From the NCBI GenBank assembly GCA_046705145.1, contig JBJKQO010000027.1:14852-78851 (forward strand): a DNA stretch of 64,000 nt. The letters are read 5' to 3'. A program made the position numbers and the translations under genes. The notes under the pieces were generated by a model. The model ran no database searches. It was not told where the DNA came from and saw only the letters and a list, made by a program, of their open reading frames with translations. Shown piece by piece: positions 1 through 64,000 of this stretch. Every line of letters starts with the position of its first letter. Positions within the stretch are counted from its first letter, which is position 1. The stretch is from Candidatus Woesearchaeota archaeon. Its GTDB lineage: Archaea > Nanobdellota > Nanobdellia > Woesearchaeales > JBJKQO01.

Positions 1-43
1 AAGCCTCGCAGATTGATGCTGACCTTGTTTATGGCAAACTAGA

Positions 44-1057
44 TCAAAGCTTCTTCCCTACAGCTGCGCATATCGGCCTTAGCTCTTCGATCAGCTGCTT
101 CATGTTTTCGGGGTTGAGTGACTGCGCTCCGTCGCTTTTCGCGTGCTCAGGATCGTGGTGCATCTCTATTAGCAGGCCGTCTGCTCCGACTGCTGCTGAT
201 GCCTTTGCAAGGTCTGGGACAAGGTCCCTTCTTCCCGCAGCGTGGCTTGGGTCTACGATGACAGGAAGGTGCGTCTCTTTTTTCAGGAGCGCTACTGCTG
301 CGAGGTCAAGCGTGTTCCTGTATGCGGTCTCGAATGTCCTTATCCCCCTTTCGCATAGTATGACGTTCTTGTTGCCGTTCATCAGGACGTATTCTGCTGC
401 CATGATAAATTCCTTTATCGTAGCTGACATCCCTCTCTTGATGATCACTGGCTTATCTATCTTTCCCATCTCTTTTAGGAGGTCAAAGTTCTGCATGTTC
501 CTTGCTCCTACCCTTAATATGTCGACGTATTCTGCCGCTATCTGGACGTCTCTTACGTCCATGACTTCTGTCTCGACGAGCATGCTTGTCTTTTCCCTGA
601 CCTTTTTGAGTATCTTCAGGCCTTCTACCCCAAGTCCCTGGAATGAGTATGGGCTTGTCCTTGGCTTGAATGCTGATGCCCTCATTATCTTGATTCCCAT
701 GCTTTTTAGTATCTCTGCTGTCATCATCACCTGCTCTTCGTTTTCTATTGAGCATGGTCCTGCGACTATAGTGAACTCTCCGTTTCCGAATGTCACGTCT
801 CCTGCTTTGACTATGGTCTTTTCAGCATGGTGCTCTTTGCTTGCAAGCCTGTATGGCTTAAGCACTCTCATGACATTTTCGACGCATTCTACGGACTGCC
901 ATTTTTCGGGTTCGTCTTCGCTGACGTTGCCCCATACGTGGATGACAGAGCGTTCCACGCCTTCGAAGTTCACGGGCTTAAGCCCTTTTTCTTTCAGCTT
1001 GTCTTCTATCTTTCTTATGTCTTCCTTGCTTGTGTTTGGTTTAAGCACAATTATCAT
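44..1057 (-). CDS. 3-deoxy-7-phosphoheptulonate (DAHP) synthase, type I-beta, with an N-terminal ferredoxin-like regulatory extension
   Basis: 337 aa. KDO8P/DAHP-synthase TIM-barrel motifs (GPCSIE, KPRTSPYSFQG, DPSH), similar to Thermotoga/Pyrococcus-type AroG. Confidence 0.8.
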   Translation of the reverse strand: MIIVLKPNTSKEDIRKIEDKLKEKGLKPVNFEGVERSVIHVWGNVSEDEPEKWQSVECVENVMRVLKPYRLASKEHHAEKTIVKAGDVTFGNGEFTIVAGPCSIENEEQVMMTAEILKSMGIKIMRASAFKPRTSPYSFQGLGVEGLKILKKVREKTSMLVETEVMDVRDVQIAAEYVDILRVGARNMQNFDLLKEMGKIDKPVIIKRGMSATIKEFIMAAEYVLMNGNKNVILCERGIRTFETAYRNTLDLAAVALLKKETHLPVIVDPSHAAGRRDLVPDLAKASAAVGADGLLIEMHHDPEHAKSDGAQSLNPENMKQLIEELRPICAAVGKKL

Positions 1058-1331
1058 TTCTTACCACCTTTGTCTGTTTTAGTTGTTTATCGCTAAATCT
1101 TAAAGAACCTTTCGCCTTGGAATAGAATTTTAAGCTTTTTTGTGAAAAAAAGGCTCAAGATTTAGTCAATCCCAAGGCTTTATGCAAAATAAAAATAGAA
1201 GTATCTAAAATAAGCAGATCCAGAATCTTTCACGTTTTTCCCAGACGATGCTTTCATCATAGTAGATGGGAGTACAGCGGGATTTATAAAGTTTTTGATT
1301 TGATAGTCCATTGATCCCAAAAGAAGAAATG

Positions 1332-1703
1332 TCATTTTTCTATAAACATCACATTATCCTTGTTCTTGAATTCTTTGTCGCCTGTAACAAACCTTAATCC
1401 GTTTTTTGAAGCAAATATGTATCCGAAACAATCAAAAAATGATAGTTTTTGCTTCTTGTTTTCATGTTTAAAATCCATAGCATCTATCAAGATAGTAACA
1501 TCTGCCTTTTTTACAAATGGTTTCATCTTGTTATACCAGTACCTGGCCCATTCCCTGCCTGCCTCTTTTAAGAGTACCCAGTATAACTCAGATAGGGTCG
1601 TGTCAGGTATAGAAAACTCTGAATTGATCACTTGTGAATATTTTGGGTTTTTGTTGATTATTTCGATCAGCGCATAAGTATCAAGACAAAGCATTGTTAT
1701 CAC
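1332..1703 (-). CDS. vapC: PIN-domain ribonuclease toxin (VapC-like)
   Basis: 123 aa. N-terminal LDTYALIE acidic PIN motif. Sits 4 nt overlapped with, and downstream of, an AbrB-like gene. Confidence 0.65.
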   Translation of the reverse strand: MITMLCLDTYALIEIINKNPKYSQVINSEFSIPDTTLSELYWVLLKEAGREWARYWYNKMKPFVKKADVTILIDAMDFKHENKKQKLSFFDCFGYIFASKNGLRFVTGDKEFKNKDNVMFIEK

Positions 1704-1927
1704 TCGTATTTGCTTTGTAGCTCTTTTCTGAGCTCCTCGAATCTTTCTCGGGTTATTTTTCCTTTAGGCATCTGCCAGTCCCATAACTCTCGTAGGACAT
1801 TCTTGCTTTTCCTGTTGATCTCAATATTTATCTCTTCATTTTCTCCTAGTCTCATCTCATTCACCAGATCCTTTGGGATGATGATGCCTATTGAACTTCC
1901 CCATCTTCTTGTTTTACAGATAACCAT
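1700..1927 (-). CDS. vapB: AbrB/SpoVT (swapped-hairpin) family antitoxin (VapB-like)
   Basis: 75 aa. RRWGSSIGIIIPKDLV swapped-hairpin motif. Stop overlaps the start of the PIN gene. Confidence 0.6.
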   Translation of the reverse strand: MVICKTRRWGSSIGIIIPKDLVNEMRLGENEEINIEINRKSKNVLRELWDWQMPKGKITRERFEELRKELQSKYE

Positions 1928-2051
1928 TTATATAACCTATTATCTAATTAATTATATAATATGTATAACTAATATATAAATGTTACTAAGAAAAATAAAC
2001 CTCCCATTAATATGTCTTGCTAAGAAAAAATCGAAAAAGATCCGGCATATA

Positions 2052-3704
2052 CTATTTGGTTATTATACCCAAAAGCTCACTGACATTTATCTCAAATGCT
2101 GCTACAGGAAATGCAAGTTCCCATCTGGAAAGTACGTCCGGTGATATCTCGCCTATATATGCTATCTTTTTTCCTTTGACCTTTATCCTTGCTGACCTGC
2201 CAGGTATCATCGAGGGATGGTCCTCTTCGATCACATCGTACTCAAGCCCGAGCGAGCTCATAAGGTAGTCGAAAGCCTGCCTTATCTTTGTGTAGTCTGC
2301 TGATTCCTCGCATAGTGCTGCAGCCAGCCTTTCGTTCTCAAGTATGTTTGTCTCCTGGCTTTCATCTTTCTTGAAGACTGTCCCGAACCCGAATATGTTC
2401 TGAGGATAGTCGTTGTGGCGGTTGTTTCCGAGGACTTCAAGCATGTTTGGGATGACCCATGCTCTTAGCACATCATATTCTTTTGAGAGCGAGTTCTTGA
2501 GCCCTACGATGTCTGCCTTATAGTTCATCTTGTCAAGCTGGTTCTCCCTGCTTGTGAGGTTGTATGTGCAGCATTCTATCATGCCCATACCTATGAGTAT
2601 GCTTGCAATCTTTGACTTGAGTATCTCTATGCTGTCTTCCTGACCTATTGTCGCAACAGCTGGTATTATCTCTTCAAAGTTCTCATATCCGTATGCTATC
2701 GCGATGTCTTCTGCGAAGTCAATCTGGTGGATTATGTCTGCCCTGTATGCCGGGACAAGGACGTTTCCTTCCTTGTATCCATAGCCCATCCTTTCAAGAA
2801 GCTCTTTTGCCTGCGTCTTGTTGAGGTTAAGCCCCAGTATCTTGTTTATGTAGTCAAGGTCAAGCTTTATCTCTTCAGGATCAAGGTTTGGTGTTGTTTG
2901 CTTTCCATCTGGGTACTCAAGTGTCATCGAGTATATCTTTCCGCCCATGTCTGCAAAAGCTGTGACTATTATGTTCAGGCATTTCTTAAGGACCTCAAAA
3001 TCATATCCTGAGCATTCTATGAAGACGTCAGTCGTGCTTTCTGTTATCTTTCCTGTCATGTGTGAGTTTATTATAGGCGGGACTGAAAGCACGTTGTCAT
3101 CCGCGTCTATAAATACTGCAAGCTTGTCAAGGCCTTCGACCAGGTGGGCGTATTCCTTTCCTGTCGGGTGGCGCGCAAGTATCTGTGCGGCGTTTATCTC
3201 CTCGTGCCATTCAAGCGGCCGAAAGACTATGTCTTCTGGCTTTTTTGCAAGAAACCTTATCGGAGGCTTGATCTTCTCGAAAGGGTATATGCCTATCGCT
3301 GCCTTCTTCCTGTTCCTTCCGTACGTCACGTGGAGCTTTTCCTGTATCTGGATGGCTTCTTTTATCTTCTCATCATCAAATTTCATTCCCTTGACTATGG
3401 CGCATGCAGTGTATGGCCTTACTGTCTTAAGGGACTTGTCGATTATGACTTTTTCTTTTGAGTCCTCTACCTTGTAGTGCCTGAGTCCTGTCTTCTCGCC
3501 GATAAATGATGAGAATGCTCTGGCAAATCCCTGGAGGGAAAGCATGTCAGGCCTGTTCGGGAATATCTCTACGTTTATCTCATTTCCTTCTATCGAGTCA
3601 AGGTCTGTTCCCATCATCGATATCCTGTCTTTTAGCTTTTCTAGCGGAAGCTTTTTTCCGACATATGATTCAAATTCCTCTTTGCTTACTTTTATCGTTG
3701 GCAT
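2052..3704 (-). CDS. pheT: phenylalanine--tRNA ligase beta subunit (archaeal type)
   Basis: 550 aa, the usual archaeal PheT length, with B3/B4 and class-II core-like regions. Lies directly downstream of pheS. Confidence 0.9.
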   Translation of the reverse strand: MPTIKVSKEEFESYVGKKLPLEKLKDRISMMGTDLDSIEGNEINVEIFPNRPDMLSLQGFARAFSSFIGEKTGLRHYKVEDSKEKVIIDKSLKTVRPYTACAIVKGMKFDDEKIKEAIQIQEKLHVTYGRNRKKAAIGIYPFEKIKPPIRFLAKKPEDIVFRPLEWHEEINAAQILARHPTGKEYAHLVEGLDKLAVFIDADDNVLSVPPIINSHMTGKITESTTDVFIECSGYDFEVLKKCLNIIVTAFADMGGKIYSMTLEYPDGKQTTPNLDPEEIKLDLDYINKILGLNLNKTQAKELLERMGYGYKEGNVLVPAYRADIIHQIDFAEDIAIAYGYENFEEIIPAVATIGQEDSIEILKSKIASILIGMGMIECCTYNLTSRENQLDKMNYKADIVGLKNSLSKEYDVLRAWVIPNMLEVLGNNRHNDYPQNIFGFGTVFKKDESQETNILENERLAAALCEESADYTKIRQAFDYLMSSLGLEYDVIEEDHPSMIPGRSARIKVKGKKIAYIGEISPDVLSRWELAFPVAAFEINVSELLGIITK

Positions 3705-3761
3705 TTTTGATCATCATTGGTTATATTTCAAATGAGGGTCTATGTTTAGCCCTCTTATCTT

Positions 3762-3887
3762 ATAGAAAATTTCTGTCGAAATTTTCTATTCCAAAAATTG
3801 GCTAACAAGATTAGCAAGCCGTAAAACTCCGACCTTTAGGTCGGAGTTAGGCGAGCAAATATTGGTAATTAGCCAATTTTTGTTATC
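3762..3887 (-). repeat. Family-1 nested-palindrome element, copy A (inverted relative to copies B and C)
   Basis: Reverse complement is about 96% identical over ~107 nt to copy C at 56194-56346. Outer 13-bp inverted repeat AAAAATTGGCTAA/TTAGCCAATTTTT, inner hairpin CTCCGACC-TAAA-GGTCGGAG, tail ATAGAAAATTTC..GAAATTTTCTAT. Lies in the pheS-pheT intercistronic gap. Confidence 0.7.
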
Positions 3888-5428
3888 CCTTCCATCCATG
3901 TCTTTACTGTCCTTAGTGTTTTCAGGTCGTTGTTGTATATCTGCCTGATATCGTTGAACTTGTAATAGGACATCATTATCCTTTCCATGCCCTGCCCCCA
4001 TGCAAGCACAGGAACTGCTTTTCCAAGCAGCGGCTCGACGACTTCCGGACGAAATATCCCTGATCCTCCAAGCTCTACCCATGTGTTGCTGACAGGGTGA
4101 AGGACGTCAACTTCCATGGAAGGCTCTGTATATGGGAAATGTGCTGGTCTCATCCTGACATCCTTGTAGCCCATCTTCAGGTAGAACTCCTTCAGGTATC
4201 CTTTCAGGTGCTTCAGGTTTGCGTCAGGATCTACAACTATCCCTTCGACCTGCACGAACTCGAAAAGGTGTTTCCATGACAAGGTCTCGTTCCTGTATAC
4301 CTTGTTGACTGAGAAGAACTTTGCAGGAAGGTCAGATTCCTTTAGCTTTGATATCGCCTGGGCTGACAGCACTGTCGTGTGGGTCCTGAGGAGGTTTTCT
4401 TTTGCGACGTTCTCATCCCACTTGTAGCGCCAGCCTTTGCTTCCTGTGTTTCCGCCTGCCTCGTGTGTTGCCTTCACCTTGTTTTTCAGGGGCATCGGAA
4501 GTTTTCCGCAGCTTGGATCGTCTATGTAGAACGTGTCCTGCATGTCCCTTGCAGGGTGGTCCTGGGGCACGAACAGGCTGTCAAGGTCCCAGAAGGCTGT
4601 CTGGACCATTGTGCCTGTCATCTCTGTGAATCCCATCTCAAGCCATATCTTCTTTATGTATTCTATGGACTGGTTGACAAAGTGCCTTCTTCCGCCGTAT
4701 ATCTTAGGCACGTTGATCTTTACATCATATCTTCTGAAGCTCTTGCCTTTCCATGAGCCGCTCTTGAGCATCTCAGGAGTGAGCTTTTCAAGGACGTTTT
4801 CTGATGATACTTTCTTTTTTGAAAGCCTCTTTCCAAGGTCTGTCGGGACAAGCGTCCTTTCCTTTGTGAGGGCTATCTTGATCATCTCTTTTCTTTTTTT
4901 CAGATTGTCAAGAGCGAGCTTTTCAAGGTCTTTGATGTCAGATATGCTTGCTGCTGACTTCTCAAGCCTCTTTAGCAGGTCCTCTTCAGGTGTGTTCTTT
5001 TGAAGCAGCTTTTTGCCCTGATCGGTTATCGCGACCATCCCTTTTTCAAGGCTTATCGCCATCTTCCCTTTCAGCATGCCAAGAGAAGCGTTAAACTCCG
5101 TGTTTTCAAGCTTTGTCTTCTGGAGAAGGTCTTTTATCGTGAAATCTCCTTTCTCAAGCGCCTTTAGCATCTTTCTTTCAGGAAGGCCTTCTTTTGCGTA
5201 TTCCTTTCCGTTCTTGTCCAGGGAAACCTTTTCTGCCTCCTCAGACTCTATCTTCAGAAGCCCTTTGTTCTCAAGCCACTGCGCACCGCGCATAGCTTCA
5301 ATAGGCTTTAGCCCTGACTTCTTGCATGCCTCATCAAAGGAGATGTCTGAAGCAAGAAGAGGAAGCAGCTTTCGCTCATAATTGCTGAGCGATTCCAGTA
5401 GCCTTTGCTCATCTGTCGTTTGCGCCAT
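3869..5428 (-). CDS. pheS: phenylalanine--tRNA ligase alpha subunit (archaeal type)
   Basis: 519 aa. Class-II aaRS catalytic-core motifs (FRPE, HPARDMQDTFY, GxGxER). The last four codons (TKIG) and the stop are encoded by the terminal inverted repeat of the family-1 element. Confidence 0.9.
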   Translation of the reverse strand: MAQTTDEQRLLESLSNYERKLLPLLASDISFDEACKKSGLKPIEAMRGAQWLENKGLLKIESEEAEKVSLDKNGKEYAKEGLPERKMLKALEKGDFTIKDLLQKTKLENTEFNASLGMLKGKMAISLEKGMVAITDQGKKLLQKNTPEEDLLKRLEKSAASISDIKDLEKLALDNLKKRKEMIKIALTKERTLVPTDLGKRLSKKKVSSENVLEKLTPEMLKSGSWKGKSFRRYDVKINVPKIYGGRRHFVNQSIEYIKKIWLEMGFTEMTGTMVQTAFWDLDSLFVPQDHPARDMQDTFYIDDPSCGKLPMPLKNKVKATHEAGGNTGSKGWRYKWDENVAKENLLRTHTTVLSAQAISKLKESDLPAKFFSVNKVYRNETLSWKHLFEFVQVEGIVVDPDANLKHLKGYLKEFYLKMGYKDVRMRPAHFPYTEPSMEVDVLHPVSNTWVELGGSGIFRPEVVEPLLGKAVPVLAWGQGMERIMMSYYKFNDIRQIYNNDLKTLRTVKTWMEGITKIG

Positions 5429-5534
5429 CTAGACCATCTGAAAAATATCTCATTATATATAGTTATTGGTTGGGTGGGTTACAAATTAATGTTTGGGTCT
5501 TTTCTGTTTAGAGTGGTTTAGCGAGCTATTTGTA

Positions 5535-6188
5535 TCACTTAGCAAGAACCTCCCCTGAATAAGGTATCGCTAATTCCTTAAGTCTCATATCTAAAGATGT
5601 ATACAAGCGTGGATCTGGTTCTGCTTCAACCAAAAGCCCTATAGGTTCTTTACCGCTTCTACCATTTATCAAAGGTATCCTTTGGGATGCAACAACCCCC
5701 CTTATAGGATAAGCACCTGAAGAACCCCCTCCATCCCCTCTGAGATAAAAACCATCCTGCAACCTATCTACTAGTTTAGCTAATCCCTTTACTCTTAATC
5801 TACTAAAGAGAGGATCCGTGACTATCCCTTCCATCAACCCATACATTTTTCCTTGAACGGGGCCGTTTTTAAGAGATTTAAGGTCGGATAATGCATCAAT
5901 AAACAGCGCATATGCAAAAGGAAATTCAGGATCGAAATTAGTTTGCAGGACAAATCCTGCTTTAGTTAAGTCTTCATGAACTACAACTAACTCCACAGGG
6001 GTTCTTCCTGAAGTAATAACATCAGCTGCGTTTAATCTTAAATATTTTCCTTTTGGAGTTTTTCCCGTCCTTCCTTGCCCACCATAAGTCACAACAAGAC
6101 CCTGTATTCGTTCCATCAAAAGCGATCTTAATTTTTCTACATCTTTTGATAAATTGTCAGATTTGCTATCTCCCATCCTTTCTCTCAC
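5535..6188 (-). CDS. hypothetical protein (no recognisable domain; no cysteines; atypical codon usage)
   Basis: 217-aa ORF with clean boundaries. Pro and Gly codons CCC/CCT/GGA are used far more than in neighbouring genes. Unique intergenic DNA on both sides. Confidence 0.45.
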   Translation of the reverse strand: MRERMGDSKSDNLSKDVEKLRSLLMERIQGLVVTYGGQGRTGKTPKGKYLRLNAADVITSGRTPVELVVVHEDLTKAGFVLQTNFDPEFPFAYALFIDALSDLKSLKNGPVQGKMYGLMEGIVTDPLFSRLRVKGLAKLVDRLQDGFYLRGDGGGSSGAYPIRGVVASQRIPLINGRSGKEPIGLLVEAEPDPRLYTSLDMRLKELAIPYSGEVLAK

Positions 6189-6433
6189 CTTTGTCGTTGT
6201 TTGTTTTGTCTTCTTGGTATGGCTCCTTCTACCTGGTCCGTGTCCTTGAGTTTGGGAGGTCAGAATTCATCTTTGTCTTGATCGATGTCTTCAGTGACCC
6301 CGGAGAAACTCAAGGATTCACTGATAAAAAAAGTAGAAGTAACCAAAAAATCTAAAGCTGTCACTGCCTTTTATTGCTGTCATGTTGTTCTTTGGCAATG
6401 ATCTCATGAGAAATTGGGAATCAGGGGGTATAT

Positions 6434-8413
6434 TTAAACTTTTTGATTGTCAAAACCAAGCAGTTTAGCTGCAAGCTGGATAAAATCAAGCTTGAAGAAA
6501 TTTATATCCCCAAAAGGGATTATTATATGTACTGGCCGGCCAAGCATATTTTCAGATATGCACCTCTTGCAATGATTAAAATTGTTTTGGGCCTCTGCAT
6601 AATCCTTACAGGCAGAGATCACAATCCTATCAGTCTTTGTAGATATTGAAAAAAACACATTAGGATTTGTGGCCTTGTGAGGGTGGCCTTCATCCTCACC
6701 TGAGGGAATAGTCTGCCTGTACCTGCTAAAGACTAGCAGGTCCATCCCTATCTTCCAAAAGTCAGGAAAATTGACAACCTTTAAAACACCATTATCAATA
6801 AGCCTCTTTCTCAGCTTGCATATTGTCGGAACTGAAACAACCATCCTTTTTGCCAGTTCTGCGACAGTCGCATCAGGATATTTCATAAGTCCATATACCA
6901 ACTTTTTTTCCATCTGGCTTAAAACTATAGCCTTATGCTCTGGCTCAGCCGGCTTTTGATATTTAACATCCAACTCAAATCTTTTAGCAAGGATCCCTGC
7001 AAAGTTGAAAAAATTGCAAAAAATACTATTGTCAGAAGGAAAGTGAATCACATCATGATCCTCAAACCTGATTTTTTGCTTATGCATGATTTCTTCATAG
7101 ATATCATGGCTCTTTTTGAAATCAGACAGATTCTTTGATATCACAAAAGAAAAAAAATCCTGGCTTGATGAAACAAAATAAACTTTTTCAGGAGAGGACT
7201 TGACCTTTTCAAACATTTTTTCATGAAAACTTAACGGTATCTCCCCTTTTCCAGCCGTATCGATATATCCTAGCTTGCCATAGGTAAAACTAAAAAGGTC
7301 GCAGCCTATGATGTCAAATCTTGGCACGTATCTTGTCTTGTAGTATCCTTCGCTCTTGAGCTTGTTCTTTATGGAATTGACCGTTGTCTTCCTAAGGCCT
7401 ATCTTTTCAGCCAGCTCCTTTACGCTAAGATGGGGATACCTGACAAGCCCATAAAATGCAAGCTTCTCTTTTTTTGTAAGGTTAATCCTCTTTTCATCTA
7501 TCCTTTTTAGCTTAAGGTCAAGCTTTTTTGCGTATTCCTGAAGCTGAAGATTAAGCTTTTTTATCTCCTGCGTCTTTCTTTCAACCTCAACCTCTATCAG
7601 TTTTCTTGAGTCGTTGAGCGCCTGATCATCCCTCTTTTTCTCAGTCACATCCCTTATTATAGCGACAAAAGAAAGGGGTTTTCCTGATATGTCTTTCACA
7701 AGTCCTACTGAAAGTTCACATGGGATCTCTTTTCCGTCCCTTCTGAGCAGGTTTAACTCGATCTTTTGGCTCTTGCCTGTGTCTGATATATGTTTCATGC
7801 TTTCTCTGACTTTCTTGTGGTTTTTTAATGAAACGAACCTAAAGCAGCTCATGCCCACAAGATTTGTCCCTTCTTCAAAACCATGCAGCTCAACAAGCTC
7901 CTTATTGTGAGAAGTAATCTTTCCATCGGTCGCCACAACAGCTATCGCGTCAGGTGAGAACTCAAATATGTTCCTTATCTTTTCATTTTTGCTGTGAAGG
8001 GCTTCATTGACCTTCTTTAGTTCGCTTATGTCAGTTATGACTGCAAAGCTTCCTTGAAAGTTTTCGCCATTGCCAAATATTGGGCTTGGTGACATCAGGG
8101 TGTATAGGTTTTCGCCGTTCTTTTTTTTCCATGTCAGCTCATAAGGTGAAGCTATGCTTTTTTTCCTTAGTTCCATCTGGTCAAGGTAAATCTTCTTATT
8201 TTCCTTTTCAAGAAAATCGGTCGCTTTCCTCCCTATGATCTCGTCCCTGGAGTAGCCAAACAGCTCTATGACCCTGTCATTGACATAAGTAAGGATCCTG
8301 TTCCGGTCTACTATCCCAAAACCTTCTCTCATCGTATGGATGAGGTCGCTAAATGGAATATCATCTATCCCTAACATGTCTTTTTCGGTTTTAGTTTTTT
8401 TTTCTTTTTTCAT
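6434..8413 (-). CDS. PAS-PAS sensor fused to a coiled coil and two winged-HTH DNA-binding modules (transcriptional regulator)
   Basis: 659 aa. Two PAS S-box-like regions (residues ~20-130 and ~150-260), a Lys/Glu-rich coiled coil, then two repeats of an HTH motif (KEKLAFYGLVRYPHLSVKELAEKIGLRKTTV and MEKKLVYGLMKYPDATVAELAKRMVVSVPTI). Confidence 0.6.
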   Translation of the reverse strand: MKKEKKTKTEKDMLGIDDIPFSDLIHTMREGFGIVDRNRILTYVNDRVIELFGYSRDEIIGRKATDFLEKENKKIYLDQMELRKKSIASPYELTWKKKNGENLYTLMSPSPIFGNGENFQGSFAVITDISELKKVNEALHSKNEKIRNIFEFSPDAIAVVATDGKITSHNKELVELHGFEEGTNLVGMSCFRFVSLKNHKKVRESMKHISDTGKSQKIELNLLRRDGKEIPCELSVGLVKDISGKPLSFVAIIRDVTEKKRDDQALNDSRKLIEVEVERKTQEIKKLNLQLQEYAKKLDLKLKRIDEKRINLTKKEKLAFYGLVRYPHLSVKELAEKIGLRKTTVNSIKNKLKSEGYYKTRYVPRFDIIGCDLFSFTYGKLGYIDTAGKGEIPLSFHEKMFEKVKSSPEKVYFVSSSQDFFSFVISKNLSDFKKSHDIYEEIMHKQKIRFEDHDVIHFPSDNSIFCNFFNFAGILAKRFELDVKYQKPAEPEHKAIVLSQMEKKLVYGLMKYPDATVAELAKRMVVSVPTICKLRKRLIDNGVLKVVNFPDFWKIGMDLLVFSRYRQTIPSGEDEGHPHKATNPNVFFSISTKTDRIVISACKDYAEAQNNFNHCKRCISENMLGRPVHIIIPFGDINFFKLDFIQLAAKLLGFDNQKV

Positions 8414-8565
8414 CTCCTACCTTTAAGTGATACTAAAAAAGTAATGGTTTGTTTTTATGAATAAACAAAAAAAGACCATATTTTATCTATTAGGAAGTTC
8501 AGGCTTAAATAATTTTCTAAAAAAGTTTAGTAAAATCCAAAAATATCAAAAAAAATGAATAATAG

Positions 8566-8582
8566 AAAACTATTTAAATATG
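8566..8582 (+). promoter_or_regulatory. candidate archaeal TATA-box/BRE upstream of the MCP gene
   Basis: AT-rich CTATTTAAATATG about 70 nt upstream of the ATG at 8652. A GGTGG ribosome-binding site lies 7 nt upstream of that ATG. Confidence 0.3.
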
Positions 8583-8651
8583 GGTTCCCGTAAATAATAC
8601 GGTAGGTCAATTGTAATTTATTTTGATTTGAAAAAAAAGAGGTGGGCACAG

Positions 8652-10811
8652 ATGAAACTAATGCAAAAACTTTTGTTAGGATTCGGGATAGTAGTTGTCC
8701 TGGTCCTGATCCTTGGCGCTGTAGGGATAATCGGCCTTGGGAAGGTCGTCGGAAGCGGGGAGCAGACAATTGGAGATATACAAAAATCACAATTTCTTGA
8801 CCAGAAGCTAAACGACCATCTTCTGTGGATGGACAAGCTTACTAACCAGCTTCTGAATGATGTTGAGTTCAACGCGCAGACAGACTGGCACAAGTGCGGC
8901 TTCGGAACCTGGTATTATGGCATAAAAGAAAGCGAAGAATACGCAAAACTTTCTCCTGAAGAAAAGAAAGTATTTGACGAGATGGAACAGTACCACATAG
9001 AGCTGCACGAGTCAGGACAGGAGATAAAAGAGCTATATAGCCCTACAGACCTGACACTTGACGGGTTCCTTGCAGAAAAAGAAGGGGATCATCTGAAATG
9101 GATGATGTCCCTTATGGACACCTGGGAAGATAATAATAAAGTATTTACATCTACCACAGATCCAAGAAAATGCGGGTTTGGACAGTGGTATTACAGCTTC
9201 ATAGGCTCAGAGGACTACAATAAGTTTCCTCCAGAGATAAGGAAGGCTTTTGATGATATGGAATCCATCCACTCAGACCTGCATCACTCTGCAGAGGGCA
9301 TACTTGCTCTTGCAGGACCTGATGGAAAGATCCATGATCCGGAATCAGTAGAAAAGGCAAAGCAGATCTTCATTACAGTAACAGAACCTCGTGCAGATGA
9401 GATGCTCAAAAAGTTCGCTATAGTTAGAGCATACATAAAGGAGCAGACAGAGAAGAAGCAAAAGTCTATGGAAGTTTTCCAGACAAAAAGCGAGCCTGCT
9501 GTAGAGCACATGATGACCCTTTTTGGAGAGTATAAGACTATAGTAGATGAGGAGGCAAAGAAAAGCCAGGATAACACTAAAAGCCAGCAAGCAGGAACCC
9601 GTGCGCTTCTTGTAATATTTGTCGTCATATGCGGAGCGCTTGCCATGGTCATAGGAGTGTTTTTTGCACTCATGATAACAAGGCCCGTCAACAAGACAGT
9701 CGCCATACTAAAAGACATCGCTGAAGGCGAAGGAGATCTCACAAGGAGGATGAACGTAAAATCAAAGGATGAGATCGGGGAGATGGGGAAATGGTTTGAC
9801 AAGTTCATGGGAAACATGAACGCGATGATAGTAAGGATATCAAAAAATGCGGCATCATCTGCTGCGACTGCTGAAGAGCTAAGCGCTTCATCAGAGCAGG
9901 TGAATGCCTCAACAGAGCAGGTCTCAAGCACCGTCCAGGAGATAGCCAAAGGAAGCCAGCAGCTGAGCAAGTCTGCTGGAGACACTAAAAACGATGTTGA
10001 GCAGCTTGTAAGCTCTATAAAAACAGTTACTAACTCAGCTATGGAATCAGCAAAGAAGGCTATCGAAGCGAAAGATGCTGCGACAAAAGGAGGAGAATCC
10101 GCAAAGCTTGCTGGAGAGAAGATGCAGTCCATAAGCGAGAGCGTAAGCTCATCTGCTGCAGTTGTCCAGGATCTTGGATCAAAAAGCGAGCAGATAAACA
10201 AGGTTGTCGAAGTCATCAATTCTATATCTGAACAGACGAACCTGCTAGCGCTAAACGCAGCGATAGAAGCAGCAAGAGCAGGAGAAGCTGGACGCGGATT
10301 TGCTGTTGTTGCAGACGAGGTAAGGAAGCTTGCTGAAGAATCACAAAAAGCGACAAAACAGATAGAAGCCATGATATCAGAAATAGTCTCAAGCACTAAA
10401 AACGCTGTTGATTCCATGAGCAAAGGCAAGACAGCAGTTGATGAAGGCAACAAGGTTGTCGGAGAAGCGCTGAATGCGCTTCAGGTGATAAGCCAGAATG
10501 TTGCTGAAGTGGCTTCCCAGGTCGAGATGATAAGCGGTGCAACGCAGCAGCAGCTTGTAAGTTCAGAAAAGGTGCAGAAATCGATAGAAGGAGTATCTGC
10601 AGTAGCAGAGGAGTCTGCTGCCGGAAGCGAGGAGGTAAGCGCCTCAGTAGAACAGACGACAGCGTCGATGCAGCAGGTAGCGACATCTGCCCAGAACCTT
10701 GCAAAGAGTGCGGATGACCTGAAAAGGCTTGTCGGCAAGTTCAAGGTCGATGAAAGCGGGATGCAGGATGAACCTCCCGCTGCGCCTGCCTCCCCTGAAA
10801 AGAAGAAATGA
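8652..10811 (+). CDS. methyl-accepting chemotaxis protein with two tandem CZB (chemoreceptor zinc-binding) domains between two TM helices
   Basis: The CZB signature appears twice: H-x3-W ... W-H/R-K-C-G-F-G-x-W-Y-Y ... H-x3-H. Two TM helices, a HAMP region, and a C-terminal Ala/Ser/Glu/Gln-rich heptad MCP signalling domain (LLALNAAIEAARAGEAGRGFAVVADEVRKLAE). Start chosen at the RBS-supported ATG at 8652 rather than 8628. Confidence 0.85.
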   Translation: MKLMQKLLLGFGIVVVLVLILGAVGIIGLGKVVGSGEQTIGDIQKSQFLDQKLNDHLLWMDKLTNQLLNDVEFNAQTDWHKCGFGTWYYGIKESEEYAKLSPEEKKVFDEMEQYHIELHESGQEIKELYSPTDLTLDGFLAEKEGDHLKWMMSLMDTWEDNNKVFTSTTDPRKCGFGQWYYSFIGSEDYNKFPPEIRKAFDDMESIHSDLHHSAEGILALAGPDGKIHDPESVEKAKQIFITVTEPRADEMLKKFAIVRAYIKEQTEKKQKSMEVFQTKSEPAVEHMMTLFGEYKTIVDEEAKKSQDNTKSQQAGTRALLVIFVVICGALAMVIGVFFALMITRPVNKTVAILKDIAEGEGDLTRRMNVKSKDEIGEMGKWFDKFMGNMNAMIVRISKNAASSAATAEELSASSEQVNASTEQVSSTVQEIAKGSQQLSKSAGDTKNDVEQLVSSIKTVTNSAMESAKKAIEAKDAATKGGESAKLAGEKMQSISESVSSSAAVVQDLGSKSEQINKVVEVINSISEQTNLLALNAAIEAARAGEAGRGFAVVADEVRKLAEESQKATKQIEAMISEIVSSTKNAVDSMSKGKTAVDEGNKVVGEALNALQVISQNVAEVASQVEMISGATQQQLVSSEKVQKSIEGVSAVAEESAAGSEEVSASVEQTTASMQQVATSAQNLAKSADDLKRLVGKFKVDESGMQDEPPAAPASPEKKK

Positions 10812-10828
10812 TCATGCATTGGTCTTTT

Positions 10829-10890
10829 GTCAGGACTTGTTTATGAGAAAACCCACCTCTACAAGTCCTGACATTTTTTTTATTTTTTTT
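10829..10890 (+). terminator. hairpin plus oligo-T terminator downstream of the MCP gene
   Basis: 12-bp inverted repeat GTCAGGACTTGT/ACAAGTCCTGAC immediately followed by T8AT8. Confidence 0.5.
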
Positions 10891-10898
10891 GATTTCTG

Positions 10899-11123
10899 TT
10901 TATTGCGAGTTTTTCTAATAATTTTTGGTCAGCATCAATTTGCGAGGCTTTTCAGAGAAAAAGACTCAGAGTTTGGGGGGGTCGCTTGCAAACTTGTTTG
11001 CAAGTCCGCCAAGATATTCTTGGCGATACACCATCCGGGGCTCAAACGGATGAAGCAGGTATCAAGAGCACAGCCGAGCCGATGCTGACCAAAAAAAGAA
11101 TTATTCGAAAAACTCGCTTATTG
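10899..11123 (+). mobile_element. Family-2 MITE-like element, copy 1 (long form)
   Basis: ~37-bp terminal inverted repeats: TTATTGCGAGTTTTTCTAATAATTTTTGGTCAGCATC at the 5' end, and the reverse complement of GATGCTGACCAAAAAAAGAATTATTCGAAAAACTCGCTTATTG at the 3' end. Internal CCATCCGGGGCT block and palindrome TTGCAAACTTGTTTGCAA shared with other copies. The ORF 10729-11088 inside it is judged spurious. Confidence 0.6.
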
Positions 11124-11219
11124 TATATAATATACCAAGAAGATAGTATTTCCTGATGACCAATCAAAATCATAAAAGACATAAAGAATAATAGAATTAA
11201 AAAAACAAAGAAAAAAGCC

Positions 11220-12023
11220 TTACTTGACAGGCTTCATGTTCTTCCATCCTAGCTCAAACATCTCTTCAAGAGCTGATGCGAAAAATGGCGTGTTTACCCA
11301 TATCCCGACATCGTATGTAGGATGGACCTCGTGGTCTCCAAGGACCATGAAGATAAGCTCTTTTCCGTCAACTACTGTGAATCTTGCCTTGCTGTTTGTG
11401 TGCCTGACTTCAGCGATCTTTGAGATCTCTTTTGCTGCGTCTTTTGATTCTTTTGTTATAGGAGCTGCAATCCTTACCTTGACTCCTCTTTTTGCAACCT
11501 GCTCAAGAGTTGGCTTAAGCCCTTCAACCTTTCTCATAAGTCCCTGGGCTGTGGTGTGGATTGTGACTGATTTCTCAGCGTTTCTTATCGTAAGCTCAAG
11601 ATGGTTGTAAAGGTTGTGCCTTCCCCTTAAGGATCCTGAAAGCTCTGTTGGCTCGACAAGCTCAACTCCCTGTGTGTGGAGCGTGTTAAGCTCGTTTAGG
11701 ACGTCTGTCCTCTTAAGCTCTTCAAGCCTTTTTACTTTCTCTTCTGCGTCGATCCTCATGTTTTTCTTGACTCTCTCAACAACTTCCTGTGGTGGAACTG
11801 CGATGTACTTGATAGGCTTTCCAAGCTTCATCACGACAAATCCTTTCTTTTCAAGGCTTTCCAAAACGTCATAAGAACGAGATCTTGGTACGTTTGCGAT
11901 GTCAGAAAGCTCACCTGCAGTTGAAACACCACGAGAAAGAAGCGCTGCCCACACTTTTACCTCGTAGAGGTTAAGCGCGAAATAACGCCTTAGTTTGCTT
12001 AAAAATTCTTCTTTAACGATCAT
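11220..12023 (-). CDS. TrmB-family transcriptional regulator (sugar-responsive type)
   Basis: 267 aa. N-terminal wHTH (YEVKVWAALLSRGVSTAGELSDIANVPRSRSYDVLESLEKKGFV) plus a C-terminal TrmB effector-like domain. Confidence 0.75.
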   Translation of the reverse strand: MIVKEEFLSKLRRYFALNLYEVKVWAALLSRGVSTAGELSDIANVPRSRSYDVLESLEKKGFVVMKLGKPIKYIAVPPQEVVERVKKNMRIDAEEKVKRLEELKRTDVLNELNTLHTQGVELVEPTELSGSLRGRHNLYNHLELTIRNAEKSVTIHTTAQGLMRKVEGLKPTLEQVAKRGVKVRIAAPITKESKDAAKEISKIAEVRHTNSKARFTVVDGKELIFMVLGDHEVHPTYDVGIWVNTPFFASALEEMFELGWKNMKPVK

Positions 12024-12277
12024 TGTTTACACCCCCCTTTTTTTGCTAACTACGCAATAAGTACATCATTTTGTGATACTACTATTAATATGTTACGGTT
12101 TTTTACCGCGCCCCAGTACTTTCATTGCGTGTTAACAAACAGGGTTATATACTGGACAGTTTTAAATTTTTATAATTATTCTAAAATAGTAAAAAAATTT
12201 TTATGTATTTAAACTTTTGGCTTATTAAGGCTATATGTTACAAAGTATTTAAAAAGAAATAGAATTTCCTATAGGGT

Positions 12278-13000
12278 ATGCAGATAAAAAATCTCCGACT
12301 GATAGGGACAAATCACATAGCAAAACAGTCCCTGGAAGATGTCAAAAAAACGATAGAATCAGATATGCCTGACATAATCGCAGTTGAGCTTGATAAGAAA
12401 AGGCTTCCTGCTGTGCTTGACAGGACAAAAAGAAAAAGGTCGCTTTCAGCGATAAGGACAATCGGTTTTAAGGGTTTTATATTCAGCATCATCGGAGAAT
12501 GGGCAGAAAGAAAACTAGGAGAAAAGACAGGGGTTCTTCCCGGAGAGGAGATGGCAACAGCCATAAGGGCTGCCCAGGAGAAAAGGATAGGGCTTGCGCT
12601 TATAGATCAGGACATCGAGGTCACCCTAAGAAACTTCTCCCGGACGATCTCCTGGAAAGAGAAGTTTCGGTTCCTTGGAGACATATTCAAGGGTTTCTTC
12701 TATGCCCTGACAGGAAAGCAGCCTAAGTTCAGCTTTGACATCAATAAGGTGCCTGAATCAGAGCTTATCGAGAAGATGATAGAAGAGGTGAAGGGAAGGT
12801 ATCCTAACATCTACAAGGCGCTGATATCAGACAGGGATGCATACATGGCAGGAAAGCTTGAGGCGATAATGCGAAACCACCCTGACAAGAAGATAATAGC
12901 ATTTATGGGTGCAGGGCACATGAAAGGCATAAAGCGCATCCTTGACGACAGGTTCAAGGATGATAATGCGTATTCTTTCGGATATAGTGTTGAGATGTGA
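12278..13000 (+). CDS. TraB/PrgY/GumN-family protein
   Basis: 240 aa. N-terminal LIGTNHIAKQS (GTxH) motif and a C-terminal FMGAGHMKG motif typical of the TraB family. Confidence 0.65.
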   Translation: MQIKNLRLIGTNHIAKQSLEDVKKTIESDMPDIIAVELDKKRLPAVLDRTKRKRSLSAIRTIGFKGFIFSIIGEWAERKLGEKTGVLPGEEMATAIRAAQEKRIGLALIDQDIEVTLRNFSRTISWKEKFRFLGDIFKGFFYALTGKQPKFSFDINKVPESELIEKMIEEVKGRYPNIYKALISDRDAYMAGKLEAIMRNHPDKKIIAFMGAGHMKGIKRILDDRFKDDNAYSFGYSVEM

Positions 13001-13014
13001 GTTTAGTTCATTAA

Positions 13015-13215
13015 GCTCAGTAGAAAGTCTCGCTTCGCTCGGAGGCATCGGCTCGCTTGTGCTTCTTTAGCAAGAATGTGCTGCGTCCCCGGATGGGGTG
13101 TCGCCAAACGAGTTTGGCGGACTCATGAACAAATTCATGAGCAACCCCCCGCGACGCACTTGATTTATTAGCAACAGAAGCTCGCAAAACTGATGCCCTC
13201 ACACTTTCTACTGAG
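13015..13215 (-). mobile_element. Family-2 MITE-like element, copy 2 (divergent, inverted)
   Basis: Reverse complement carries CATCAGTTTTGCGAGCTTC, the GGGGGGTTGCTCATGAATTTGTTCATGAGTCCGCCAAACTCGTTTGGCGACACCCCATCCGGGG block and GCACAAGCGAGCCGATGCCTCC, each matching copy 1. Outer 13-bp inverted repeat CTCAGTAGAAAGT. Starts 15 nt after the TraB stop. Confidence 0.45.
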
Positions 13216-13266
13216 CCTTTATCAAACTAAAACTTTTTATAATAGGACATACAAGATAGGCTATAA

Positions 13267-14004
13267 ATGTTTTCAAGAAGCTACATTGACATGATAAAGA
13301 GGTACTATCCCTTCACGATGAAGGAGTTTGGAGGGCTTATAGTAACTATAGCTGTCCTTACATTAGTGGCTGGCCTTGATGACAAGAGCGAGACATTTGT
13401 CCTTGCACACTGGCTGGGAAACCTGCTTAGGGTCTTCATGATCGTCGTGATATCAGTCATGGTGCACCACACCGGGCAGAGGCTATGGGGTTTTAAGGAA
13501 GGCTTCACGGTCGAGCAGTATGTCTGGTGGTACGGTATCATACTCGCTCTTGCAGTGGCTTTTGTGACCAGGGGTAAGATATGGCCTCTTGCAGTCACAG
13601 GAACTATGATACATCACCACAGGATCCACAGGCTTGGTGAGTTCAGGTACGGGCCTAATATCCACAAGTTCTCGATAGTGGCGTTTGCAGGACCAATATC
13701 GTGCATACTTCTTGTGACGTTCCTTAAGGTGGTCGAAAGGATGATCACAGGAGCCTACTCCACTTCTGGATTCATACACGCGCTTTTCATGTTCAACCTG
13801 GGGTATGCTGCATGGAACCTCCTGCCTATACCCCCTCTTGATGGAAGCAGGATATTCTTTGACTCAAGGAATATTTACGTGCTTATCGCAGTGTCATTTT
13901 GGGCGTATTTCATAATGGCGCTAAACGGCATCTATTCATACATAATCGCACTCCTTATAGGGATCGTGATGTGGGCAATATACATATTCGGCAAGAAAGG
14001 GTGA
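13267..14004 (+). CDS. integral membrane protein, hypothetical (His-rich loops; no HExxH)
   Basis: 245 aa with six or more predicted TM helices. Confidence 0.45.
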   Translation: MFSRSYIDMIKRYYPFTMKEFGGLIVTIAVLTLVAGLDDKSETFVLAHWLGNLLRVFMIVVISVMVHHTGQRLWGFKEGFTVEQYVWWYGIILALAVAFVTRGKIWPLAVTGTMIHHHRIHRLGEFRYGPNIHKFSIVAFAGPISCILLVTFLKVVERMITGAYSTSGFIHALFMFNLGYAAWNLLPIPPLDGSRIFFDSRNIYVLIAVSFWAYFIMALNGIYSYIIALLIGIVMWAIYIFGKKG

Positions 14005-14009
14005 TATGG

Positions 14010-14339
14010 ATGGTACTTAACTTTTATAGGGTGTGGCCGCAGCTTACTGCTCTTGGGCTTCTTGTGATAGGTTTCATATTCTCGATATCTGTCTGGAACT
14101 CTGCAGCCCTGACATATATACTGATCATAATATTTGGGCTTGGTTTCGGAAGGATGTGGTGGAAATACAAAAACGACTTCAGGTTCACATGGTTTCTCCT
14201 TATGGTAGGGTTCATAATAGGTTATCTTATCGGCGCTTTTGGAGGCAGCAGGATAATAACGTTCATACTCTACATACTTAGCATAGCAGCAGGGTACTAC
14301 ATACATGAGAAAAACATCTTGCACAGTAAAGAATTTTAA
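14010..14339 (+). CDS. small integral membrane protein, hypothetical
   Basis: 109 aa with 3 TM helices. Start taken at the internal ATG (MVLNFY) because the upstream part of the tracked ORF overlaps the preceding gene in another frame. Confidence 0.4.
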   Translation: MVLNFYRVWPQLTALGLLVIGFIFSISVWNSAALTYILIIIFGLGFGRMWWKYKNDFRFTWFLLMVGFIIGYLIGAFGGSRIITFILYILSIAAGYYIHEKNILHSKEF

Positions 14340-14346
14340 GGAAGGC

Positions 14347-14901
14347 ATGTGGAAGATAAGCGCCAACAGCAATATCTACATCCTTGATCTCGAGCAAGCG
14401 ATAGCGATAGATTCAGGGGACAGGGACTATCATGATGAGATAAAAGATGTTCTCCCTTCGATAATTGACCCTTCCAGGATCAGGATAGTGATAATGACTC
14501 ATCTTCACTATGACCATATCGGCTGCTTTGACCTTTTTCCTGATGCAGAGTTCTATGCTTCAGAATCTGCAATAAGGGATATGAAGGAAAGCAGGATAAT
14601 GACTATACTTAACGCGAAGATAGGCGGGATGTTTGACGTCGACCTTAAGCCGGTCGAAAGCATAAAGGAAAAGCTTAAGGCGATGGGGCTTAAGATCCTC
14701 GCCACTCCTGGCCACTCGCGCGGAAGCATCTGCCTGTGGCATGAGAAAGAAAAGGTCCTGTTTTCAGGAGACACGCTTTTTGACAAAGGCATCACAGGCA
14801 GGGTTGACCTTCCGACATCTGTTCCAGAGGAGATGGCAGGATCCCTTGAAAAGCTAAGAAAGCTCGGATACAAGGTTCTTTGTCCGGGGCATGATTATTA
14901 A
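14347..14901 (+). CDS. MBL-fold metallo-hydrolase
   Basis: HLHYDHIG (HxHxDH) and PGHSRGS motifs. Start at the GGAAGG-supported ATG 14347; an alternative start is 14305. Confidence 0.75.
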   Translation: MWKISANSNIYILDLEQAIAIDSGDRDYHDEIKDVLPSIIDPSRIRIVIMTHLHYDHIGCFDLFPDAEFYASESAIRDMKESRIMTILNAKIGGMFDVDLKPVESIKEKLKAMGLKILATPGHSRGSICLWHEKEKVLFSGDTLFDKGITGRVDLPTSVPEEMAGSLEKLRKLGYKVLCPGHDY

Positions 14902-14939
14902 GAAAAATATAAAAAAGATATCAAAAACCTTAAGACAAT

Positions 14940-15524
14940 ATGACACTACCACTAACAAGAGAGCAGGCACTGGAGCTTCTCAGGTCCATGCCTCAGACTG
15001 AGAGCGACATGAACCATTACCTTGAGACAGAAGCGATAATGAGAGCCCTTGCAAGGCATTTTGGCGAGGATGAAGATTTCTGGTCTATGATAGGGCTTCT
15101 GCATGATGTGGACTGGGCCCTTACAAGGGATGACTGGAGGGAGCACACTATCAAAGCAGAGGATATCTTAAAGGAGAAAGGTTTTGGTGAGGACTTCATC
15201 CGGATCGTGCAATCCCATGGTTACGGCCATGATGATATCCCTGCATTTAAGGATATGAGAAGGACAAGAAAGATCGAGCATGCGCTAGTCGCTTCTGAGA
15301 CGCTTACAGGCATAATATTTGCCTATGCTCTTTTGAGGGGAAAAAGGATTTCTGACATGGAACTAAAAGGCCTTAAGAAAAGGTTCAAGGAAAAGAGCTT
15401 TGCTGCAAACTGCAACAGGGAACTGGTAAGAGAGATAGAGAAGACTGGACTTGAGCTTGATCCCTTCCTGAAGATGGCGATAGATGCTGTCAGGGAAATA
15501 AAGGATGAATTAGGGCTGGAGTGA
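14940..15524 (+). CDS. HD-domain phosphohydrolase
   Basis: 194 aa with an H..HD motif (LLHDVDW) and a downstream His/Asp. Confidence 0.7.
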   Translation: MTLPLTREQALELLRSMPQTESDMNHYLETEAIMRALARHFGEDEDFWSMIGLLHDVDWALTRDDWREHTIKAEDILKEKGFGEDFIRIVQSHGYGHDDIPAFKDMRRTRKIEHALVASETLTGIIFAYALLRGKRISDMELKGLKKRFKEKSFAANCNRELVREIEKTGLELDPFLKMAIDAVREIKDELGLE

Positions 15525-15575
15525 AATTTCCGTAAAGGAAAAATTAATATATTATCAAAGCTGATTTTAAAATAT

Positions 15576-16481
15576 ATGAAAAGATATAATCTCCTGATAA
15601 TCGTTGACGCAGAGGGATGCACAGGAATAAAAGAATGGAAAGATGTCGTCATAAACTATTATACCGATAGCCCTACTGAAAAAGTAAGGGAAGCGATGGC
15701 TAAAGATGTCAATGCAGTTATAGAAGGAATTTCAAAATTTGATAGGGCTGGCAAAGTTGTCATTTTGGATTCGCATGCTCGTGGAAAAAATATAAGAAAA
15801 GAAGATATTAATTTTTTCGGGATGGATGTCACCCTGAAATCATGGAGTATTAAGAATTTCAAAAAATACTCTGGGATCAGTGATTTTGGTATCCTGGTGG
15901 GGGCTCATGGAAAATTCGGAAGCTCAGATGGAAAGCCGCCTATGTATAAATCAGAATTTGAAGATGGGAAAAAAACCGGGCTTTCACATTTCAATATGTT
16001 CGGGGTAAAAAATGCATTCCTTAACAGCAGGTCAATTGGAGAATCTATAAGTTTTATCATGCTTTTAAAAGAGATGAAAGTCCCGCTTGTATACTGCTGT
16101 GGATCAAAAGCAGCGATTGATGAATTGAATCGTTTTGCTTACGAGATCAAGACTTCAATAACCAAAAATGGGCGCAGAACATACAACAAAGATAAAGTAA
16201 GGAAAAATATTACAAAATCTACTATTTCTGCATTAAAAGATGCTGCAAAAGGAAAAGGGTTTATCGGGCTGGATGATAAGAGATTAAAATATGTCTCATT
16301 CTCCTTGGAATTCAAGAACCCAGGAGATAAAAATGCAGACAAAAAAGTGAAAAAACAATTAAAAAAATTTAATACCCTGCATAAGATCAATTACGTCAGG
16401 CTAGAAGGCAGAAAAGTGTTCTTTTTTGGCAAAGGAAAAACACCCTATTTTAACGATTACAAATTGATTAATGAAGCATAA
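15576..16481 (+). CDS. peptidase M55 (D-aminopeptidase DppA-like) family protein
   Basis: Motifs in DppA order: LLIIVDAEGCTGI, VVILDSHARG, ILVGAHGKFGS, LVYCCGSKAAIDEL. Lys-rich and embedded in an AT-rich island. Confidence 0.5.
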   Translation: MKRYNLLIIVDAEGCTGIKEWKDVVINYYTDSPTEKVREAMAKDVNAVIEGISKFDRAGKVVILDSHARGKNIRKEDINFFGMDVTLKSWSIKNFKKYSGISDFGILVGAHGKFGSSDGKPPMYKSEFEDGKKTGLSHFNMFGVKNAFLNSRSIGESISFIMLLKEMKVPLVYCCGSKAAIDELNRFAYEIKTSITKNGRRTYNKDKVRKNITKSTISALKDAAKGKGFIGLDDKRLKYVSFSLEFKNPGDKNADKKVKKQLKKFNTLHKINYVRLEGRKVFFFGKGKTPYFNDYKLINEA

Positions 16482-16655
16482 GAAAACCTAACCTCTTCTC
16501 ATTTGATCCGGCAATCTGAAAAAAAAATCATGACCAGAACGCATGCCCATCAAAAAGCTCATAAACCAAACAATCCTACAGAATGATTAAATTCCAATGT
16601 AAGAAGAACCTTCTTTCAAAAGCTTTATATACGTAGATTTATTGCACTTCGTATT

Positions 16656-17801
16656 ATGGAAACCAAGAAAGACTGCAGGCATTTCGTGGGATACATGCCG
16701 TGTAAGCACCACAAGGAAGACGGGTCTGTGTGCGAGGACTGCAAGCACTACAAGAAGAACGGGAAGAAGATACTTCTGATAAACTTCGTCGGGCTCGGTG
16801 ACGTGCTTAGGACTACTGCCATGATAAGGCCTCTTAAGAAGAAGTATCCTGACTGCCACATAACATTTCTTACAGGAAAGCAGGGCTATGACATAATAAA
16901 GAACATCCCTGAGATAGAAAAACCTCTTCTTATGAGCCTTGAGACCGCGCTCAGGCTGATGGTAGAGAAGTTTGACATCATGATCAACTATGACAAGCAG
17001 GATGACGCGCTTGCGATAGCAGCTCTTGTGAAGGCAAAGCACAAGCACGGCATTTACATGGATGAGTCAGGCCACCTGGCAGCATTTGACAAGAAGGATG
17101 AGATACTCGTAGACATAGGTCTTTCAGATGAGATAAAGGGATCGAACAAGAAGACGATGCAGCAGATAATGTTTGAGGTGGCAGAGCTTGAATACAACGG
17201 CGACATGCCTCTTTACAACATCTCTGAAGAGTCAAGGCAGTATGCAAAGGAGATGTTCAAGAAGAACGGCATAAGCCCAAAAGACATAGTGATAGGCCTT
17301 AACACTGGCGTAGGCGGCAGGATATTTCCGAACAGGAAGTGGCCTGCAGAATATTTTATCAGGCTTTCTGAGATGATCGAGAAGGATCTTAAGGCCAAGG
17401 TCGCGATACTTGGAGGCCCTGAAGAAAAAGAGCTCAACAAGAGGATAATCCGGGGCACAAAGGCAAAAGTGATCGATGCAGGCACTGAGAACACGATAGA
17501 GCAGTACTCTGCGCTTGTCGAGAGATGTGATGTCATCGTGACTGTCGACACGCTTGCGCTGCATCTTGCAGCAGCCCTAAGCATCCCTGTTGTCGCTCTT
17601 TTCGGACCTACAAACAAGCACGAGCTTGAGATCTACGGCAAGGGCAAGAAGCTTGCGATAGATGAGCTCAAATGCATATTCTGCTACAAGCACAGGTGCC
17701 GCGTCTGCGAAAGCGACGTAGCTAAGTGCATGGAGATGATCACCCCTGAGATGGTCCTTGATGCGATAAGGGAAACCCTCAAGGAACATGGTAGAAAATG
17801 A
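16656..17801 (+). CDS. glycosyltransferase family 9 (heptosyltransferase-like) with an N-terminal Cys-rich extension
   Basis: ILLINFVGLGDVLRTTAMIRPLKKKYPDCHITFLTG GT9 signature, preceded by CRHFVGYMPCKHHKEDGSVCEDCKHY. Confidence 0.75.
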   Translation: METKKDCRHFVGYMPCKHHKEDGSVCEDCKHYKKNGKKILLINFVGLGDVLRTTAMIRPLKKKYPDCHITFLTGKQGYDIIKNIPEIEKPLLMSLETALRLMVEKFDIMINYDKQDDALAIAALVKAKHKHGIYMDESGHLAAFDKKDEILVDIGLSDEIKGSNKKTMQQIMFEVAELEYNGDMPLYNISEESRQYAKEMFKKNGISPKDIVIGLNTGVGGRIFPNRKWPAEYFIRLSEMIEKDLKAKVAILGGPEEKELNKRIIRGTKAKVIDAGTENTIEQYSALVERCDVIVTVDTLALHLAAALSIPVVALFGPTNKHELEIYGKGKKLAIDELKCIFCYKHRCRVCESDVAKCMEMITPEMVLDAIRETLKEHGRK

Positions 17802-18832
17802 AAGTATGCTTATTATCACCTTATCCTCCTTATCCGAAAGGGATGACCCATTCAAAGTACCTTTTTGAAGAGCTGGAAAAGGTAGTCAAGACAGAAGTGT
17901 ATCCCTGGAACCATGACGGGTTATTCAGGAGGACGTTAAGCCCTTTTATCGAGTTCTTCCGCCTGAGAAGGGCGCTTAAGGAATATGACGTGATACACGT
18001 ACAGTACGCGCTTGCAAACTATATGGTGTTCTTCCTTCCTGTGCTTTGGGTCCTTAGGATAGGAACAAGAGCAAAGGTCATAATGACCACCCATGAGGAT
18101 TTTCGCAACCTTCCTGCAAGCTGGATCGTGATGGGATTCCATGACATATTCTACAATGCTGTCGATGAGCTGATCACGCACACTGAAGAGCATAAGGAGA
18201 TGCTGAGCGGGAGGCTGAAGAAGAAGACTGTCGTTATCGAGCATGGCATAATAGAGAGGGAAGTAAGGCGGGCTGAGAAGAAGGACACCGTGCTTCTTGC
18301 AGGGTTCATAAACCGGTGGAAAGGTCATGATGTTGCGGTAAAAGCGATCGCAGAAGTCAAGGAGAAGATACCTGATGTCAGGCTGATAATTGTCGGAAAG
18401 CCCCATGACAAAAAGTTTGCAGATGAGATCGACAGGCTGATAACTGATCTTGGCATCGAAAAAAACGTAGAAAGGCATTACGATTACGTTCCTGAAGAGA
18501 GATTCTTCGCGTTCTATCAGGAATCTACAATAGGCATCCTTCCTTATACAAGGATAACTATGTCAGGCATATTGTGCCATTTCATGAGCTGGCACCTTCC
18601 GGTGATAATGAGTGATATCGAGGCGTTTAGGGAGTTTTCTGAAGGCAACGGCTTGTTCGCAAAGATGGGGGATTCTCATGAGCTTGCAGAAAAGATCATA
18701 TATGCCCTTGAGAGCAAAGAGTGGAGGGATAGGGTAAGCAGGAGTTATGCTGAGTTCGCAAAGAGGTACAGCTGGAAGATGATAGCAGAAAGGACAGTCA
18801 GGGAGTATGAGAAGCTGGCTGAAAAAAGATGA
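17798..18832 (+). CDS. glycosyltransferase family 4
   Basis: 344 aa. GT-B C-terminal motifs (NRWKGHD ... LIIVGKP ... E). Confidence 0.7.
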   Translation: MKVCLLSPYPPYPKGMTHSKYLFEELEKVVKTEVYPWNHDGLFRRTLSPFIEFFRLRRALKEYDVIHVQYALANYMVFFLPVLWVLRIGTRAKVIMTTHEDFRNLPASWIVMGFHDIFYNAVDELITHTEEHKEMLSGRLKKKTVVIEHGIIEREVRRAEKKDTVLLAGFINRWKGHDVAVKAIAEVKEKIPDVRLIIVGKPHDKKFADEIDRLITDLGIEKNVERHYDYVPEERFFAFYQESTIGILPYTRITMSGILCHFMSWHLPVIMSDIEAFREFSEGNGLFAKMGDSHELAEKIIYALESKEWRDRVSRSYAEFAKRYSWKMIAERTVREYEKLAEKR

Positions 18833-19995
18833 AGCCGCTAAAGATCGCGATGATAGTTGACCACTTCAATCCGCAGGTCCATGGCAGCCATGAGTATCAT
18901 CTCACAAAAGAGCTGATTGCTATGGGCCACAAGGTGACGATAATCACTTCTGACAGGAACACGAGATGGGGTGCAGTCACAAGAAAAGATATGAAAAAAA
19001 GGTTTCCCACGGGAAAAAGCAGCTATGAGGGGATGCCTCTTGTCAGGCTCAAAGCTGCAGTTGAGATAGTGAACGTGCCTGTGATCCCAGGGCTTTACAG
19101 CTTTCTCATGAAAAACGATTTTGACATAATACACTCCCATGAGTATTTTGTATATACCAGCTATTCTGCAGCAAGGGCTGCAAGGTCAAAAGGAGTGCAT
19201 TTCATATTCACAAATTCAGGGTACAAGCGCTCAGACAGGTTCTTCTGGAAGCATGTCTATAGGCTTGCTGAAAACATCATCGGAAAAAAAGTTGTCAGCC
19301 AGGCTGACAAGATAATCTCCCTGACAAAGCAGGGAAAAGATTTCCTTGTGGAGTTTGGTGCGAAAGAAGAGAGGATCGAGATCACTCCTACTGGCGTGAA
19401 CACGGAAAAGTTCAGGCCTGGTATAGAAAGCGTTCTCAAGACAAAGCATAACATCTCAGGAAATGTCATCCTTTGCTGCGCAAGGCTTATCGAAAACAAA
19501 GGACAGCACGTGCTGATAGAGGCGTTCAGGAAAATAAAGGTTGAGGTAAGCGATGCGAAGCTCGTGTTTGTAGGAAAAGGAGAAGATGAGAAAAAGCTTA
19601 AAGAGCTTGCAAATGATATCAAGGATGTTTTCTTCCTCGGAGCTTTTGGCTATGAGGACATGCCTTCTGTCTACAATGGAGCAGACGTGTTCTGCCTGCC
19701 GACAGTCTATGAGGAGCCTTTTGGAAACGTGATAGTTGAGAGCGCGGCGTGCGGCGTGCCTGCAGTAGGCTCGTCTGTTGGTGGGATAAAAGAGACGATA
19801 AAAGAAGGGTTTTCAGGGTTTCATGTCAAGCCTGACATCCCTAAAGTCCTCGCAGAAAAGCTTATCCTTCTTCTTAAGGATGAGGCACTAAGGAAGACTA
19901 TGGGGAAACAGGCAAGAGAGCGCGCAGAAAAGGAATACTCCTGGAAGATCATAGCTGAGAAGACATCAAGGATATATGAGGAAATGCTAAGATGA
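18829..19995 (+). CDS. glycosyltransferase family 4
   Basis: 388 aa. ENKGQHVLIEAF, LVFVGKGEDE, EPFGNVIVESAACGVPAV GT4 signature. Confidence 0.8.
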   Translation: MKPLKIAMIVDHFNPQVHGSHEYHLTKELIAMGHKVTIITSDRNTRWGAVTRKDMKKRFPTGKSSYEGMPLVRLKAAVEIVNVPVIPGLYSFLMKNDFDIIHSHEYFVYTSYSAARAARSKGVHFIFTNSGYKRSDRFFWKHVYRLAENIIGKKVVSQADKIISLTKQGKDFLVEFGAKEERIEITPTGVNTEKFRPGIESVLKTKHNISGNVILCCARLIENKGQHVLIEAFRKIKVEVSDAKLVFVGKGEDEKKLKELANDIKDVFFLGAFGYEDMPSVYNGADVFCLPTVYEEPFGNVIVESAACGVPAVGSSVGGIKETIKEGFSGFHVKPDIPKVLAEKLILLLKDEALRKTMGKQARERAEKEYSWKIIAEKTSRIYEEMLR

Positions 19996-21005
19996 GAAAG
20001 CCAAGGGTATCGATAGTGATCCTGACATGGAACCAGGTGAGATACACTCTTGACTGCCTGAAAAGCGTCTACGGCCAGGACTACAAAGATTTTGAGATCA
20101 TAGTTGTCGATAACGCATCAACAGATGATACTGTAAAGAGGCTACGTGGCAGGTTCATAAAGGCGAGGATAATACAGAACAAGAAGAACAGGGGCTTCGC
20201 GGAGGGCAACAACATTGGTGTAAGGGCTGCAAAAGGGGAACTTGTCGTACTTTTGAACAATGATACGATAGTTGACAAGAGGTGGTTGAGCGAGCTCGTG
20301 GCTTTTATGGACAAGGAAAAGACGACTGCGATAGCGATGTCTAAGATATATGACAAGTACTGCAAAAAGGAGTTCTCATTCGATTATGAGACCATAAACC
20401 CACTAGGCTATCCCATCCGGTTCAGGTTTGACAAGAAGAAAGAAAACTGGCCTTTCTGGGCGAAGGGGTGCTCGCTTATATTCAGGAAGGATGTTGTAGG
20501 TGAACCTTTTGACAAGGACTATTTTCTTTATGCCGAGGACACTTATCTTTCATGGAAGACAAGGATCCGCGGGTTCAAGCTGAAGCTTTGTGAGCCCTCG
20601 ATAGTATATCACGTCGGGGAAGCATCATCAAAAAACATAAGGTCGATGAAGAACTATTACATGGAAAAGAACCGTTTTACTAATTTTCTGCTTTTTTATA
20701 ATGCAAAAAACATATTTTTCCTTATGCCATGGATGCTGTTCTCAGCCATATTCCATAACATCTATGACATAAAAAATGCAGGATATAGGTTTAAGGGATA
20801 TTTCTGGAACATAAGTAACTTCAGCACAATAATGAAAAAAAGGAAAAAGATCCAAAAGAGCAGGGAAGTTGGAGACAGGGCAATCACAAGATACATGAGC
20901 CTGAAGTTTTTCGACGAGACATCGATAAAAGGGGTGCTTTGGAAACCGTTCATATACGTTTTGAACCTGATTTTCTGGACTTATTGCAGGCTCGTGTTCT
21001 TGTGA
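19992..21005 (+). CDS. glycosyltransferase family 2
   Basis: VSIVILTWNQ ... IIVVDNASTDDT ... GCSLIFRK: GT-A DxD-type motifs. Confidence 0.8.
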   Translation: MRKPRVSIVILTWNQVRYTLDCLKSVYGQDYKDFEIIVVDNASTDDTVKRLRGRFIKARIIQNKKNRGFAEGNNIGVRAAKGELVVLLNNDTIVDKRWLSELVAFMDKEKTTAIAMSKIYDKYCKKEFSFDYETINPLGYPIRFRFDKKKENWPFWAKGCSLIFRKDVVGEPFDKDYFLYAEDTYLSWKTRIRGFKLKLCEPSIVYHVGEASSKNIRSMKNYYMEKNRFTNFLLFYNAKNIFFLMPWMLFSAIFHNIYDIKNAGYRFKGYFWNISNFSTIMKKRKKIQKSREVGDRAITRYMSLKFFDETSIKGVLWKPFIYVLNLIFWTYCRLVFL

Positions 21006-21097
21006 AAAAAAAGATTCACCACGATATTTCTTATTAGGGGCCAATAGATAACAAAAATGCACTAGAAAGATATATAAACGATCATATTTTTAGCCAG

Positions 21098-22078
21098 ATG
21101 ATGGATTGCCCTATCTGCAAGTCAAAAAATGCTAAAAAGAGATATGAAAAGTTCCCTGGTTATATAGAAGGGACAGCATATGACATATTTGAATGCAAAG
21201 AATGCGACACCCAGTTCATCTCTCCTGAAAAGATAGACAAAAAAGTCTATGATCTGATCTACTCGCAGAAAAATACTCCAGGGTATGAAAGGTACTTCAG
21301 GTATGCAAGAGATGTGAAAAAACAAAGGTCCCCCTTAAAGTTTCTTTCCCAAAAAGAATCTACTTATTTCCCGGTCTATTCATTCTTAAAAAATAAAAAA
21401 CCTGGGCTTAAGATACTTGAGGTAGGATGCAGCTATGGGTACCTTACTTACAGCCTCAACAGGATGGGCCACAGGGCAAAAGGGATAGATATCTCAAAAG
21501 AGGCCATAGGATTTGCAAGATCCCAATTCGGGGAATACTTTGAGGTGTCAGACCTGAAGGATTACAAGGATGAAAAAAAGTTTGACCTGATAATAGCGAC
21601 TGAACTGATAGAGCATCTTCCTGATCCTGTCGGATTCGTGCAAAAATGCAAGGGCCTGCTGGAAAAAGAAGGCAGGATCATCATCACCACGCCTAACAAG
21701 GATTACAACGGGGATGCTGTATGGAAGACTGATCTGCCTCCTGTACATACTGTTTGGCTGAGCAGGAAAAGTTTTGAGAAGATGGCAAAGATGCACGGGC
21801 TAAGGTACGATTTTACAGACATGTCAGGTTATGTTTCAAACAGTGAGAACCAGCTTGTAAACCTCCTGTTTTCCAGGAAGAAAAGTATTCCGGGGCATGT
21901 TCTGGACAGGAAAGGGGGCATAAAGCAGGAGTGGATGGTCAGGTCTGAACCCTTGTCAAGGAAGCTTGTCAAAAAAATCATATTTTGGGCTCCTGTAAGA
22001 TATTCTTCACATCTTTTGTGCAGGGTGATAAACCCTCAAAGCCAGACCTTAGGAGTTGTCCTAAAAAAGAGCTGGTAA
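21098..22078 (+). CDS. class I SAM-dependent methyltransferase with an N-terminal zinc ribbon
   Basis: CPICKS..CKECD zinc ribbon. LEVGCSYGYLT SAM motif I; DLIIATELIEHL motif. Confidence 0.75.
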   Translation: MMDCPICKSKNAKKRYEKFPGYIEGTAYDIFECKECDTQFISPEKIDKKVYDLIYSQKNTPGYERYFRYARDVKKQRSPLKFLSQKESTYFPVYSFLKNKKPGLKILEVGCSYGYLTYSLNRMGHRAKGIDISKEAIGFARSQFGEYFEVSDLKDYKDEKKFDLIIATELIEHLPDPVGFVQKCKGLLEKEGRIIITTPNKDYNGDAVWKTDLPPVHTVWLSRKSFEKMAKMHGLRYDFTDMSGYVSNSENQLVNLLFSRKKSIPGHVLDRKGGIKQEWMVRSEPLSRKLVKKIIFWAPVRYSSHLLCRVINPQSQTLGVVLKKSW

Positions 22079-22100
22079 CCTACGATATCCTCTTCTTATT

Positions 22101-23591
22101 TCAGAATATTTTTGCAAATATCTCCCTAATCTCTCTTATTGATGTTATCTTAAGTGCAAAAAGCAAAAGGGAATATACTCCTCCTCCGAAAGCCAGGCAT
22201 ATCAGCGTTTTTGGGATCAAAGGAAGGCTTATTGCCTGCATCACAAGATATGTTGTGGCAGCAGTCAAAAGCGAGACAAGAGATATCTTTATCCAGTTTG
22301 TCCACGGCTGGTTGAACCCTACGAGCTTGTTGAGCTTGACTGTAGACACGACAAACACTACAAAAAATATGAGTGATGTTCCGAATGCTGCACCGTTCAT
22401 CCCGAAAAAAGGGATAAGGATTATGTTAAGCAATATGTTTGCAAGCCCTGCAGTAAGCGTTATCTTCATGTTTATCTTAGGATGGCCTGTACCTGCGATG
22501 ACCTGAAAGTTTATGAGGGATATCGCATAAAAAAGCCCCCCTACTGAAAGTATGGAAAGTGTCAGTGCAGCAGGCGCATATTCTGGTGTGTAAAGCAGGG
22601 TCATTATGGATGTTGAGAAGACGACGAAGAAAATGGTGATCGGAGCTGTCAGTATGAACACGTTCTTGTGTATGGAAAACATCAGCCTCGCAAGGACTTT
22701 TTTCTCTTTTTTTGCCCACAGCTCTGAAGACAGAGGAAGTATCATCATCGCTGCGGCGGATGCGACAAACCACACTAGGTTTGATGCTGGCTGGGCTGCC
22801 TGATACAAGCCAACATCATTGAAGCTTGTCATTATCGTGAGGATTATGGTGTCGCTGTAAGATATTATGAATGTGTATGTTAAGGCCAGCATGTTGAATA
22901 TCCCAAAAGAAAACATCTCCCTTATCATCTTCTTGTCAACTGCTGTCTTGAACTTGAAAAATCCCTTGAATATCACCTTTGACAATACTGGCAGGTAAAA
23001 CATCGGCAGTATCACGTATGTCAGGATGTACGCCCAAAGCGGAGCAAAAAGCCCAAGGCCCATCTTGAGGAAGATCAGTGAAAAGATAAGCACAAAGGAC
23101 ATCCTGACAAAGGCTTCGCTTGAAAACCATCCCATCCTTTGGGAGCCTTGTATCGCATATGTTATTATCTCCTGCGCGAACGAGACGAAAAAGAACAGCG
23201 CAAGCAGCTTGACAAATCCTGAAAGCGCGATATCCTTGAAATATAGTGATGCTATCATGTCAGAAAACAGGATCATTATCCCAAAAACGACGAGGGATAT
23301 CGCAAGATGGACGTATGCGACAGAATATACTACTCCCTTGACTCTTCCTCGCTGTTTTTTTGCGATAAATTCCGGTATGAACTTGACAAGGGCATGCCTT
23401 AGGCCAAGATCCCTCACTATAGTTATCAGAAAGGAAAAAAGTGCTATCGCAGAATAGAATATGCCGTATTCCGAAAGCGTGAGCTTTCTTGCTAGCACCA
23501 TCCTGAGGATGTATGTCACGACCATCGAAAAGAACAGCATCCCAAATACCATCGCAGTGTTCTTTACCGCCTTCCTGCTGTAATCCGCCAT
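22101..23591 (-). CDS. polysaccharide biosynthesis protein / oligosaccharide flippase (Wzx-like, MOP superfamily)
   Basis: 496 aa, about 14 TM helices, typical Wzx/RfbX topology and length. Confidence 0.75.
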   Translation of the reverse strand: MADYSRKAVKNTAMVFGMLFFSMVVTYILRMVLARKLTLSEYGIFYSAIALFSFLITIVRDLGLRHALVKFIPEFIAKKQRGRVKGVVYSVAYVHLAISLVVFGIMILFSDMIASLYFKDIALSGFVKLLALFFFVSFAQEIITYAIQGSQRMGWFSSEAFVRMSFVLIFSLIFLKMGLGLFAPLWAYILTYVILPMFYLPVLSKVIFKGFFKFKTAVDKKMIREMFSFGIFNMLALTYTFIISYSDTIILTIMTSFNDVGLYQAAQPASNLVWFVASAAAMMILPLSSELWAKKEKKVLARLMFSIHKNVFILTAPITIFFVVFSTSIMTLLYTPEYAPAALTLSILSVGGLFYAISLINFQVIAGTGHPKINMKITLTAGLANILLNIILIPFFGMNGAAFGTSLIFFVVFVVSTVKLNKLVGFNQPWTNWIKISLVSLLTAATTYLVMQAISLPLIPKTLICLAFGGGVYSLLLFALKITSIREIREIFAKIF

Positions 23592-23668
23592 GATACGAAA
23601 GAAAAAAGAAAAAGGGTATTTAAACCAATCGGATTATTGTTTGATAAGGCTTAAAAATAGTTAATTGA

Positions 23669-25336
23669 TCATGTTTTTGCGATATTGTGGTAAAGCTCCA
23701 TCCCTGTTTCAGGATTGCTGTAGACAAGCTCCATCCTGTCAGAATGCCTTATCTCGTCAGCGAAATCTTCAGGCACGTGAAGAGAGGCCTGCACGAACTG
23801 CTGGTTTATGAGAACGTAATCTGCATGGTATGCGTTTGAGTATTCTTTGAGTCCGCTGTGAGAGTTTATGGCCGGCCTGCCAAGAACGTAATAGAATTCC
23901 TGCGCATTGTTCGTAAACACTGAACTGCCTTCAGGTATCATGGTTCTCATGCTGGAAAAATCCTGGTCATATTTGTGCCACTGCTGTGCTGCGCCGTAAT
24001 GGATAGCTGCTGTGCTTGCAGCGTAGCCAATCATGAGCAGGGCAAGTGCCGCAAATATAAGGTTCCTGTATCTTATCTTTTCTACCATCTCTATCCCTAA
24101 CGCCCAGAATATGCCTAAGGTCATGACTGCGGGCATGAAGTAACGCGGCACTATCTCTCCATACATGATTGTCGGAAGAATTAGGCCAACCACTAAGAAA
24201 AGTAAAAAAAACGAAAGTACGGTCTGGAAGCGCTGTTCTTTCAGTCTCATCCTGGATAACCCGAAAAAGAAAGGTACCATGTAAAGAAAGCATCCTATTA
24301 TCCAGATCGCGATCATAAGGTTTATGAAAGGGATGTTTAAGAACTTGAATGTTTCTATCCTTCCTGCAGGAAGCCCGAAAAACTGAAGCAGTCCGTTATA
24401 GGTCTCAAGCCTGAAAAAGTTGTCCAGTCCTGGGTGGGAATCGTACATGAGTGGCGTGAATTTTGCTGAATCCTTGAATATCGCTCCTGCATAAGGCCAT
24501 ATAGGATCTCCGAAATGGACGTATTGGAACAAGAAGTATGGCGCTCCGACAAGAAGCGTAATGGCAAGAAAGACAGCTGACCTTCTGGCGATAGTCAGTG
24601 CTTCATCCTTTTTTGGGAATGCAAATATGCCTTTTTTGGATGACTGGATCGCTATTATCGCAATTATAAGCGGTATCACCAATATCCCTGTCTCTTTTGC
24701 CAGTATGTTAAACCCTCCTGCCACCCCTGCAAGGATGTATCTTCCTTCAAGTGCGAAATAGGCTGCAAGCAGGAAAAGCATGACAAAGAATGTGTCAGAG
24801 TAAGGCTTTGCGTCAAAGTAAAGGTTTATCGGAAAGAAAGAACAAAACAGGGTGGTGTAAAAGGCTGTCTTCTCTGAGAACAGCTTTCTTGTTATGAGAA
24901 AAGTAAGTATAAGGCTTATGGTTCCTGAGACCGGCGAGACAAGCTTCATCATGAAGACTGCAAAGCCTTCTCCGAATAGTATGGATATCTTGTATACGAA
25001 AGCGACGGCTATGTTGAAAAGGAAAGGCTTTCCAAATACGTATCTTCCGACAGTGTCATAGACAGGTATCCTGTATGTCTCAGCGATAAACTTGGCAACT
25101 CCCAGGTGCCATGCCCCGTCAGATGAGGGGTAGACGATTACCGAGAATATCACCCTAAGAAGAAATGCGGCTATTATCATGTAGAGAGCAAGTTTTGCAT
25201 AGTCTCTTTTCCCCTTTTGGTTGGCCATGCATGATAAGATTACTTTTTTGTATTTATAGCTATCGTTTGGATTGGTTATCATATGGGTCACTGTTGAAAA
25301 ATTAGGTAGCATCAATTTGTGAGCTTCTTCAACCAA
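23669..25336 (-). CDS. GT-C fold membrane glycosyltransferase (ArnT/PMT-like)
   Basis: Multi-TM protein with an acidic first-loop motif (SSDGAWH). Probable true start is the internal ATG at 25228 (MANQKGK). Confidence 0.5.
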   Translation of the reverse strand: MVEEAHKLMLPNFSTVTHMITNPNDSYKYKKVILSCMANQKGKRDYAKLALYMIIAAFLLRVIFSVIVYPSSDGAWHLGVAKFIAETYRIPVYDTVGRYVFGKPFLFNIAVAFVYKISILFGEGFAVFMMKLVSPVSGTISLILTFLITRKLFSEKTAFYTTLFCSFFPINLYFDAKPYSDTFFVMLFLLAAYFALEGRYILAGVAGGFNILAKETGILVIPLIIAIIAIQSSKKGIFAFPKKDEALTIARRSAVFLAITLLVGAPYFLFQYVHFGDPIWPYAGAIFKDSAKFTPLMYDSHPGLDNFFRLETYNGLLQFFGLPAGRIETFKFLNIPFINLMIAIWIIGCFLYMVPFFFGLSRMRLKEQRFQTVLSFFLLFLVVGLILPTIMYGEIVPRYFMPAVMTLGIFWALGIEMVEKIRYRNLIFAALALLMIGYAASTAAIHYGAAQQWHKYDQDFSSMRTMIPEGSSVFTNNAQEFYYVLGRPAINSHSGLKEYSNAYHADYVLINQQFVQASLHVPEDFADEIRHSDRMELVYSNPETGMELYHNIAKT

Positions 25337-25496
25337 TATATTAAGGCCGACGAGGGGGGTCCCTTAAAAAAGCTGAGGCTTTTTTTAGTCCGCCAATCAT
25401 AATTGGCGACACTTACGGGGAAGTCGGCCATGAAAGACTAAGAAGCACAAGCGAACCTGATGCTACCCAAGGCGACAGCCGAGTTTTTCAACAGTG
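25289..25496 (+). mobile_element. Family-2 MITE-like element, copy 3
   Basis: Perfect 13-bp outer inverted repeat CACTGTTGAAAAA. Inner ends TTAGGTAGCATCAATTTGTGAGCTTC and GCACAAGCGAACCTGATGCTACC. Internal GGGGGGTCCC and GTCCGCCAATCATAATTGGCGAC palindrome. Confidence 0.6.
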
Positions 25497-25534
25497 TCCC
25501 CCCATATAAGAAACCTTTTTATACAAAGTAGGTT

Positions 25535-26539
25535 TTGCTCTGCTTAATGAGAAAAAAAGCTATTGTTACTGGAGGTGCGGGGTTTATCGGCTCGCATATG
25601 GTTGAGCTGCTCCTAAAAGAAGGGTTTGAAGTGATAGTGATAGATGACATGTCCAACGGGCAGTGGGATAACGTAAAGCTGTTTGACAGGAACCCTAAGT
25701 ACAAGTTTGTGGAGCAGGACATATCAGAGGATTTTGATGACTCGATATTTAAGGATACGATGTACGTTTTTCATATGGCCGGGCTTGCAGACATAGTGCC
25801 TTCCATCGAAAGGCCGCTTGATTATCATAAGGCTAATGTCACAGGGACCATCAAGGTACTTGAGGCATCAAGAAAGCACGGGGTGAAAAAGCTCGTATAC
25901 AGCGCTTCTTCATCCTGTTACGGCATCCCTGACAATTATCCTACAAAAGAGACTGATGAGATAAGGCCTCAGTACCCTTATGCTTTCACGAAGTACGTGG
26001 CGGAAGAATACGTGCTGTTCTGGGGGAAGCTTTACGATCTTCCTGTCGTTTCCCTGAGGTACTTCAATGGTTATGGGACGAGGGCGAGGACAAACAACAC
26101 TTACGGCGCGGTCTTTAAGGTGTTTCTTAAGCAGAAGCTTGAAGGCCATCCTCTGACTATAGTCGGTGATGGTACCCAGACTAGGGATTTTGTCTATGTG
26201 ACAGATATCGTAAGGGCAAACTTCATGGCAGCAGAGTCTGGTGTCAAAGGAGAAGTGTTTAACATAGGCACAGGGAACCCTCAGTCAGTAAACTATCTTG
26301 CAAGACTGATCGGCGGGCCGACAGTGAACATCCCTAAGCGACCTGGAGAGCCTGACTCGACCCATGCAGACATAACAAAAGCAAAAAAGATGCTTGGTTG
26401 GGAGCCTAAGGTAAAGTTTGAGGAAGGCGTGAAAATAATGCTTGACCATATCGATTACTGGAAAGATGCCCCTTTGTTCACAGTCAAAGACATAGAAAGA
26501 GAGACCAAGGCCTGGTTTGAGTATCTTGACAGGAAATAG
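25535..26539 (+). CDS. NAD-dependent epimerase/dehydratase (UDP-sugar 4-epimerase / UDP-glucuronate decarboxylase-like)
   Basis: IVTGGAGFIGSH Rossmann motif, and YxxxK in YAFTKYVAE. Confidence 0.85.
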   Translation: MLCLMRKKAIVTGGAGFIGSHMVELLLKEGFEVIVIDDMSNGQWDNVKLFDRNPKYKFVEQDISEDFDDSIFKDTMYVFHMAGLADIVPSIERPLDYHKANVTGTIKVLEASRKHGVKKLVYSASSSCYGIPDNYPTKETDEIRPQYPYAFTKYVAEEYVLFWGKLYDLPVVSLRYFNGYGTRARTNNTYGAVFKVFLKQKLEGHPLTIVGDGTQTRDFVYVTDIVRANFMAAESGVKGEVFNIGTGNPQSVNYLARLIGGPTVNIPKRPGEPDSTHADITKAKKMLGWEPKVKFEEGVKIMLDHIDYWKDAPLFTVKDIERETKAWFEYLDRK

Positions 26540-26638
26540 CTAAATCGGCGTTTTTTGCTTGATTTGATTCATAATATATATAAATAAACAGAGAATCTGT
26601 ATTTGATGCATATAAAAAGTGTTTTAAGGGGATGATAG

Positions 26639-27706
26639 ATGAAAGCTGAAGACATACTTGAGACAAATGACAGTATATTAAGGTATCTCAAGAAGATTAA
26701 GGAAAAATACAGCCTGGACCAGATAAGACAGGTTTTTGAAAACCTAAAAAAGATTGATGTTGTCGTGATAGGTGACACGATAATAGACGAGTACAGGTTC
26801 ACGATCCCAAAAGGCAGGGCTGCAAAGGACCCTATAATGTCTCTTGATTTTAAGAGGAGCGAAAAATACGCCGGAGGCATACTTGCCGTGACCAACCACA
26901 TCGCCGGATTTGTCAATTCTGTGCATCTCATAACTGTGCTTGGAGAACAGATGAGAGAAGAAGGGCTTATCAGGAAATCTCTTAAGAGCAATGTAAAACC
27001 TATATTTTTCACAAAAAAGGATTCTCCTACAGTCAATAAGACAAGGTATGTCGATGACGTAAGGAAAGGCAAGCTTTTCAAGGTAGAATACATGAATGAT
27101 CTTCCGCTTGAAAAAGATATGGAAGATAAGATTATCGCACACATGAAAGATGTCCTTCCAAGATATGATATGGTTGTCGTGGGAGATTTTGGCCACGGGT
27201 TCATAAGCAACAGGATGGCAAGGGAGATCGAGGAAAATTCAAGGTTTCTTGCTGCAAACGTCCAGACTAACAGCGCAAACATAGGTTACAACTACATAAC
27301 AAGGTACAAGAAGGTCGATTACCTGACGACAAATGAGAGCGAGGTCAGGCTTGCGATGTCAGACAAGTTCGGAAGCTTAAAAGAAGTCATAAAGAAGATC
27401 CAGGAAAGGACAAGCTTCAAGAACTTTATCCTGACGATGGGCGGTGAAGGCGCGCTTTATGTGAAAGACAAGAAGGTGTTTGAGGGTCCTGGACTGACAA
27501 GGAAGACAAAAGATGTTGTGGGCGCAGGAGATGCCCTGTTTGCGGTGTCTTCTCTTCTTGAGAAGGAAGGGCTTGAAGGAGATCTTATAGTCTTTTTGTC
27601 AAACTGCGTGGGGGCTATAGCAGTAAACATCATGGGCAACAAGGAAAGCGTAAGAAAGGATGATCTTATGGAATTTATAGAAGGTGTTTATGATGCCGTG
27701 GAATAA
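26639..27706 (+). CDS. PfkB-family sugar kinase (D-glycero-beta-D-manno-heptose-7-phosphate kinase, HldE domain-I-like)
   Basis: VVVIGDTIIDEY N-terminal motif and DVVGAGDALFAV anion-hole motif. Adjacent to the gmhA-like gene. Confidence 0.7.
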   Translation: MKAEDILETNDSILRYLKKIKEKYSLDQIRQVFENLKKIDVVVIGDTIIDEYRFTIPKGRAAKDPIMSLDFKRSEKYAGGILAVTNHIAGFVNSVHLITVLGEQMREEGLIRKSLKSNVKPIFFTKKDSPTVNKTRYVDDVRKGKLFKVEYMNDLPLEKDMEDKIIAHMKDVLPRYDMVVVGDFGHGFISNRMAREIEENSRFLAANVQTNSANIGYNYITRYKKVDYLTTNESEVRLAMSDKFGSLKEVIKKIQERTSFKNFILTMGGEGALYVKDKKVFEGPGLTRKTKDVVGAGDALFAVSSLLEKEGLEGDLIVFLSNCVGAIAVNIMGNKESVRKDDLMEFIEGVYDAVE

Positions 27707-28247
27707 TTATAAGGAAAAGATCGTTCAGGCTCTTGACATATTTGAGTTTGACGACAAGATGCTTGACGTGCTTAAGAACTCCGTGAAGAACAACCAGCGC
27801 ATATTCATCGCTGGAAACGGAGGGAGCGCAGCTATTGCCATGCATTATGTCTGCGATTTCTCAAAGGGCGCTAATCAGGATTGGCAGAAGAACTTTGAGA
27901 GGTATAAGGCGATATGCCTTTCAAGCAACCTGGGCTACATGACTGCCATATCAAATGACGAGCATTATGAGGACGTGTTCCGCCAGCAGCTTGTGAACCT
28001 TGCTGCGCCAAATGATATCCTTATCCTGATATCCTCTTCTGGAAACAGCCCTAACATAATAAAGGCGATAGAGTATGCAAGAGAGATAGGTATGATCGTC
28101 ATAGGCATAAGCGGATTTGATGGTGGGAAGCTGAAGAAGATGTCAGATTACAGCGCACATGTCAATTTCCCTTCATATGAGGTATGTGAGGATATCCATT
28201 CTATATTCGGGCATTTTCTTGCTTGCTATCTCAGGGAGACTGTTTGA
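27684..28247 (+). CDS. gmhA: SIS-domain phosphoheptose isomerase
   Basis: 187 aa. IFIAGNGGSAAIAMHYVCDF SIS signature with GmhA-like length. Confidence 0.8.
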   Translation: MFMMPWNNYKEKIVQALDIFEFDDKMLDVLKNSVKNNQRIFIAGNGGSAAIAMHYVCDFSKGANQDWQKNFERYKAICLSSNLGYMTAISNDEHYEDVFRQQLVNLAAPNDILILISSSGNSPNIIKAIEYAREIGMIVIGISGFDGGKLKKMSDYSAHVNFPSYEVCEDIHSIFGHFLACYLRETV

Positions 28248-28305
28248 TAATATACCGAATATCATATATGTAGATATAGAAAATTTAGAAAACTGAGATT
28301 AAGTT

Positions 28306-28782
28306 CTATCCCCTATCCTTCTTCAGGCTGATGAAAGCCGGGCCTTTTTTCTTGTATGATTCGAGTATTGCCTCTTTTGCTTCCTTTCCGTCTTTTGGGA
28401 AGTATGACTTGATGTTCTTGAACATCTTCATCATGTAGGGTGCGTCTATCTCTGCGTGTGTCGGTCCCTGTGTGGGGTAGTCTGCGTATCCGACAAGCTT
28501 TACGTTCACGTTCTGCTGGTCGATGTCAAGCTTTACCTGCTCAAATGGCCTTTCTATGAGGAAAGGTGTTATCGTGTATACGTAAGGCTTGAGGCCTTCA
28601 AGAGCCATTCCAGCAGCTGCTCCTATCATAGCCTGCTCGCATATGCCGAAGTTGAAGAATCGGTCAGGGAACTTTTCAGCAAACTCGTCAACTACCTTGT
28701 ATCCGAAATCTCCGATCAAGAGGACTATCTTGTCATCCTTTTCTGCAAGTTCTGTTATTGTTTTTCCGAACGTGTGCCGCAT
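28306..28782 (-). CDS. transketolase C-terminal-section protein, pyrimidine-binding domain only (truncated relative to typical subunits)
   Basis: 158 aa. FNFGICEQAMIGAAAGMALEG and GPTH motifs. The usual ~120-aa TK_C domain is missing. Confidence 0.65.
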   Translation of the reverse strand: MRHTFGKTITELAEKDDKIVLLIGDFGYKVVDEFAEKFPDRFFNFGICEQAMIGAAAGMALEGLKPYVYTITPFLIERPFEQVKLDIDQQNVNVKLVGYADYPTQGPTHAEIDAPYMMKMFKNIKSYFPKDGKEAKEAILESYKKKGPAFISLKKDRG

Positions 28783-29531
28783 CCTAGTTCCTCGTATGCT
28801 TTTTTTAGAAGGTCTCCTTCAGGAAGCCTTGCGTGCCAGCATGGCTCGTCTATCATGAAGCTGCATCCTCTTCCTTTGACTGTGTGGGCGATGACTACTC
28901 TTGCCATCCCTTTTTTTATCGTCTGGCGGGAAAATGAGAGTGTGAGCTGTTCAAAGTCGTGGCCGTCTATCTCCATGACGTTCGCTCCAAAAGCCCGAAA
29001 CTTTGCTGCAAGGTTGTCCTCGTCCATGATCGTTTTCACTGAGTCAAGCGCCTGGTACTTGTTGTGGTCAACTATGACTGTGAGGTTGTCAAGCTTTAGC
29101 TTTCTTGCAAGGTTCATCGCTTCCCACACGCTTCCTTCCTGGCATTCGCCGTCTCCCATCACGACGAAGAAGTGACCTTCTTTTTGCTTGATCTTTCTTG
29201 CAAGAGCCATGCCTGCTGCTATAGGGAGACCGTGCCCCAGGCTCCCTGTTGTCGCCCATACTCCGTGCTCTTCTTCTATGTCTGGGTGGCCTGATATCGT
29301 CGGGTTAAATCCCTTGTCTCTCAGGCAGGCATAAAGCGTTATGCATGCGTGTCCTTTGCTCAGGAGGATCTTGTCTTCTTCTTTTGCGGCATCATCATAA
29401 AGCGCTACCATTATCTCAACCACTGAGAATGCTGGCGCTATGTGGCCGTCCTTGTGCTCTATCGCTATGTCAAGAGCGTCTTTTCTTATCTTCTTCGCCT
29501 TTGACTTAAGCAACTCAACCTTTTCTTTCAT
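28755..29531 (-). CDS. transketolase N-terminal section (TPP-binding subunit)
   Basis: 258 aa. GHxxxxLG, GSLGHGL and GDGE TPP-binding motifs. Overlaps the downstream Pyr-domain gene by 28 nt. Confidence 0.8.
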   Translation of the reverse strand: MKEKVELLKSKAKKIRKDALDIAIEHKDGHIAPAFSVVEIMVALYDDAAKEEDKILLSKGHACITLYACLRDKGFNPTISGHPDIEEEHGVWATTGSLGHGLPIAAGMALARKIKQKEGHFFVVMGDGECQEGSVWEAMNLARKLKLDNLTVIVDHNKYQALDSVKTIMDEDNLAAKFRAFGANVMEIDGHDFEQLTLSFSRQTIKKGMARVVIAHTVKGRGCSFMIDEPCWHARLPEGDLLKKAYEELGCGTRSEKQ

Positions 29532-29565
29532 CTTGATCTCCCGACAACCTTGTGATGACCAAATA

Positions 29566-30636
29566 CTAATCCTTAACCATCCTGACTATGCATCTTCCAG
29601 GGCATTCTCTTTGTCCTGACATGATCGAGTCTATCCCTTCGTTTATGTCTTCAAGATCGACCACTTTTGTGATCGTGTCTTTCACGTTTATCAGCCCTTT
29701 CTGGAAAAGCTCCCAGTAGGTTGGGATGTCACGGTCAGGGTCTGACCCTCCTCCTGTAGATCCGCGAAGGAAGCGTTCCCTGTGTATGCTTAAGGTGTCG
29801 ACAGTTATTGTCGATCCTTTTGGCGGGACTGCAAGGAAAAGGACTTCTCCTGGAATCGAGCTTGCGTTTACTGCTTTTTCCGTGAACTGGGGATTTGATG
29901 CTATTATCAGGACATGTTTTGCTCCCTTGCCTTCCGTGATATCAATTATCTCTTTCACAAAATCGCATTTGGCAGGATTTAATGTGTGTGTTGCACCAAG
30001 CTTTTTTGCGAGCGCAAGAGCGCTCTCGTTTATGTCTACTGCGATTATCGGAAAGCATCTTATCATCGCTGCTGCCTGGACTGAAAAAAGGCCTACTCCT
30101 CCTGTACCGCATATCGCTATCGAGTCGCCAGGTCTTGCTTTTGCGTCGTTTAGGACCGCGCTCACTCCTGTCGTTAGGGCGCAGCCAAAAAGAGGGGCTG
30201 CAAAAAGGTCGCTTCCTTTCGGTATCTTTGTGACCCTGTTTTCAGGGACGACCCCGTATTCGTTAAATGTTGTTATCCATCCTGCATTTACCCTTTCTCC
30301 TTTCCTGTGGTAGAAGGGAGTTCCTGCATCTATGCCTGATCCTTTTTTCCAGTGCATGATAACATGGTCGCCAGGGACTACTTTTTTCACTCCTGGGCCT
30401 ACATCCTCTACTATGCCTGCTCCTTCATGCCCCAGCATGTGAGGAAGGTATGGGTCTTTTCCCATTACGCCTTTTATCTCTTCGATCTGCTTTCCGCATA
30501 TCCCTGTGTAGTGTATCTTTACAAGGACCTGTCCTGGTTCAAGCGGTCCGTCAAATGTGACTGTGTCCATGACAAGCGGTGAGTTGTTCTTCTCAAGTAT
30601 CGCTGCCCTGAAGCTTATTGGGTATCTTATGCTCAT
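29566..30636 (-). CDS. zinc-dependent medium-chain alcohol/polyol dehydrogenase
   Basis: GHEGAGIV and GTGGVGL motifs. Start at the GAGG-supported ATG 30636; the tracked ORF extends to 30687. Confidence 0.8.
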   Translation of the reverse strand: MSIRYPISFRAAILEKNNSPLVMDTVTFDGPLEPGQVLVKIHYTGICGKQIEEIKGVMGKDPYLPHMLGHEGAGIVEDVGPGVKKVVPGDHVIMHWKKGSGIDAGTPFYHRKGERVNAGWITTFNEYGVVPENRVTKIPKGSDLFAAPLFGCALTTGVSAVLNDAKARPGDSIAICGTGGVGLFSVQAAAMIRCFPIIAVDINESALALAKKLGATHTLNPAKCDFVKEIIDITEGKGAKHVLIIASNPQFTEKAVNASSIPGEVLFLAVPPKGSTITVDTLSIHRERFLRGSTGGGSDPDRDIPTYWELFQKGLINVKDTITKVVDLEDINEGIDSIMSGQRECPGRCIVRMVKD

Positions 30637-30643
30637 CTTTTCC

Positions 30644-31423
30644 TCACATCGTTCCGCCATCGACAGGTATAAGTGTTGTCGGTGCAAATGTTACCTGTTT
30701 TGATGCCATGAAAACTACAAACGGAGCTATCTCCTCTGCTGTTCCAAGCCTTCCGATCGCGTGGTGGTGCCTGAGAAAGTCAGATCTTTTCCTTAAGAAT
30801 GCGTCAAGGTCTTTTTGGTTCATCGGATTGTCCTCATCCCAGTGCCCTCCTGGCGCGTATATCGCTCCTGGAAGCACTGCGCTTACGACTATCCCATCAG
30901 GAGCAAGCGCCCTTCCAAGAACCTTTGTGTAGGCGTTGCAGTATGCTTTTGCTGCTCCGTATGGTGCAGATCCTCTAAGCTCTATCCCTGATATCGATGA
31001 TATGTTGATTATCCTTCCCCATTTTTTCTTCTGCATCGGAGGGACCACTATCCTGTTTATATCTATTGATACTCCGACGTTGAATTTCACTACTTTTAGC
31101 CATTCGTCCATAGGTGAAAGTATGTCCTTGACTCCCAGTGTTCCGCCGATGTTATGGACTACTATGTCATAATCGCCGTTCCTTTTTATGAGAGCCTTGA
31201 CCGCTTTTTCAGGCGCACCGTCTTCCATAAGGTCTATCGCATAATGATCATGACCTTTTTCTTTTCCGCCCATCTCAAGGACTGTCTGTTTTAGCTCTTC
31301 TTCTCTTCTTGCGATGACAGAAACCTTGCATCCTTCCTTTGCAAACTCAAGCGCGATGGCCTTCCCTATGCCCTGGCTTGCTCCTGTTATAAGAACGTTC
31401 TTTCCTTTAATCCCTAGATCCAT
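30644..31423 (-). CDS. SDR-family short-chain dehydrogenase/reductase
   Basis: VLITGASQGIGKA and YGAAK motifs. Confidence 0.85.
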   Translation of the reverse strand: MDLGIKGKNVLITGASQGIGKAIALEFAKEGCKVSVIARREEELKQTVLEMGGKEKGHDHYAIDLMEDGAPEKAVKALIKRNGDYDIVVHNIGGTLGVKDILSPMDEWLKVVKFNVGVSIDINRIVVPPMQKKKWGRIINISSISGIELRGSAPYGAAKAYCNAYTKVLGRALAPDGIVVSAVLPGAIYAPGGHWDEDNPMNQKDLDAFLRKRSDFLRHHHAIGRLGTAEEIAPFVVFMASKQVTFAPTTLIPVDGGTM

Positions 31424-31542
31424 TTTATCTCCCCCACTATGAGCAAATCAAAATTGATGTTTATAAAGGTTTCTGTTGATAATAAGATAGCTATAAAAAG
31501 GATAAAAAAATCCTGTTAGAATACAAAATATGGGGGGGTACC

Positions 31543-32424
31543 ATGCAAGAAAATAATACTATAGTAGGGATGAGACAAATGATTCTTTCAGAAGAGAATA
31601 GAATGAGATTAGATATACATTCTTCAGTTCTAAAAAGGGTAAATGATGAAGTTGAGCTTGTCACAAGTTGTTACGTTATCCCTTCAAAGAAAGGTGTAAC
31701 TGAGCTCCACTTGCCCAAAGTAATTCGTAATCTTATGAGCGACCGCCTACTAACCCTCACCAAGATGGTTTATTCTAGTGATTTTGATCCAACAAATGAA
31801 AAACAAGCACAGAAACTTGTTAGTGACCTTCGTAACATGGGGCCCCATCTCGGATTTTCAGATATGGGCTTGACAGATGTTGTGGATGCAGCTTTCTGTG
31901 CTGATCCTTTGTTCCCATCTACCCTGGACGGAAACGCTTTTTTTGTGTGGGAGCCTGAAAGTGAGATGATGGAACGTATCCTGACTATGCCCCCCACCCA
32001 GGATATAGGTTTCGTTAACAGACAAGTTGAACTAAAAGGTATGATTTCTAAAGGAAGAACACCTGAAGAAGGAAGGGAATTCTATTCTCTTGTGATGTAT
32101 ATCCACCCGCAATATGCACCATATCCAGGAAGGGGCGCTTCTTTGGTGGTGAGATTATCTACAAAAAATATTGCCCAATTTGATATTAATCCTAAAGGAA
32201 AAGTAACAGCACAAGTATCTGATGGTGATATAGTAGACAATCTTAGAAACACGCTAGATTACTTAGAAAGAATGGGGGTAACCCCTCAGCACATATTGTA
32301 TGCCCTTCAAAGAAGTAACTTGGGAGACGCGCAAAGGAATGCAGTTGCTGCTTTAGTCCCTGAGTTACAGAAATACCCTCACACGGCAGGAGACGAATTA
32401 TTTGTTGTGAAGCCAACAAGATAA
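31543..32424 (+). CDS. hypothetical protein (no recognised domain; atypical codon usage)
   Basis: 293-aa clean ORF. Uses TTA/CTA/AGA/CGT codons that are rare in neighbouring genes. Lies on the opposite strand inside the glycan island. Confidence 0.45.
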   Translation: MQENNTIVGMRQMILSEENRMRLDIHSSVLKRVNDEVELVTSCYVIPSKKGVTELHLPKVIRNLMSDRLLTLTKMVYSSDFDPTNEKQAQKLVSDLRNMGPHLGFSDMGLTDVVDAAFCADPLFPSTLDGNAFFVWEPESEMMERILTMPPTQDIGFVNRQVELKGMISKGRTPEEGREFYSLVMYIHPQYAPYPGRGASLVVRLSTKNIAQFDINPKGKVTAQVSDGDIVDNLRNTLDYLERMGVTPQHILYALQRSNLGDAQRNAVAALVPELQKYPHTAGDELFVVKPTR

Positions 32425-32427
32425 GCT

Positions 32428-33504
32428 TTAAAGCTGCTTGTCAAACTCCCTGACAAGATCTTCATAGCCCTTGCCTGTCACGTCGACAAATCCTGCTCTG
32501 AGGTTTTCTGCAAGGCCTTTGTCTTCATGCCTGTCTCCTATGACTATTATCCTGCTGTAATCAGAGAATTCTTTTTTCATGTCTTTTAGGCAGTCATGGA
32601 CCATCTCAGGAGATGGCTTCCTTTTGGTCTTTTCCTTTATGAAATCCTTATGGAATGTCATCTCTCCTTCCTTTTGTTTGGCATAAGCTGTGTCAACATT
32701 GGGGCAGTACTGCCAGCTTGATATCTTTATGCCTTTTTTTGCTAGAAGATCATGTATGTATGAGTGTATCTCTTCCACTCTTTTTGTGGTGTACATCTGC
32801 CTTGCGACTCCTGCCTGGTTTGTCACGACAACAAGATCAGCATCATGTCTTGTTTTGATGTATATGAGAAGGTCAACAACGTCTTTTCTTAGGGTAACTT
32901 TTTCTTTCCAGCTGTCATCCTTGCCAAAAAATCCATCATCCTCTATGAGTGTCCCGTCGCGGTCCACGCAGACAAGTATCTTGCTTTTGTCAAGCTTCTC
33001 CCTTATGTAGCTGATTATGTCTGTTGTCGAAAGCTTTGGGTCGTTCGTGTATCTCATCTCGCCCCCGACAGATCTTATGGCCTCTCTTTCCTCTGTTATC
33101 CCTGGCGTGGTCTTGTGGATGAAATCAGGGCCTTTTATGTAATATGATGGCTTAAGCCCATTTATGACCTCGACGCCTTTCTTAAAATCTGTTATGACCG
33201 CATAGTCTACGGTCTCAAGCGCTGCTATCATGTAAGCTCTTAGCCTGTCAGTGAATACCGGCCTTCCGTCTCCTTTCCTTTGCGAGACAAACCTGTCAGA
33301 AGTGATCGATACGAAAAGGACGTCGCAAAGCTTCTTTGCTGATTCAAAGTGCTTGACATGGCCTGGGTGGAGAAGATCGAACCCTCCGTGGCACAGTCCT
33401 GCTTTTTTTCCTTTTTTCTTCAGTTCAGATATCTTTTTTGCTGCCTCTTCAAAAGAGAGTATCTTGACTGAATTGTATTCTTCCAGATTACCTGCTTCGA
33501 ACAT
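32428..33504 (-). CDS. bifunctional sugar-phosphate nucleotidyltransferase (HldE domain-II-like) fused to a HAD-IIIA heptose-1,7-bisphosphate phosphatase (GmhB-like)
   Basis: N-terminal GLCHGGFDLLHPGHVKHF cytidylyltransferase-fold motif. C-terminal LVCVDRDGTL HAD motif I and GDRHEDKG motif. Confidence 0.7.
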   Translation of the reverse strand: MFEAGNLEEYNSVKILSFEEAAKKISELKKKGKKAGLCHGGFDLLHPGHVKHFESAKKLCDVLFVSITSDRFVSQRKGDGRPVFTDRLRAYMIAALETVDYAVITDFKKGVEVINGLKPSYYIKGPDFIHKTTPGITEEREAIRSVGGEMRYTNDPKLSTTDIISYIREKLDKSKILVCVDRDGTLIEDDGFFGKDDSWKEKVTLRKDVVDLLIYIKTRHDADLVVVTNQAGVARQMYTTKRVEEIHSYIHDLLAKKGIKISSWQYCPNVDTAYAKQKEGEMTFHKDFIKEKTKRKPSPEMVHDCLKDMKKEFSDYSRIIVIGDRHEDKGLAENLRAGFVDVTGKGYEDLVREFDKQL

Positions 33505-34255
33505 TTTTTCTCCTTCTTCTCATGAAAGGCTGCTCAAAGAAAAGCCTTATGACAGTCCATGCTACGCCTGCCGCGTTCTTCCAACGGAACATCGCGCTGG
33601 TCCCGTGGTCTCTTAGCTGGTACATGGGGTATTGCTTGTATGAGTATCCCATCTTCAGGAGCTGTATCATGACTTCTGCCTGCATGGCAAAGCTGTCTGT
33701 CGTCATCTTCACTTTCCTTATTGCATCTGTCCTTGTTATCGTAAGCCCGCAGTAATACCTTATCCTTTTCAGGAAGAGCAGATTAAGGCTCCATGTGAAT
33801 ATTATGGATATTATGTCCCTGTAAAAGGGTCTTGGTATCTTGAACTTGTAGTAGCTTGTCACGATGTCTGCCTCTCCTGTGTGCCAGAAAAGGTTTGTCA
33901 TAGACCTTATGACTATGGGGTTCTCTTCCATGTCCCCTGGTATCCAACAGTAATATTCTTTTGATGCAAGCTTAACTCCTGCCCTGTAATTGTAGCCTAA
34001 CCCTCTGTTTCTTTGGTTGTGGACGACCCTTACTTTTCGGTTCTCTTTTGCGAGCTTGTCTGCTATCTCGCCTGTCTTGTCTGTGCTGCAGTCGTTGAAT
34101 ATGAGTATCTCATAATCCTCAAATATCTCGCTAAGTATCCTGTTGACAGGCCGGACTGAGTTCTCAAGATGCTTTTCCTCGTTGTATGCAGGCATCATTA
34201 TGGTTATAGATGCTTTTAGCTTCTTTCTCTTTGTCTTCTGTTCTCTGTTTTTCAT
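33488..34255 (-). CDS. glycosyltransferase family 2 (dolichyl-phosphate sugar synthase-like)
   Basis: ITIMMPAYNEE ... ILIFNDCSTDKT GT-A motifs. Confidence 0.8.
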   Translation of the reverse strand: MKNREQKTKRKKLKASITIMMPAYNEEKHLENSVRPVNRILSEIFEDYEILIFNDCSTDKTGEIADKLAKENRKVRVVHNQRNRGLGYNYRAGVKLASKEYYCWIPGDMEENPIVIRSMTNLFWHTGEADIVTSYYKFKIPRPFYRDIISIIFTWSLNLLFLKRIRYYCGLTITRTDAIRKVKMTTDSFAMQAEVMIQLLKMGYSYKQYPMYQLRDHGTSAMFRWKNAAGVAWTVIRLFFEQPFMRRRRKNVRSR

Positions 34256-34266
34256 CGTGCCTCACT

Positions 34267-35334
34267 TCATATGAAATTGACGTGCTCAGGAGGGTTTTTC
34301 AGGCTGTGAAGGTACCTGTTTATAGGGTCAAGCCTGCAGTTCTCGCGGCATTCTTTTGTGCCTTTGCAGTCAAGCTTCCTTATGACCTCTTCCCTTTTTT
34401 TGCCGAGCCATATCTCAGAAAAGGAGTTGTCATAAAGGTTGCCGTAGTAGAATTCCTTGTTATCGTAGAATAGGTTGCATGGGATTATGTTTCCTTCTGC
34501 GTCTATGAGGGCGAAGAAAGGAAGCCCGTAGCATTTCTCGTATGGTGCTTCTGATTTTAGCTTTTCCATGGTGTCAAGCCTGAATACTGCCTTGAAATCT
34601 TTAGTGCTTGTCGCCTCGACCTTTGGTTTCAGTGACTTGAGGTTGTCATAGTCAAGCTTGAACCTTTTTGAGCTTAATGGGTGCTGTGAGTAGGGCTTTA
34701 CGACAAGGTAGTCTGCTCCTGCTTCCCTGACCTTTTCGGCAAGCATGACAACTTCTGATGAGTTGTCGTTTATCAGGAGGACCTGCGTGCCTATCTTGAC
34801 CTTCAGGTTGTTCTTTCTTTTTATCTCTGCGGCATCCTTTATGTTTTGCATGAGCTTTCCAAGATCTGCCTCTTTTGTGCCGTGTATCTTTGCGTATGTC
34901 TCGGGTGTTGCTGCGTCCACGCTGAATTTCACCCAGGACATATGTGGAAGCGTCTTTTCTGCAATGCTCTTGGTGAAAAGGACTCCGTTTGTTGTAAGAG
35001 CTACGTCCATGCCGTGCTTTTTTGCGTGCTCTACAAACAATGAGAAATCCTTATGAAGAGTCGGCTCGCCTTCTCCTCCGAACATGATAGACCTGATTCC
35101 GTGAGATGCCATGTCTGTAAGAGCGTCAAGCATCACTTTTGTGTCTATGAACTTGCCCTTGTAGCCTGTGAAGTCAAGGGCGCAGAATATGCAGCGGTGG
35201 TTGCATGCAGAAGTTATCCCAAGCTCTAGGTAAATAGGAAATATCTTGTCTCCTTTAAGCCAAAGGTCTACCCTGCCTGGGTGGTAGTTCAGCTTGTGCG
35301 TGTCAAGTTTAAGCTCATCTTCCAATGTTATCAC
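34267..35334 (-). CDS. radical SAM protein with a C-terminal SPASM domain
   Basis: CNHRCIFC (CxxxCxxC) cluster, and a C-terminal Cys-rich CYGLP..C..C..C region. Confidence 0.8.
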   Translation of the reverse strand: MITLEDELKLDTHKLNYHPGRVDLWLKGDKIFPIYLELGITSACNHRCIFCALDFTGYKGKFIDTKVMLDALTDMASHGIRSIMFGGEGEPTLHKDFSLFVEHAKKHGMDVALTTNGVLFTKSIAEKTLPHMSWVKFSVDAATPETYAKIHGTKEADLGKLMQNIKDAAEIKRKNNLKVKIGTQVLLINDNSSEVVMLAEKVREAGADYLVVKPYSQHPLSSKRFKLDYDNLKSLKPKVEATSTKDFKAVFRLDTMEKLKSEAPYEKCYGLPFFALIDAEGNIIPCNLFYDNKEFYYGNLYDNSFSEIWLGKKREEVIRKLDCKGTKECRENCRLDPINRYLHSLKNPPEHVNFI

Positions 35335-35537
35335 ATCTTAATTTTATTGAAAATTTCGCATTTGCGGAATTTTCTTTCGGGATGATGGTTCCCCCTCAAT
35401 TTAGTGCGAAATTTTCAATCCCGCAAAGTCGGTAACAATAGGGCGAGCATATTAATAATTAACGACTTTGCGTTATGCTTTGATTAAGGACTTAACTTTC
35501 TTTTATATAGTTTTCCCATAGCTTCCAGCTTCTGTGA

Positions 35538-37502
35538 CTAGTTCACCTTGAACAGCATGACAGCTCCATTTTGCATTACAGGCTCAAACAGCTTTGAGTC
35601 AGCCATACGCCCTACAAATATGTTGGTCTCATTGACCCCAAGTTCCTGGGTGTCTCTAGTGCTGATTATCATGTACTCATAGCCTTTCGCCTTAAGTGAT
35701 GAAGCAAGCTGTTCAGGCGGTAGTGAGTATGCTGTTTTCTGGAGGCTTTTGACATCATCGCACCATTGGCATATGTACTTGTCAAATCCAAGTACATATG
35801 CTCCGCTTGATAGTGAGAACACTCCTGTGTTTGCCGGAAGGGAATAAAGCTGCGTAAATCCTGCAAGCTCATCATATGATGTCCAGCCAACTCCTGGAGG
35901 CCACTGGGCCCTGTTATACACGAATTTAGGGTAAGTAGAAGTCAGGATGACAAGTGCTATTATCGCTACGACTGTCACTGCTTTTGGTATGCCTACATTT
36001 TTGAGCGAGTCAGCAAGTGCCACAAGGCCGTAGCCTGCAAGGATAGATACTGGTATCGCAAGAAGCATCCAGAACCTGAATGCGAAAAGGCCTACAGGAA
36101 GATGGAAGGTTGCGGAGTTGACGCCGAGAAAAGTGAAAGCAAGCCACAAGAGGGTTATTGCAAGCCACTTGTTCTTTGAGTCAAGAAGCTGCCTGTATTT
36201 TACTGCTGCTATCACCAGGCCGACTATCGCAAGTATGCATATAGCTATGCCTATCCCTATAGGGTTGTTTATCATGTTGTTTGTCCTTGCTACAAAGAAA
36301 TCGCTGAAACTGTATGCCCTTGTTGCAGAGCCGCCTGTCGGGCTGAAAAAAGTCCCTATCCCATCAAGGAAAGATGTTCCTGAAGAGCCTGCGAGCTGCA
36401 CTTCTGATACTCCGGAAAGCCCGTTTCTTCTTATCAGCACAGGAACCCACCATAAAAGGGATATTGCTGCACCTACAGCTCCTGCCACAAGTGAATCCCA
36501 GTGGACCTTCTTGTGAGCAAGTGTCCTTATGAGCCAGTATGCTCCGAGGAAAAACGCGAACTTGATCGATTGTGATGGATGTGTGAGCATTATTGATGCT
36601 ATCGCTATCCCTGCAACATATTTCCACTTCCTGCCCCCATCCATCATCTCAAGAGAGTAAAGTGCTATGAAGAAAAGAGCAGGTATGAGGGCGTGAGCCC
36701 ATATGAAATGGCTAAGGAAACATGGTATCGAAGCGAGGATAAAAGTGGATGCGAGGGCTATCCTTTTGCTCTCGGAAAATCTCATGACAAAAAGATAGAA
36801 GAAAAGAAGGCAAAGCGATATGAGAAGGGCGTTAAAGAACTTCATGGTCCAGTTTATCGAGGGAGATGTCTGGTGCAAGACCCCCATCATCATCTCGTAT
36901 CCTGGCGGGTAGGGGTCAAGGAAGTTTGTGACATATCCTCCTTTTGGTGCGAAAAGGTCCTTTTCTACCGCTATGTATTTCACGCCTATCGCATGAGTCC
37001 AGGGATCATCATCCTCAAAGTAAGGGTAGCTGAACGCTCCGCTTGCATACATGAAAAAGGTTGCTGCAAATATGAGAATGGCCAGCGCAGAATAGATGTT
37101 GCTCTTTGTAAGCTTTATCTTGTCAAGTGTCGGTAAGCTTATCTTGCCTGAGTTCCTTATGAGCCATATCGATGGATATATCAAGCTTGCTGCAAGAAAT
37201 ATCCTCCAGTCGATAGGCAGCCTAAGGAAATTTATCGCTGCTCCCAGCACTATGAACGCGCTGATGCCGAGGCCGACACGCATGACTATCCTCTCAAATG
37301 CGTTTTTTGATTCATTCAGGAAAGAAGTGATCGTAAAGCCCAGTCCATAGGTGTATATGAAAAAGAGAATAATAGTTATCCAGCTCGCCAATGCATGCAC
37401 CCCCTTTGATATCTTATAAGCTGGATAATCTGTCAATATTATATAAATCTTATTGATTTGGGAAGCTTCTGTTGAAGGACTTTGAAAAGCTGTGCTTTTC
37501 AA
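35538..37502 (-). CDS. large polytopic membrane protein, putative GT-C-like glycosyltransferase/polymerase
   Basis: About 14 TM helices, an acidic loop YFEDDDPWTH, no WWDYG AglB motif. The first ~10 codons lie inside family-2 element copy 4, so the true start is uncertain. Confidence 0.4.
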   Translation of the reverse strand: MKSTAFQSPSTEASQINKIYIILTDYPAYKISKGVHALASWITIILFFIYTYGLGFTITSFLNESKNAFERIVMRVGLGISAFIVLGAAINFLRLPIDWRIFLAASLIYPSIWLIRNSGKISLPTLDKIKLTKSNIYSALAILIFAATFFMYASGAFSYPYFEDDDPWTHAIGVKYIAVEKDLFAPKGGYVTNFLDPYPPGYEMMMGVLHQTSPSINWTMKFFNALLISLCLLFFYLFVMRFSESKRIALASTFILASIPCFLSHFIWAHALIPALFFIALYSLEMMDGGRKWKYVAGIAIASIMLTHPSQSIKFAFFLGAYWLIRTLAHKKVHWDSLVAGAVGAAISLLWWVPVLIRRNGLSGVSEVQLAGSSGTSFLDGIGTFFSPTGGSATRAYSFSDFFVARTNNMINNPIGIGIAICILAIVGLVIAAVKYRQLLDSKNKWLAITLLWLAFTFLGVNSATFHLPVGLFAFRFWMLLAIPVSILAGYGLVALADSLKNVGIPKAVTVVAIIALVILTSTYPKFVYNRAQWPPGVGWTSYDELAGFTQLYSLPANTGVFSLSSGAYVLGFDKYICQWCDDVKSLQKTAYSLPPEQLASSLKAKGYEYMIISTRDTQELGVNETNIFVGRMADSKLFEPVMQNGAVMLFKVN

Positions 37503-37590
37503 AGGGACAACCCCTTAGCTCTGAGTTCGTTTAACAGAAGGAGCATCGTAAATTGATGCTACCTTCACTTTCAACAGCAGCTATTAAGCG
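37473..37590 (-). mobile_element. Family-2 MITE-like element, copy 4 (short, inverted)
   Basis: Reverse complement begins CTGTTGAAAGTGAAGGTAGCATCAATTTACGATGCTCC and ends CTTCAACAGAAGCTTCC. Internal palindrome TTGAAAAGCACAGCTTTTCAA. Confidence 0.4.
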
Positions 37591-37645
37591 CTAAACACAT
37601 AAAAATACAGCAAATTTTATTAATGACCGATAACAAATATGGTTT

Positions 37646-38794
37646 ATGACACCAAAAAGGGGCCAGATAACTGTCTTTATCATGATGGGGATCATCATCG
37701 TCGCAGCTACCGGACTGTTCTTCTTCATGAAATCCAACAGCCAAAAAGTCACAGATGACACGTTAGAGCAGACCTATAACGACGACCTCGACCTTGCAAT
37801 GCTAAAGGAACATGTTGAAATGTGTATTAAGGGAACAGCTGTCGAAGGGATCTCTTCTTTAAGCAGAAACGGAGGTTACTACAAGCTGCCACCTGTTCCA
37901 GAAGGGCTGGATGGATGGTCCGCATATTATTACCTTAAAGGCAATGTCAATGTTCCTGATGTGGCCACCATAGAAAAGCAGATGCAGCTTTATATCGATG
38001 ATTTTCTGCCTTTCTGCCTCCAAGAGATAAACATAAGCGGATACGAGATAATCTCTTCAGATCCAAGATCAGAAGTTATCATCGGAAAAGACGATATGAT
38101 AATCAAATTAAAATCTCCTGCATCCATACAATCAGGAGACAAAAAAAAGACTATTCGCAACTTTCAGGTCTCAGTCAGCAACAAGCCTATCATCCCTGCG
38201 CTTGCGGCAGCAAAAGCGATAACTGAAAATACAGTAGAAAACCTGCCTTATGTATGCATAAGCTGCGTCTCAGAGATAGCGTTTGGCCAGGGTTTCAATG
38301 CCAGCATAACCTCAAGCAATAACACGCTCTATTTCGAGATAGGTAATTATTCAACTGCCAGCGAGACCATATTTGACTACCTTGCTAACCTATCTTCAGG
38401 ACAAGATTATGTAGATGAAAATGTGGGGGAGGTTGAAGATGGCAGCAGCGGGCTTGCCATAGAAAAAGAAGCTTATCTTTTCTCGTTCGCAATAGATGTA
38501 AGGGGGCATAATTCGCCTCAGGAAGACCTTTATAACAAGGAGATAAAGATAATGGATATCCCTGATCTTGTAGCTTATGTGGGCGAGACAAAAACGTATC
38601 AGATAAACGCAACAGGAAATGACCTTTCTTACGAATCCTTCACGTATGGTGTGGATATTGACAAGAATGGTCTTCTGAGCTATACCCCTTTAGAAGAGGA
38701 TCTTGGCAATCATACTGCATTCATAGCTGTAAGCGATGATGATGGAAATTATGACCAAAAAGAGTTCATGCTTGTGGTGAGAAATAAAGAATGA
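37646..38794 (+). CDS. secreted/membrane-anchored protein with a C-terminal cadherin-like (putative Ig) domain; candidate glycoprotein
   Basis: N-terminal TM/signal. At least 6 N-x-S/T sequons (NISG, NASIT, NNTL, NYST, NLSS, NATG, NHTA). C-terminal ~90 aa resembles dystroglycan-type cadherin-like folds. Confidence 0.45.
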   Translation: MTPKRGQITVFIMMGIIIVAATGLFFFMKSNSQKVTDDTLEQTYNDDLDLAMLKEHVEMCIKGTAVEGISSLSRNGGYYKLPPVPEGLDGWSAYYYLKGNVNVPDVATIEKQMQLYIDDFLPFCLQEINISGYEIISSDPRSEVIIGKDDMIIKLKSPASIQSGDKKKTIRNFQVSVSNKPIIPALAAAKAITENTVENLPYVCISCVSEIAFGQGFNASITSSNNTLYFEIGNYSTASETIFDYLANLSSGQDYVDENVGEVEDGSSGLAIEKEAYLFSFAIDVRGHNSPQEDLYNKEIKIMDIPDLVAYVGETKTYQINATGNDLSYESFTYGVDIDKNGLLSYTPLEEDLGNHTAFIAVSDDDGNYDQKEFMLVVRNKE

Positions 38795-40764
38795 ATAACA
38801 AGCCAATCATGATAGCGGCATTATGCGTATTCTTCATAATGATATCTGCATCGATAGCATTTTGCTGTGGAGAAGAAGGCGGAGACCCATGCCCTGCACC
38901 GGCAGGAAATGATGGAGAAGGGGCTGATGGAGGGACGCAGCCTGCTGCTCAGACAAACCAGGACCAAAGCACTGAAGAAGGGCTCTTAAACAGGTTAGAG
39001 AAAGGGGAGGTTGATACGACTGCTGATAACGTAGTTAAACACTTCAAGGTATTTAGAGATAAATTCGGAAAAAAGTATGATATTGACTTTGCAAATATTG
39101 ATAAGGATTATGCAGCAGCTAAAGGGCTTATTAAGGTGCAGGGAACAACGATAATAACTAAAAAAGGCTCATTTGATGTAGGGCAATATAAGAACAAGGG
39201 CGTTGTTATTGCAGTAGGAAAAGATGGGTCTGTCATGATGGTAAGAGGGGTCGTGTTAACTGACAAGAACAATAAAGTTATAGGTATGGACAATGTCAAG
39301 CTCGGAAAAAACATAAGGATAGAAAGCCAGTTCGGCCCTCAATCTATAGATGGCGGTACAGTGACAAGCGACGGAAAGATAATAGTCAAGGCTGGAGACA
39401 GGGCTTTTGTTACTGGCCATGGAGTCATCGCAGACAAAGGCAAGGATATTATTATCAGGCTTGAACCTCCGACAGGAAATATAGAAAAGCCATCTGTATT
39501 CTTTTATACAACAAGAGGGGGGGAAGCGCATGTTGACATATATGGCCAGGCTGTTGTCAAGACTCCTGACAAGAGGGTGATCAGGACAACAAGCGATGAT
39601 TCTGAGTTTGGGATAACTTATAAAAGCCATCTTACTGGAGAATACAAGTCCTCCTATAAAATCAAAGGAGATGCTGAGATAAACGGAGGTATCATCAAAT
39701 TTAAGGATGGCAAGATGCTTGTTGATAACCAGATATTTAACGGAGGCAAAGGCACCTCAGAAAAGCTGTGGCAGTACCACAATTTTGATTTTGAATATCA
39801 GGGCAAAGATGAAGCAGGAAATGACAAGATATATACTGGCAGGATAACAGGAACATCAACAGAAAAGCTAAGCTATGAGTACAGCGGACACCTCACCCTA
39901 TTCACGAAAGATCTTTCAGAAGATGATATGAAACTCATACAGAATTATCCTTACAGGCCTTACAGGTGCGGCAACACAGACTGCACAGGAGCGAAAAGGT
40001 CTATCTGGCCTGGAATGACATCGATCCAGCAAAGGTTCATGTATGATCATGTAAGAAACGATCTAGGGCCTCAAGTGAGGGCTATGATAATAGAACAGAT
40101 GAAAACGCTTAAGACTTCAAGAATTTGGGATGATGATGTTAATTTGATTGAGGAAGCGTATTGGCGTGCTGTTTTTCTCGAGTCCAAAGGAGACCCCAGG
40201 GCTTATGGATATTCTAACAGCCCTGACAGAGGCATGTCGCAGCTAAATAAGGCTGCTGTAAGCGGCAAGGCATATGCTGCATTGGACGGCCCTATAGATC
40301 CTTTTGACCTAAACCAAAATATGAAAAGGGGGATCCAGATGATGATGATAAAGATGGACATCGCATTGAAAAGTTGCTCAGGATGCAGTGATGACCTTAT
40401 AATAAGGAAGACCCTAGCTTTCTACAATGGAAGAAGAAACGCTTACAACCCTTACTCAAACACGGCGATGTCCTTGCCACCAATAAAATACTCACCCCAA
40501 TCAACAAGTGATCCTAACACCCTCCCTATAGGGACTATCATACCAGGATACACACCTTCAACAGGGACTATAACTAGAACCTCTCCCATCACTATCAACA
40601 AAGACATTCCTGAAGAAGTAGAGATCGAGTACACCAATGAGGAAGGGGAGAAAGTGACAGAGACAGTTAAATGCAAGCAGTATGCTGATATCTATACAGG
40701 AGGATGCAAGGATTGTGGAGAGGAAGACTTTTTCTGCAGGGCATGCTTATGCAAAAAAGATTAG
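38791..40764 (+). CDS. secreted protein with a lysozyme-like / lytic-transglycosylase-like segment and a Cys-rich C-terminus
   Basis: Signal peptide. AVFLESKGDPRAYGYSNSPDRGMSQLN resembles the SLT E-S ... GLMQ catalytic motif. C-terminal CKQYADIYTGGCKDCGEEDFFCRACLC. Confidence 0.4.
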   Translation: MNNKPIMIAALCVFFIMISASIAFCCGEEGGDPCPAPAGNDGEGADGGTQPAAQTNQDQSTEEGLLNRLEKGEVDTTADNVVKHFKVFRDKFGKKYDIDFANIDKDYAAAKGLIKVQGTTIITKKGSFDVGQYKNKGVVIAVGKDGSVMMVRGVVLTDKNNKVIGMDNVKLGKNIRIESQFGPQSIDGGTVTSDGKIIVKAGDRAFVTGHGVIADKGKDIIIRLEPPTGNIEKPSVFFYTTRGGEAHVDIYGQAVVKTPDKRVIRTTSDDSEFGITYKSHLTGEYKSSYKIKGDAEINGGIIKFKDGKMLVDNQIFNGGKGTSEKLWQYHNFDFEYQGKDEAGNDKIYTGRITGTSTEKLSYEYSGHLTLFTKDLSEDDMKLIQNYPYRPYRCGNTDCTGAKRSIWPGMTSIQQRFMYDHVRNDLGPQVRAMIIEQMKTLKTSRIWDDDVNLIEEAYWRAVFLESKGDPRAYGYSNSPDRGMSQLNKAAVSGKAYAALDGPIDPFDLNQNMKRGIQMMMIKMDIALKSCSGCSDDLIIRKTLAFYNGRRNAYNPYSNTAMSLPPIKYSPQSTSDPNTLPIGTIIPGYTPSTGTITRTSPITINKDIPEEVEIEYTNEEGEKVTETVKCKQYADIYTGGCKDCGEEDFFCRACLCKKD

Positions 40765-40824
40765 TGCCTGAATAATCTCCTTTTTCCACAATCCTTAAAT
40801 AATTCTTTGTAATCTGTGGGGGTT

Positions 40825-40932
40825 ATGAAAACCAAAGAGAAGCTTGTGGTGCTGTGGATGCTGGGCGTGCTTGCGGCTTATCTTGTCTTTGAGGCTATAA
40901 ACATGCTTTCTTATGCCGGGGTGATCGGATGA
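40825..40932 (+). CDS. putative 35-aa single-TM leader/micro-protein
   Basis: MKTKEKLVVLWMLGVLAAYLVFEAINMLSYAGVIG. Its stop overlaps the next gene's start in an ATGA arrangement. Confidence 0.2.
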   Translation: MKTKEKLVVLWMLGVLAAYLVFEAINMLSYAGVIG

Positions 40933-42761
40933 TCGCTTTCCTTTGGCTTGCTCTTTATGCTCTGGCGTTCTTCGGGTCTGGAAGGGTCATCCTTTCAAGG
41001 ATCAGGTTCAGGAGCATGCCTGAGGAGTTCGTGTTCTCTTCTGCTGTCGGGATCGTGCTGTTCTCGGTTTTTGCGATGATAATGTGCGCTTTAAAGCTGG
41101 TCTATAAGGCATATTTCATATTCTTTGCTGTAGTGATGCTTCTTGCGGGAGCAGGCAGGATACGGTCTTTCCTAAGGGCTGCTGCAGATGTGTCTCGCAG
41201 GAACAAGAGAAAGCTGCTGCGTCCAGGCGTTTCAAACATACTCTTGTGCTTTATCCTTGTGCTTGCTGCGGCAAACCTGATGCTTGCAGACACTCCCCCT
41301 ATAGAATGGGATTCCATCAGGTATCATCTTGCCGACCCAAAGGTATACGTGCAAAATCACGGGTTTGTCAATCTTCCAAGCGAATGGCACTCAAACATGC
41401 CTTTCTTCACAGAGATGATATACCTTACCGGGCTTCTCATGCAGGGAGCAGAGCTTGCAAAGCTTTTCGCTTGCCTCATGGGGCTGCTTCTTGTGCTTAT
41501 GATATACTCGTTTGCATCTCAAAGGTTCTCAAGAGAAGTGTCGATGGCACTTGCCGCGATATTCATATCCATCCCCATAATCAGCCAGTTCATGTCCACT
41601 GCAAAAAATGACATCCCTCTTGCATTTTTCGCTTTTTTGGCAGTGGCCTCCTATATATTCTGGGCGGAAAGCTCAGATAAAAGGTGGCTGTTGGTCTCTT
41701 CTGTAATGGCAGGTGCTGCTGCTGCGATAAAGACGACAGGGATAGCTGTCTCTCTGATAATATGCCTCCTGATATTTTGGAATTTTATACTGAAGAAAGA
41801 ATATGTTTCTGCATTCCTGAGACCCTCAATATACTTTGTCGTTTCCTTCGTCTTCCTGGCTCCATGGCTCATAAAGAGTCTTATCTACACAGGAAATCCT
41901 GTCTGGCCCCTTGCTTATTCTGTCTTTGGCGGACAGTACTGGAACCCAGGCCTTGCAGAGATACTTAAGTATCTTGGGGAATATGGATACGGCACTTCGC
42001 TTCTTGACTTTGTGCTTCTTCCCTTTAGGATAACTTTTTATCCAAATGCATTTGCGACAATCATGGGCATAAGCCCTGTGTTCCTTATGTTCATACCTCT
42101 TGTGTTCATGTATAAGAGGGATAAGTTTATCAATATCCTTCTCTGGTCTTCTTTTCTTTTGCTTGTCTTCTGGTTCGTTACATCACAGCAGCTTAGGTTC
42201 ATAATACCTGTCCTTCCTTTGGCCTTGATAGCGATAGGAAAGCCGATCACAGAACTTGATAAGGCTAGGATGACAAGAACTGTTGCCGCTGCAGCGATAA
42301 TGATGATCCTCATGGTAAACTCTGCTCTTTTTTGCGCTGTCAACATGAAAAAGGCTCCTATGGCAGTTGGGCTGGAAGATAAAGATAAATACATATCAAG
42401 TTATGTCGCAGAATACGATGCGGCAATGTTTGCAAACCTTAACCTGCAAGGGAGCAGGATACTTCTTGCCGGTTATTCACGCCATTATTATTTTGACGTG
42501 GATTATGTCATAGGAGATCCCAGAACGCAGGGGTATATCGATTATGACTTATTGGAAGACGATCCTGAAAAGCTTTTTCTGCTGCTAAAAAAGGATAGTA
42601 TCACCCACATCCTGATAAACAAGAAGCAGAACTACCGTGATGACAAGTTTACGCTTTCAGATTACGGAGCTGGATTTGATGGCCTTATAGGGAGATTCAC
42701 AGAAAAGCATGGAAAACTGGTCTATGACGAATCTGACGTGAAGATATATGAGATAGTATGA
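40929..42761 (+). CDS. GT-C fold membrane glycosyltransferase (ArnT/PMT-like)
   Basis: 610 aa with about 12 TM helices, and a DSIRYH acidic loop after TM1. Confidence 0.5.
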   Translation: MIAFLWLALYALAFFGSGRVILSRIRFRSMPEEFVFSSAVGIVLFSVFAMIMCALKLVYKAYFIFFAVVMLLAGAGRIRSFLRAAADVSRRNKRKLLRPGVSNILLCFILVLAAANLMLADTPPIEWDSIRYHLADPKVYVQNHGFVNLPSEWHSNMPFFTEMIYLTGLLMQGAELAKLFACLMGLLLVLMIYSFASQRFSREVSMALAAIFISIPIISQFMSTAKNDIPLAFFAFLAVASYIFWAESSDKRWLLVSSVMAGAAAAIKTTGIAVSLIICLLIFWNFILKKEYVSAFLRPSIYFVVSFVFLAPWLIKSLIYTGNPVWPLAYSVFGGQYWNPGLAEILKYLGEYGYGTSLLDFVLLPFRITFYPNAFATIMGISPVFLMFIPLVFMYKRDKFINILLWSSFLLLVFWFVTSQQLRFIIPVLPLALIAIGKPITELDKARMTRTVAAAAIMMILMVNSALFCAVNMKKAPMAVGLEDKDKYISSYVAEYDAAMFANLNLQGSRILLAGYSRHYYFDVDYVIGDPRTQGYIDYDLLEDDPEKLFLLLKKDSITHILINKKQNYRDDKFTLSDYGAGFDGLIGRFTEKHGKLVYDESDVKIYEIV

Positions 42762-42816
42762 ATGTTTCTCTTTAAGTTCCATAATATTTAAAAGCCATTA
42801 GGTATTCCAGTAACAT

Positions 42817-44271
42817 ATGAATATATTGGTGATCAACCCCCCCAGCCCCGAAAAATCATACATGAACCGGGACCTTATGGGGGGTATGGGAGTGAAGGTA
42901 GGGTTTGGCAAGAGCCTTAAGACTAAGCTGATAAGCAAGCTAAAGAGTAACCTAGTCAGGATACCTGTGATGCAGCTCGTGTACGTTGCGACAATACTTC
43001 AAAAGAATCATAATGTCAGGGTGATTGACGCTGCAAACCAGAACATGTCTGTTTCTGATATTCTTCCAGTCGTGAAGGGATTCAGGCCGGATTACGTGTT
43101 TATGGCAGTATCTTCCTCAGGCGTGATATTTGAGAGGGATGTTGTTGCAAAAAAGATAAAGAAAGCAGCGCCAAAAAGCGTGATCGTGACTATAGGTGAC
43201 ACAATCCCTTTCAAGCCTTCTCTTCTCAGGGACCCTTTTGATGTCGCGATAATGGGGGAGGCTGAAAGGCCTTCAGAAAAGATTGCGGATGGGGAGAAGC
43301 TGTCAAGGATCAAAGGGATAATCTACAGGAAAGGGAAGATGGTCATAAAGAACAAAAAAGAGGATCTTATGGGCCCAAAAGATCTGGATAACCTTCCGTT
43401 CCCGGAATGGTCTCTTTTTGATTACAGAAGCTATTCATATTTTCCAATGATAATGAAAAAGCCAGTTGTTACCGTGCTTTCTTCAAGAGGATGTCCTTTC
43501 GGATGCATATACTGCTCTTACAGCAAGAACATGGGGCTTAGGTGGAGAGCAAGGTCTGCAGACAATGTTGTTGATGAGATAGCAAGAAACGTGAAAAAAT
43601 ACGGCATTAAGGGGGTAATATTTCGGGACCCTCTTTTTTCAGCTGACATGAAAAGAGTTGAGAGGATATGCGAAGAGATATTAAAGAGAAAGATAAAAGT
43701 TTCATGGTCTTGTGAGACCCGGCCTGAACTGCTTACAAAAAGCCTGCTGCAAAAGATGAGAAAAGCAGGATGCAGCGGGATCAACCTGGGTATTGAAAGC
43801 ATATCGCCTGATGTTCTCAAGCAGGTCGGGAGAAAAGAAGTGGACCCAAAAAGCATACTTAATATCGTAACTTTTGCGGAAAAGCTCGACATAAGGACCT
43901 CCTGTTTTTTCATGATGGGCCTGCCTGGATCTACAAGGAAGTCCATATCAGATGATATAAGGTTTAGCCGGCAGCTTAACGCAAGTCACGTCGAGTATAA
44001 GATAACGACCCCATTTCCGGGAACAGAGCTATACGACAGGGCAAAGAAGAACGGATGGATCAAGTCTGCAAGATATGAGGATCTGGGGGGCTATTCCGCT
44101 ACGATGCAGGTTTCAGATGATATCTCTCCAGGGTACCTGGAAAATGTTTGCAACCAGGCGTTTAAAGGATATTACTCAAGACCAAAGTACATTATCAGGG
44201 AGCTCACGAGAAAGGATATTTTCGCCAAGATCTCATTTATTGCAAGGGGGTTGCTTAAGTCAATAAGGTAA
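42817..44271 (+). CDS. B12-binding-domain radical SAM protein
   Basis: N-terminal cobalamin-binding Rossmann-like region. CPFGCIYC (CxxxCxxC) radical-SAM cluster. Confidence 0.8.
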   Translation: MNILVINPPSPEKSYMNRDLMGGMGVKVGFGKSLKTKLISKLKSNLVRIPVMQLVYVATILQKNHNVRVIDAANQNMSVSDILPVVKGFRPDYVFMAVSSSGVIFERDVVAKKIKKAAPKSVIVTIGDTIPFKPSLLRDPFDVAIMGEAERPSEKIADGEKLSRIKGIIYRKGKMVIKNKKEDLMGPKDLDNLPFPEWSLFDYRSYSYFPMIMKKPVVTVLSSRGCPFGCIYCSYSKNMGLRWRARSADNVVDEIARNVKKYGIKGVIFRDPLFSADMKRVERICEEILKRKIKVSWSCETRPELLTKSLLQKMRKAGCSGINLGIESISPDVLKQVGRKEVDPKSILNIVTFAEKLDIRTSCFFMMGLPGSTRKSISDDIRFSRQLNASHVEYKITTPFPGTELYDRAKKNGWIKSARYEDLGGYSATMQVSDDISPGYLENVCNQAFKGYYSRPKYIIRELTRKDIFAKISFIARGLLKSIR

Positions 44272-44279
44272 GCTGCAAG

Positions 44280-45212
44280 ATGATACTCATAACAGGGATA
44301 ACTGGATTCATAGGAAAAAACCTTGCCGAAAGGCTTGTATCAGAAAATATAAGGTTTAGTTGCCTCGTCAGGCCTTCAAGCGATAAAAGTTTCATAGGCT
44401 ACCTGAAAAAAAATGGTGTTAAGCTCTATTATGGCGCGCTTGAAGACAAAAAAAGGCTGGATGAGGCGATCAAAGGCAAGGAATCAGTGATCCATCTGGC
44501 CGCAGCAACCTCCGCTAGGATGGATGATATGTTAAGGATCAACCTGCAGGGCACAAAAAACGTAGTTGAAAGCTGCAAGAAGGGGGGTTGCAATAGGATA
44601 ATATTCATAAGCTCTTATCTTGCAGAAAAAAGGTTTGCGGACCACAGCGCCTATGCAAAGAGCAAGCTTCTGTCAGAAGAGTACATAAAAAAAAGCGGGC
44701 TTAGTTATGTCATACTTAAACCGTCATTGGTGTACGGCAAAAAAGACAGTAAGAATGTTCAAAAGCTTGCAGAGATGCTAAAAAGTCTTCCTGTCATGCC
44801 TGTGATAGGGGATGGAAGGTACAAGATTCAACCCGTGCATGTCAGTGATGTTGTTGATGTGATTGTAAGCTGCATCAAGGATAAGGGCATAAATAATAAG
44901 ACTTACTATGTGGCTGGAGATGAGATAATCACGTTTAATGCGCTTATAAGAAGGATAGCAGATGAGCTTAAGGTAAAGAGGGTGATCGTGCACCTGCCTA
45001 AATGTGTTGTTAAGGTATGCGCGAGGTTGGCCTCTTCAGTAGGATTACGGACACCCCTAGATGATGATGGGATAAGCATAATAGACAAAGACAAATTTTG
45101 CGATACGAGCCTGACAAAAAAAGATCTGTCTTTCAGTCCTATAAGTTTAGGCAAAGGATTAAAAACAATGGATCTTCGAAGCCTAAAGAAGAAGAGGGTA
45201 TTGAAAAGATGA
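44280..45212 (+). CDS. NAD(P)-binding epimerase/dehydratase-family (NmrA-like) protein
   Basis: ILITGITGFIGKNL Rossmann motif; YAKSK (YxxxK). Confidence 0.7.
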   Translation: MILITGITGFIGKNLAERLVSENIRFSCLVRPSSDKSFIGYLKKNGVKLYYGALEDKKRLDEAIKGKESVIHLAAATSARMDDMLRINLQGTKNVVESCKKGGCNRIIFISSYLAEKRFADHSAYAKSKLLSEEYIKKSGLSYVILKPSLVYGKKDSKNVQKLAEMLKSLPVMPVIGDGRYKIQPVHVSDVVDVIVSCIKDKGINNKTYYVAGDEIITFNALIRRIADELKVKRVIVHLPKCVVKVCARLASSVGLRTPLDDDGISIIDKDKFCDTSLTKKDLSFSPISLGKGLKTMDLRSLKKKRVLKR

Positions 45213-45907
45213 AAATTTCAGTGATCATTCCGGTCTACAACGAAATAGGTACTATCGAAAAGATACTTGAGAAAGTTGAAAAGGTTGATCTTGGCAGCAT
45301 AAGAAAAGAGATAATAATCGTCGATGATTTCTCAAGGGACGGTACAAGAGATATCCTCAGGAATATCAAGAAGCACAAGGTGTTGTTCCACAAGAAAAAT
45401 TTTGGGAAAGGGACAGCCATAAGGACAGGGCTAAAGAACGCAACAGGGGATATTATTGTGATACAGGATTCTGATCTTGAGTATAATCCTGAAGATTATA
45501 AAAAGATGATCCGACCCATTCTTGAAGGTAAAAGCAAGGTTGTTTATGGATCAAGGTTTATTGACACAAGGATGTGGATAAGCCACAACAAGATCCCTAT
45601 CCCCACCCACTATTTCGGGAACATGTTTCTTTCTTTCCTTACGCGTATAATCTACCTGCGAAGGATAACTGACATGGAAACCTGCTATAAGATGTTCACA
45701 AGGGAGGTCATAGAAAGCATAAGGCTTCGGGCAAGAAGGTTTGATTTTGAGCCTGAGATAACAGCAAAGATAATCAGGAGAGGCTATAAGATAATAGAGG
45801 TCCCGATTGAGTATCACTCGCGTTCTTTTAAGGAGGGCAAGAAGATAAACTGGGTGGACGGCATAAAGGCGTTCTGGTACCTTTTGAGGTACAGGTTCTT
45901 TGACTAG
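45209..45907 (+). CDS. glycosyltransferase family 2 (dolichyl-phosphate hexose synthase-like)
   Basis: KISVIIPVYNE ... IIIVDDFSRDGT ... VIQDSDLEY GT-A motifs. Start at ATG 45209, overlapping the upstream stop by 4 nt. Confidence 0.8.
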   Translation: MKISVIIPVYNEIGTIEKILEKVEKVDLGSIRKEIIIVDDFSRDGTRDILRNIKKHKVLFHKKNFGKGTAIRTGLKNATGDIIVIQDSDLEYNPEDYKKMIRPILEGKSKVVYGSRFIDTRMWISHNKIPIPTHYFGNMFLSFLTRIIYLRRITDMETCYKMFTREVIESIRLRARRFDFEPEITAKIIRRGYKIIEVPIEYHSRSFKEGKKINWVDGIKAFWYLLRYRFFD

Positions 45908-45922
45908 AAAAAGATGTTTTTC

Positions 45923-46831
45923 TCATCCCTCAAAGACAAGGGCTGCTGCGCCTATTGCACCTGCATCATTTGATACCTTGAACCTGACTATCTTAAGGTC
46001 TTTGGTAAGGATGGGAACAGCATATTTTTTCACTTCTTTCCTTAGTTTAGCATAGACCGGTTCAGGAAGCTGGCTAACTCCTCCACCTACTACTATGATA
46101 TCCGGGTTTATCGTATTTACAAGGATCGAAATCCCAAGTCCTAGATAGTGGATCGCATCACCTATCACTTCTTTGGCTATCTTTTCCTTTGATAGATATA
46201 TGTCTTTTGGGTTTGCGTTTTTTATCTTTCCGCCTTTTTTGATGTACATCCTGCTGATGTTCACTCCTGAAGAGAGCATCTCAAGGCATGCCCTTTGGCC
46301 GCACCCGCATTTGGGTCCTGTCTTTATACCTGGCTCAAGCACTATGTGGCCGAATTCCCCTGCTCCTCCAAATGCCCCTGAGAACACTTTCTTGTTCATG
46401 ACTATTCCTCCTCCAACTCCTGAGCCCCATATTATGCCTAACACTACGTTATGACCTTTTCCTGCGCCGTGCACTGCTTCTGCCAGCGCAAAGCAGTTGG
46501 CGTCATTTTCTAAGTATACATTCAAACCTGTATTTTTCATTATAGCCTGCTTTAGGTTTGTTCCGACAAGTGACCTAAGTGCAGCTCCTGCGAAGACGAC
46601 CTTTCCTGAAGAATCGACAAATCCTGGCATCGAGATGCCTACTCCTTTTATCTTCTTGTCTGTCTTGTTCTTGATAGCAAGTATAGCTCTGGTGATGTTT
46701 GATATCACCTTTGTTCTTCCTTTTGCTGCTTCAGTAAGCAGAAGCACCTCATCTGTTATCCTATACTTCTCGTCTATAAGAACTCCTTTTATCTTAGTGC
46801 CGCCCATGTCTATCGCTATTGCGTGTGCCAT
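45923..46831 (-). CDS. ROK-family sugar kinase (glucokinase-like)
   Basis: AIDMGGTKIKGVLID N-terminal motif. CGCGQRAC zinc motif. ExGH region. Confidence 0.8.
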   Translation of the reverse strand: MAHAIAIDMGGTKIKGVLIDEKYRITDEVLLLTEAAKGRTKVISNITRAILAIKNKTDKKIKGVGISMPGFVDSSGKVVFAGAALRSLVGTNLKQAIMKNTGLNVYLENDANCFALAEAVHGAGKGHNVVLGIIWGSGVGGGIVMNKKVFSGAFGGAGEFGHIVLEPGIKTGPKCGCGQRACLEMLSSGVNISRMYIKKGGKIKNANPKDIYLSKEKIAKEVIGDAIHYLGLGISILVNTINPDIIVVGGGVSQLPEPVYAKLRKEVKKYAVPILTKDLKIVRFKVSNDAGAIGAAALVFEG

Positions 46832-46893
46832 ACAGCCTTCTTCAGGATGAGAATATATAAATTTTTGGTTTTGATAGGATTCTCCCCTTATGA

Positions 46894-47688
46894 TTATTTA
46901 GGGGCTAATGTTTGAGGTTGTAAAACCATCTTTTCGCCTAGGGCCTTATAGATGTCTGCTCTTTTTGCATAACGAGAAAGTATAGGATGCCTCATCGCAT
47001 AGAGGATATCTGGTGCCCTACCATAATATTTCGCAATTGTTATGCCCCCAAAAATCGCGCTTGCAGCTCCTCCTGCTACTGAAAGGTTATCAGCCAAGAT
47101 AGCATTTGAAGTCATTGAAGGGGTTATCAGATTGCTTAAGTGATATCCTCCAAAAAACATGCCGATTAATCCTGCCACTACCGCAAGAGGCTTTGTTAAG
47201 TTGTGAAGTTTTGGCCTGGGGATCCTGCTAAAATAGCCCCTCAGTCTTGGGTAAGATCGTTCAAGCCTTTTCCTCTCTTCTTCTGAAACCCTGATGAGCC
47301 CATAATCTGATATTTTTTGACTGAAAGATTCTACTGAATCATACTGCTCAATCTCAAGTCCTTTGCCATTTCCATAAAGCCTTGCCTTCAAAGAGGAAGG
47401 TATAGAACCATTCACTTCGATTTTTTCTAGTAGTTTTGAAATGTCTTGATGTGGATTCTTAAGTTCCAGTTCAAGATCATTTACCAGAGCATCAAGTGCG
47501 CTGTCCATGCATTTGGCGTTGTCTTTTCCCCTTCTCGCACGGCAAGTGATCTGGCTAGTATCAACAGAATAAGACACTGTACGGATATTGTGGATATCAC
47601 TAACGCTTTTCGTGATACCGTGCTTTCTTAGCCTGTTTCTTAGCCTGTAGTCTGCAAACGGCTGGGCTATAAATCTTGGGAGTGCCAT
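46894..47688 (-). CDS. hypothetical protein with C-terminal Gly-rich TM helices
   Basis: 264 aa, no recognised domain. Lies downstream of the NurA-like gene on the same strand. Confidence 0.35.
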   Translation of the reverse strand: MALPRFIAQPFADYRLRNRLRKHGITKSVSDIHNIRTVSYSVDTSQITCRARRGKDNAKCMDSALDALVNDLELELKNPHQDISKLLEKIEVNGSIPSSLKARLYGNGKGLEIEQYDSVESFSQKISDYGLIRVSEEERKRLERSYPRLRGYFSRIPRPKLHNLTKPLAVVAGLIGMFFGGYHLSNLITPSMTSNAILADNLSVAGGAASAIFGGITIAKYYGRAPDILYAMRHPILSRYAKRADIYKALGEKMVLQPQTLAPK

Positions 47689-47765
47689 GGTATAATCAGG
47701 ACTTAAAGATGGTATTTAAAGCTATGCTATAGGGTATCCTGTAAAAATAGGGTGTTCTCCTTGAT

Positions 47766-48797
47766 CTATCTTATGCTGTCAAGAACTCCATGAGCGTCAA
47801 GAGCATGGGATAGCTCTTCAAGCTCTTTCCATCTGCTTCCTGCCCTTGCCATGAACTTTGACCTGAGGTAGTCTTTTTCGGTGTTTTCAACCCTTGCAAG
47901 CCTGTCTGCTTCTATGAGGCCGTAAGGATATCCGAAGAAGACAGGGTCAGTTGAGTTTGCCGCTATCTTTCCTGCGGCTTCTTTTGCCTCTTTTACTGGC
48001 GTTTCATGGAACTCGAGCATGAATACGTACTTTGATGATGGGTGCAGCTTTGCAAAAAATATGTCTGCTTTTCTTTTTTCATCCTCGAATTCTGCCACAG
48101 GCGAGTATATCCAGGCTCCTTTCGGAGCGATCTTTGCAAGTGCGGATGAAAAAGGGAATCCCTTGTCTGTCATGAGCCTTGATGTCTTTGACAGCCCGCA
48201 GACCATTACTTTTCCTGCTGCTGCCTGCTCGTAGAGGTTTTCCATCTTTTCTTTCTCACCTGTGTAATTGCACTGCAAAGAGCCGTCAAGGACCACGATA
48301 TCTCCTTCATCTAGCTCTGATGCTGTCTCTGCTCCAAGCGCTATCTCAAGAAACCTTCTTGCTATCCCCGCTGCCTTTGATATCTCTGCCCTGTTGTTGC
48401 CTTCTGTCATCGTCTTGTCATAAGGATCAAAGGTTATCGGTTCTATCTTCTCTTTTTCTGAGAAGAACTCTGCCTTGAATGTTATGCCTTTCTCATCTCC
48501 CTGTGCGCTCACAAGGCATATGATCTCCTTTCTTTTTGAGATCTCCCTTCTTGTGCCTCTGTAGACCGAAACTGCCACCCTTAATGCCTGAAGCGATATG
48601 TTTGGGGCTGAGAATATCTCTGCGTTTCCGCCGTCAACAAAAGCTATGCGGGAACTGCTGTCAGGGATGCTTAGCCCTGTGAAATTGTCTTCGCTTATCT
48701 CAACAGGATTATACCTTTTGTCAGAAAACTCTGCTCTGCTTCCTGTGTCAAGCTTGTCTATGCTTTTTAGTATCCTGTCAAATATCTTCGGGTCCAT
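47766..48797 (-). CDS. NurA-like nuclease-domain protein (orphan; no adjacent herA)
   Basis: 343 aa. RIAFVDGGN near residue 55 and IVVLDGSL motifs resemble NurA RNase-H-like catalytic Asp motifs. Length matches NurA. Confidence 0.4.
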   Translation of the reverse strand: MDPKIFDRILKSIDKLDTGSRAEFSDKRYNPVEISEDNFTGLSIPDSSSRIAFVDGGNAEIFSAPNISLQALRVAVSVYRGTRREISKRKEIICLVSAQGDEKGITFKAEFFSEKEKIEPITFDPYDKTMTEGNNRAEISKAAGIARRFLEIALGAETASELDEGDIVVLDGSLQCNYTGEKEKMENLYEQAAAGKVMVCGLSKTSRLMTDKGFPFSSALAKIAPKGAWIYSPVAEFEDEKRKADIFFAKLHPSSKYVFMLEFHETPVKEAKEAAGKIAANSTDPVFFGYPYGLIEADRLARVENTEKDYLRSKFMARAGSRWKELEELSHALDAHGVLDSIR

Positions 48798-49718
48798 CTA
48801 CCAGCCCTTCTTAGCATTTGTGTTTTCCGGGTCATATTTCCCGATCATGAGGACTAGAACGACTCCAAACGATGCGAGAAGAAGCGCTCCGATGACTGCA
48901 AGCGGAGTCCAGACAAATCCCAGCTCGGGGTGCAGCTTGCCTACAAGAAATACCTGTTCTCCTGGAACTCTCAAGGCTCCGAGCATGAGGCCTATGAGAA
49001 ACAGCATGGTGCTTGAGTGGTGTTTCCTTAAGAGGTATGACATGACCCTTGAGAATACTAGAAGGCCAAGTACTGCTCCGAAAGCAAATGCCAGGACTGT
49101 CATGTATCTTGATGCTATCTCTCTTAAGGAATCAAGCATGAACCTGTACTGTCCGAGCATGAGCAGTATGAATGATCCTGATATCCCTGGAAGGAGCATC
49201 GCGCATATCGCGATGAAGCCGCTAAAGAATATTATAGGAAGTGTGTGGCTCTGAAGCGAGTTGTTCAGGTCTACTATGAGGAAGCTCAGCATGAATCCGA
49301 CGCATCCGAAGAACACTGCTGATGGTGAGAACTTGCCGACTTTCTTGTAGACAAGTTTTATTGATGCCAGGATAAGCCCGAAGAAAAATGAGAATATGAA
49401 TGCAGGATGATTGTCCATAAGGTAGGGTATGATCCTTGATCCGAGAGCAAAAGCTATCATTATGCCAAGCCCAAGAGGGATGAAAAAAGGAAAATCGATA
49501 CGAAATATCTCATTTGATGCTTTTTTTATGTTCCCTTTTAGAAGCGGATTTACAAAGTTTGTTATGTTTTTTATCCCTTCGATAAGCCTTTCATATATCC
49601 CTGTGATAAATGCTATAGTCCCGCCTGACACTCCCGGGACGACGTCTGATGCTCCCATGAGTATCCCTTTGAAGAATATGACTGACTGTTCTTTTAGCCT
49701 TGTCTTTAGCCCTGTCAT
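48798..49718 (-). CDS. DUF368-family membrane protein (polyprenyl-phosphate translocase PopT-like)
   Basis: GILMGASDVVPGVSGGTIAFITG signature near the N-terminus; 8 TM helices. Confidence 0.7.
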   Translation of the reverse strand: MTGLKTRLKEQSVIFFKGILMGASDVVPGVSGGTIAFITGIYERLIEGIKNITNFVNPLLKGNIKKASNEIFRIDFPFFIPLGLGIMIAFALGSRIIPYLMDNHPAFIFSFFFGLILASIKLVYKKVGKFSPSAVFFGCVGFMLSFLIVDLNNSLQSHTLPIIFFSGFIAICAMLLPGISGSFILLMLGQYRFMLDSLREIASRYMTVLAFAFGAVLGLLVFSRVMSYLLRKHHSSTMLFLIGLMLGALRVPGEQVFLVGKLHPELGFVWTPLAVIGALLLASFGVVLVLMIGKYDPENTNAKKGW

Positions 49719-50953
49719 CTGAGCCTTGCCCCCTTTATCTTTTCCTTCACGTAGCTGCTCCTAAGCGCGTCAGAAAGAAGGTCTTTTGCGCTTGTGTATT
49801 TCCTCTTGATGTCTACCACAAGAAATTTTCCTTCTGCTCTCGCTTCAGGATACTTCTCCTTGAACCTTTGTGCGTGCTTGTCATTTCTTAGTGGCGGGCC
49901 AAGCCACTTCTTGTGCTGGGAAAGGGTGTCCTTGTCAAGTATGTACCAGAAGAATGCCTTTTCTTTCTTGTCCCATTCCCATCCTGAATCCAGGACCAAA
50001 AAGTCGTTTAGTATCGCCTGCTTCCTCAGGTAGTCATACGCCTTAAGAAGCTTGCTTCCTTCCACGTCCTGCTTGCCTTCTCCGGGTATGGCATCTATTA
50101 TGAATATGTGTTTTCCTTTGGCTTTTTCCTTTAGGTCTTTTATGCTTGTCTTCTTCTTTATGAAGAATGATTCTTTTGGTTCTCTTAAGAACTGCTCAGC
50201 CTTAAGGACAAGCTTGTTGAATTTCTCCACTCCAAGGGCTGCTGCTGCGTTCCTTCCTTTTTGGACCGGGTCTATGACTATTATCGGGCTTTGGAGCTTT
50301 GACTCGTTTAGCTCCCTCATCACGTTTGAATGATGCTTTTCTATGTCAAATACCTGGCCCATCTTCCACCTGGGAACTGAGCTTATGAACCTGTTAAAGC
50401 CGCCATGCGAGATCACAAGTATCTCTAACACATAACCTGAAAATCCCCTGAGGTATGATTCTGCTCCGTATACGTCCTGCGCCTTGCAGAAAGCCTTGGC
50501 AAGCCTTATGTCATCGTGGTATTTGCGGTGCTTCCTGACCCAGGATGCGTGAAGCGGGCTCATGTCAGTTATGTTTTCTGCCTGGCTGGAGTTTTTTATC
50601 TCAAGGACTGGTATTATCTCAAAGAGAACCCCTCTGAATGTCTTCTGGAAGTAGTCCCTACTTCCGTGGACCTTCTCAAATGTCTTAAAGCTTGTGCTTA
50701 GCTTCTTGAAAAGGGCCAAGCTTATGTCCTTTCCCTTGAACTTGTCATAGTCAAACCTTATGAATATGTCAACATCGACGTTTCCCCTAAGCCATGTCCC
50801 TTTGGCATAGCTTCCTCCAACGACTATCTCAGCATCAGGCTTCACTGCCTTGTCAAGCCTTGAGAGAAAAGCGTCAACTATGTCATTTAGCTCTGCCTGC
50901 TCCTTTGCAGAAGGCTTGACTGTCTTTAGCGCTTTTGCAAGCACTGTATTCAT
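49715..50953 (-). CDS. cca: CCA-adding enzyme (archaeal class I tRNA nucleotidyltransferase)
   Basis: GGSYAKGTWLRGNVDVDIFI nucleotidyltransferase motif; length about 410 aa. Start at ATG 50953 (MNTVLAK); the tracked ORF extends to 51034. Confidence 0.8.
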   Translation of the reverse strand: MNTVLAKALKTVKPSAKEQAELNDIVDAFLSRLDKAVKPDAEIVVGGSYAKGTWLRGNVDVDIFIRFDYDKFKGKDISLALFKKLSTSFKTFEKVHGSRDYFQKTFRGVLFEIIPVLEIKNSSQAENITDMSPLHASWVRKHRKYHDDIRLAKAFCKAQDVYGAESYLRGFSGYVLEILVISHGGFNRFISSVPRWKMGQVFDIEKHHSNVMRELNESKLQSPIIVIDPVQKGRNAAAALGVEKFNKLVLKAEQFLREPKESFFIKKKTSIKDLKEKAKGKHIFIIDAIPGEGKQDVEGSKLLKAYDYLRKQAILNDFLVLDSGWEWDKKEKAFFWYILDKDTLSQHKKWLGPPLRNDKHAQRFKEKYPEARAEGKFLVVDIKRKYTSAKDLLSDALRSSYVKEKIKGARLR

Positions 50954-51059
50954 GCTGTTCGTGTCACCCATATCCTCAGATGAAAGAAAACTGACAGTTA
51001 AAAATGTTTGGGTTTTTGGTGGGCTTATCCACAAGATAGAATATCTTCTTCACTCATAT

Positions 51060-51214
51060 ATTAAAGTTAACTCAACTGCGTTTCGTAACGTTGCGATACT
51101 ATTCATATCGCAACGTCTCCTCAAACTTGGTTTTCGGGACTCTACAATACTCGCTTTACTCGTATCGTAGAGCATTCTCAAAGCTTCGCTTTTCCTAGCC
51201 TCGCGTTACTCATT
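51060..51214. other. cluster of three imperfect hairpins in the cca / ABC-permease intergenic region
   Basis: CGTTGCGATA-ctattcat-ATCGCAACG, then CTCTACAATACTCG..CGTATCGTAGAG, then CGCGTTAC..TAACGCAAG, with a recurring TTACTC motif. Confidence 0.3.
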
Positions 51215-52456
51215 TCATTCATAACGCAAGGCATCCACAGGCTTAAGCTTGCTTGCCTGCCATGCTGGGACTGCTCCTGCTGCCATGCCGATAAATACTG
51301 ATATGGCAAGCGCCATTAGGATCAGCTTCATGCTTAGGACTCCTCCTGATCCAAACATCCTAAACATCCCTCCTGTGCTTCCCATAAGGGATGGTAAGAC
51401 TCCTGATAGCACTATGCCAAGTATTATGCCTAAGAACCCTCCTATGAACCCGATAAGTGCTGCGTTAAGGAGGAATATCTTGAGTATGTCGTTGTTTCTT
51501 GCGCCTATCGCCTTCATTATCCCTATCTCTTTTGTCTTCTCTATCACTGAAGTGAACATAGAGTTTGCTATGCCTACTGCACCTACAAGAAGTGCAACTG
51601 CTGCTATCGCTGTAAGGAATGTTGTGAGGGAGCTTGTCATCTGCGCCCTTTGAGCCTGTCTTTCCTTGTTTGAGGATATCGAAAAATCAACTTTTTTCCC
51701 TATGACATGCCTTTTTATCGAAAGCTTTTCTGTTATTGTTGCCATGGTAGTGTCAAGCTGGTTCTCATCCTTGACCTTGATTATTATGGTGTCATATACC
51801 CCTTTTGTCTTGTCTGAAAGCAGAGTGTATGCATCGTCTATCGGCATATAGACCGAGCTTGAGTCGTCATCAAGAATGCCTACTATCCTGTAAAGCTTGT
51901 CGCCTATCGTTATCATCTGGTTTACTCCGAGCTGCACTCCAAAAAAGCTTGATGCAAACCTTCCTCCGACAACTATAACCCCTGCATCTGCAGGGCCAAG
52001 AAGCCTTCCTGAAGATGTTTTTGATGTCGTTATCTGGTACCATGAAGCAGGATCGACTCCTGTTACTGAGACTGATCCTTTTTTTGCAAGATAATATGCG
52101 TCTGCGCTGCCGCTTATCTGCGTGTCTATAACTTTTATGTCACTTATTCCCCTTAATACCTGAAGGTCTGTCTTGTCAAGCACGACCTCATCTTTTGATG
52201 CTGAACTTGTGCTCCCAAATCCTCCTTCTCCTGGCCCAAACCTTCCTGCTCTTGATGCTCCTGCCCTCAAGGTAAGAAGGTCTCCTCCAAGCTGGCCCAG
52301 TTGGTCGTTCATCTCCTGCTTAAGGCCTTCTCCGATAGCTACTATCGCAACAACAGCCCCAACACCTATGACTATACCAAGGATGGTAAGCCAGCTTCTT
52401 ATCTTGCTGTTTAGCACCATCTTGAGCGCATGCTTGAAAGATTTGGAAAGTTTCAT
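51215..52456 (-). CDS. ABC transporter permease, FtsX/MacB-like
   Basis: 413 aa. N-terminal TM, large extracytoplasmic loop, three C-terminal TM helices. Confidence 0.8.
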   Translation of the reverse strand: MKLSKSFKHALKMVLNSKIRSWLTILGIVIGVGAVVAIVAIGEGLKQEMNDQLGQLGGDLLTLRAGASRAGRFGPGEGGFGSTSSASKDEVVLDKTDLQVLRGISDIKVIDTQISGSADAYYLAKKGSVSVTGVDPASWYQITTSKTSSGRLLGPADAGVIVVGGRFASSFFGVQLGVNQMITIGDKLYRIVGILDDDSSSVYMPIDDAYTLLSDKTKGVYDTIIIKVKDENQLDTTMATITEKLSIKRHVIGKKVDFSISSNKERQAQRAQMTSSLTTFLTAIAAVALLVGAVGIANSMFTSVIEKTKEIGIMKAIGARNNDILKIFLLNAALIGFIGGFLGIILGIVLSGVLPSLMGSTGGMFRMFGSGGVLSMKLILMALAISVFIGMAAGAVPAWQASKLKPVDALRYE

Positions 52457-52502
52457 TTATTTTACCTTCTGATCGCCTTTATCACTTGGCATGATCCTCT
52501 TC

Positions 52503-53945
52503 TTATTTCTTCTGCTTTTTCTTCCTTGACTTAAACAGTTCCTTTACAGCCTTGCTGTAGGTATATCCTGGATCGTCGAGCTTGCCGCTCTTGTATCTTA
52601 TGTGCACAAATACGAGTGCAGCTACAAGCAATACCCCTATTATGTACCATTTGTAATTTGTCCATATCTGCTGGTAAACTGGTTGTGTCTGTCTTCTTCC
52701 TGCAAAACCGTTTGCTCCGCTATATGATGTTGAGTTTGACATGCCTGAAGACATCTCTATCGGCACTTCTTTTTCTATCGTGTTCCTGTTTCCTCTGGAA
52801 TCGGTGTATATTATATCTACCTTCACAGTTGAGCTTCTGCTTGCCTGAGATCCTGCTGTCTGGTTCCTTGTCCTCTGGTATCCTGATGCTCCTGCTGATT
52901 GGGTGTCTGTTGATGAAGGGTTCTGCTGGAATCCTGAAGTCCCTCCAGTCTGCTGCAATGAGAAACTTGCTATCGTGTAGTCTCCTTCATTCAAATTTCC
53001 TATTATTGCTGAGCTGCTTCCGCTGACTCTCCATCCTGACTGTTGTGGTATGCTTACAGTGACAGAGCTTGCAGATACGCTTCCGATGTTTGCGACTGAA
53101 AATGATGCCTGGCCGCTTGATGTTCCTGAGTAAGCGACGTCAAAGTCTGTAGCTCCTCCGACGTATATTCCTGCTTTCGTGTCTATCTCTTTTTCTGTTC
53201 CTGTGGTGGAGTCGCTGTATGTAAGCTTGAGGTCAAGCTTGTACAGGTCAGGGTCTGCGTTTGCGCTTGCTATAACATTGAAGTTAAGCTCTGCGCTGTC
53301 TCCGACATCTATGAACTTTATGTATTTTGAGTTGTCAGAACCTACAGGAAGGATTATGTCATCTGAGTTCTCCCATTCAAACGTGAGGTCCCTAAGAGGG
53401 CTTGATCCCACATTATTTACTGTGAATGTCATAGGAGTTATCTTTCCCGGGACCAGCTCTACCTGGTCTATATATACTATCTCTGCACTTTCCTTGTTCT
53501 CAACATCTACTGATATTGTCTGTTCAGAGACAGTCTCTGGCTTTGCCTTCTCATATGCCTTTATCTTAAATGTGTATGTTCCTGCTGTTACAGAATTAGC
53601 AACCATCAGCTTGAACTTGACTATCTTCATGTCTGAATCGTACTGGAATGCTTTTATCGCGCCGACATCGATAGTTGACTTGTCACCTTCTACTATAGAA
53701 AAGGGGTATGAGGGTACGATCTCAAGCACAAGGTCGTCTACCTGAACTCCTCCTCTGTTTTCTACGCCAAGCCTTATCTCTACCGTATTTCCGCCTGACG
53801 CAGGATCAGGGTCCTGGTTGACAAGGCTTAAAGAGAGCGCCTTGCTGTCGCTTAGCGATCCCAGTACTAATGATGAAAAAAGCACCATCACAATCAATAA
53901 GATACCTGATAATATTATCTTTCTCATTTTGTTTTCCTCCTTCAC
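52503..53945 (-). CDS. secreted CARDB/Ig-like repeat protein with a C-terminal TM anchor (accessory component of the ABC unit)
   Basis: Signal peptide; beta-rich repeats (FTVNNVGSSPLRDLTFEW); Ser/Thr/Gly-rich linker; C-terminal TM. Confidence 0.5.
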   Translation of the reverse strand: MKEENKMRKIILSGILLIVMVLFSSLVLGSLSDSKALSLSLVNQDPDPASGGNTVEIRLGVENRGGVQVDDLVLEIVPSYPFSIVEGDKSTIDVGAIKAFQYDSDMKIVKFKLMVANSVTAGTYTFKIKAYEKAKPETVSEQTISVDVENKESAEIVYIDQVELVPGKITPMTFTVNNVGSSPLRDLTFEWENSDDIILPVGSDNSKYIKFIDVGDSAELNFNVIASANADPDLYKLDLKLTYSDSTTGTEKEIDTKAGIYVGGATDFDVAYSGTSSGQASFSVANIGSVSASSVTVSIPQQSGWRVSGSSSAIIGNLNEGDYTIASFSLQQTGGTSGFQQNPSSTDTQSAGASGYQRTRNQTAGSQASRSSTVKVDIIYTDSRGNRNTIEKEVPIEMSSGMSNSTSYSGANGFAGRRQTQPVYQQIWTNYKWYIIGVLLVAALVFVHIRYKSGKLDDPGYTYSKAVKELFKSRKKKQKK

Positions 53946-54670
53946 GATTTTTTCTCGATCTTAAGTATATTTCCGTCTTTAAGTTCTATCACTGTATGAG
54001 CATATTTTGCAAGGTTAAGGTCATGGGTTACCATGATTATTGTCTTTCCTTCTTCCTGCCATAGCCGCTTTAGCATCTCAAGGATCTCTTTTCCTGTGAC
54101 TGAGTCAAGCGCTCCTGTGGGCTCGTCTGCAAGTATTATCTCAGGATCTCCGACAAGGCTTCTTGCGATCGATACCCTTTGCTGCTGGCCTCCTGAAAGC
54201 TGCGATGGCAGGTGGTGTGTCTTGTCAGAAAGCCCGACTATGTCCAGGATCTTTTTTGCCTTGGTATATGCCTGCGAGTCATCCATCTCCTGGAATTCAA
54301 GAGGTAATAGCACGTTCTCAAAGGCAGTCATGGAGGGTATCAGGTTGTACTGCTGGAATATGAACCCTATCGTCTTTCCGCGAAACGATGCCAGGTTTGA
54401 CTCGCCAAGCGCGCTTATGTCATGTGATTTCAGAAATATCTTGCCCTTTGAGGGTATGTCAAGGCATCCTATCAGGTTCATCATTGTCGACTTTCCTGAG
54501 CCTGATGCCCCTATTATCGCGACAAAATCTCCCTTTCTTATATCGACACTTACTCCTCTAAGTGCAGGAACCTCAACTTCTCCCATCTTATAGATTTTCC
54601 ATACATTATCAAGCTTCAATAGGATCTCAGCTTGTTTTTGGGAGACCTGTTGAGTTTTTTGTTTTGCCAT
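53942..54670 (-). CDS. ABC transporter ATP-binding protein (MacB/LolD-like)
   Basis: Walker A GASGSGKST, signature LSGGQQQRVSIARSL, Walker B IILADEPT. Confidence 0.9.
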   Translation of the reverse strand: MAKQKTQQVSQKQAEILLKLDNVWKIYKMGEVEVPALRGVSVDIRKGDFVAIIGASGSGKSTMMNLIGCLDIPSKGKIFLKSHDISALGESNLASFRGKTIGFIFQQYNLIPSMTAFENVLLPLEFQEMDDSQAYTKAKKILDIVGLSDKTHHLPSQLSGGQQQRVSIARSLVGDPEIILADEPTGALDSVTGKEILEMLKRLWQEEGKTIIMVTHDLNLAKYAHTVIELKDGNILKIEKKS

Positions 54671-54688
54671 CTAAATGATACCTCTTTT

Positions 54689-55150
54689 TTAGCTTGTCTG
54701 CTCCGCAGGCACAGCCTCTCCCTGAGGGGCGCCTGTCCTTTGCTGCGTGCCATCCCACTCTGGCCTGCATGATAGTATGTTGTTTTCAGACAGCCTGCAT
54801 GTTCCTTTCATATCTCCTCTGTCAGAAGAGACTGTGCAGGAATCATCTTCGCTCTTGTCCTGGCAGGCTTCCTGGAACAGTTTTTGCATCTCTTCAGACA
54901 TTATCTGCCTTGGTTCACGGGTTTGATTTGTAGAGTTATTAAACCTTTGCCTTGCTCTTCCTTCCTGGCTAGGGGTTTGGCCGTCTGGAGAGGGGCCTGT
55001 GGTGCCTGAGGCTCCCTCTCCATCAGCTCTTACGTTTTGGTTGCTCGTTGGGGTGGTGGGTATACCAGCGCTTTGGCTGCAACCTGAGATGAAAAAAGAT
55101 CCAAATACGAGTACACATAATGCCACTGCAATTGTTAGTGTGGTTCTCAT
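54689..55150 (-). CDS. putative lipoprotein, low complexity
   Basis: MRTTLTIAVALCVLVFGSFFISGC lipobox-like N-terminus. Start taken at the internal ATG 55150. Confidence 0.45.
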   Translation of the reverse strand: MRTTLTIAVALCVLVFGSFFISGCSQSAGIPTTPTSNQNVRADGEGASGTTGPSPDGQTPSQEGRARQRFNNSTNQTREPRQIMSEEMQKLFQEACQDKSEDDSCTVSSDRGDMKGTCRLSENNILSCRPEWDGTQQRTGAPQGEAVPAEQTS

Positions 55151-55269
55151 CCTTATTGACCTCCTTGATATGTTGCTTTTTTCCGTTTTAACTGTGATTA
55201 TGAGTTTTGGATGTTGTCTATTTATAAGCAAAGTGGATGACAAGTCCATCTATCGATCTGATCTAAAAA

Positions 55270-55480
55270 AATAAAAAAAATTGGCTAATTACTATTATTA
55301 GCTCGCCTATCTCCGACCTAAAGGTCGGAGTATTACGGCTCGCTAATCTTGTTAGCCAATTTTTGGAATAGCAAAGTCGAGCCTGTATCAAAAAACGAAG
55401 TTTTTTGAAATGCTCGGTAAGCTTTGCTTACCGACATATCTACAACCTAAAGGAAATAGTATTAGGCTCGACTTTTCTAT
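55270..55480 (+). repeat. Family-1 nested-palindrome element, copy B (with long variable tail)
   Basis: Core AAAAATTGGCTAATTACTATTATTAGCTCGCCTATCTCCGACCTAAAGGTCGGAGTATTACGGCTCGCTAATCTTGTTAGCCAATTTTTGG. Variable module AGTCGAGCC..CGGTAAGCTTTGCTTACCG..GGCTCGACT. Ends TTTTCTAT. Confidence 0.7.
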
Positions 55481-55506
55481 AAAAAAATAAAAAATGTTGG
55501 TGTGGT

Positions 55507-56043
55507 TTAGTCTTGTTCAGCCTGAGATGCTGGTCCTCTTCCTTCCATCCCATGATCTCTCATGCCCATCCCTGGACCGCCGAAGCCCATACCTATAGGA
55601 GTGTCAAGGCCAATCTCTTCTGAAAGAGTTTTTGCGGTGTCAAAGTCTTTTTCAGCCATTGCGTTGTGCATCTCAACAAATGTGGCGAAGTTATCCTCTG
55701 TTATGACCTCTTTTAGCTTGTCAGCCATTGGGCTTCCTTCTATCGCTGCAAGCCATGCGTCATAGTCTCCTGCACTTATCGCATCTTCCACAGCCTGTCT
55801 TTTCTCTTCCATCTGAGCCCTGTTTTGCTCTCTTTCCTGGTATCTTGATACCTCATCTGAGAACTGGGTCTCATTCATCATGTTTGCGGTGTATGCTGTC
55901 TTGTAGGCTTCGTAGTCTCCTGCACTTATCGCTGACCTTATGTTTTCGCCTTTACCGTTTCCGAATGGAAAAGCGAAAGCTCCAGCAGCGACAAGCCCTA
56001 CCAGAAGAAGGGCTAACGTCCCTATCATTGCTGTTTTCTTCAT
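55507..56043 (-). CDS. secreted protein with tandem AISAGDY(E/D)A(Y/W) repeats, hypothetical
   Basis: Signal peptide (MKKTAMIGTLALLLVGLVAAGAFA). Two ~50-aa internal repeats. Gly/Met-rich C-terminus. Bracketed by family-1 copies B and C. Confidence 0.5.
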   Translation of the reverse strand: MKKTAMIGTLALLLVGLVAAGAFAFPFGNGKGENIRSAISAGDYEAYKTAYTANMMNETQFSDEVSRYQEREQNRAQMEEKRQAVEDAISAGDYDAWLAAIEGSPMADKLKEVITEDNFATFVEMHNAMAEKDFDTAKTLSEEIGLDTPIGMGFGGPGMGMRDHGMEGRGPASQAEQD

Positions 56044-56193
56044 TTTTGGTTTACCTCCAAATGTTTATGAAAAGATGGGGCGCTTCCGTAATATTTAAAT
56101 AAGAAGAAGCACAGATGTACACTTTAGGTCCATATTGTTTATATATGATATAGGCAATCCTAAGATCATATAATATATTATTAATAACAAAAA

Positions 56194-56346
56194 TTGGCTA
56201 ATTACCAATATTAGCTCGCCTATCTCCGACCTAAAGGTCGGAGTTTTACGGCTCGCTAATCTTGTTAGCCAATTTTTGGGATAGAAAATTTCGACATAAA
56301 TGTCGGGGTTTTAAACCCCCTGAAAATTTCTAGTCGAAATTTTCTA
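56194..56346 (+). repeat. Family-1 nested-palindrome element, copy C
   Basis: Same core as copy B (differs by 2-3 nt). Variable module ATAGAAAATTTCGAC..GGGGTTTTAAACCCC..GTCGAAATTTTCTAT. Confidence 0.7.
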
Positions 56347-56385
56347 TAAAATTAAAAATAAATTTAGAATATCAAAGGTGAAAAA

Positions 56386-57063
56386 ATGCCTCCACCCCCC
56401 TTTTTTGACCCGCTAAGGTTCGGGACAGAGCTTGCGTACACGATAGTAGTCGTGTTCTCATGCTTCTTGATATATTTCAAGACTAAAGAGACCTATTCTT
56501 TGACTAAGCATCTTGGTATCAAGTACTTCAGGAACGCGTTTTTGTTCTTCGGGCTTTCTTATGCTTTGAGGCTTGTGTTTAGCATTGCACGGTTTTCGGG
56601 TATGGTCTTTAACTGGCATTTTTTTAGCCCTGGCCCTTCTCCGATCCTGCTGCTTACCATGAGCTACCTGAGCACGATAGGGATATTCTATCTCCTGTTC
56701 AGTTCTGTCGGCAAAAGGCTGAGAGAAAGGATGGACAACAAGTATCTTATCGCGTTTAGTCATGTCATTGCATTTGTCCTTGCAGCAGGAACTTTTGTCA
56801 CAAGGTCTCATGAGATCCTTCTTTACATACAGTCGCTTTTGCTTTTGGTCGTGCTGGTGTTCAGCTTTGTTACGCATAAGAAGCAGAAGAAGATATCTCC
56901 TATCAAGGTGCTTTACATACTTATCTCTGTGTTTTGGTTGATAAACCTTTGGGCGATAGCTCCTGGATGGATGTTTCCGTTTGAGGTCAAGATATTGTTC
57001 CAGATGATATCGGCGGTAGTTTTTGTCGTCATGTATTTTAGGGTTTCCAAGTGGGTAAAATGA
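56386..57063 (+). CDS. integral membrane protein, hypothetical
   Basis: 225 aa with 6-7 TM helices. Overlaps the downstream wHTH gene by 13 nt. Confidence 0.45.
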   Translation: MPPPPFFDPLRFGTELAYTIVVVFSCFLIYFKTKETYSLTKHLGIKYFRNAFLFFGLSYALRLVFSIARFSGMVFNWHFFSPGPSPILLLTMSYLSTIGIFYLLFSSVGKRLRERMDNKYLIAFSHVIAFVLAAGTFVTRSHEILLYIQSLLLLVVLVFSFVTHKKQKKISPIKVLYILISVFWLINLWAIAPGWMFPFEVKILFQMISAVVFVVMYFRVSKWVK

Positions 57064-57335
57064 ACAAGAAAAGAGACAGGCTTGAGGTCATATTTGACAT
57101 ACTTAAGATAATAAGTAGTAACCATAACTCTATCAAGCCCACTCCTCTTCTTCGGCAGTCTAACCTTTCTTCCAACAGCTTCGCTGAATACTACAAGGAG
57201 CTTGAGGCAAAGGAGTTTGTCAAGGAGATAACAGACAGGAAAGGAAAGAAGTACATAACCCTGACAGACAAGGGCTTCAAGTACCTTGAGAAGTACAGGC
57301 TTATTCTAGGTTTCATAGACGAGTTTGAGCTGTGA
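57051..57335 (+). CDS. small winged-helix DNA-binding protein
   Basis: 94 aa. Helix/turn/helix plus wing pattern (LLRQSNLSSNSFAEYYKELEAKEFVKEITDRKGKKYITLTDKG). Confidence 0.45.
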   Translation: MGKMNKKRDRLEVIFDILKIISSNHNSIKPTPLLRQSNLSSNSFAEYYKELEAKEFVKEITDRKGKKYITLTDKGFKYLEKYRLILGFIDEFEL

Positions 57336-57348
57336 GTAGGAACAGAGA

Positions 57349-57498
57349 AATTCTAATAATTGGGGTCAGCATCAATTTGCGAGGCTTATCACCTCCCTCA
57401 TCAAAAGAGTTGAGGGGGACGCCCCATCCGGGGCTTCAACGATTGAAGCACAATCTGAAGCACAGCCGAGCCGATGCTGACCCAAAATTAACAATCCT
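57349..57498 (+). mobile_element. Family-2 MITE-like element, copy 5 (short form)
   Basis: The 5' 24 nt (GGTCAGCATCAATTTGCGAGGCTT) and 3' 23 nt (GCACAGCCGAGCCGATGCTGACC) are identical to copy 1. Shares the internal CCCCATCCGGGGCTTCAACGATTGAAGCA block. Terminal inverted repeats CTAATAATTGGGGTCAGCATC / GATGCTGACCCAAAATTAACAATCC. Confidence 0.6.
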
Positions 57499-57554
57499 CC
57501 AAAAAAAACAAAAGCTTAAATACAAGCGATGCGAGTTTGCGTTGACGATATATA

Positions 57555-58052
57555 ATGGATTCAAAGGTTGATGAGCTAAAACGCGCATATTCCCTGCTTG
57601 ACTCATTCGTGTCAAGGACAGGAGGGATGAGCCAGAAGGCTCTTGACCACGCACATCTTCTTGCAAGCATAGCTTCCCGCGCACATGAGAAGGACCTGAA
57701 GAGCTGGTCTGAGAAGCTTATAGAGCAGATCGAGAAGGGAAACTATGAAAATTCTATGAAGATAATCGAGGCTCTTAAGCAGAAGACTGCTGAGATGATC
57801 AAGGCTGCTGAGTTTAAGAATAAGGAAAGTGTCTCGCTTCCTGAGATGCAGCTTTTTGAGCTTGTCAGGTGCAGGAAGTGCGGTGTCATGATACCTTCTG
57901 ATTCTAAGTTCTGCGGCAAGTGCAAGGCGCCGCACCAAAAGGAGCAGGCTCATAAGAGCATGCTTGCGAAGAAGAAATGTTTCAAGTGCAGGAAAGTGAT
58001 ACCGTCAGAATTCTCGTTCTGCTGTTACTGCGGCGAAAAGCAGATAGGATGA
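57555..58052 (+). CDS. double zinc-ribbon protein, hypothetical
   Basis: C-terminal CRKCG..CGKC and CFKCR..CCYCG motifs. Confidence 0.45.
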   Translation: MDSKVDELKRAYSLLDSFVSRTGGMSQKALDHAHLLASIASRAHEKDLKSWSEKLIEQIEKGNYENSMKIIEALKQKTAEMIKAAEFKNKESVSLPEMQLFELVRCRKCGVMIPSDSKFCGKCKAPHQKEQAHKSMLAKKKCFKCRKVIPSEFSFCCYCGEKQIG

Positions 58053-58145
58053 TCTGGCACTAAAGATGTGCGCCATCCTAAGGCCCGGGCATAAGGAGGA
58101 GCCTGGGAAAACTATAAAAAGGATTAATCCTTTAGATAAAAAGAT

Positions 58146-58604
58146 ATGAAATACAAGTACTCTCTGATCTTGGGAAGCATCGCTTTCATCCTATCCGTAA
58201 TCGTGTTCTTCTGGTCAAGCTCTATTGTTGGCTATATCCTGAAAGTCTTGTTTGTAAGTGGCTACTTCTTCCTGCTCGGATTGTCAATAGATAAGAAAAA
58301 AAGGATCTGGCTGGTTGTGATTATAGGGGTTATTATTGCATTATTAATCCTGTTTTTCATATTGACGTTCGGGTTCAAGCACACTGCAGAGTGTTTCCCG
58401 TTCGTGTATAAAAACGTATTCACAGGTGAATGCGAACTAAAATGTGGCGGCTTATCTTCCAAACATCCTATCTGGTACTGGAAGCATGTGCCTGATGATC
58501 AAGATTGTTTTGATGAGGCTGTAGAAAAGGCGTGCAATAATGATCCAGAATGTATAAAAAAAGCAAAAGAAGAAAGAATGATTATGCATTTTAGAATACA
58601 ATAA
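58146..58604 (+). CDS. membrane protein with a Cys-rich extracytoplasmic C-terminal domain, hypothetical
   Basis: 3 TM helices, then 8 Cys in ~70 aa. AT-rich gene. Confidence 0.4.
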   Translation: MKYKYSLILGSIAFILSVIVFFWSSSIVGYILKVLFVSGYFFLLGLSIDKKKRIWLVVIIGVIIALLILFFILTFGFKHTAECFPFVYKNVFTGECELKCGGLSSKHPIWYWKHVPDDQDCFDEAVEKACNNDPECIKKAKEERMIMHFRIQ

Positions 58605-58624
58605 AAAACAAAAAAATTAAGGGA

Positions 58625-59677
58625 TCAAATATCCCTAAGTCCTGCTTCCTCGACCATGAAGGATGCTTCTCCGTCTGCAAGGTTTGGAGCGTCGATCAGT
58701 TTTGCTACCCTGCTTCCTTTCTTGCCTTTTCGAAGATATATCCTGAAGGTTGATGCGTGAGCTACAACGTGCCCGCCGATTGCCTGTGTCGGGTCTCCAA
58801 AGAACTGGTCTGGCTTTGCCATCACCTGATTCGTTACGTAGACGCAGATGTTGTAGTTCTGGGCGACTTTTGCAAGGTCTCTCATGTGGGAATTTAGTTT
58901 CTGCTGCCTTTCAGCAAGCGTTCCTCTTCCTATGAATTCCGCCCTGAAGTGCGCTGTCAGGGAGTCTACGATAAGAACCTTGACTTTCATGCCCTTGTTT
59001 ATCAGGTCTTCTACTTTTTGGGCGAGCAGTATCTGGTGGTCTGAGTTAAATGCTCTTGCGACCTTTATGTTTGAAAGTGCCTGCTGCTCGTTTATGCCAA
59101 GGCCTTTTGCAAGCTGGACTATCCTTTCAGGCCGAAAGGTGTTCTCGGTGTCTATGTACACTGCCACTCCGTCAGGATCGTCTTTTTGGCACTGGACTGC
59201 AAGTATGTGGCCTATCTGTGTCTTTCCTGAACCAAATTCGCCGAAGCATTCTGTTATCGATCCTGACTCAAATCCTCCTCCCATGAGGGTGTTAAAGGTT
59301 TCTGAGCCTGTTGAGATCTTTTTTATGAGCTTTCTTTTCTCAAGTATTTCCATGCCTGACTCAAAGCCCATCTCCATAGAGTTTCTTGAGTAGTTGATTA
59401 TCTTTCTTGCCTGCGCCTCGCTCATCCCTGAGGATTCTGCGATCTCTGCTGGAGATGCTACTGCAACGCTCATCACTGTTGCAAAGCCTGCTTCCCTCAG
59501 CTTTTCTGCAGTTGTTGCTCCTACTCCTGGAAGGTCTTCAAGCGAAAGCTCTTTTTTTCTTGGAGCGCATTCCTGCTTCTTTACGGGCTCTGATGCTTCC
59601 TGTTCAATCTCCTCATTATCGTCATCCATCATTGGCATGATATCCTCATCCATCACCTTTTTTGCTCTTGTAGCCAT
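58625..59677 (-). CDS. radA: DNA repair and recombination protein RadA
   Basis: N-terminal HhH (LEDLPGVGATTAEKL). Walker A GEFGSGKTQ; Walker B VKVLIVDSL. RecA/Rad51 core. Confidence 0.9.
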   Translation of the reverse strand: MATRAKKVMDEDIMPMMDDDNEEIEQEASEPVKKQECAPRKKELSLEDLPGVGATTAEKLREAGFATVMSVAVASPAEIAESSGMSEAQARKIINYSRNSMEMGFESGMEILEKRKLIKKISTGSETFNTLMGGGFESGSITECFGEFGSGKTQIGHILAVQCQKDDPDGVAVYIDTENTFRPERIVQLAKGLGINEQQALSNIKVARAFNSDHQILLAQKVEDLINKGMKVKVLIVDSLTAHFRAEFIGRGTLAERQQKLNSHMRDLAKVAQNYNICVYVTNQVMAKPDQFFGDPTQAIGGHVVAHASTFRIYLRKGKKGSRVAKLIDAPNLADGEASFMVEEAGLRDI

Positions 59678-59761
59678 ATTAATCTTCCTCCTTATTTATT
59701 TTTTTGCATAGCTTGGTCTAGTTTGTATTAAAAAAATAAAAAAATTGAGAGCGTGAAGAGC

Positions 59762-60061
59762 TCACATGATCTCTTCTATCTCTATGTCATCTGAATCATC
59801 TGATCCAGTGCCGTCTCTTAAGACAAGATACTCATATGCCTTGTTCAGCACGAGCGCTGCCTTTGGCAGGTCGTTCACCCTAAGAGAATTTGTGGACTTC
59901 CATGTTCCATCCTTGTCTTTGTAGCGCCTCTGGATGGATATTGTCCTATACTCGCTTGGCTCGCCTGTCTTGGCAAGCCCTTTATTTTTCCACACTGTAG
60001 CGTTTATCGCTCCAGTGCTAAATTTTTTTTCTGGTCTGTTGTCTTCTGACACTCTGACCAC
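59762..60061 (-). CDS. PC4/YdbC-like putative ssDNA-binding protein
   Basis: 99 aa. TVWKNKG..RTISIQRRYKDKDGTWKSTNSLRVNDLPKAALVLNKAYEYL pattern resembles the PC4/YdbC fold. Acidic C-terminus. Confidence 0.35.
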   Translation of the reverse strand: MVRVSEDNRPEKKFSTGAINATVWKNKGLAKTGEPSEYRTISIQRRYKDKDGTWKSTNSLRVNDLPKAALVLNKAYEYLVLRDGTGSDDSDDIEIEEIM

Positions 60062-60242
60062 CTCCTTGCTGTTCGCATCTTATTTCAAACTCCCTTATAT
60101 TAGGAGGAGCTGGCCTCCAGGGAGTGGGTGGGTAAGCGGCCGCTTACAATCATATATTAGGCGGGCTTTCTTTATATATGTTACGCGCAATTGTCCAGTG
60201 AGATTTCCGAAGTTGCAGGATTTTTTAGCAAAAATGCATACT

Positions 60243-61055
60243 TCAGTAAAGATTCAGTGTTTTTTGCCTGAGCTGCGCAGCATAAGATATTGGGTTAAGC
60301 GCAAGCCCGTCTTTTGCTGTTACTATCTGGACTCCTGTCTGTTTTTGGATCTCTCTTGCCTCATACATTGGGTCTGATGAGAGAAGCTTTGCGCCAAAAT
60401 GGGTGATTACCGCAAGCTTTGGCTTGACCTTTTCTATTATCTTGACAGCATCCTCAGAATTAAGGCCTTCTTTTGGCTTTTCGCTGAAAGGATGGGTGAC
60501 GTTCATGATAAGTATGTCGCAGCCAGAGTACGTCTTGACAACGTCAGCAGAGTACCTTGTGTCTCCGGTGTATACCATGTTGAATTTTGGAGTCAAAAAC
60601 TTGAAGCCGAGAGCGTCAGGGTCTGAATTTTTGGTCGGAAGCGCTTCGATCTCTATGTTTTCTATCCCTACTTTCTGGCCTGGCTTGACTGTTATGACCC
60701 TTTCGACAAAGTTTTTGTGCTTGTCTGAAAGGTAGGGCTTCTCTTCTTCTGTGCCATTAGCAAAGGAGTTGTTTGAGATAAGGACTCCTTTCCTGTCAAG
60801 CCCGTCATGTGTCATTGCAGATATCATGACATTGACATCATTACAATGAAGAAGGCTTGTGTTTGAGACAAATATCCCCATGGTCTCCCTCGGATGGACT
60901 GCGTGCTGCGCCATCTTGACAAGCGAGCCTGGTCCAGGGTCTATGTGGAACTGGTGGCTATCCACCTGGAGCACTATGCCTCCAGAAGCTCTTATCTGCC
61001 TTCCGCAGACATAGCTGTCCCCTGCTGTACCTAAGAATATTATCTGAGATTCCAT
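60243..61055 (-). CDS. MBL-fold metallo-hydrolase
   Basis: 270 aa. HxHxDH-like motif (LLHCNDVNVMISAMTHDG region) and C-terminal ITHFGA. Confidence 0.65.
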   Translation of the reverse strand: MESQIIFLGTAGDSYVCGRQIRASGGIVLQVDSHQFHIDPGPGSLVKMAQHAVHPRETMGIFVSNTSLLHCNDVNVMISAMTHDGLDRKGVLISNNSFANGTEEEKPYLSDKHKNFVERVITVKPGQKVGIENIEIEALPTKNSDPDALGFKFLTPKFNMVYTGDTRYSADVVKTYSGCDILIMNVTHPFSEKPKEGLNSEDAVKIIEKVKPKLAVITHFGAKLLSSDPMYEAREIQKQTGVQIVTAKDGLALNPISYAAQLRQKTLNLY

Positions 61056-61147
61056 CGATTCTCCCCCTCTGGATTACACATAATTTCCGATATTAATAAA
61101 GATTTCTATATGAGAGGAGAAAGATAAGGGATAAGAGGTGCTTTTGG

Positions 61148-61360
61148 TTATTTTAGAATTAGATATAAACTAAAACCCATTAAAAGAACCCCCCCTATTA
61201 TCCTTAATATTTGTTGGATAAGGATATATCTTTCTCTTTTATGTTTTGAAAGTTTTTTTGATTTCACTACAGGGTCAAAAGCTAAAACAAGAGGTTTACT
61301 AAAAAAGATTATGGCTAATCCGATTATACCCAATATCCAAGGAAAATATCCATATTCCAT
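61148..61360 (-). CDS. small two-TM membrane protein, candidate immunity protein for the upstream RHS toxin
   Basis: 70 aa from the internal ATG (MEYGYFPWILGIIGLAIIFF). Immediately downstream of the RHS C-terminal toxin domain. AT-rich. Confidence 0.3.
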   Translation of the reverse strand: MEYGYFPWILGIIGLAIIFFSKPLVLAFDPVVKSKKLSKHKRERYILIQQILRIIGGVLLMGFSLYLILK

Positions 61361-61388
61361 TATTATTACCTTAAAATTTAGTTGATAT

Positions 61389-62639
61389 TTATTTTTTACT
61401 ATCTTTTGTATTGTCTTCATTCGAATCTTCATCATTCGGTTTAGATGGGTTATATACTGTACCAGGAGTACCATATACCGGAGTACCATCTTCCGTATAT
61501 CCTACTATCTCAACATTGTTCCAAGTTCCCCCACCTGTTTTTCTTATTCTTATGTTTTGGGCATTTTCTTTTATTGAAAATTGATTAAGATTTCCTGAGT
61601 TATCGATAAAAAGGGCCTTTTTTATTTTTGTTTCTTCTTTTTCTTTCCTTTTCTCTTCTTCATAATCATATAAAATATCGAATCCAGCAGATGTGAATGA
61701 CTGTGTTCTTAAACCTTCTTTGAATAGTTTCTCTAAGAAAGGTTTTGCGTACTGCCCCAAAGGCCCTGGAATAGGATTTGCAGTTACTAAATCAAAAACA
61801 TCCAATACTAAAATGGCCTTATTTACATTATTTGGATTTTCCTTGTAATCTATAATATCAATCCCAATTGATGCTATGTCGGCGGCACTTTCAACAATCA
61901 TATAAGCTGCATATAAACTTACTAACTCATGCCCATTTTCATCCACATTCTTATAAGAGTTCCCTCTCTCAAACATATACCTGTTGAGAGATTGAGGGTC
62001 GTAAACATTTGGGATGACCGTGTCTGGTTGAGTAAATAAAGCCCATTCCGGTTTATACTTCCTAAAGTTGAAGTCTGTGTCTCCCACGACCGTGTCATGT
62101 TCTTTTGCCTCGTATCCATAACGTGAAGCCCTTCCTCCTTCCAGAACCTGTCCCATTGGGCTGTAAGAAGTGTTCTCCACAACTGTTCCGGATTCGTCGG
62201 TTACAACTGTATTAGACCCTAGGTTGTCAGATGCAATAAAATACTTGCTCCCATCTGGATTCTTCTGAGCTACCAATTGCCCTTCTTGATAGATATATGT
62301 TGTGTCAAAGGTGCCTGAGCTGTTGATGACCCTTACATAGTTTTTGTTGAGGTAGATGACTGTTTCCTTTAGCGCTCCGCCATCATAAGTCTTTTTGATC
62401 AGCACGCGTTCTTCTGTTGGATGATAGATGTATTCCTGCAAAAGGTTAGCTGGAACAGCACTACTACCATTATAGACCTTGCTTAATTGGTTCAGGCTAT
62501 TATATACCCTGAACTTACCATCTCCAGTCACAAGGTTACCGTTAGCATCATAAGTCAGGTTCAGCTCAGTAGCAAAGCACACTGGCACTAAAACTATCAA
62601 AAAGCAAGATAAGAGCACAATGCTCCGTATGACAAACAT
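61389..62639 (-). CDS. secreted RHS/YD-repeat protein with an RHS core and a variable C-terminal toxin-like domain
   Basis: Signal peptide MFVIRSIVLLSCFLIVLVPVCFA. YD repeats (YDANGNL, YIYQEGQL, TSYSPMGQ). RHS core signature RYGYEAKEHDTVVGDTDFNFRKYKPEWALFTQPD...NVYDPQSLNRYMFERGNSYKNVDENG. About 180 aa of unique C-terminus. Confidence 0.7.
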   Translation of the reverse strand: MFVIRSIVLLSCFLIVLVPVCFATELNLTYDANGNLVTGDGKFRVYNSLNQLSKVYNGSSAVPANLLQEYIYHPTEERVLIKKTYDGGALKETVIYLNKNYVRVINSSGTFDTTYIYQEGQLVAQKNPDGSKYFIASDNLGSNTVVTDESGTVVENTSYSPMGQVLEGGRASRYGYEAKEHDTVVGDTDFNFRKYKPEWALFTQPDTVIPNVYDPQSLNRYMFERGNSYKNVDENGHELVSLYAAYMIVESAADIASIGIDIIDYKENPNNVNKAILVLDVFDLVTANPIPGPLGQYAKPFLEKLFKEGLRTQSFTSAGFDILYDYEEEKRKEKEETKIKKALFIDNSGNLNQFSIKENAQNIRIRKTGGGTWNNVEIVGYTEDGTPVYGTPGTVYNPSKPNDEDSNEDNTKDSKK

Positions 62640-62746
62640 ATTCCTAATAGGACACACCCCCTTAAGAAAAAAAACAAAATAACAAGTATATAAAATGTTA
62701 GGCCCCACTTGAATCAAGTAGTAAAAATTCAAAAAAAACAATATCC

Positions 62747-63499
62747 TCAATACAGTTTCATCACTTTTCTCAGCAGGAGCGAGAATATCATCGAGAATAT
62801 TATGTAGGTTCCGAGCCATCCTGGCTGCCAGCCAAGTATGCTTAGTGCTCCAAATGGCTTGGATTTCTCATAAGATATCGTGATGCTCTTAAACGAGTTC
62901 TTGTAGCGTTCTTCCACCTTGCCGTATTTTTCTGCATCTACCTTCAGCTCTTTTTGGGCGAGATCTGAGTTATGCTTAAGATCAAGCAGGTATGTTCCGG
63001 AGTCTGCCGAAAGCGTCCAGTATACAGTGTTGTCTGATATCTCTTTTTCTGCATCAGAGATTATGGTCACGCCCTCAGGCACTGTTATCTTGACAGTCCC
63101 TACCTCGCCTGATCTCATGTTTGCGATGACGTTGAATTCCTGTCCTGGCTGGATCGGCTCGTATGCTATGTTTGCCTGCAGCCAGCCGAATATGAGTATT
63201 ATAGGGAGAAAGGTAAAAAGTGTGGATTTAAAGCTCTGCTTCATGTATTTCATGTTTGCCTGCATTATCTTCTGCTGGACCTTCATAGCCTTTTCAGGCT
63301 GGGTCCTGAGCTCTTTTGCCTTCTTCTGCAGGTCTTTCATCTCGTCTTTGAGCTGCTTCATCATAGTCTGGTCAGTGGTATACTTGTAGATTATGGTTAT
63401 TATCAATGCTATGAAGAAAGATATTATGATCACTGCTGCTGCTAGCGGAAGCCTAAAAAGCGGTCCGAGCACCGGATTAAGTATGTCATTTAGTACCAT
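62747..63499 (-). CDS. DUF106-like membrane protein (archaeal YidC/Oxa1/EMC3-type insertase fold) with an inserted extracytoplasmic domain
   Basis: TM1, then YKYTTDQ plus a Lys/Gln/Met-rich coiled coil, TM2 (FLPIILIFGWLQ), a ~100-aa insertion, then TM3. Confidence 0.5.
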   Translation of the reverse strand: MVLNDILNPVLGPLFRLPLAAAVIIISFFIALIITIIYKYTTDQTMMKQLKDEMKDLQKKAKELRTQPEKAMKVQQKIMQANMKYMKQSFKSTLFTFLPIILIFGWLQANIAYEPIQPGQEFNVIANMRSGEVGTVKITVPEGVTIISDAEKEISDNTVYWTLSADSGTYLLDLKHNSDLAQKELKVDAEKYGKVEERYKNSFKSITISYEKSKPFGALSILGWQPGWLGTYIIFSMIFSLLLRKVMKLY

Positions 63500-63552
63500 T
63501 GTTTCACCCCTATCCCTTCAGCAGAACATATTTCAGTTATAAATGTTTTGGT

Positions 63553-63640
63553 TTTTGGGACGCTGTTGAAATTTTAGGTAGCATCAATTTGCGAGCTTCT
63601 TTACATCCAAGATCAAGGCTGGCCCGGATTCTTTTTCTAC
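63553..63640 (+). mobile_element. Family-2 MITE-like element, copy 6 (5' half only)
   Basis: CTGTTGAAATTTTAGGTAGCATCAATTTGCGAGCTTC is nearly identical to the copy-3 5' end. No 3' terminal inverted repeat was found within 150 nt. Confidence 0.35.
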
Positions 63641-63996
63641 TAATGGATATTTTCCTTTTTCAGCCTTAAGAATCTGGTTAAGGTCATGACCAAAAATGAG
63701 AAATTTAAGATGATGATGATCCCTAAGTAAAGGATCATGCTTTCGCTCGTGGTATATGCGACCTTCAGCAGGAAATGCACAAATGGTGCGTTCGGATCTT
63801 CGACCAGCTCTTTTTTGAAGATAGATAAGATGAACCTTACAGGACCAAGCTGGGCTGCTATAACCATCAATAGCCCTATAACTGCTCCAAAAGATTCAGC
63901 AACCGCTCTAAAGATTATCAACCTCCTGTTCTTGACATTTTTGGGTATGTCTACAAATTCCAGTCTTGCTTGCGCGGCAATTATGTCATAAAACAT
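63640..63996 (-). CDS. membrane protein, hypothetical (N-terminus may lie beyond the window edge)
   Basis: 118 aa with two TM helices. The ORF reaches to within 4 nt of the window end. Confidence 0.3.
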   Translation of the reverse strand: MFYDIIAAQARLEFVDIPKNVKNRRLIIFRAVAESFGAVIGLLMVIAAQLGPVRFILSIFKKELVEDPNAPFVHFLLKVAYTTSESMILYLGIIIILNFSFLVMTLTRFLRLKKENIH

Positions 63997-64000
63997 AGAT

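Follow-up and report, generated by a model that had tools for sequence, protein, structure and literature searches.

A Probably Mobile Family of Palindromic Repeats in a Woesearchaeota-like Archaeon, with One Copy at the End of pheS

Genomic Setting and Copies of the Repeat

The window, namely the whole 64-kb stretch of DNA analysed, carries pheS and pheT in tandem on the minus strand, with a strongly folded repeat, copy A, between them; the main features are collected in Table 1. The closest PheS and RadA proteins, the window's own excluded, are 71% and 78% identical, and are followed by hundreds of proteins from Woesearchaeota, Nanoarchaeota, and Nanoarchaeia archaeon at about 60% (PheS) and 73% (RadA); for this reason the host is considered a DPANN-type archaeon without a close sequenced relative. 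Its promoters have the form TTTAWATA, ending 22–25 nt upstream of the ATG, a spacing that implies mostly leaderless mRNAs. One Woesearchaeal genome is listed in a bulk survey at 105 MITEs per Mb, among the highest MITE densities in archaea (PMC11602168).

Three near-identical copies of the repeat and a diverged one, four in total, were recognised within the window. In particular, six exact occurrences of the 13-nt arm AAAAATTGGCTAA or its complement make up three pairs whose members are 63 nt apart, and each arm pair has one 20-nt hairpin, CTCCGACC-TAAA-GGTCGGAG, which gave 0 matches in 100 shuffles. Pairwise identity is 96% over 118 nt for copies A and C, 92% over 105 nt for A and B, and 94% over 106 nt for B and C, which are also 94% identical within hairpin A; both strands fold far better than dinucleotide shuffles, with z about −11. 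Copy D was recognised by R1, a model built from the repeat family (hairpin A); with the model built from the other copies and the filters off, hairpin A of copy D reached 29 bits (E = 5e-4).

The three copies of a core reported in the first-pass annotation are confirmed by alignment over 105–118 nt, and the perfect 13-bp outer inverted repeat and the inner hairpin that it described are exact in copies A, B, and C. The identity of about 96% that it gave to the copies is 92–96% in the pairwise alignments. Its ATTAGC/GCTAAT pair is present, although imperfect in copy A, where the 5' side is ATTTGC; what it called a tail is actually a second hairpin, ATAGAAAATTTC...GAAATTTTCTAT, with an interior that varies among the copies, and the unit extends beyond the core, correctly described, to start four bases earlier, at ATAA↓C (arrows mark junctions).

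Copy A is located in the pheS/pheT spacer and the others in one divergent promoter region and two spacers of tandem genes. The orientation is mixed, A and D being sense between tandem genes, C lying between divergent genes, and B being antisense to both of its tandem neighbours; the flanks are unrelated, and no upstream sequence or promoter common to the copies was found. Copies B and C, in direct repeat at a distance of 913 nt, flank a single 178-aa ORF in a region that is part of about 7.5 kb absent from the nearest relative between radA and the CCA-enzyme gene. The Pfam scan found no transposase, integrase, tyrosine recombinase, or HUH protein among the 55 ORFs of the window that it covered. 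The 3' end of the unit, CGAAATTTTCTATAAAA, was considered as a donor of a BRE/TATA promoter, an idea that was rejected; only in copy C, with the gene at 56386, would the spacing suit a TATA box, whereas it fits neither pheT nor the gene after copy D.

Table 1. Coordinates of the repeat copies, their parts, and the adjoining genes in the window.
Feature	Position	Strand	Description
pheS	3869..5428	−	519 aa, tRNA-synt_2d (Pfam); last codons from copy A
pheT	2052..3704	−	550 aa; B1, B3_4, B5, tRNA_synthFbeta (Pfam); start 57 nt past the end of copy A
Copy A	3762..3886	−	123-nt unit; R1 score 91.3 bits; minus-strand order: host AT (3886-3885), AAC, hairpin A, GG, hairpin B, terminal AT (3763-3762), AA (3761-3760)
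Copy A, hairpin A	3792..3882	−	14-bp outer stem CAAAAATTGGCTAA/TTAGCCAATTTTTG, internal loops, second stem, central hairpin
Copy A, 13-nt arms	3793-3805/3869-3881		AAAAATTGGCTAA and reverse complement, exact
Copy A, central hairpin	3827..3846	−	CTCCGACC-TAAA-GGTCGGAG; same in copies A, B, C and metagenome relatives
Copy A, hairpin B	3762..3789	−	ATAGAAAATTTC-GACA-GAAATTTTCTAT; short form, 39 nt of copy C missing
Copy A/pheS overlap	3869..3886	−	codons ATA ACA AAA ATT GGC TAA = ITKIG and stop
Copy B	55271..55480	+	208-nt unit; hairpin B variant ATAGCAAAGTCGAGCC...GGCTCGACTTTTCTAT, long interior
Copy B, 13-nt arms	55276-55288/55352-55364		exact
Copy B, 20-nt hairpin	55311-55330	+	exact
ORF between copies B and C	55507-56043		178 aa
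Copy C	56184..56347	+	162-nt unit, fullest form; hairpin B encloses CGAC-ATAAAT-GTCG and GGGGTTTTAAACCCC
Copy C, 13-nt arms	56189-56201/56265-56277		exact
Copy C, 20-nt hairpin	56224-56243	+	exact
Copy D	35346..35476	−	129-nt diverged unit, ATAAC-GCAAAGTCG...CGACTTTGC-GG-ATTGAAAATTTCGCA...TGCGAAATTTTCAAT; no central CTCCGACC hairpin
Copy D, hairpin A	35416-35478		recognised by R1

Architecture of the Unit

The minimum-energy fold is the same in every complete copy: it opens with an unpaired ATAA or ATCA, continues with hairpin A, and after a GG linker passes into hairpin B and AA. Hairpin A is made up, in this order, of an A-run, the outer stem, a nested second stem, TAT, the invariant central hairpin, TWTTAC, the return strands, and a T-run; its 3'-side bulge occurs as CTTG, CTTGATA, TTAAAA, or TTTGACA, the internal loops of its nested stem are conserved, and its second stem shows a symmetric TC/TC internal loop in three lineages. 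Hairpin B starts with AT(A/T)GAAAAT, finishes with ATTTTC(T/A)AT, and encloses a second TAAA-type hairpin followed by GGGGTWTTAnACCCC. Both modules bear one core motif in the same orientation, namely a GC-rich stem, a TAAA loop, and TWTTA(C/AAC), and the T/A variant of TWTTA agrees between the two modules of an element in 5 cases out of 7; in copy C, R1 also gives a weak match to the hairpin B core (13.4 bits, E = 2.5).

The main difference among the window copies is hairpin B, which is full in copy C, lacks 39 nt of the interior in copy A, and has in copy B a different stem (ATAGCAAAGTCGAGCC/GGCTCGACTTTTCTAT) with compensated changes and a long interior. In copy C and in the metagenome loci L026 and L012, the 5' arm of hairpin B is repeated internally, so that alternative pairings are possible. 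The two ends of the unit, which are the feet of the two hairpins, have in common only AT-N(1-4)-(G)AAAA(T), and no extended terminal inverted repeat beyond AT-N(1-4)-AAAA was found in the complete units; the best-conserved parts are the central hairpin and the linkers inside the unit, and its ends are the least conserved. G·U pairs represent about 2% of the approximately 450 pairs, with 9 in the forward and 10 in the reverse direction.

The pheS-pheT Junction

On the minus strand, pheS ends with ...TGG ATG GAA GGG ATA ACA AAA ATT GGC TAA, and the element covers the stop and the last four to five codons; as the first-pass annotation stated, the TAA (3869-3871) and ACA AAA ATT GGC are read directly in the outer stem of the element. 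The PheS of other Woesearchaeota terminates with ...K(T/I)WM(K/R), that of the nearest relative with ...WMRGIE, and that of the window with ...WMEGITKIG. In the nearest relative (L030), used for comparison at 71–78% protein identity and with another gene between pheS and pheT, the pheS stop overlaps the start of an alaX-like gene (ATGA), followed by pheT, and there is no element; the R1 scan found none in 21 kb of this relative, the pheS-alaX-pheT locus included. The residues TKIG are not ancestral, because the other PheS proteins end at ...WM(K/R) and that of the nearest relative, without the element, at ...WMRGIE.

Excision of the 123-nt copy A leaves ...GAA GGG ATA AGA TAA, that is, ...WMEGIR before the stop, near the ...WMRGIE of the relative. 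Copy A would have entered ...GGG AT↓A AGA TAA at the end of pheS, the predicted empty site reading ...GGGATAAGATAA; the terminal R would thus have been replaced by TKIG, with a TAA provided by the stem of the element, and pheT would have been pushed 123 nt farther from pheS. A very recent insertion truncating or rewriting the C-terminus of PheS had been suggested at first; however, the insertion instead lengthened the tail by about three residues (from the inferred ...EGIR to ...EGITKIG), and the copies, which differ by 4–8% plus indels, do not show the event to be very recent.

The other original suggestion was a conserved cis-acting RNA (an attenuator or a processing site, to which a terminator/antiterminator can be added) setting the pheS/pheT stoichiometry. 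Copy A lies indeed between both subunit genes in the sense orientation, it folds strongly, its hairpin A ends in a T5 that could terminate archaeal transcription, and the internally repeated arm of hairpin B in copy C, L026, and L012 allows alternative pairings; archaeal transcription termination depends on oligo-T and not on a hairpin. Nevertheless, such a role is extremely unlikely, since the element also neighbours unrelated genes and is found within the genes of an IS66 transposase and a pilin, its orientation to the neighbours is mixed, with copy B antisense to both, and no strand-specific G·U signature is seen. Moreover, at the orthologous position of the nearest relative, where pheS overlaps the alaX-like gene, the element is absent, and the PheS of other Woesearchaeota ends ahead of the element-derived residues.

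The insertion would be tolerated rather than functional for pheST. Copy A is plausibly transcribed on the pheST mRNA, where its 123 nt, strongly folded and including a T5 run, would precede pheT; in transcripts, the hairpin and its T5 run may incidentally halt or pause the archaeal RNA polymerase, whichever way it travels. A bacterial-type terminator scan, uninformative for archaea, leaves the nested hairpins unflagged. A weak TATA-like sequence, TTTGAAATATAA, is located 17–20 nt upstream of the ATG of pheT and is a candidate alternative to read-through.

Relatives in Metagenomes

Scanning of metagenomes for the exact 20-nt central hairpin returned 21 loci, eight of which (L012, L014, L017, L019, L020, L023, L026, and L029) have the two-hairpin architecture with different stem sequences; relatives were found in at least five other metagenome lineages. 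Within one sample, identical elements occur in different flanks, as in L014 and L020 or in L017, L019, and L023, and for this reason the family is multi-copy in the metagenome hosts too; the loci compared thus show it in several genomes, with multiple copies in each. The hosts of L012, L020, and L029 are archaea, given the intron-containing tRNA genes of the first two and the archaeal-type pilin genes of the third. The central hairpin had no match in viral contigs. A scan of the genome collection with the outer arms (AAATTGGCTAA N45-75 TTAGCCAATTT) yielded eight bacterial loci that were attributed to chance and are not recognised by R1.

The structure foreseen in the first-pass annotation is supported by the comparison of the relatives, since the outer-stem changes are compensated: in the eight-member alignment, 6 of the 11 pairs are changed on both sides and 98% of the cells are paired, pairing drops to 24–54% when the partner is slid, and the covariation score was matched by no shuffle. 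The unpaired motifs TAT, TAAA, TWTTAC, and the GG linker are conserved across the family. In a second small element of L014 (1027-1092), the central stem differs and is compensated (CCCCCAGC/GCTTGGGGG), yet TAT, the TAAA loop, and a 3' linker with TTTAC, ACTTTACC, are retained around it, which indicates that the conserved parts are the geometry and the unpaired nucleotides. Over the aligned loci, the predicted hairpin geometry is hence seen to be kept through compensated changes.

Covarying stems and conserved unpaired nucleotides, together with the T-run after hairpin A, could also belong to a small-RNA gene family, or to another trans-acting structured RNA, whose forward strand is functional; R1 scores this strand about 40 bits over the reverse, though this is expected by construction. 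The possibility, already advanced at first reading as a small-RNA family, is nonetheless very unlikely. The copies share no upstream promoter (those of the host being TTTAWATA about 23–25 nt before the ATG), their flanks are unrelated, their orientation to genes is mixed, and some of them lie within ORFs; in addition, G·U pairs are rare and equal between the strands, and the central loop of L012 reads TTTA, an inversion expected of a DNA palindrome. These last two features make a DNA palindrome a better fit than an RNA selected on one strand. No Rfam family corresponds to the element even at E = 10: no gathering-score match was obtained in the 64 kb, on copies B and C the highest-scoring hit with E ≤ 10 had 21 bits against thresholds of 40–229, and nothing relevant was found in the metagenome loci.

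Insertion Sites and Unit Lengths

In L023, a 138-nt unit splits the gene of an IS66 transposase at ...EPTNN↓NAERALR, with the same reading frame on both sides. After excision of the unit, ...HLFVEPTNN joins NAERALRELIVQRK... and the Pfam domain DDE_Tnp_IS66 extends across the junction (residues 83–341, E = 3.7e-38); with the unit in place, the frame is closed by the TAA in the loop of the central hairpin. The unit of L029, 162 nt long, enters the signal peptide of a pilin-like gene after codon 6 and adds 54 codons in frame without a stop; only 1.8% of shuffles are stop-free in the frame of this insert. Its excision gives MKNCENKKSQ followed by AAIEFLITYGWAIL, to be compared with MHNINSSKGQ followed by AALEFLITYGWAIM in the paralogue immediately upstream. 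This pilin is recognised by neither Pfam nor NCBIfam and was identified from the N-terminal motif and the neighbouring paralogue. The insertion of a MITE-type element, the first of the two original proposals, is supported by the unrelated contexts of the copies in the window, by the position of relatives within the IS66 transposase gene and the pilin signal peptide, and by the PheS ends of other Woesearchaeota and of the nearest relative.

In all 8 complete units, the host has AT before the element and AA after it, and the last two bases of the element are AT too. This second AT forms the closing pair of hairpin B and may belong to the element and not to a target duplication, so that insertion between AT and AA may involve either a 2-bp duplication of AT or none; the two repaired ORFs require exactly one AT. 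On the evidence of these eight complete sites, the family inserts into genes and always between AT and AA of the host. A duplication of TA (IS630-type) was ruled out, the left flank of L023 ending with ...AAAT. The target ATAA holds a TAA, and in L026 the upstream ORF has its stop across the left junction, where the first two bases of the element restore it.

The unit lengths are 123, 208, 162, 129, 135, 162, 138, and 210 nt, all but one of the eight being divisible by three, an outcome with a probability of about 0.003 if the units are independent, although they are not fully so, copies A and C being related by a 39-nt deletion. Of the eight units, four have at least one stop-free forward frame, where shuffles lead to an expectation of about one. 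Every forward frame of the four window copies is closed by stops, the open frame differs among copies, and on this ground a protein-coding element was ruled out. Length in multiples of three and frame tolerance recall the Rickettsia palindromic elements (RPEs), with a sample of eight that is too small for the same claim.

Nature of the Element and Comparison with Known Systems

The repeat is probably a non-coding and non-autonomous palindromic element of the MITE/RPE kind, itself likely to be mobile, belonging to a new family in DPANN (Woesearchaeota-like) archaea, of which the copy in pheS would be a tolerated insertion. MITE-like and RPE-like palindromic repeats are a known kind, while the family itself was not described before. 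The mobility is probable on the basis of the insertion sites. The units are small and non-coding (123–210 nt, with no common reading frame), and the copies are dispersed and near-identical (four in 64 kb, three of them 92–96% identical); a cognate autonomous IS with the same ends was found neither among the 55 window ORFs scanned nor in the metagenome loci. In fact, no locus contains a full-length parent element, and the only transposase of the loci (IS66, in L023) is the target of the insertion.

The family resembles prokaryotic MITEs such as SM1-4 of Sulfolobus, the Correia elements of Neisseria, and MITEEc1, which are small, non-coding, multi-copy, and mostly intergenic; further points of likeness are the strong folding when transcribed, the nesting in another IS, and the AT at either border, a possible short flanking direct repeat. 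It differs from them in having neither an extended terminal inverted repeat nor an identifiable parent IS, and it is most conserved inside and least at the ends, whereas in a typical MITE the reverse holds. Movement would be catalysed in trans by an enzyme encoded elsewhere, which probably recognises the folded hairpins, perhaps on single-stranded DNA, in preference to long terminal inverted repeats. Recognition of folded hairpins is more likely than that of terminal repeats because the ends are only loosely similar and the structure and unpaired motifs are conserved.

Hairpins at both ends are typical of the IS200/IS605 group, and the family could consist of PATEs derived from a HUH/Y1 single-strand transposon of this type, with the TAAA hairpins as left and right ends and insertion 3' of a short target without duplication. 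The units carry two similar subterminal hairpins on the same strand (stem-TAAA-stem, then TWTTA(C/AAC)), in the same orientation and with a T/A variant concordant in 5/7; long terminal inverted repeats are absent, insertion is target-specific, the left flank always ends with AT as does the element, structure is conserved rather than sequence, and R1 matches the hairpin B core of copy C weakly. However, neither TnpA (Y1 transposase) nor TnpB was found in the window or in the loci, and the right flank is also constrained, being AA in 8/8, which the IS608 paradigm does not require. In IS608, the cleavage sites lie 10–19 nt from the hairpins, while here they would be at the hairpin feet; moreover, the additional nested outer stems of hairpin A are without counterpart in IS200/IS605 ends. 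This derivation is consequently judged improbable.

Copies B and C, which bracket the 178-aa ORF as direct repeats in the segment missing from the nearest relative, may recall a gene cassette between two attC-like integron sites; like attC sites, the imperfect palindromes are conserved more in structure than in sequence, and GTTAGCC in the window copies departs from GTTRRRY at one position. Hardly any credence can be given to this parallel. The R'' side, GGCTAAT, has two mismatches from RYYYAAC, and the R''/R' boxes are not conserved, given that the outer stems of the relatives are unrelated (TCCGCC, CTCGCC, CTCGCAC) and have no GTT/AAC boxes. There are two sites only, with no cassette array next to an integrase in the 64-kb window and neither a tyrosine recombinase nor a Phage_integrase domain among the 55 ORFs scanned in it; furthermore, the ORF is on the strand opposite to the assigned orientation of the element, and nothing cassette-like is seen in copies A and D or in the in-gene insertions.

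Other classes of repeats were also set aside. REP/BIME sequences are palindromes of 20–40 nt with a GTAG/CGTC head and a RAYT, while the present units measure 123–210 nt, with no such head at the hairpin feet and no Y1 seen; the resemblance of GGGATTGAAAAT to CRISPR repeat ends was dropped, no array being present; a bulge-helix-bulge intron was rejected since its boundaries do not pair mutually and the insertion sites are unrelated. A dispersed repeat composed of a hairpin and a T-run (PMC10969869) has the same core and a possible terminator role, but the family described here has an archaeal host and is bipartite, with A-runs mirroring its T-runs.

RPEs are found in intergenic positions as well as in ORFs, which they enter by in-frame insertion or extend by fusion at the C-terminus (PMC10969869). 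Like them, the present family consists of palindromic repeats of about 100–200 nt with no known transposase, and it provides an in-frame insertion (L029), a C-terminal fusion (pheS), and 7/8 lengths in multiples of three; the host, in contrast, is archaeal (DPANN), and no sequence similarity is expected. RPEs also encode a conserved peptide, whereas the units share no frame and no conserved encoded peptide was found in them; the 52-aa ORF of the L023 element had no match among 5.8 billion proteins, and the in-gene copy of L023 breaks its gene with stop codons.

Beyond the MITE/RPE-kind element preferred here, the family could, in a bolder and rather doubtful reading, be an archaeal counterpart of RPEs, that is, a structure-defined mobile DNA in which an HUH-type or another structure-specific enzyme would recognise the hairpins as folded single strands, and the unit would go between AT and AA. 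Selection would favour a length in multiples of three, often without stops, allowing the unit to reside within protein-coding genes, as in the pilin signal peptide and the C-terminus of PheS. If so, a widespread and undescribed hairpin-recognising system would be marked by the presence of the 20-nt TAAA-looped hairpin also among repeat families of unrelated organisms richer in GC. Should the rule of three and the hairpin recognition hold, the family would represent a tractable mobile DNA surviving within the coding sequence of tiny archaeal genomes and a lead to the enzyme that moves it.

Repeats of DPANN archaea have so far only been counted in bulk surveys; for one family, an anatomy, an AT↓AA target, and three datable insertions are now available. 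One of these insertions appears to have rewritten the end of an essential aminoacyl-tRNA synthetase gene, apparently without harm. As regards annotation, the odd C-terminus of PheS and the long 'signal peptide' of the pilin can be explained as insertion artefacts. Conservation of the interior motifs across lineages exceeds what is expected for purely selfish DNA, and a role at the host level is possible.

Possible exchange and sharing of repeat modules

Copies B (55271-55480) and C (56184-56347) of family 1, the MITE-like repeat made of hairpin A, GG and hairpin B, are 94% identical in hairpin A, whereas the stems of their hairpins B differ by compensated changes and the interiors differ too. 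The combination of a near-identical hairpin A with a differing hairpin B suggests module exchange between sub-families. The two copies flank a single secreted-looking ORF of 178 aa (55507-56043) that contains the internal repeat ISAGDY(E/D)A(Y/W) and has no Pfam match.

The 20-nt hairpin at the center of family 1, located in hairpin A, is also present in other organisms (33-62% GC), in which the same sequence, or variants with a TGAA loop or compensated changes, is embedded within different repeat families (see the table), often 20-35 nt after a GGGC-TAAA-GCCC hairpin. Its occurrences are far above chance, about one exact 20-mer match being the estimated expectation in a collection of that size. 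In L012 (548-636), one of the metagenome loci that share the two-hairpin architecture of family 1, the stem of this hairpin is unchanged and the loop, read in the orientation of the element, is TTTA instead of TAAA; this reversal would be the expected product of inverting a perfect DNA palindrome. Another locus, L022, carries a group II intron at 4998-5074, recognised by its domains V/VI (64.8 bits) and about 250 nt from the 20-nt hairpin of that contig.

A second palindromic family

The window also hosts family 2, nested-palindrome repeats of about 200 nt that are separate from and unrelated to family 1 and are without an Rfam match. Their common motifs are GGT(C/A)AGCATCAATTTGCGAG...; AGTCCGCCAA...TTGGCGA(C/T)AC; CCGGGG; and GAAGCACA(G/A)(C/G)CGAGCCGATGCT, and the fold of one copy reaches -85.5 kcal/mol (z = -7.5). 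Of the 57 intergenic gaps in the window, about 10 contain an element of family 1 or family 2.

Coordinates of family 2 copies, 20-nt hairpins in other repeat families and selected genes
Feature	Sequence	Position	Strand
Family 2 copy	Window	10905-11117	+
Family 2 copy	Window	13015-13216	-
Family 2 copy	Window	25285-25500	+
Family 2 copy	Window	57360-57486	+
Family 2 partial copy	Window	63556-63617	
Family 2 partial copy	Window	37546-37578	-
20-nt hairpin or variant, other repeat family	L013	1760-1782, 2329-2348	
20-nt hairpin or variant, other repeat family	L016	391-412, 1048-1069	
20-nt hairpin or variant, other repeat family	L024	1170-1190, 1819-1838	
20-nt hairpin or variant, other repeat families	L010/L027, L011, L009/L015		
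Chemotaxis protein	Window	8628-10811	+
PAS-PAS-TrmB/MarR regulator	Window	6434-8413	-
DAHP synthase	Window	44-1057	-

Genomic context of the repeats

In the nearest relative the gene of the CCA-adding enzyme directly follows radA (L031); compared with this locus, the window has about 7.5 kb more between the two genes and the region 51035-58624 looks like a variable island. The insert encodes an ABC/MacB transporter, small secreted/membrane proteins, an HTH_45 protein and a double-zinc-ribbon protein, and includes family 1 copies B and C and one family 2 element.

At the pheS-pheT locus of the same relative (L030, 1-4021), a gene for a 237-aa AlaX-like editing domain (tRNA_SAD) is placed between pheS and pheT, its start codon sharing the sequence ATGA with the stop of pheS; the window lineage has no AlaX-like gene in this position. 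The interval between copy A and pheT (3709-3760) contains another, distinct small hairpin, GAGGGCTAAACATAGACCCTC, and after it CATTTGAAATATAACC, immediately upstream of the pheT ATG; this stretch may represent the original terminator region of pheS together with a weak promoter for pheT.

Gene content and promoters

Among the gene products of the window are a methyl-accepting chemotaxis protein with HAMP, CZB and MCPsignal domains, a regulator of the PAS-PAS-TrmB/MarR type and DAHP synthase; the impression is of a sensory and biosynthetic repertoire richer than the usual descriptions of small DPANN genomes. In the upstream regions of about 43 genes across the window, a TTTAWATA box ending 22-25 nt before the ATG is present in many cases and a Shine-Dalgarno sequence is absent from these, an arrangement that implies leaderless mRNAs. 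GGAGG- or GGTGA-like sites precede operon-internal genes and those with longer leaders.

Follow-up and report, generated by a model that had tools for sequence, protein, structure and literature searches.

The chemoreceptor gene described here is best explained as encoding a class I methyl-accepting chemotaxis protein (MCP) of a Woesearchaeota-like DPANN archaeon, in which two tandem external CZB domains, together with a long helix returning to the membrane, probably read Zn2+ or redox state. The tandem external layout is not peculiar to this gene, being conserved across a large family of uncharacterised receptors. Positions refer to the window, the whole stretch of 64 kb of DNA that was analysed. 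The receptor is ordered TM1, CZB, CZB, long return helix, TM2, HAMP and MCP signalling domain, as follows:

8652..10811, + strand, stop codon counted: coding sequence of the methyl-accepting chemotaxis protein, 719 aa (ORF list; Pfam CZB twice, HAMP, MCPsignal)
8664..8741, + strand: TM1, about aa 5–30 (Kyte–Doolittle 19-residue windows above 1.6, window starts 1–18)
8817..9008, + strand: core of CZB repeat 1, aa 56–119, motif CGFGTWY (54.9 bits against Pfam when scored alone; motif match)
8817–8819, 8895–8897, 8994–8996 and 9006–9008, + strand: H56, C82, H115 and H119, respectively, putative Zn ligands of repeat 1 (from the motif)
9090..9284, + strand: core of CZB repeat 2, aa 147–211, motif CGFGQWY (43.9 bits against Pfam when scored alone; motif match)
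9090–9092, 9171–9173, 9270–9272 and 9282–9284, + strand: H147, C174, H207 and H211, respectively, putative Zn ligands of repeat 2 (from the motif)
9339..9596, + strand: long predicted helix, aa 230–315, leading back to TM2 from the sensor's distal end (AF2 model)
9603..9680, + strand: TM2, about aa 318–343 (hydropathy above 1.6, window starts 312–329)
9660..9815, + strand: HAMP, aa 337–388, directly after TM2 (Pfam PF00672, 38.2 bits, cut-off 25)
10053..10604, + strand: MCP signalling domain, aa 468–651 (Pfam PF00015, 153.4 bits)

The whole 719-aa product scored 88.8 bits against the Pfam CZB family (PF13682), in two stretches. Scored as separate pieces (aa 34–131 and aa 132–230), repeats 1 and 2 each exceeded the PF13682 gathering cut-off of 29.4 bits without help from the other, confirming an earlier note on this DNA, which had described a chemoreceptor with two CZB domains. 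Searched with the CZB motif written as a regular expression, the receptor gave exactly two matches, at aa 56–119 and aa 147–211. Each repeat contains the full 3His/1Cys set and a CX(L/F)GXW(Y/L) motif, the elements published for CZB domains (PMC8262984). The duplicated signature given in the earlier note is indeed present twice, except that its first element reads H-x2-W (HLLW and HLKW) rather than H-x3-W.

Alignment of the repeat profile with E. coli DgcZ (YdeH; 3T9O/4H54) by hhalign (E 2.9e-5) placed H56, C82, H115 and H119 column for column on the four Zn ligands H22, C52, H79 and H83, the DgcZ sequence used having been confirmed as identical to 3t9o/4h54. The NCBIfam DgcZ model also matched the receptor weakly at aa 49–127 (E 5.7e-7). 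Like the helical domain of DgcZ, the AF2 model of repeat 1 alone was all-helical, with a pLDDT of 95.7. In contrast to the receptor, DgcZ resides in the cytosol, carries just one CZB and regulates a GGDEF cyclase, and sequence identity between the two is only about 19%. A Foldseek search of the single-repeat model against the PDB returned no CZB structure, missing DgcZ 3T9O, and PDB sequence searches with the whole-sensor profile and with the repeat profile did not recover DgcZ, so that structural membership of the CZB family rests here on sequence profiles. The two repeats share 43% protein identity, and a DNA-level repeat search between them gave nothing meaningful; the duplication therefore appears old, and a recent one was ruled out.

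Hydropathy analysis indicated exactly two segments of transmembrane strength in the receptor, at about aa 5–30 and aa 318–343, the first following a short N-terminal stretch, MKLMQK, that contains two lysines. The hairpin-tip motif NLLALNAAIEAARAGE of the signalling domain is located at aa 530 and, taken with a HAMP domain after TM2 and two TM helices bracketing the sensor, identifies a class I transmembrane MCP. The HAMP and signalling domains must be cytoplasmic, because CheA/CheW are met there. With these domains after TM2 and only two hydropathy peaks, which flank the repeats, both CZB domains are predicted to be extracytoplasmic, in agreement with the earlier placement of both copies between TM1 and TM2. 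The AF2 model of aa 31–317 was all-helical (mean pLDDT 84.4), the return helix corresponding to model residues 200–285, and a Pfam search of that region (aa 231–317) matched no family.

It is extremely improbable that the CZB pair is instead cytoplasmic, through an inverted or non-membrane topology, or that the gene is a bacterial contaminant in an archaeal bin. The positive-inside signal at TM2 is weak (four K/R before and three after, in 20-residue flanks), which would fit a cytoplasmic placement, but the domain logic set out above speaks against that topology, and the TM1–CZBs–TM2 layout is common to the full-length family members examined. Although relatives of the sensor are overwhelmingly bacterial, the gene lies on one contiguous 64-kb stretch and is flanked on both sides by archaeal markers, PheRS at 2–5 kb and RadA at 58 kb. 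Its composition is that of its neighbours, with GC and GC3 inside the range of the window; contamination and recent horizontal transfer were rejected on these flanking genes and this composition. Moreover, the cytoplasmic half is closest to MCPs lacking CZB and carrying other sensors (best match 71% identical), and of the named matches to it at 46–64%, three are from Woesearchaeota and a fourth carries the label Phycisphaerae.

The archaeal markers of the window, RadA, an archaeal CCA-adding enzyme, NurA, archaeal-type PheRS and TrmB regulators, bear out the archaeal host proposed earlier, and the closest named relatives of RadA are from Woesearchaeota/Nanoarchaeia (70–78% identity). Gene content and the relatives of RadA point to a DPANN archaeon close to Woesearchaeota as the host. 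The tRNA and Rfam scans of the 64-kb window were empty and so provided no RNA markers for taxonomy.

The receptor product is identical to P0010 of a public protein collection. Its open reading frame, on the + strand, could begin at TTG 8628 or ATG 8652 and ends at 10811; three further features were read from the flanking sequence:

8573..8580, + strand: TTTAAATA, archaeal TATA-box-like, putative promoter, about 72 nt upstream of the receptor ATG
8639..8644, + strand: GAGGTG, Shine–Dalgarno-like, 7 nt 5′ of ATG 8652
10829..10890, + strand: perfect 11-bp hairpin (10829–10839 / 10862–10872) followed by a long T-run

The position of GAGGTG makes ATG 8652 the likely start. The residue numbering first given for the repeats was stated relative to 8628 and fits ATG 8652 better, while the repeat positions themselves held. 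The TTTAAATA element may serve as the promoter of the receptor gene, and the hairpin with its T-run is a probable terminator, suggesting that the gene is monocistronic.

Of the 57 ORFs in the 64-kb window that reach 90 aa, 50 were covered, and neither che nor archaellum genes turned up among them; for che genes, the earlier note had stated this for the vicinity of the gene. The receptor gene does stand alone, but the label of orphan receptor says little: genes for MCPs often lie scattered, a Woesearchaeota MAG likewise has a 4HB chemoreceptor gene standing by itself, and a relative of the receptor, P0076, adjoins cheW. CheABCD and archaellum genes (archaellins) have been reported for Woesearchaeota (PMC11606122). 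The CZB domains could also sense while the output is something other than swimming taxis: in a DPANN archaeon, the archaellum or pilus-like filaments, together with the Che-like pathway, might instead control attachment to a host cell or surface. The lack of che and archaellum genes in the window counts against the main reading and fits this proposal, as does the suggestion that archaellins of DPANN may function in attaching to a host besides motility (PMC11606122). We nevertheless regard it as quite improbable, as the cytoplasmic part of the receptor consists of a standard HAMP and MCP hairpin, nearest to ordinary archaeal/Firmicute-type chemoreceptors, and relatives adjoin cheW or, in the case of a Methanosarcinales single-CZB MCP, fall within an archaellum/che cluster.

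The family was delimited by an exhaustive HMMER profile search, which gave 3121 matches, with 407 cluster representatives at E ≤ 1e-30, and overturned the rarity of the sensor suggested by nine matches in a word-indexed homologue search. Among the best 150 of the 407 representatives, 132 have between two and five complete CZB motifs per chain (strict motif counts: two in 108, three in 23 and five in 1). Motif spacing in these 150 is fixed, at about aa 60/152(/243), with TM2 at about aa 318 or 445, downstream of the CZB motifs in every member whose sequence extends there. At the level of genome loci, at least two CZBs lie between the TMs in 74 of 80; the hosts of the 80 loci span a dozen phyla, mostly of anaerobic bacteria, and include Desulfobacterota, Bacteroidales, Planctomycetota, Zixibacteria, Spirochaetota and Thermotogota.

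Archaeal members of this multi-CZB family are few. One of them, P0062, is a 46%-identical full-length orthologue on an archaeal contig (archaeal-type uS15), which speaks for the receptor gene being native to its archaeal host. A conserved pairing of the receptor with a PAS regulator was unsupported, the PAS regulator of the window and that adjacent to P0062 sharing generic PAS similarity only. The external CZB pair had been called unusual, which is only partly right, the tandem layout being no rarity of this gene but conserved in the family. The residues H, W, C, G, H and H were invariant across 40 family repeats, partly by selection, since these were picked for a complete motif. A minority of members have one degenerate Zn site, and both sites may therefore not be needed.

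Periplasmic CZBs on membrane chemoreceptors are already known as a minority, numbering 384 sequences (3.9%) in the 2021 census (PMC8262984, Perkins et al., 2021, mBio), in line with the view in the earlier note that CZBs are usually cytoplasmic. Like that "periplasmic" subgroup, the receptor is a transmembrane MCP with N-terminal CZBs of predicted extracytoplasmic location, shows the 3His/1Cys core and CX(L/F)GXW(Y/L), and has a residue other than Arg after the Cys (here Gly, in both repeats). It differs from the subgroup as described in having two complete serial CZBs, with up to five in the family, and an archaeal host. The census describes CZBs as "essentially all bacterial", with one Woesearchaeota sequence, and does not mention tandem copies (PMC8262984); that Woesearchaeota sequence was sought in the supplement and not found there. 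Nothing in the literature searched describes a single chain with tandem, double or dual CZBs.

H. pylori TlpD and Salmonella McpA likewise couple a CZB to an MCP signalling domain with chemotaxis as output. Both come from host-associated bacteria and sense HOCl, reactive oxygen species or O2. Unlike the present receptor, they are soluble proteins of the cytosol, and each chain has a single CZB on the C-terminal side of its signalling hairpin. The CZBs of the receptor form an N-terminal, external pair and would signal via TM2 and HAMP.

We infer that the receptor directly senses external Zn2+ availability or redox state. Each CZB module would hold one Zn2+ through the H of helix 1, the C of the CxFGxW turn and the HxxxH of the last helix. 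TM1 is predicted to continue into helix 1 of repeat 1, and the return helix to run on into TM2. Occupancy of the Zn sites, or oxidation of the Cys thiolate, would alter helix packing, a change that could reach the signalling hairpin through TM2 and HAMP because the CZB and return helices would be continuous with TM1 and TM2. The hairpin would then modulate CheA and thereby archaellum rotation. TlpD and McpA supply precedents in the form of a Cys–Zn redox switch in a CZB (PMC6715182) and of exogenous Zn2+ sensed as a redox proxy (bioRxiv 10.64898/2026.07.03.735341). As the sites face outward, the external soluble Zn2+ pool would be read directly. In anoxic, sulfidic habitats this pool would track redox and sulfide chemistry, and the receptor may thus guide the cell's movement in gradients of redox state or metal. 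HOCl, a host-associated idea, is an unlikely cue for the archaeal host.

Reversible Zn sensing is not self-evident, since DgcZ binds Zn with subfemtomolar affinity (PMC8262984) and a chelator fails to remove Zn from TlpD (PMC6715182). Such tight binding would suit purely structural Zn sites that stabilise an elongated, bimodular helical sensor (cf. HBM, PilJ and TorS), the signal being another small molecule or a docking protein. The fold is also kept in the minority of family members that have lost ligands in one repeat, and the best PDB matches of the whole-sensor model were PilJ (8wdf, E 0.024), TorS–TorT (3o1i/3o1h) and McpS (2yfa/2yfb). The Foldseek matches are, however, weak (none at E ≤ 0.001; TM 0.37–0.43), as is usual for long helical bundles. 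Most members have the four ligands and the CxFGxW turn in both repeats, and mutation of the Cys alters signalling in the CZBs studied (PMC6715182; bioRxiv 10.64898/2026.07.03.735341). Purely structural sites are, on this evidence, unlikely.

The sensor does resemble those of HBM (McpS), PilJ and TorS in being an extracytoplasmic, elongated, all-helical domain of about 290 aa between two TMs, with two stacked modules and long helices joined to the TMs. The other sensors lack Zn sites, their ligands being organic acids or a partner protein. Comparison by sequence, profile or structure gave no significant match of the sensor to HBM, PilJ or TorS (Foldseek E 0.02–0.14, TM-score ≤ 0.43). No HBM or other ligand-binding Pfam family was present in the sensor, a weak PilJ match (E 0.083) falling in the cytoplasmic part at aa 395–477. 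The likeness, as modelled, is one of shape only.

For the receptor gene itself, what is gained in practice is that it can be annotated correctly and that the bounds of an expression construct are set (aa 31–317). Current discussion of CZBs treats them as cytosolic sensors of bacteria, responding either to HOCl or to a zinc pool that reflects the redox state outside. A duplicated sensor facing outward would touch the external pool directly, and would therefore provide a clean test of the model in which zinc acts as a proxy for redox. More tentatively, serial extracytoplasmic CZBs, two to five per chain, might constitute a distinct, undescribed class of chemoreceptor sensor that reads external Zn2+, or sulfide or an oxidant at the Cys–Zn site. 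If so, sensing would take place directly at the cell surface, in anaerobic bacteria as well as in a few archaea, DPANN among them. Redox or metal taxis could then proceed with no uptake of Zn, and repeat number may tune range or cooperativity. Members of the family abound in sulfate reducers, sediment Bacteroidales, Planctomycetota, Spirochaetota and similar groups, and its occurrence in a DPANN archaeon widens CZB biology past host-associated bacteria. The tandem receptor is a candidate for the sensor by which cells in anoxic habitats navigate according to redox or metals.

The receptor, a methyl-accepting chemotaxis protein (MCP), is encoded by a single long ORF, and its start at 8652, as placed in the earlier note, is backed by a GAGGTG and a TTTAAATA box.

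Receptor gene and upstream signals
8573-8580, + strand, TTTAAATA box 5' of ATG 8652 (read from the sequence)
8639-8644, + strand, GAGGTG before ATG 8652 (read from the sequence)
8628 (TTG)/8652 (ATG)..10811, + strand, receptor ORF (ORF list)

A perfect 11-bp hairpin with a T-run was read 3' of the stop codon and, given these flanking signals, the gene looks monocistronic, with ATG 8652 as its probable start. Its GC (46%) and GC3 (47%) lie within the range of the neighbouring genes.

Pfam screening of the receptor identified CZB (PF13682, 88.8 bits, two stretches), HAMP (aa 337-388) and MCPsignal (aa 468-651, 153 bits), with no family matched at aa 231-317. NCBIfam chemoreceptor equivalogs matched in part only, and the DgcZ model weakly matched aa 49-127. 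Scored on their own, as the earlier note had proposed, repeat 1 (aa 34-131) and repeat 2 (aa 132-230) gave 54.9 and 43.9 bits against a cut-off of 29.4, so neither fell below threshold and the claim of two CZB domains stands. The pattern used for motif counting, H-x2-[WFYL]...C-x-[LFMVI]-G-x-[WFLVI]...H-x3-H, which was modelled on the published CZB motif, has exactly two matches in the receptor (aa 56-119 and 147-211). The published description comprises the CX(L/F)GXW(Y/L) part and a 3His/1Cys core, and does not state the rest of the pattern (PMC8262984). A profile of 40 family repeats aligned with E. coli DgcZ (E 2.9e-5; the N-terminus used is identical to PDB 3t9o, and 4h54 differs by a C52A substitution), placing H56/C82/H115/H119 of repeat 1 onto the zinc ligands H22/C52/H79/H83. 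The sensor (aa 31-317) contains no cysteines other than C82 and C174. The repeats are 43% identical as protein and a search for a DNA-level repeat between them found none shared, which marks the duplication as old.

Hydropathy analysis revealed just two segments of transmembrane strength, at aa ~5-30 (TM1) and ~318-343 (TM2), with HAMP beginning inside the end of TM2 and the signalling hairpin following it; the positive-inside signal was clear at the N-terminus only. In MCPs, contact with CheA/CheW requires HAMP and the signalling hairpin to be in the cytoplasm. The 287 residues between TM1 and TM2 are therefore predicted, from hydropathy and domain logic, to lie outside the cytoplasm. The same TM1-CZBs-TM2 layout is common to every family member long enough to read through TM2, and the extracytoplasmic placement proposed for both CZBs is thus upheld over a cytoplasmic one.

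An AlphaFold2 model of aa 31-317, built on a 4-sequence alignment, was all-helical (mean pLDDT 84.4), with H56 on a long helix continuing from TM1, the CxFGxW motif on a short turn/helix and HxxxH on another helix. This helix/turn/helix pattern recurs in the second repeat, and a single 86-residue helix (aa 230-315) runs into TM2. Repeat 1 alone, modelled from a 40-sequence alignment, reached a pLDDT of 95.7. Foldseek searches of the PDB with the whole sensor ranked the PilJ, TorS and McpS (HBM) sensors top, all weakly (E 0.02-0.14, TM-score <=0.43), and the single-repeat model gave no match, DgcZ included. Accordingly, the modelled shape is of the bimodular helical sensor type, and the CZB fold of the repeats is supported by sequence profiles, unconfirmed by structure search. 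This weak likeness in shape to HBM, PilJ and TorS sensors, and the fact that known CZBs bind Zn very tightly, lend some weight to the main alternative to zinc sensing, namely that Zn is purely structural and the helical surface of the sensor binds another ligand or partner; we regard this as the less likely reading.

A word-indexed homologue search with the sensor returned 9 matches, suggesting rarity, but an exhaustive HMMER search with a 4-sequence sensor profile, covering 1.84 billion cluster representatives, overturned this.

Representatives matched and strict CZB motifs
E<=1e-3: 3121 representatives
E<=1e-10: 1400 representatives
E<=1e-30: 407 representatives
1 motif: 17 of the best 150 representatives (fragments or one degenerate site)
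2 motifs: 108 of the best 150
3 motifs: 23 of the best 150
5 motifs: 1 of the best 150 (P0011, 1028 aa)

Among these best 150, motif positions are nearly constant (~aa 60, 152 and 243), with TM2 at ~aa 318 in two-repeat and ~aa 445 in most three-repeat proteins. P0011, found in two metagenome assemblies (L081 761-3847, L082 754-3840; one marine metagenome), has the longest CZB array seen, with five complete motifs in series (aa 60, 152, 243, 333 and 423) and TM2 at ~aa 691. P0059, P0071, P0041, P0107 and P0117 keep the two-repeat scaffold and have lost at least one Zn ligand in one repeat (for instance DLLKW instead of DHLKW, or the Cys replaced), which suggests pseudo-sites.

In GTDB (one genome per species) 143 relatives were found, and 74 of the 80 best loci carry at least two CZBs between the TMs. 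Hosts include Desulfobacterota, Bacteroidales and Marinilabiliales, Planctomycetota, Zixibacteria, Spirochaetota, Thermotogota, Fibrobacterota and Latescibacterota, largely anaerobic or sediment groups. Across the family, repeat 1 copies are 46% identical to each other and 31-33% to repeat 2 copies, so the duplication is older than the family's spread. Perkins et al. (2021; PMC8262984) described 10,140 CZB sequences as "nearly all" cytosolic, with 384 (3.9%) periplasmic and located N-terminally in membrane chemoreceptors, and as "essentially all" bacterial, with one Woesearchaeota sequence only. No mention of tandem, double or dual CZBs within one chain was found in the literature searched. 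The external CZB pair, which the earlier note called unusual, is so in its archaeal host; the tandem external sensor itself is a widespread, conserved, simply unstudied family.

The only archaeal locus among the 80 best, in a Methanosarcinales MAG, encodes a single-CZB transmembrane chemoreceptor (L027 9836-11608) inside an archaellum/che cluster, which brings the archaeal lineages with an external CZB to two. Its flanks (2579-20236) hold consecutive archaellin-sized genes plus a FlaI-like ATPase on one side and 4HB-MCP, CheW, CheC, CheB, CheA and CheC on the other. The receptor belongs with a small subfamily (P0001, P0022, P0041, P0062 and P0076; 39-52% identical). P0062 (705 aa) is 46% identical to it end to end, on a contig carrying an archaeal/eukaryal-type uS15; P0076, encoded directly 3' of a cheW gene, is 39% identical in the sensor and 54% in the cytoplasmic part. 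Outside this subfamily, sensor relatives are ~30% identical and their identified hosts bacterial, whereas the cytoplasmic half, taken by itself, shares up to 71% identity with MCPs without CZB, 46-53% with Woesearchaeota MCPs and ~40% with Bacillus-type MCPs. Sensor and signalling modules therefore have separate histories, module shuffling being usual among MCPs, and the sensor is probably of bacterial origin, acquired long ago.

The window encodes archaeal-type PheRS alpha and beta, TrmB regulators, RadA (Rad51 plus HHH), an archaeal CCA-adding enzyme and NurA, and the best named relatives of RadA (70-78% identity) all belong to Candidatus Woesearchaeota, Nanoarchaeia or Nanobdellota, in keeping with the archaeal host originally assigned. 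Together with the GC values, these markers indicate that the receptor gene is native to a DPANN-type archaeon. The lineage is poorly sampled, because in a collection of 15 billion proteins each of the five checked (MCP, RadA, PheRS alpha, a TrmB regulator and a PAS regulator) has its 90%-identity cluster to itself, and the top RadA relative is 78% identical. Neither che nor archaellum genes were found among 50 scanned ORFs (out of the 57 that reach 90 aa), which bears out the reported lack of che genes nearby; the orphan status drawn from it carries little weight. Woesearchaeota MAGs carry archaellum genes, and one expresses CheABCD (PMC11606122).

Divergent from the receptor gene lies 6434-8413 (-), whose 659-aa product has two PAS domains and, C-terminal to them, two DNA-binding regions of the winged-helix (TrmB/MarR) type. 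The P0062 orthologue also has a PAS-rich regulator directly upstream (L085 4809-6524), the two regulators sharing generic PAS similarity only. A large cell-surface glycan cluster (~16650-45200) contains GT9 (heptosyltransferase-family), GT4, GT2 and PMT_2 glycosyltransferases, a flippase, SIS isomerase, pfkB kinase, cytidylyltransferase-phosphatase, split transketolase, several epimerases and two radical-SAM enzymes, one with a B12-binding domain. Its GT9, SIS, kinase and nucleotidyltransferase set resembles a heptose pathway. Three of the four long ORFs lacking a Pfam family lie inside this cluster.

Long ORFs lacking a Pfam match at E<=1e-5 (Pfam scan)
35538-37502, - strand, 654 aa
37646-38794, + strand, 382 aa
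38791-40764, + strand, 657 aa
61389-62819, - strand, 476 aa

Published models of the CZB mechanism are a Cys-Zn redox switch that HOCl oxidises (PMC6715182) and a more recent one in which the domain senses soluble Zn2+, the pool of which stands in for the redox potential outside (bioRxiv 10.64898/2026.07.03.735341). HOCl, mentioned in the earlier note, is an unlikely signal for this receptor, being a cue in host-associated bacteria. Under the zinc-sensing reading, each CZB module probably holds one Zn2+, and Zn loss or thiolate modification would loosen the bundle in which helix 1, an extension of TM1, packs with the Cys turn and the HxxxH helix, shifting the return helix and TM2 and, in turn, HAMP, the signalling hairpin and CheA. 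Facing outward, the sites would sample external soluble Zn2+ directly, which in sulfidic, anoxic settings tracks sulfide and oxidant chemistry. The observation of two external CZBs on an archaeal MCP was correct and its interpretation right in part. The family may serve in redox or metal navigation, a role that the host range fits, and the receptor is chiefly of value for testing whether CZB domains sense external Zn and redox state.

Follow-up and report, generated by a model that had tools for sequence, protein, structure and literature searches.

Structured MITEs in the intergenic regions of a Woesearchaeota genome: a family conserved in its internal fold

The stretch of Woesearchaeota DNA analysed here, 64 kb in length and referred to below as the window, is filled through most of its middle (13267-49718) by a large glycosylation and polysaccharide gene cluster, encoding GT1, GT2, GT4 and GT9 glycosyltransferases, PMT-like transferases, epimerases, radical SAM enzymes and a flippase. 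A gene for a methyl-accepting chemotaxis protein ends at a terminator-like hairpin with a trailing T8 run (TGTCAGGACTTGT...ACAAGTCCTGACA, 10828-10883), which lies about 20 nt upstream of the first full copy (c1) of a small repeat that recurs along the window. Four copies of this repeat are full (c1, c2, c3 and c5), two are truncated or rearranged (c4 and c6) and one is cut by the window edge (c0). Each full copy forms a single long, imperfect foldback that comprises, from the outside inwards, an outer stem P0, an asymmetric loop or bulge, a helix P1, a bulge J, a helix P2, linkers, a helix P3, a G-run and an apical hairpin. In these terms, and with GGCTCTGTAGAAAA-like ends denoted type A, the copies are as follows.

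c0, 1..24, minus strand: P1-J-P2 5' strand (GGTCAGCATCAATCTGCGAGGCTT) of a copy cut off at the start of the window; the DAHP synthase stop lies 19 nt upstream
c1, 10905..11117, plus strand: full copy, long form
c1 outer stem P0, 10905-10923 with 11099-11117
c1 P1, 10927-10936 with 11081-11090
c1 J bulge AATTT, 10937-10941
c1 P2 including the tandem G.A, 10942-10949 with 11072-11079
c1 P3 (GTTTG/CAAAC), 10971-10975 with 11043-11047
c1 G-run, 10975-10981
c1 inserted hairpins, two, about 10984-11026
c1 apical hairpin, about 11029-11040
c2, 13015..13217, minus strand: full copy, long form, type-A ends (GGCTCAGTAGAAAG...), 3' bulge GAGCGAAGCGAGA, P3 of GCGUC/GACGC; begins 15 nt past the TraB gene stop
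c3, 25285..25500, plus strand: full copy, long form, type-A ends GG(G)TCACTGTTGAAAAA / GGGACACTGTTGAAAA, P3 of GGCCGAC/GUCGGCC; lies between divergent PMT-type glycosyltransferase and epimerase genes
c4, 37465..37581, minus strand: rearranged short copy retaining type-A ends (GCTGCTGTTGAAAG / GCTTCTGTTGAAGG), with an internal deletion that removed P2, so that the J loop directly links both P1 strands
c5, about 57354..57492, plus strand: full copy, short form (core 57364-57482), with P1/P2 strands as in c1, no inserted hairpins and a weak outer stem; begins 19 nt past the wHTH gene stop
c6, 63557..63640, plus strand: 5' half only, with the left type-A end GGGACGCTGTTGAAAT, the P1 and P2 5' strands and the start of the interior; the truncation point coincides with the end of the neighbouring minus-strand ORF

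The number of copies was established in several ways. The 16-mer AGCATCAATTTGCGAG, with up to three mismatches allowed, has 6 matches in the window against 0.93 expected, and none of 100 shuffled sequences reached 6. A covariance model built from relatives of the window elements, and run over the whole window with filters off, returned c5, c3, c1 and c2 as the only full copies (E values from 1e-35 to 1e-27), c4 and c6 as partial copies, and nothing beyond c1-c6. The preliminary description had counted at least six copies in 64 kb, a figure confirmed by the 16-mer count, by repeat finding and by the covariance model, with c0 as an unlisted seventh; its reading of c6 as a 5' half and of c4 as a short copy was also correct, the latter owing its size to the internal deletion. 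It had further called the density high, and seven copies per 64 kb match the 105 MITEs per Mb published for a Woesearchaeal genome, among the highest values in archaea in the survey concerned (PMC11602168).

Copies of the family also occur elsewhere. A scan of a genome collection with a short 16-mer returned 112 loci, of which two, in two other Woesearchaeota MAGs (L031 and L103), carry a recognisable copy; a truncated copy is possible at L079 and the remaining loci look like chance matches. In a stricter scan of metagenomes true copies were found on 11 contigs, two of which (L118 and L128) carry the same sequence, and a further divergent copy, L125:2788-2903, was found by the covariance model. 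At least 14 copies are present outside the window, on other Woesearchaeota contigs, and four of them, each on a separate contig of a single metagenome (L122, L123, L125 and L126), are near-identical. Viral contigs gave no match to any of four patterns. One of the Woesearchaeota-like contigs, L118, also carries a 5S rRNA gene (4479-4657, minus strand) whose helix III is interrupted, in its hairpin-loop region, by a 65-nt insert without similarity to the repeat family.

All 21 copies, in the window and in relatives, are intergenic and their orientation relative to the neighbouring genes is random; overlap with coding sequence is limited to one spurious ORF. As observed earlier, the window copies lie close to gene ends, adjoining the stop of the TraB gene, the starts of two PMT-type glycosyltransferase genes and the stop of the wHTH gene. 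Copies c3 and c4 occupy the two divergent promoter regions of the glycosylation cluster, beside PMT-like genes. The copies of the relatives are located at unrelated loci.

The elements are 115-220 bp in size and non-coding, and each full window copy folds far more stably than shuffled sequence (z from -5.7 to -6.9). The outer stem P0 is variable in sequence and extends over 11-19 bp. The 3' side of the asymmetric loop is purine-rich (GA...GAGA), with GAGA as its last bases and often with a mini-hairpin of GNRA or GAA type. P1 consists of NNNAGCAUC/GAUGCUNNN (..AGCAUC/GAUGCU..), J is a 5-nt bulge AAUYU facing one or two C, and P2 pairs 5'-GYGAGSYU with 5'-ARSCGARC, enclosing a tandem G.A/A.G mismatch between Watson-Crick pairs. 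The linkers between P2 and P3 are unstructured. In P3 pairing is kept and sequence is free, with the versions GUUUG/CAAAC, GUUGA/UCAAC, GCGUC/GACGC, GGCCGAC/GUCGGCC, GUUGACA/UGUCAAC, GCAAAAA/UUUUUGC and AUGCGG/CCGCAU. P3 encloses the G-run and a small apical hairpin, often with a UACG-type loop, and in long forms such as c1, c2 and c3 the G-run and the apex are separated by one or two extra hairpins, which vary by compensatory changes. Of the internal features named in the preliminary description, the blocks GGGGGG and CCATCCGGGG are borne out as the conserved G-run and apical hairpin, while the CAAAC..GTTTG palindrome, although present, is one version of the covarying helix P3.

In an alignment of 15 copies, fitted to the model so that pairing is inflated, 86.8% of the cells are paired and 19 of the 28 pairs show double changes; none of 500 shuffles reached the observed values, slid registers gave at most 36% pairing, and the helices read by hand agree. 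The first mismatch of the tandem, G.A, is present in all 15 sequences and the second, A.G, in 14 of them. No copy, from the window or from the 13 related loci, gave a match to Rfam 15 at gathering score, and at E values up to 10 the matches were spurious (P9, sR24). Several known structures were considered and rejected. A kink-turn of the kind that binds L7Ae, with a 3-nt bulge immediately 5' of the tandem G.A and a Watson-Crick stem beyond it, does not agree with our reading of the alignment, in which Watson-Crick pairs enclose the tandem G.A on either side and the AAUYU bulge lies two base pairs off. Kink-turn or C/D-box RNA, hammerhead and group II intron, as well as TnpB/IscB guide RNAs, the IS110 bridge RNA and retrons, were dismissed on the lack of an Rfam match and on the fixed-length duplications described below. 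A likeness of the G-run together with 'TCCWGTGAA' inserts to archaeal origin-recognition boxes (ORB) was set aside as too weak.

Since the fold is maintained by compensatory changes, we infer that selection acts on the sense strand in a single-stranded form, either transcript or DNA. Several motifs are favourable on that strand only, namely the tandem G.A in its 5'-YGAR context, the UACG-type loops and the GNRA/GAA mini-hairpins, and in the modelled helices, after removal of a trimming artefact, there are 15 G.U against 5 A.C. The folding energy of whole elements shows no bias between sense and antisense, the differences falling on either side of zero (-9.8 to +9.2 kcal/mol), and a conserved promoter is not apparent across the copies.

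The termini were delimited anew. The preliminary description had taken the conserved motifs for terminal inverted repeats; they are instead subterminal strands of internal helices. Likewise the 24-nt and 23-nt blocks of c1 and c5 are identical, as had been stated, yet they are not the ends of the elements but P1/P2 strands lying 15-30 nt inside. Terminus motifs of the family include GGCTCTGTAGAAAA and GTATGTATTAAG, and the outer stems, of 11-19 bp, are nearly perfect in c1, c2, c3, L121, L122-126 and L031. Type-A ends occur in c2, c3, c4, c6, L031, L121, L124 and others. A second kind, type B, reads GTATGTA... and is associated with 8-bp duplications. The ends of the near-identical copies L122, L123, L125 and L126 are GTAKGTATTAAGTCT...AGACTTAATACMTAC.

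Direct repeats of 7-8 nt proved to be common somewhere within 90 nt in a control with mismatched flanks, and therefore only duplications directly abutting the ends were counted. Perfect 8-bp duplications of this kind flank three of the four near-identical copies, GGTTTTTT at L122, GCACAAAA at L123 and CTACAACC at L126, and the flanks of the fourth, L125, match at 7 of 8 positions. L119, which has related GTATGTA ends, is flanked by a perfect 8-bp duplication TTATTTGG. L121, with ends GG(G)CACCGTTCAAAA, is flanked by a perfect 9-bp duplication TACTTTTGC. Sister MITEs that share the GGCTCTGTAGAAAA ends and are without the AGCATCAATTTG core also have perfect 9-bp duplications, as follows.

Sister MITE, L122:1775-1927, GGCTCTGTAGAAAA ends, 9-bp duplication ATTTTTTGT
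Sister MITE, L118:8509-8672, GGCTCTGTAGAAAA ends, 9-bp duplication GATTTTGTG
Sister MITE, L125:5241-5394, GGCTCTGTAGAAAA ends, 9-bp duplication TTTTTCACC

The L118:8509 element shares with the studied family only the module of P3, G-run and UACG hairpin together with the 3' bulge.

In the window itself the duplications are either eroded or equivocal: the flanks of c3 match at 5 of 9 positions and those of c2 at 6 of 9, and c1 has a possible 5-6-bp TTATT(G), while the outer stems of the same three copies are still nearly perfect. Such a combination could stem from the age of the insertions or from recombination between copies. With their duplications eroded and two copies truncated, the window elements appear to be mostly old. 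The target-site duplications that had been proposed as a check are perfect, at 8 and 9 bp, for young copies of relatives, and eroded or ambiguous for those of the window.

The family consists of mobile elements. That they are non-autonomous transposon derivatives (MITEs), as originally suggested, is supported by the abutting 8- and 9-bp duplications in relatives, by the unrelated locations and by the absence of coding capacity. A contrasting explanation, that they are immobile multi-copy cis-regulatory or structural RNAs, such as terminators or leaders, at fixed intergenic positions, would account for the strong folds, for the T-runs in the arms beside strong hairpins and for intergenic sites that are often just past stop codons or between divergent promoters. 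It is largely refuted by the target-site duplications, perfect at the young copies, and it has to contend with near-identical copies at unrelated loci, with the truncated and rearranged copies of the window and with the lack of association with any gene family or of an orientation rule; we consider it very improbable. The alternative posed at the outset, structured RNA rather than mobile DNA, does not divide the possibilities, because the elements are mobile and also carry a compensated structure.

Their dimensions, termini, duplications, number of copies and lack of coding capacity mark the elements as MITEs, and the family and its fold are new: no description of either was found in the searchable literature or in Rfam. 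Size, copy number and inverted repeats are those generally expected of MITEs, and the fixed-length duplications are found in the relatives. Prokaryotic MITEs such as Correia/NEMIS, ERIC, RUP, archaeal SM and MITEHarch are likewise small, non-coding, multi-copy and intergenic, with shared inverted-repeat ends, fixed-length duplications, long hairpins, size variants with common ends and a high density in a small genome. The present family differs from them in that its best-conserved block lies 15-30 nt inside the ends rather than at the tips, and in its compensated internal fold, its invariant tandem G.A and the occurrence of one core with three terminus types. Pneumococcal BOX elements and enterobacterial BIMEs are also recombining modules that form stable transcript hairpins; they are not known to have clear fixed-length duplications and are probably unrelated to the repeat family in sequence. 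Palindromes of the REP/BIME or IS200/IS605 type, which are moved by Y1/HUH enzymes without duplication, were rejected in view of the fixed 8- and 9-bp duplications.

We estimate a probability of about 0.8 that the repeats are a structured, non-coding, intergenic MITE family moved by a DDE-type transposase encoded elsewhere. A transposase of this class, acting from another locus, would cut the target in a staggered manner, and repair would leave short direct duplications, of 9 bp for elements with GGCTCTGTAGAAAA-like ends and of 8 bp for those with GTATGTA... ends. The fold would act in cis, rendering the element a good substrate for transposition or a tolerated resident, for example as a protein-binding platform or as a stable bidirectional hairpin sparing the neighbouring genes.

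A Pfam scan of 50 window ORFs recognised no transposase among them, and an autonomous partner with matching ends was not found among these ORFs, in the 13 related loci or on the viral contigs. The transposase family can be approached through terminus similarity and duplication length only, and the assignments that follow are qualified by this. IS903B has the ends GGCTTTGTTGAATAAATC and a 9-bp duplication CTCAGATGC (PMC10569121). Type-A ends match 14 of 19 inverted-repeat positions of the IS903 group of the IS5 family (GGCTCTGTAGAAAATCTCG versus GGCTTTGTTGAATAAATCG), and type-A elements share its 9-bp duplication (L121, L122:1775, L118:8509 and L125:5241), a likeness which rests on short ends and in which the host differs, being a DPANN archaeon. 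The combination of inverted repeat and 9 bp points to IS903/IS5 for the type-A copies only, that is c2, c3, c4 and c6, and not for c1, c5 or the L122 group. An IS5-type transposase gene with type-A ends was not found in the sequence examined.

The IS6/IS26 family was the other main candidate. Its consensus GGTTCTGTTGCAAA has GG tips and TGT at positions 6-8, and IS6 elements are abundant in archaea (PMC8477213, PMC6807381, PMC7986276). Type-A ends share the GG tips, the TGT at 6-8, a G at position 10 and the A-run, matching 11 of the 14 positions of the published consensus, and two MITEs of this family, MITEBth2 and MITEHarch3, are known. Type-A ends also agree at 12 of 14 positions with GGCTCTGTTGCAAA, probably the end of IS6100. 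Derivation from IS6/IS26 is nevertheless not supported, because IS6 makes 8-bp duplications where the type-A elements have 9 bp, and the elements that do have 8 bp carry unrelated GTATGTA ends. The 9-bp duplication and the 14/19 match suit the IS903 group of IS5 better than IS6. Neither the type-B ends nor those of c1 and c5 (GCGAGTTTTTCTAATAATT) have a verifiable match to described IS ends. The only insertion sequence in the related loci, at L125:5404-6357, is about 950 bp long, encodes a 285-aa rve-type (integrase core) transposase and has the ends TGTGTTATCCCGAAACTATTTCC; it was rejected as a partner, its ends (TGTGTTATCCC...) being unrelated. The core-less MITE at L125:5241-5394 directly adjoins this insertion sequence.

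The relationship between core and ends is modular. The core is conserved better than the termini and is found with three terminus types, whose duplications are 9 bp, 8 bp and possibly 5-6 bp; conversely, interiors of at least three kinds are found between GGCTCTGTAGAAAA ends. The P1-P2 5' strand is the same in c1 and c5 and has one mismatch in c0, with outer arms that differ or are absent. L121 and L124 have cores differing at 4 unpaired positions only and arms that differ far more, and the two ends of L124 do not match each other. Recombination of co-resident elements, selection for the fold in master copies, or a function of the core itself could each be the source of this pattern, and to the last of these we give a minor share of the likelihood.

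Better conservation of core than of termini is the opposite of the usual MITE pattern, and it hints at such a function. The core might have its own role, functioning as a structured RNA or as a strand-specific module of single-stranded DNA, possibly as a protein-binding platform based on the tandem G.A; the MITE shell would then serve as a vehicle only, the core having been carried or captured by several termini, with domestication by the host as a further possibility. This would be in accord with the three terminus types and their differing duplication lengths, with the other interiors enclosed by the same GGCTCTGTAGAAAA termini, with the nearly alike cores and divergent arms of L121 and L124, and with the strong covariation and essentially invariant tandem G.A. 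It would also fit the sense-only motifs and the excess of G.U over A.C (15 to 5), the presence of the same GC-GA-GC / GC-GA-GC helix in a second repeat family of the window, and the intact cores of window copies whose duplications have decayed. Against these points stand the absence of a sense/antisense energy bias, the random orientation to genes and the lack of an evident conserved promoter, the absence of anything in Rfam even at E up to 10, and the truncation of c4 and c6, which indicates that not all copies are maintained. Moreover, selection for transposition competence in master copies could yield the same conservation, and template-switch correction of quasi-palindromes can mimic compensatory change. 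In its specific form, a DPANN structured module, most likely RNA or else a protein-binding sense single-stranded DNA, spread by at least two to three termini and domesticated in some copies, we regard the proposal as tentative and rather unlikely.

A different account of the modularity treats the core as a separate small mobile unit (about TAGCATC...GATGCTA) that inserts without duplication into the centres of palindromes already present, for instance hairpins or other MITEs. It would account for outer stems that differ in sequence and are nonetheless always self-complementary: these stems are unrelated between terminus types, yet paired right up to P1. Same-ended MITEs without the core do exist, and hairpins with variable loop inserts recur in the genome. 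However, no empty scaffold for any terminus type is present in the sequence available, the core is flanked neither by a duplication nor by a fixed boundary, the covariation in the outer part of P1 is simply that of an ordinary helix, and the 3' bulge motif (..CGAGA) is part of the right arm in core-less elements too. We hold this account to be improbable.

On the favoured reading, that of a structured MITE family mobilised in trans, the elements provide a clean case of a MITE conserved in its internal fold rather than in its ends, one that allows the role of the fold to be tested, transposition against co-option as RNA. The genomes of DPANN archaea are very small and are regarded as poor in mobile DNA, so that about 100 copies per Mb of a single structured family amount to a sizeable fraction of their intergenic space. 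If the core were a functional RNA or protein platform, it would represent a new class of non-coding element in a poorly studied branch, one that is mobile and structured and goes beyond an ordinary MITE.

The repeats also fragment short-read assemblies, and recognising them aids the assembly and annotation of these lineages. Logan short-read contigs from the window's organism (L113 and L114, SRR31309759) break exactly inside c1, c2 and c5, which is how a genome-wide repeat affects an assembly.

The window's RadA protein is 100% identical to one from an NCBI MAG, and its named matches are from Woesearchaeota or Nanoarchaeota. The nearest retrievable relative, of which a 9.7-kb contig carries no copy of the repeat family, has a RadA only 78% identical. 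In this relative (L115, 2475-2602) the gene for the CCA-adding enzyme directly follows RadA, where the window (51215-58604) has about 7.6 kb between them, containing MacB/FtsX genes, two repeats of the second family, the wHTH gene, c5 and a zinc-ribbon gene. The difference between the window and its nearest relative is this 7.6-kb block and not a set of clean insertions, and the repeats are thus located in a variable block.

The second repeat family, probably the 'Family 1' of the earlier account, has three copies in the window (3769-3886, 55270-55375 and 56183-56288), 105-118 nt in length and 92-96% identical. Its fold comprises an outer stem AAAAAUUGGCUAA/UUAGCCAAUUUUU, an apical hairpin CUCCGACC-UUU-AGGUCGGAG and an inner helix UUAGC-GA-GCC/GGC-GA-GCUAA, the last carrying the same tandem G.A as the MITE family studied, to which the second family looks unrelated. 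Beside each of its copies lies a hairpin module ATAGAAAATTTCGAC...GTCGAAATTTTCTAT (3746-3805, 55355-55490 and 56275-56350), with a loop insert of 4 nt in one copy and of tens of nt in the others.
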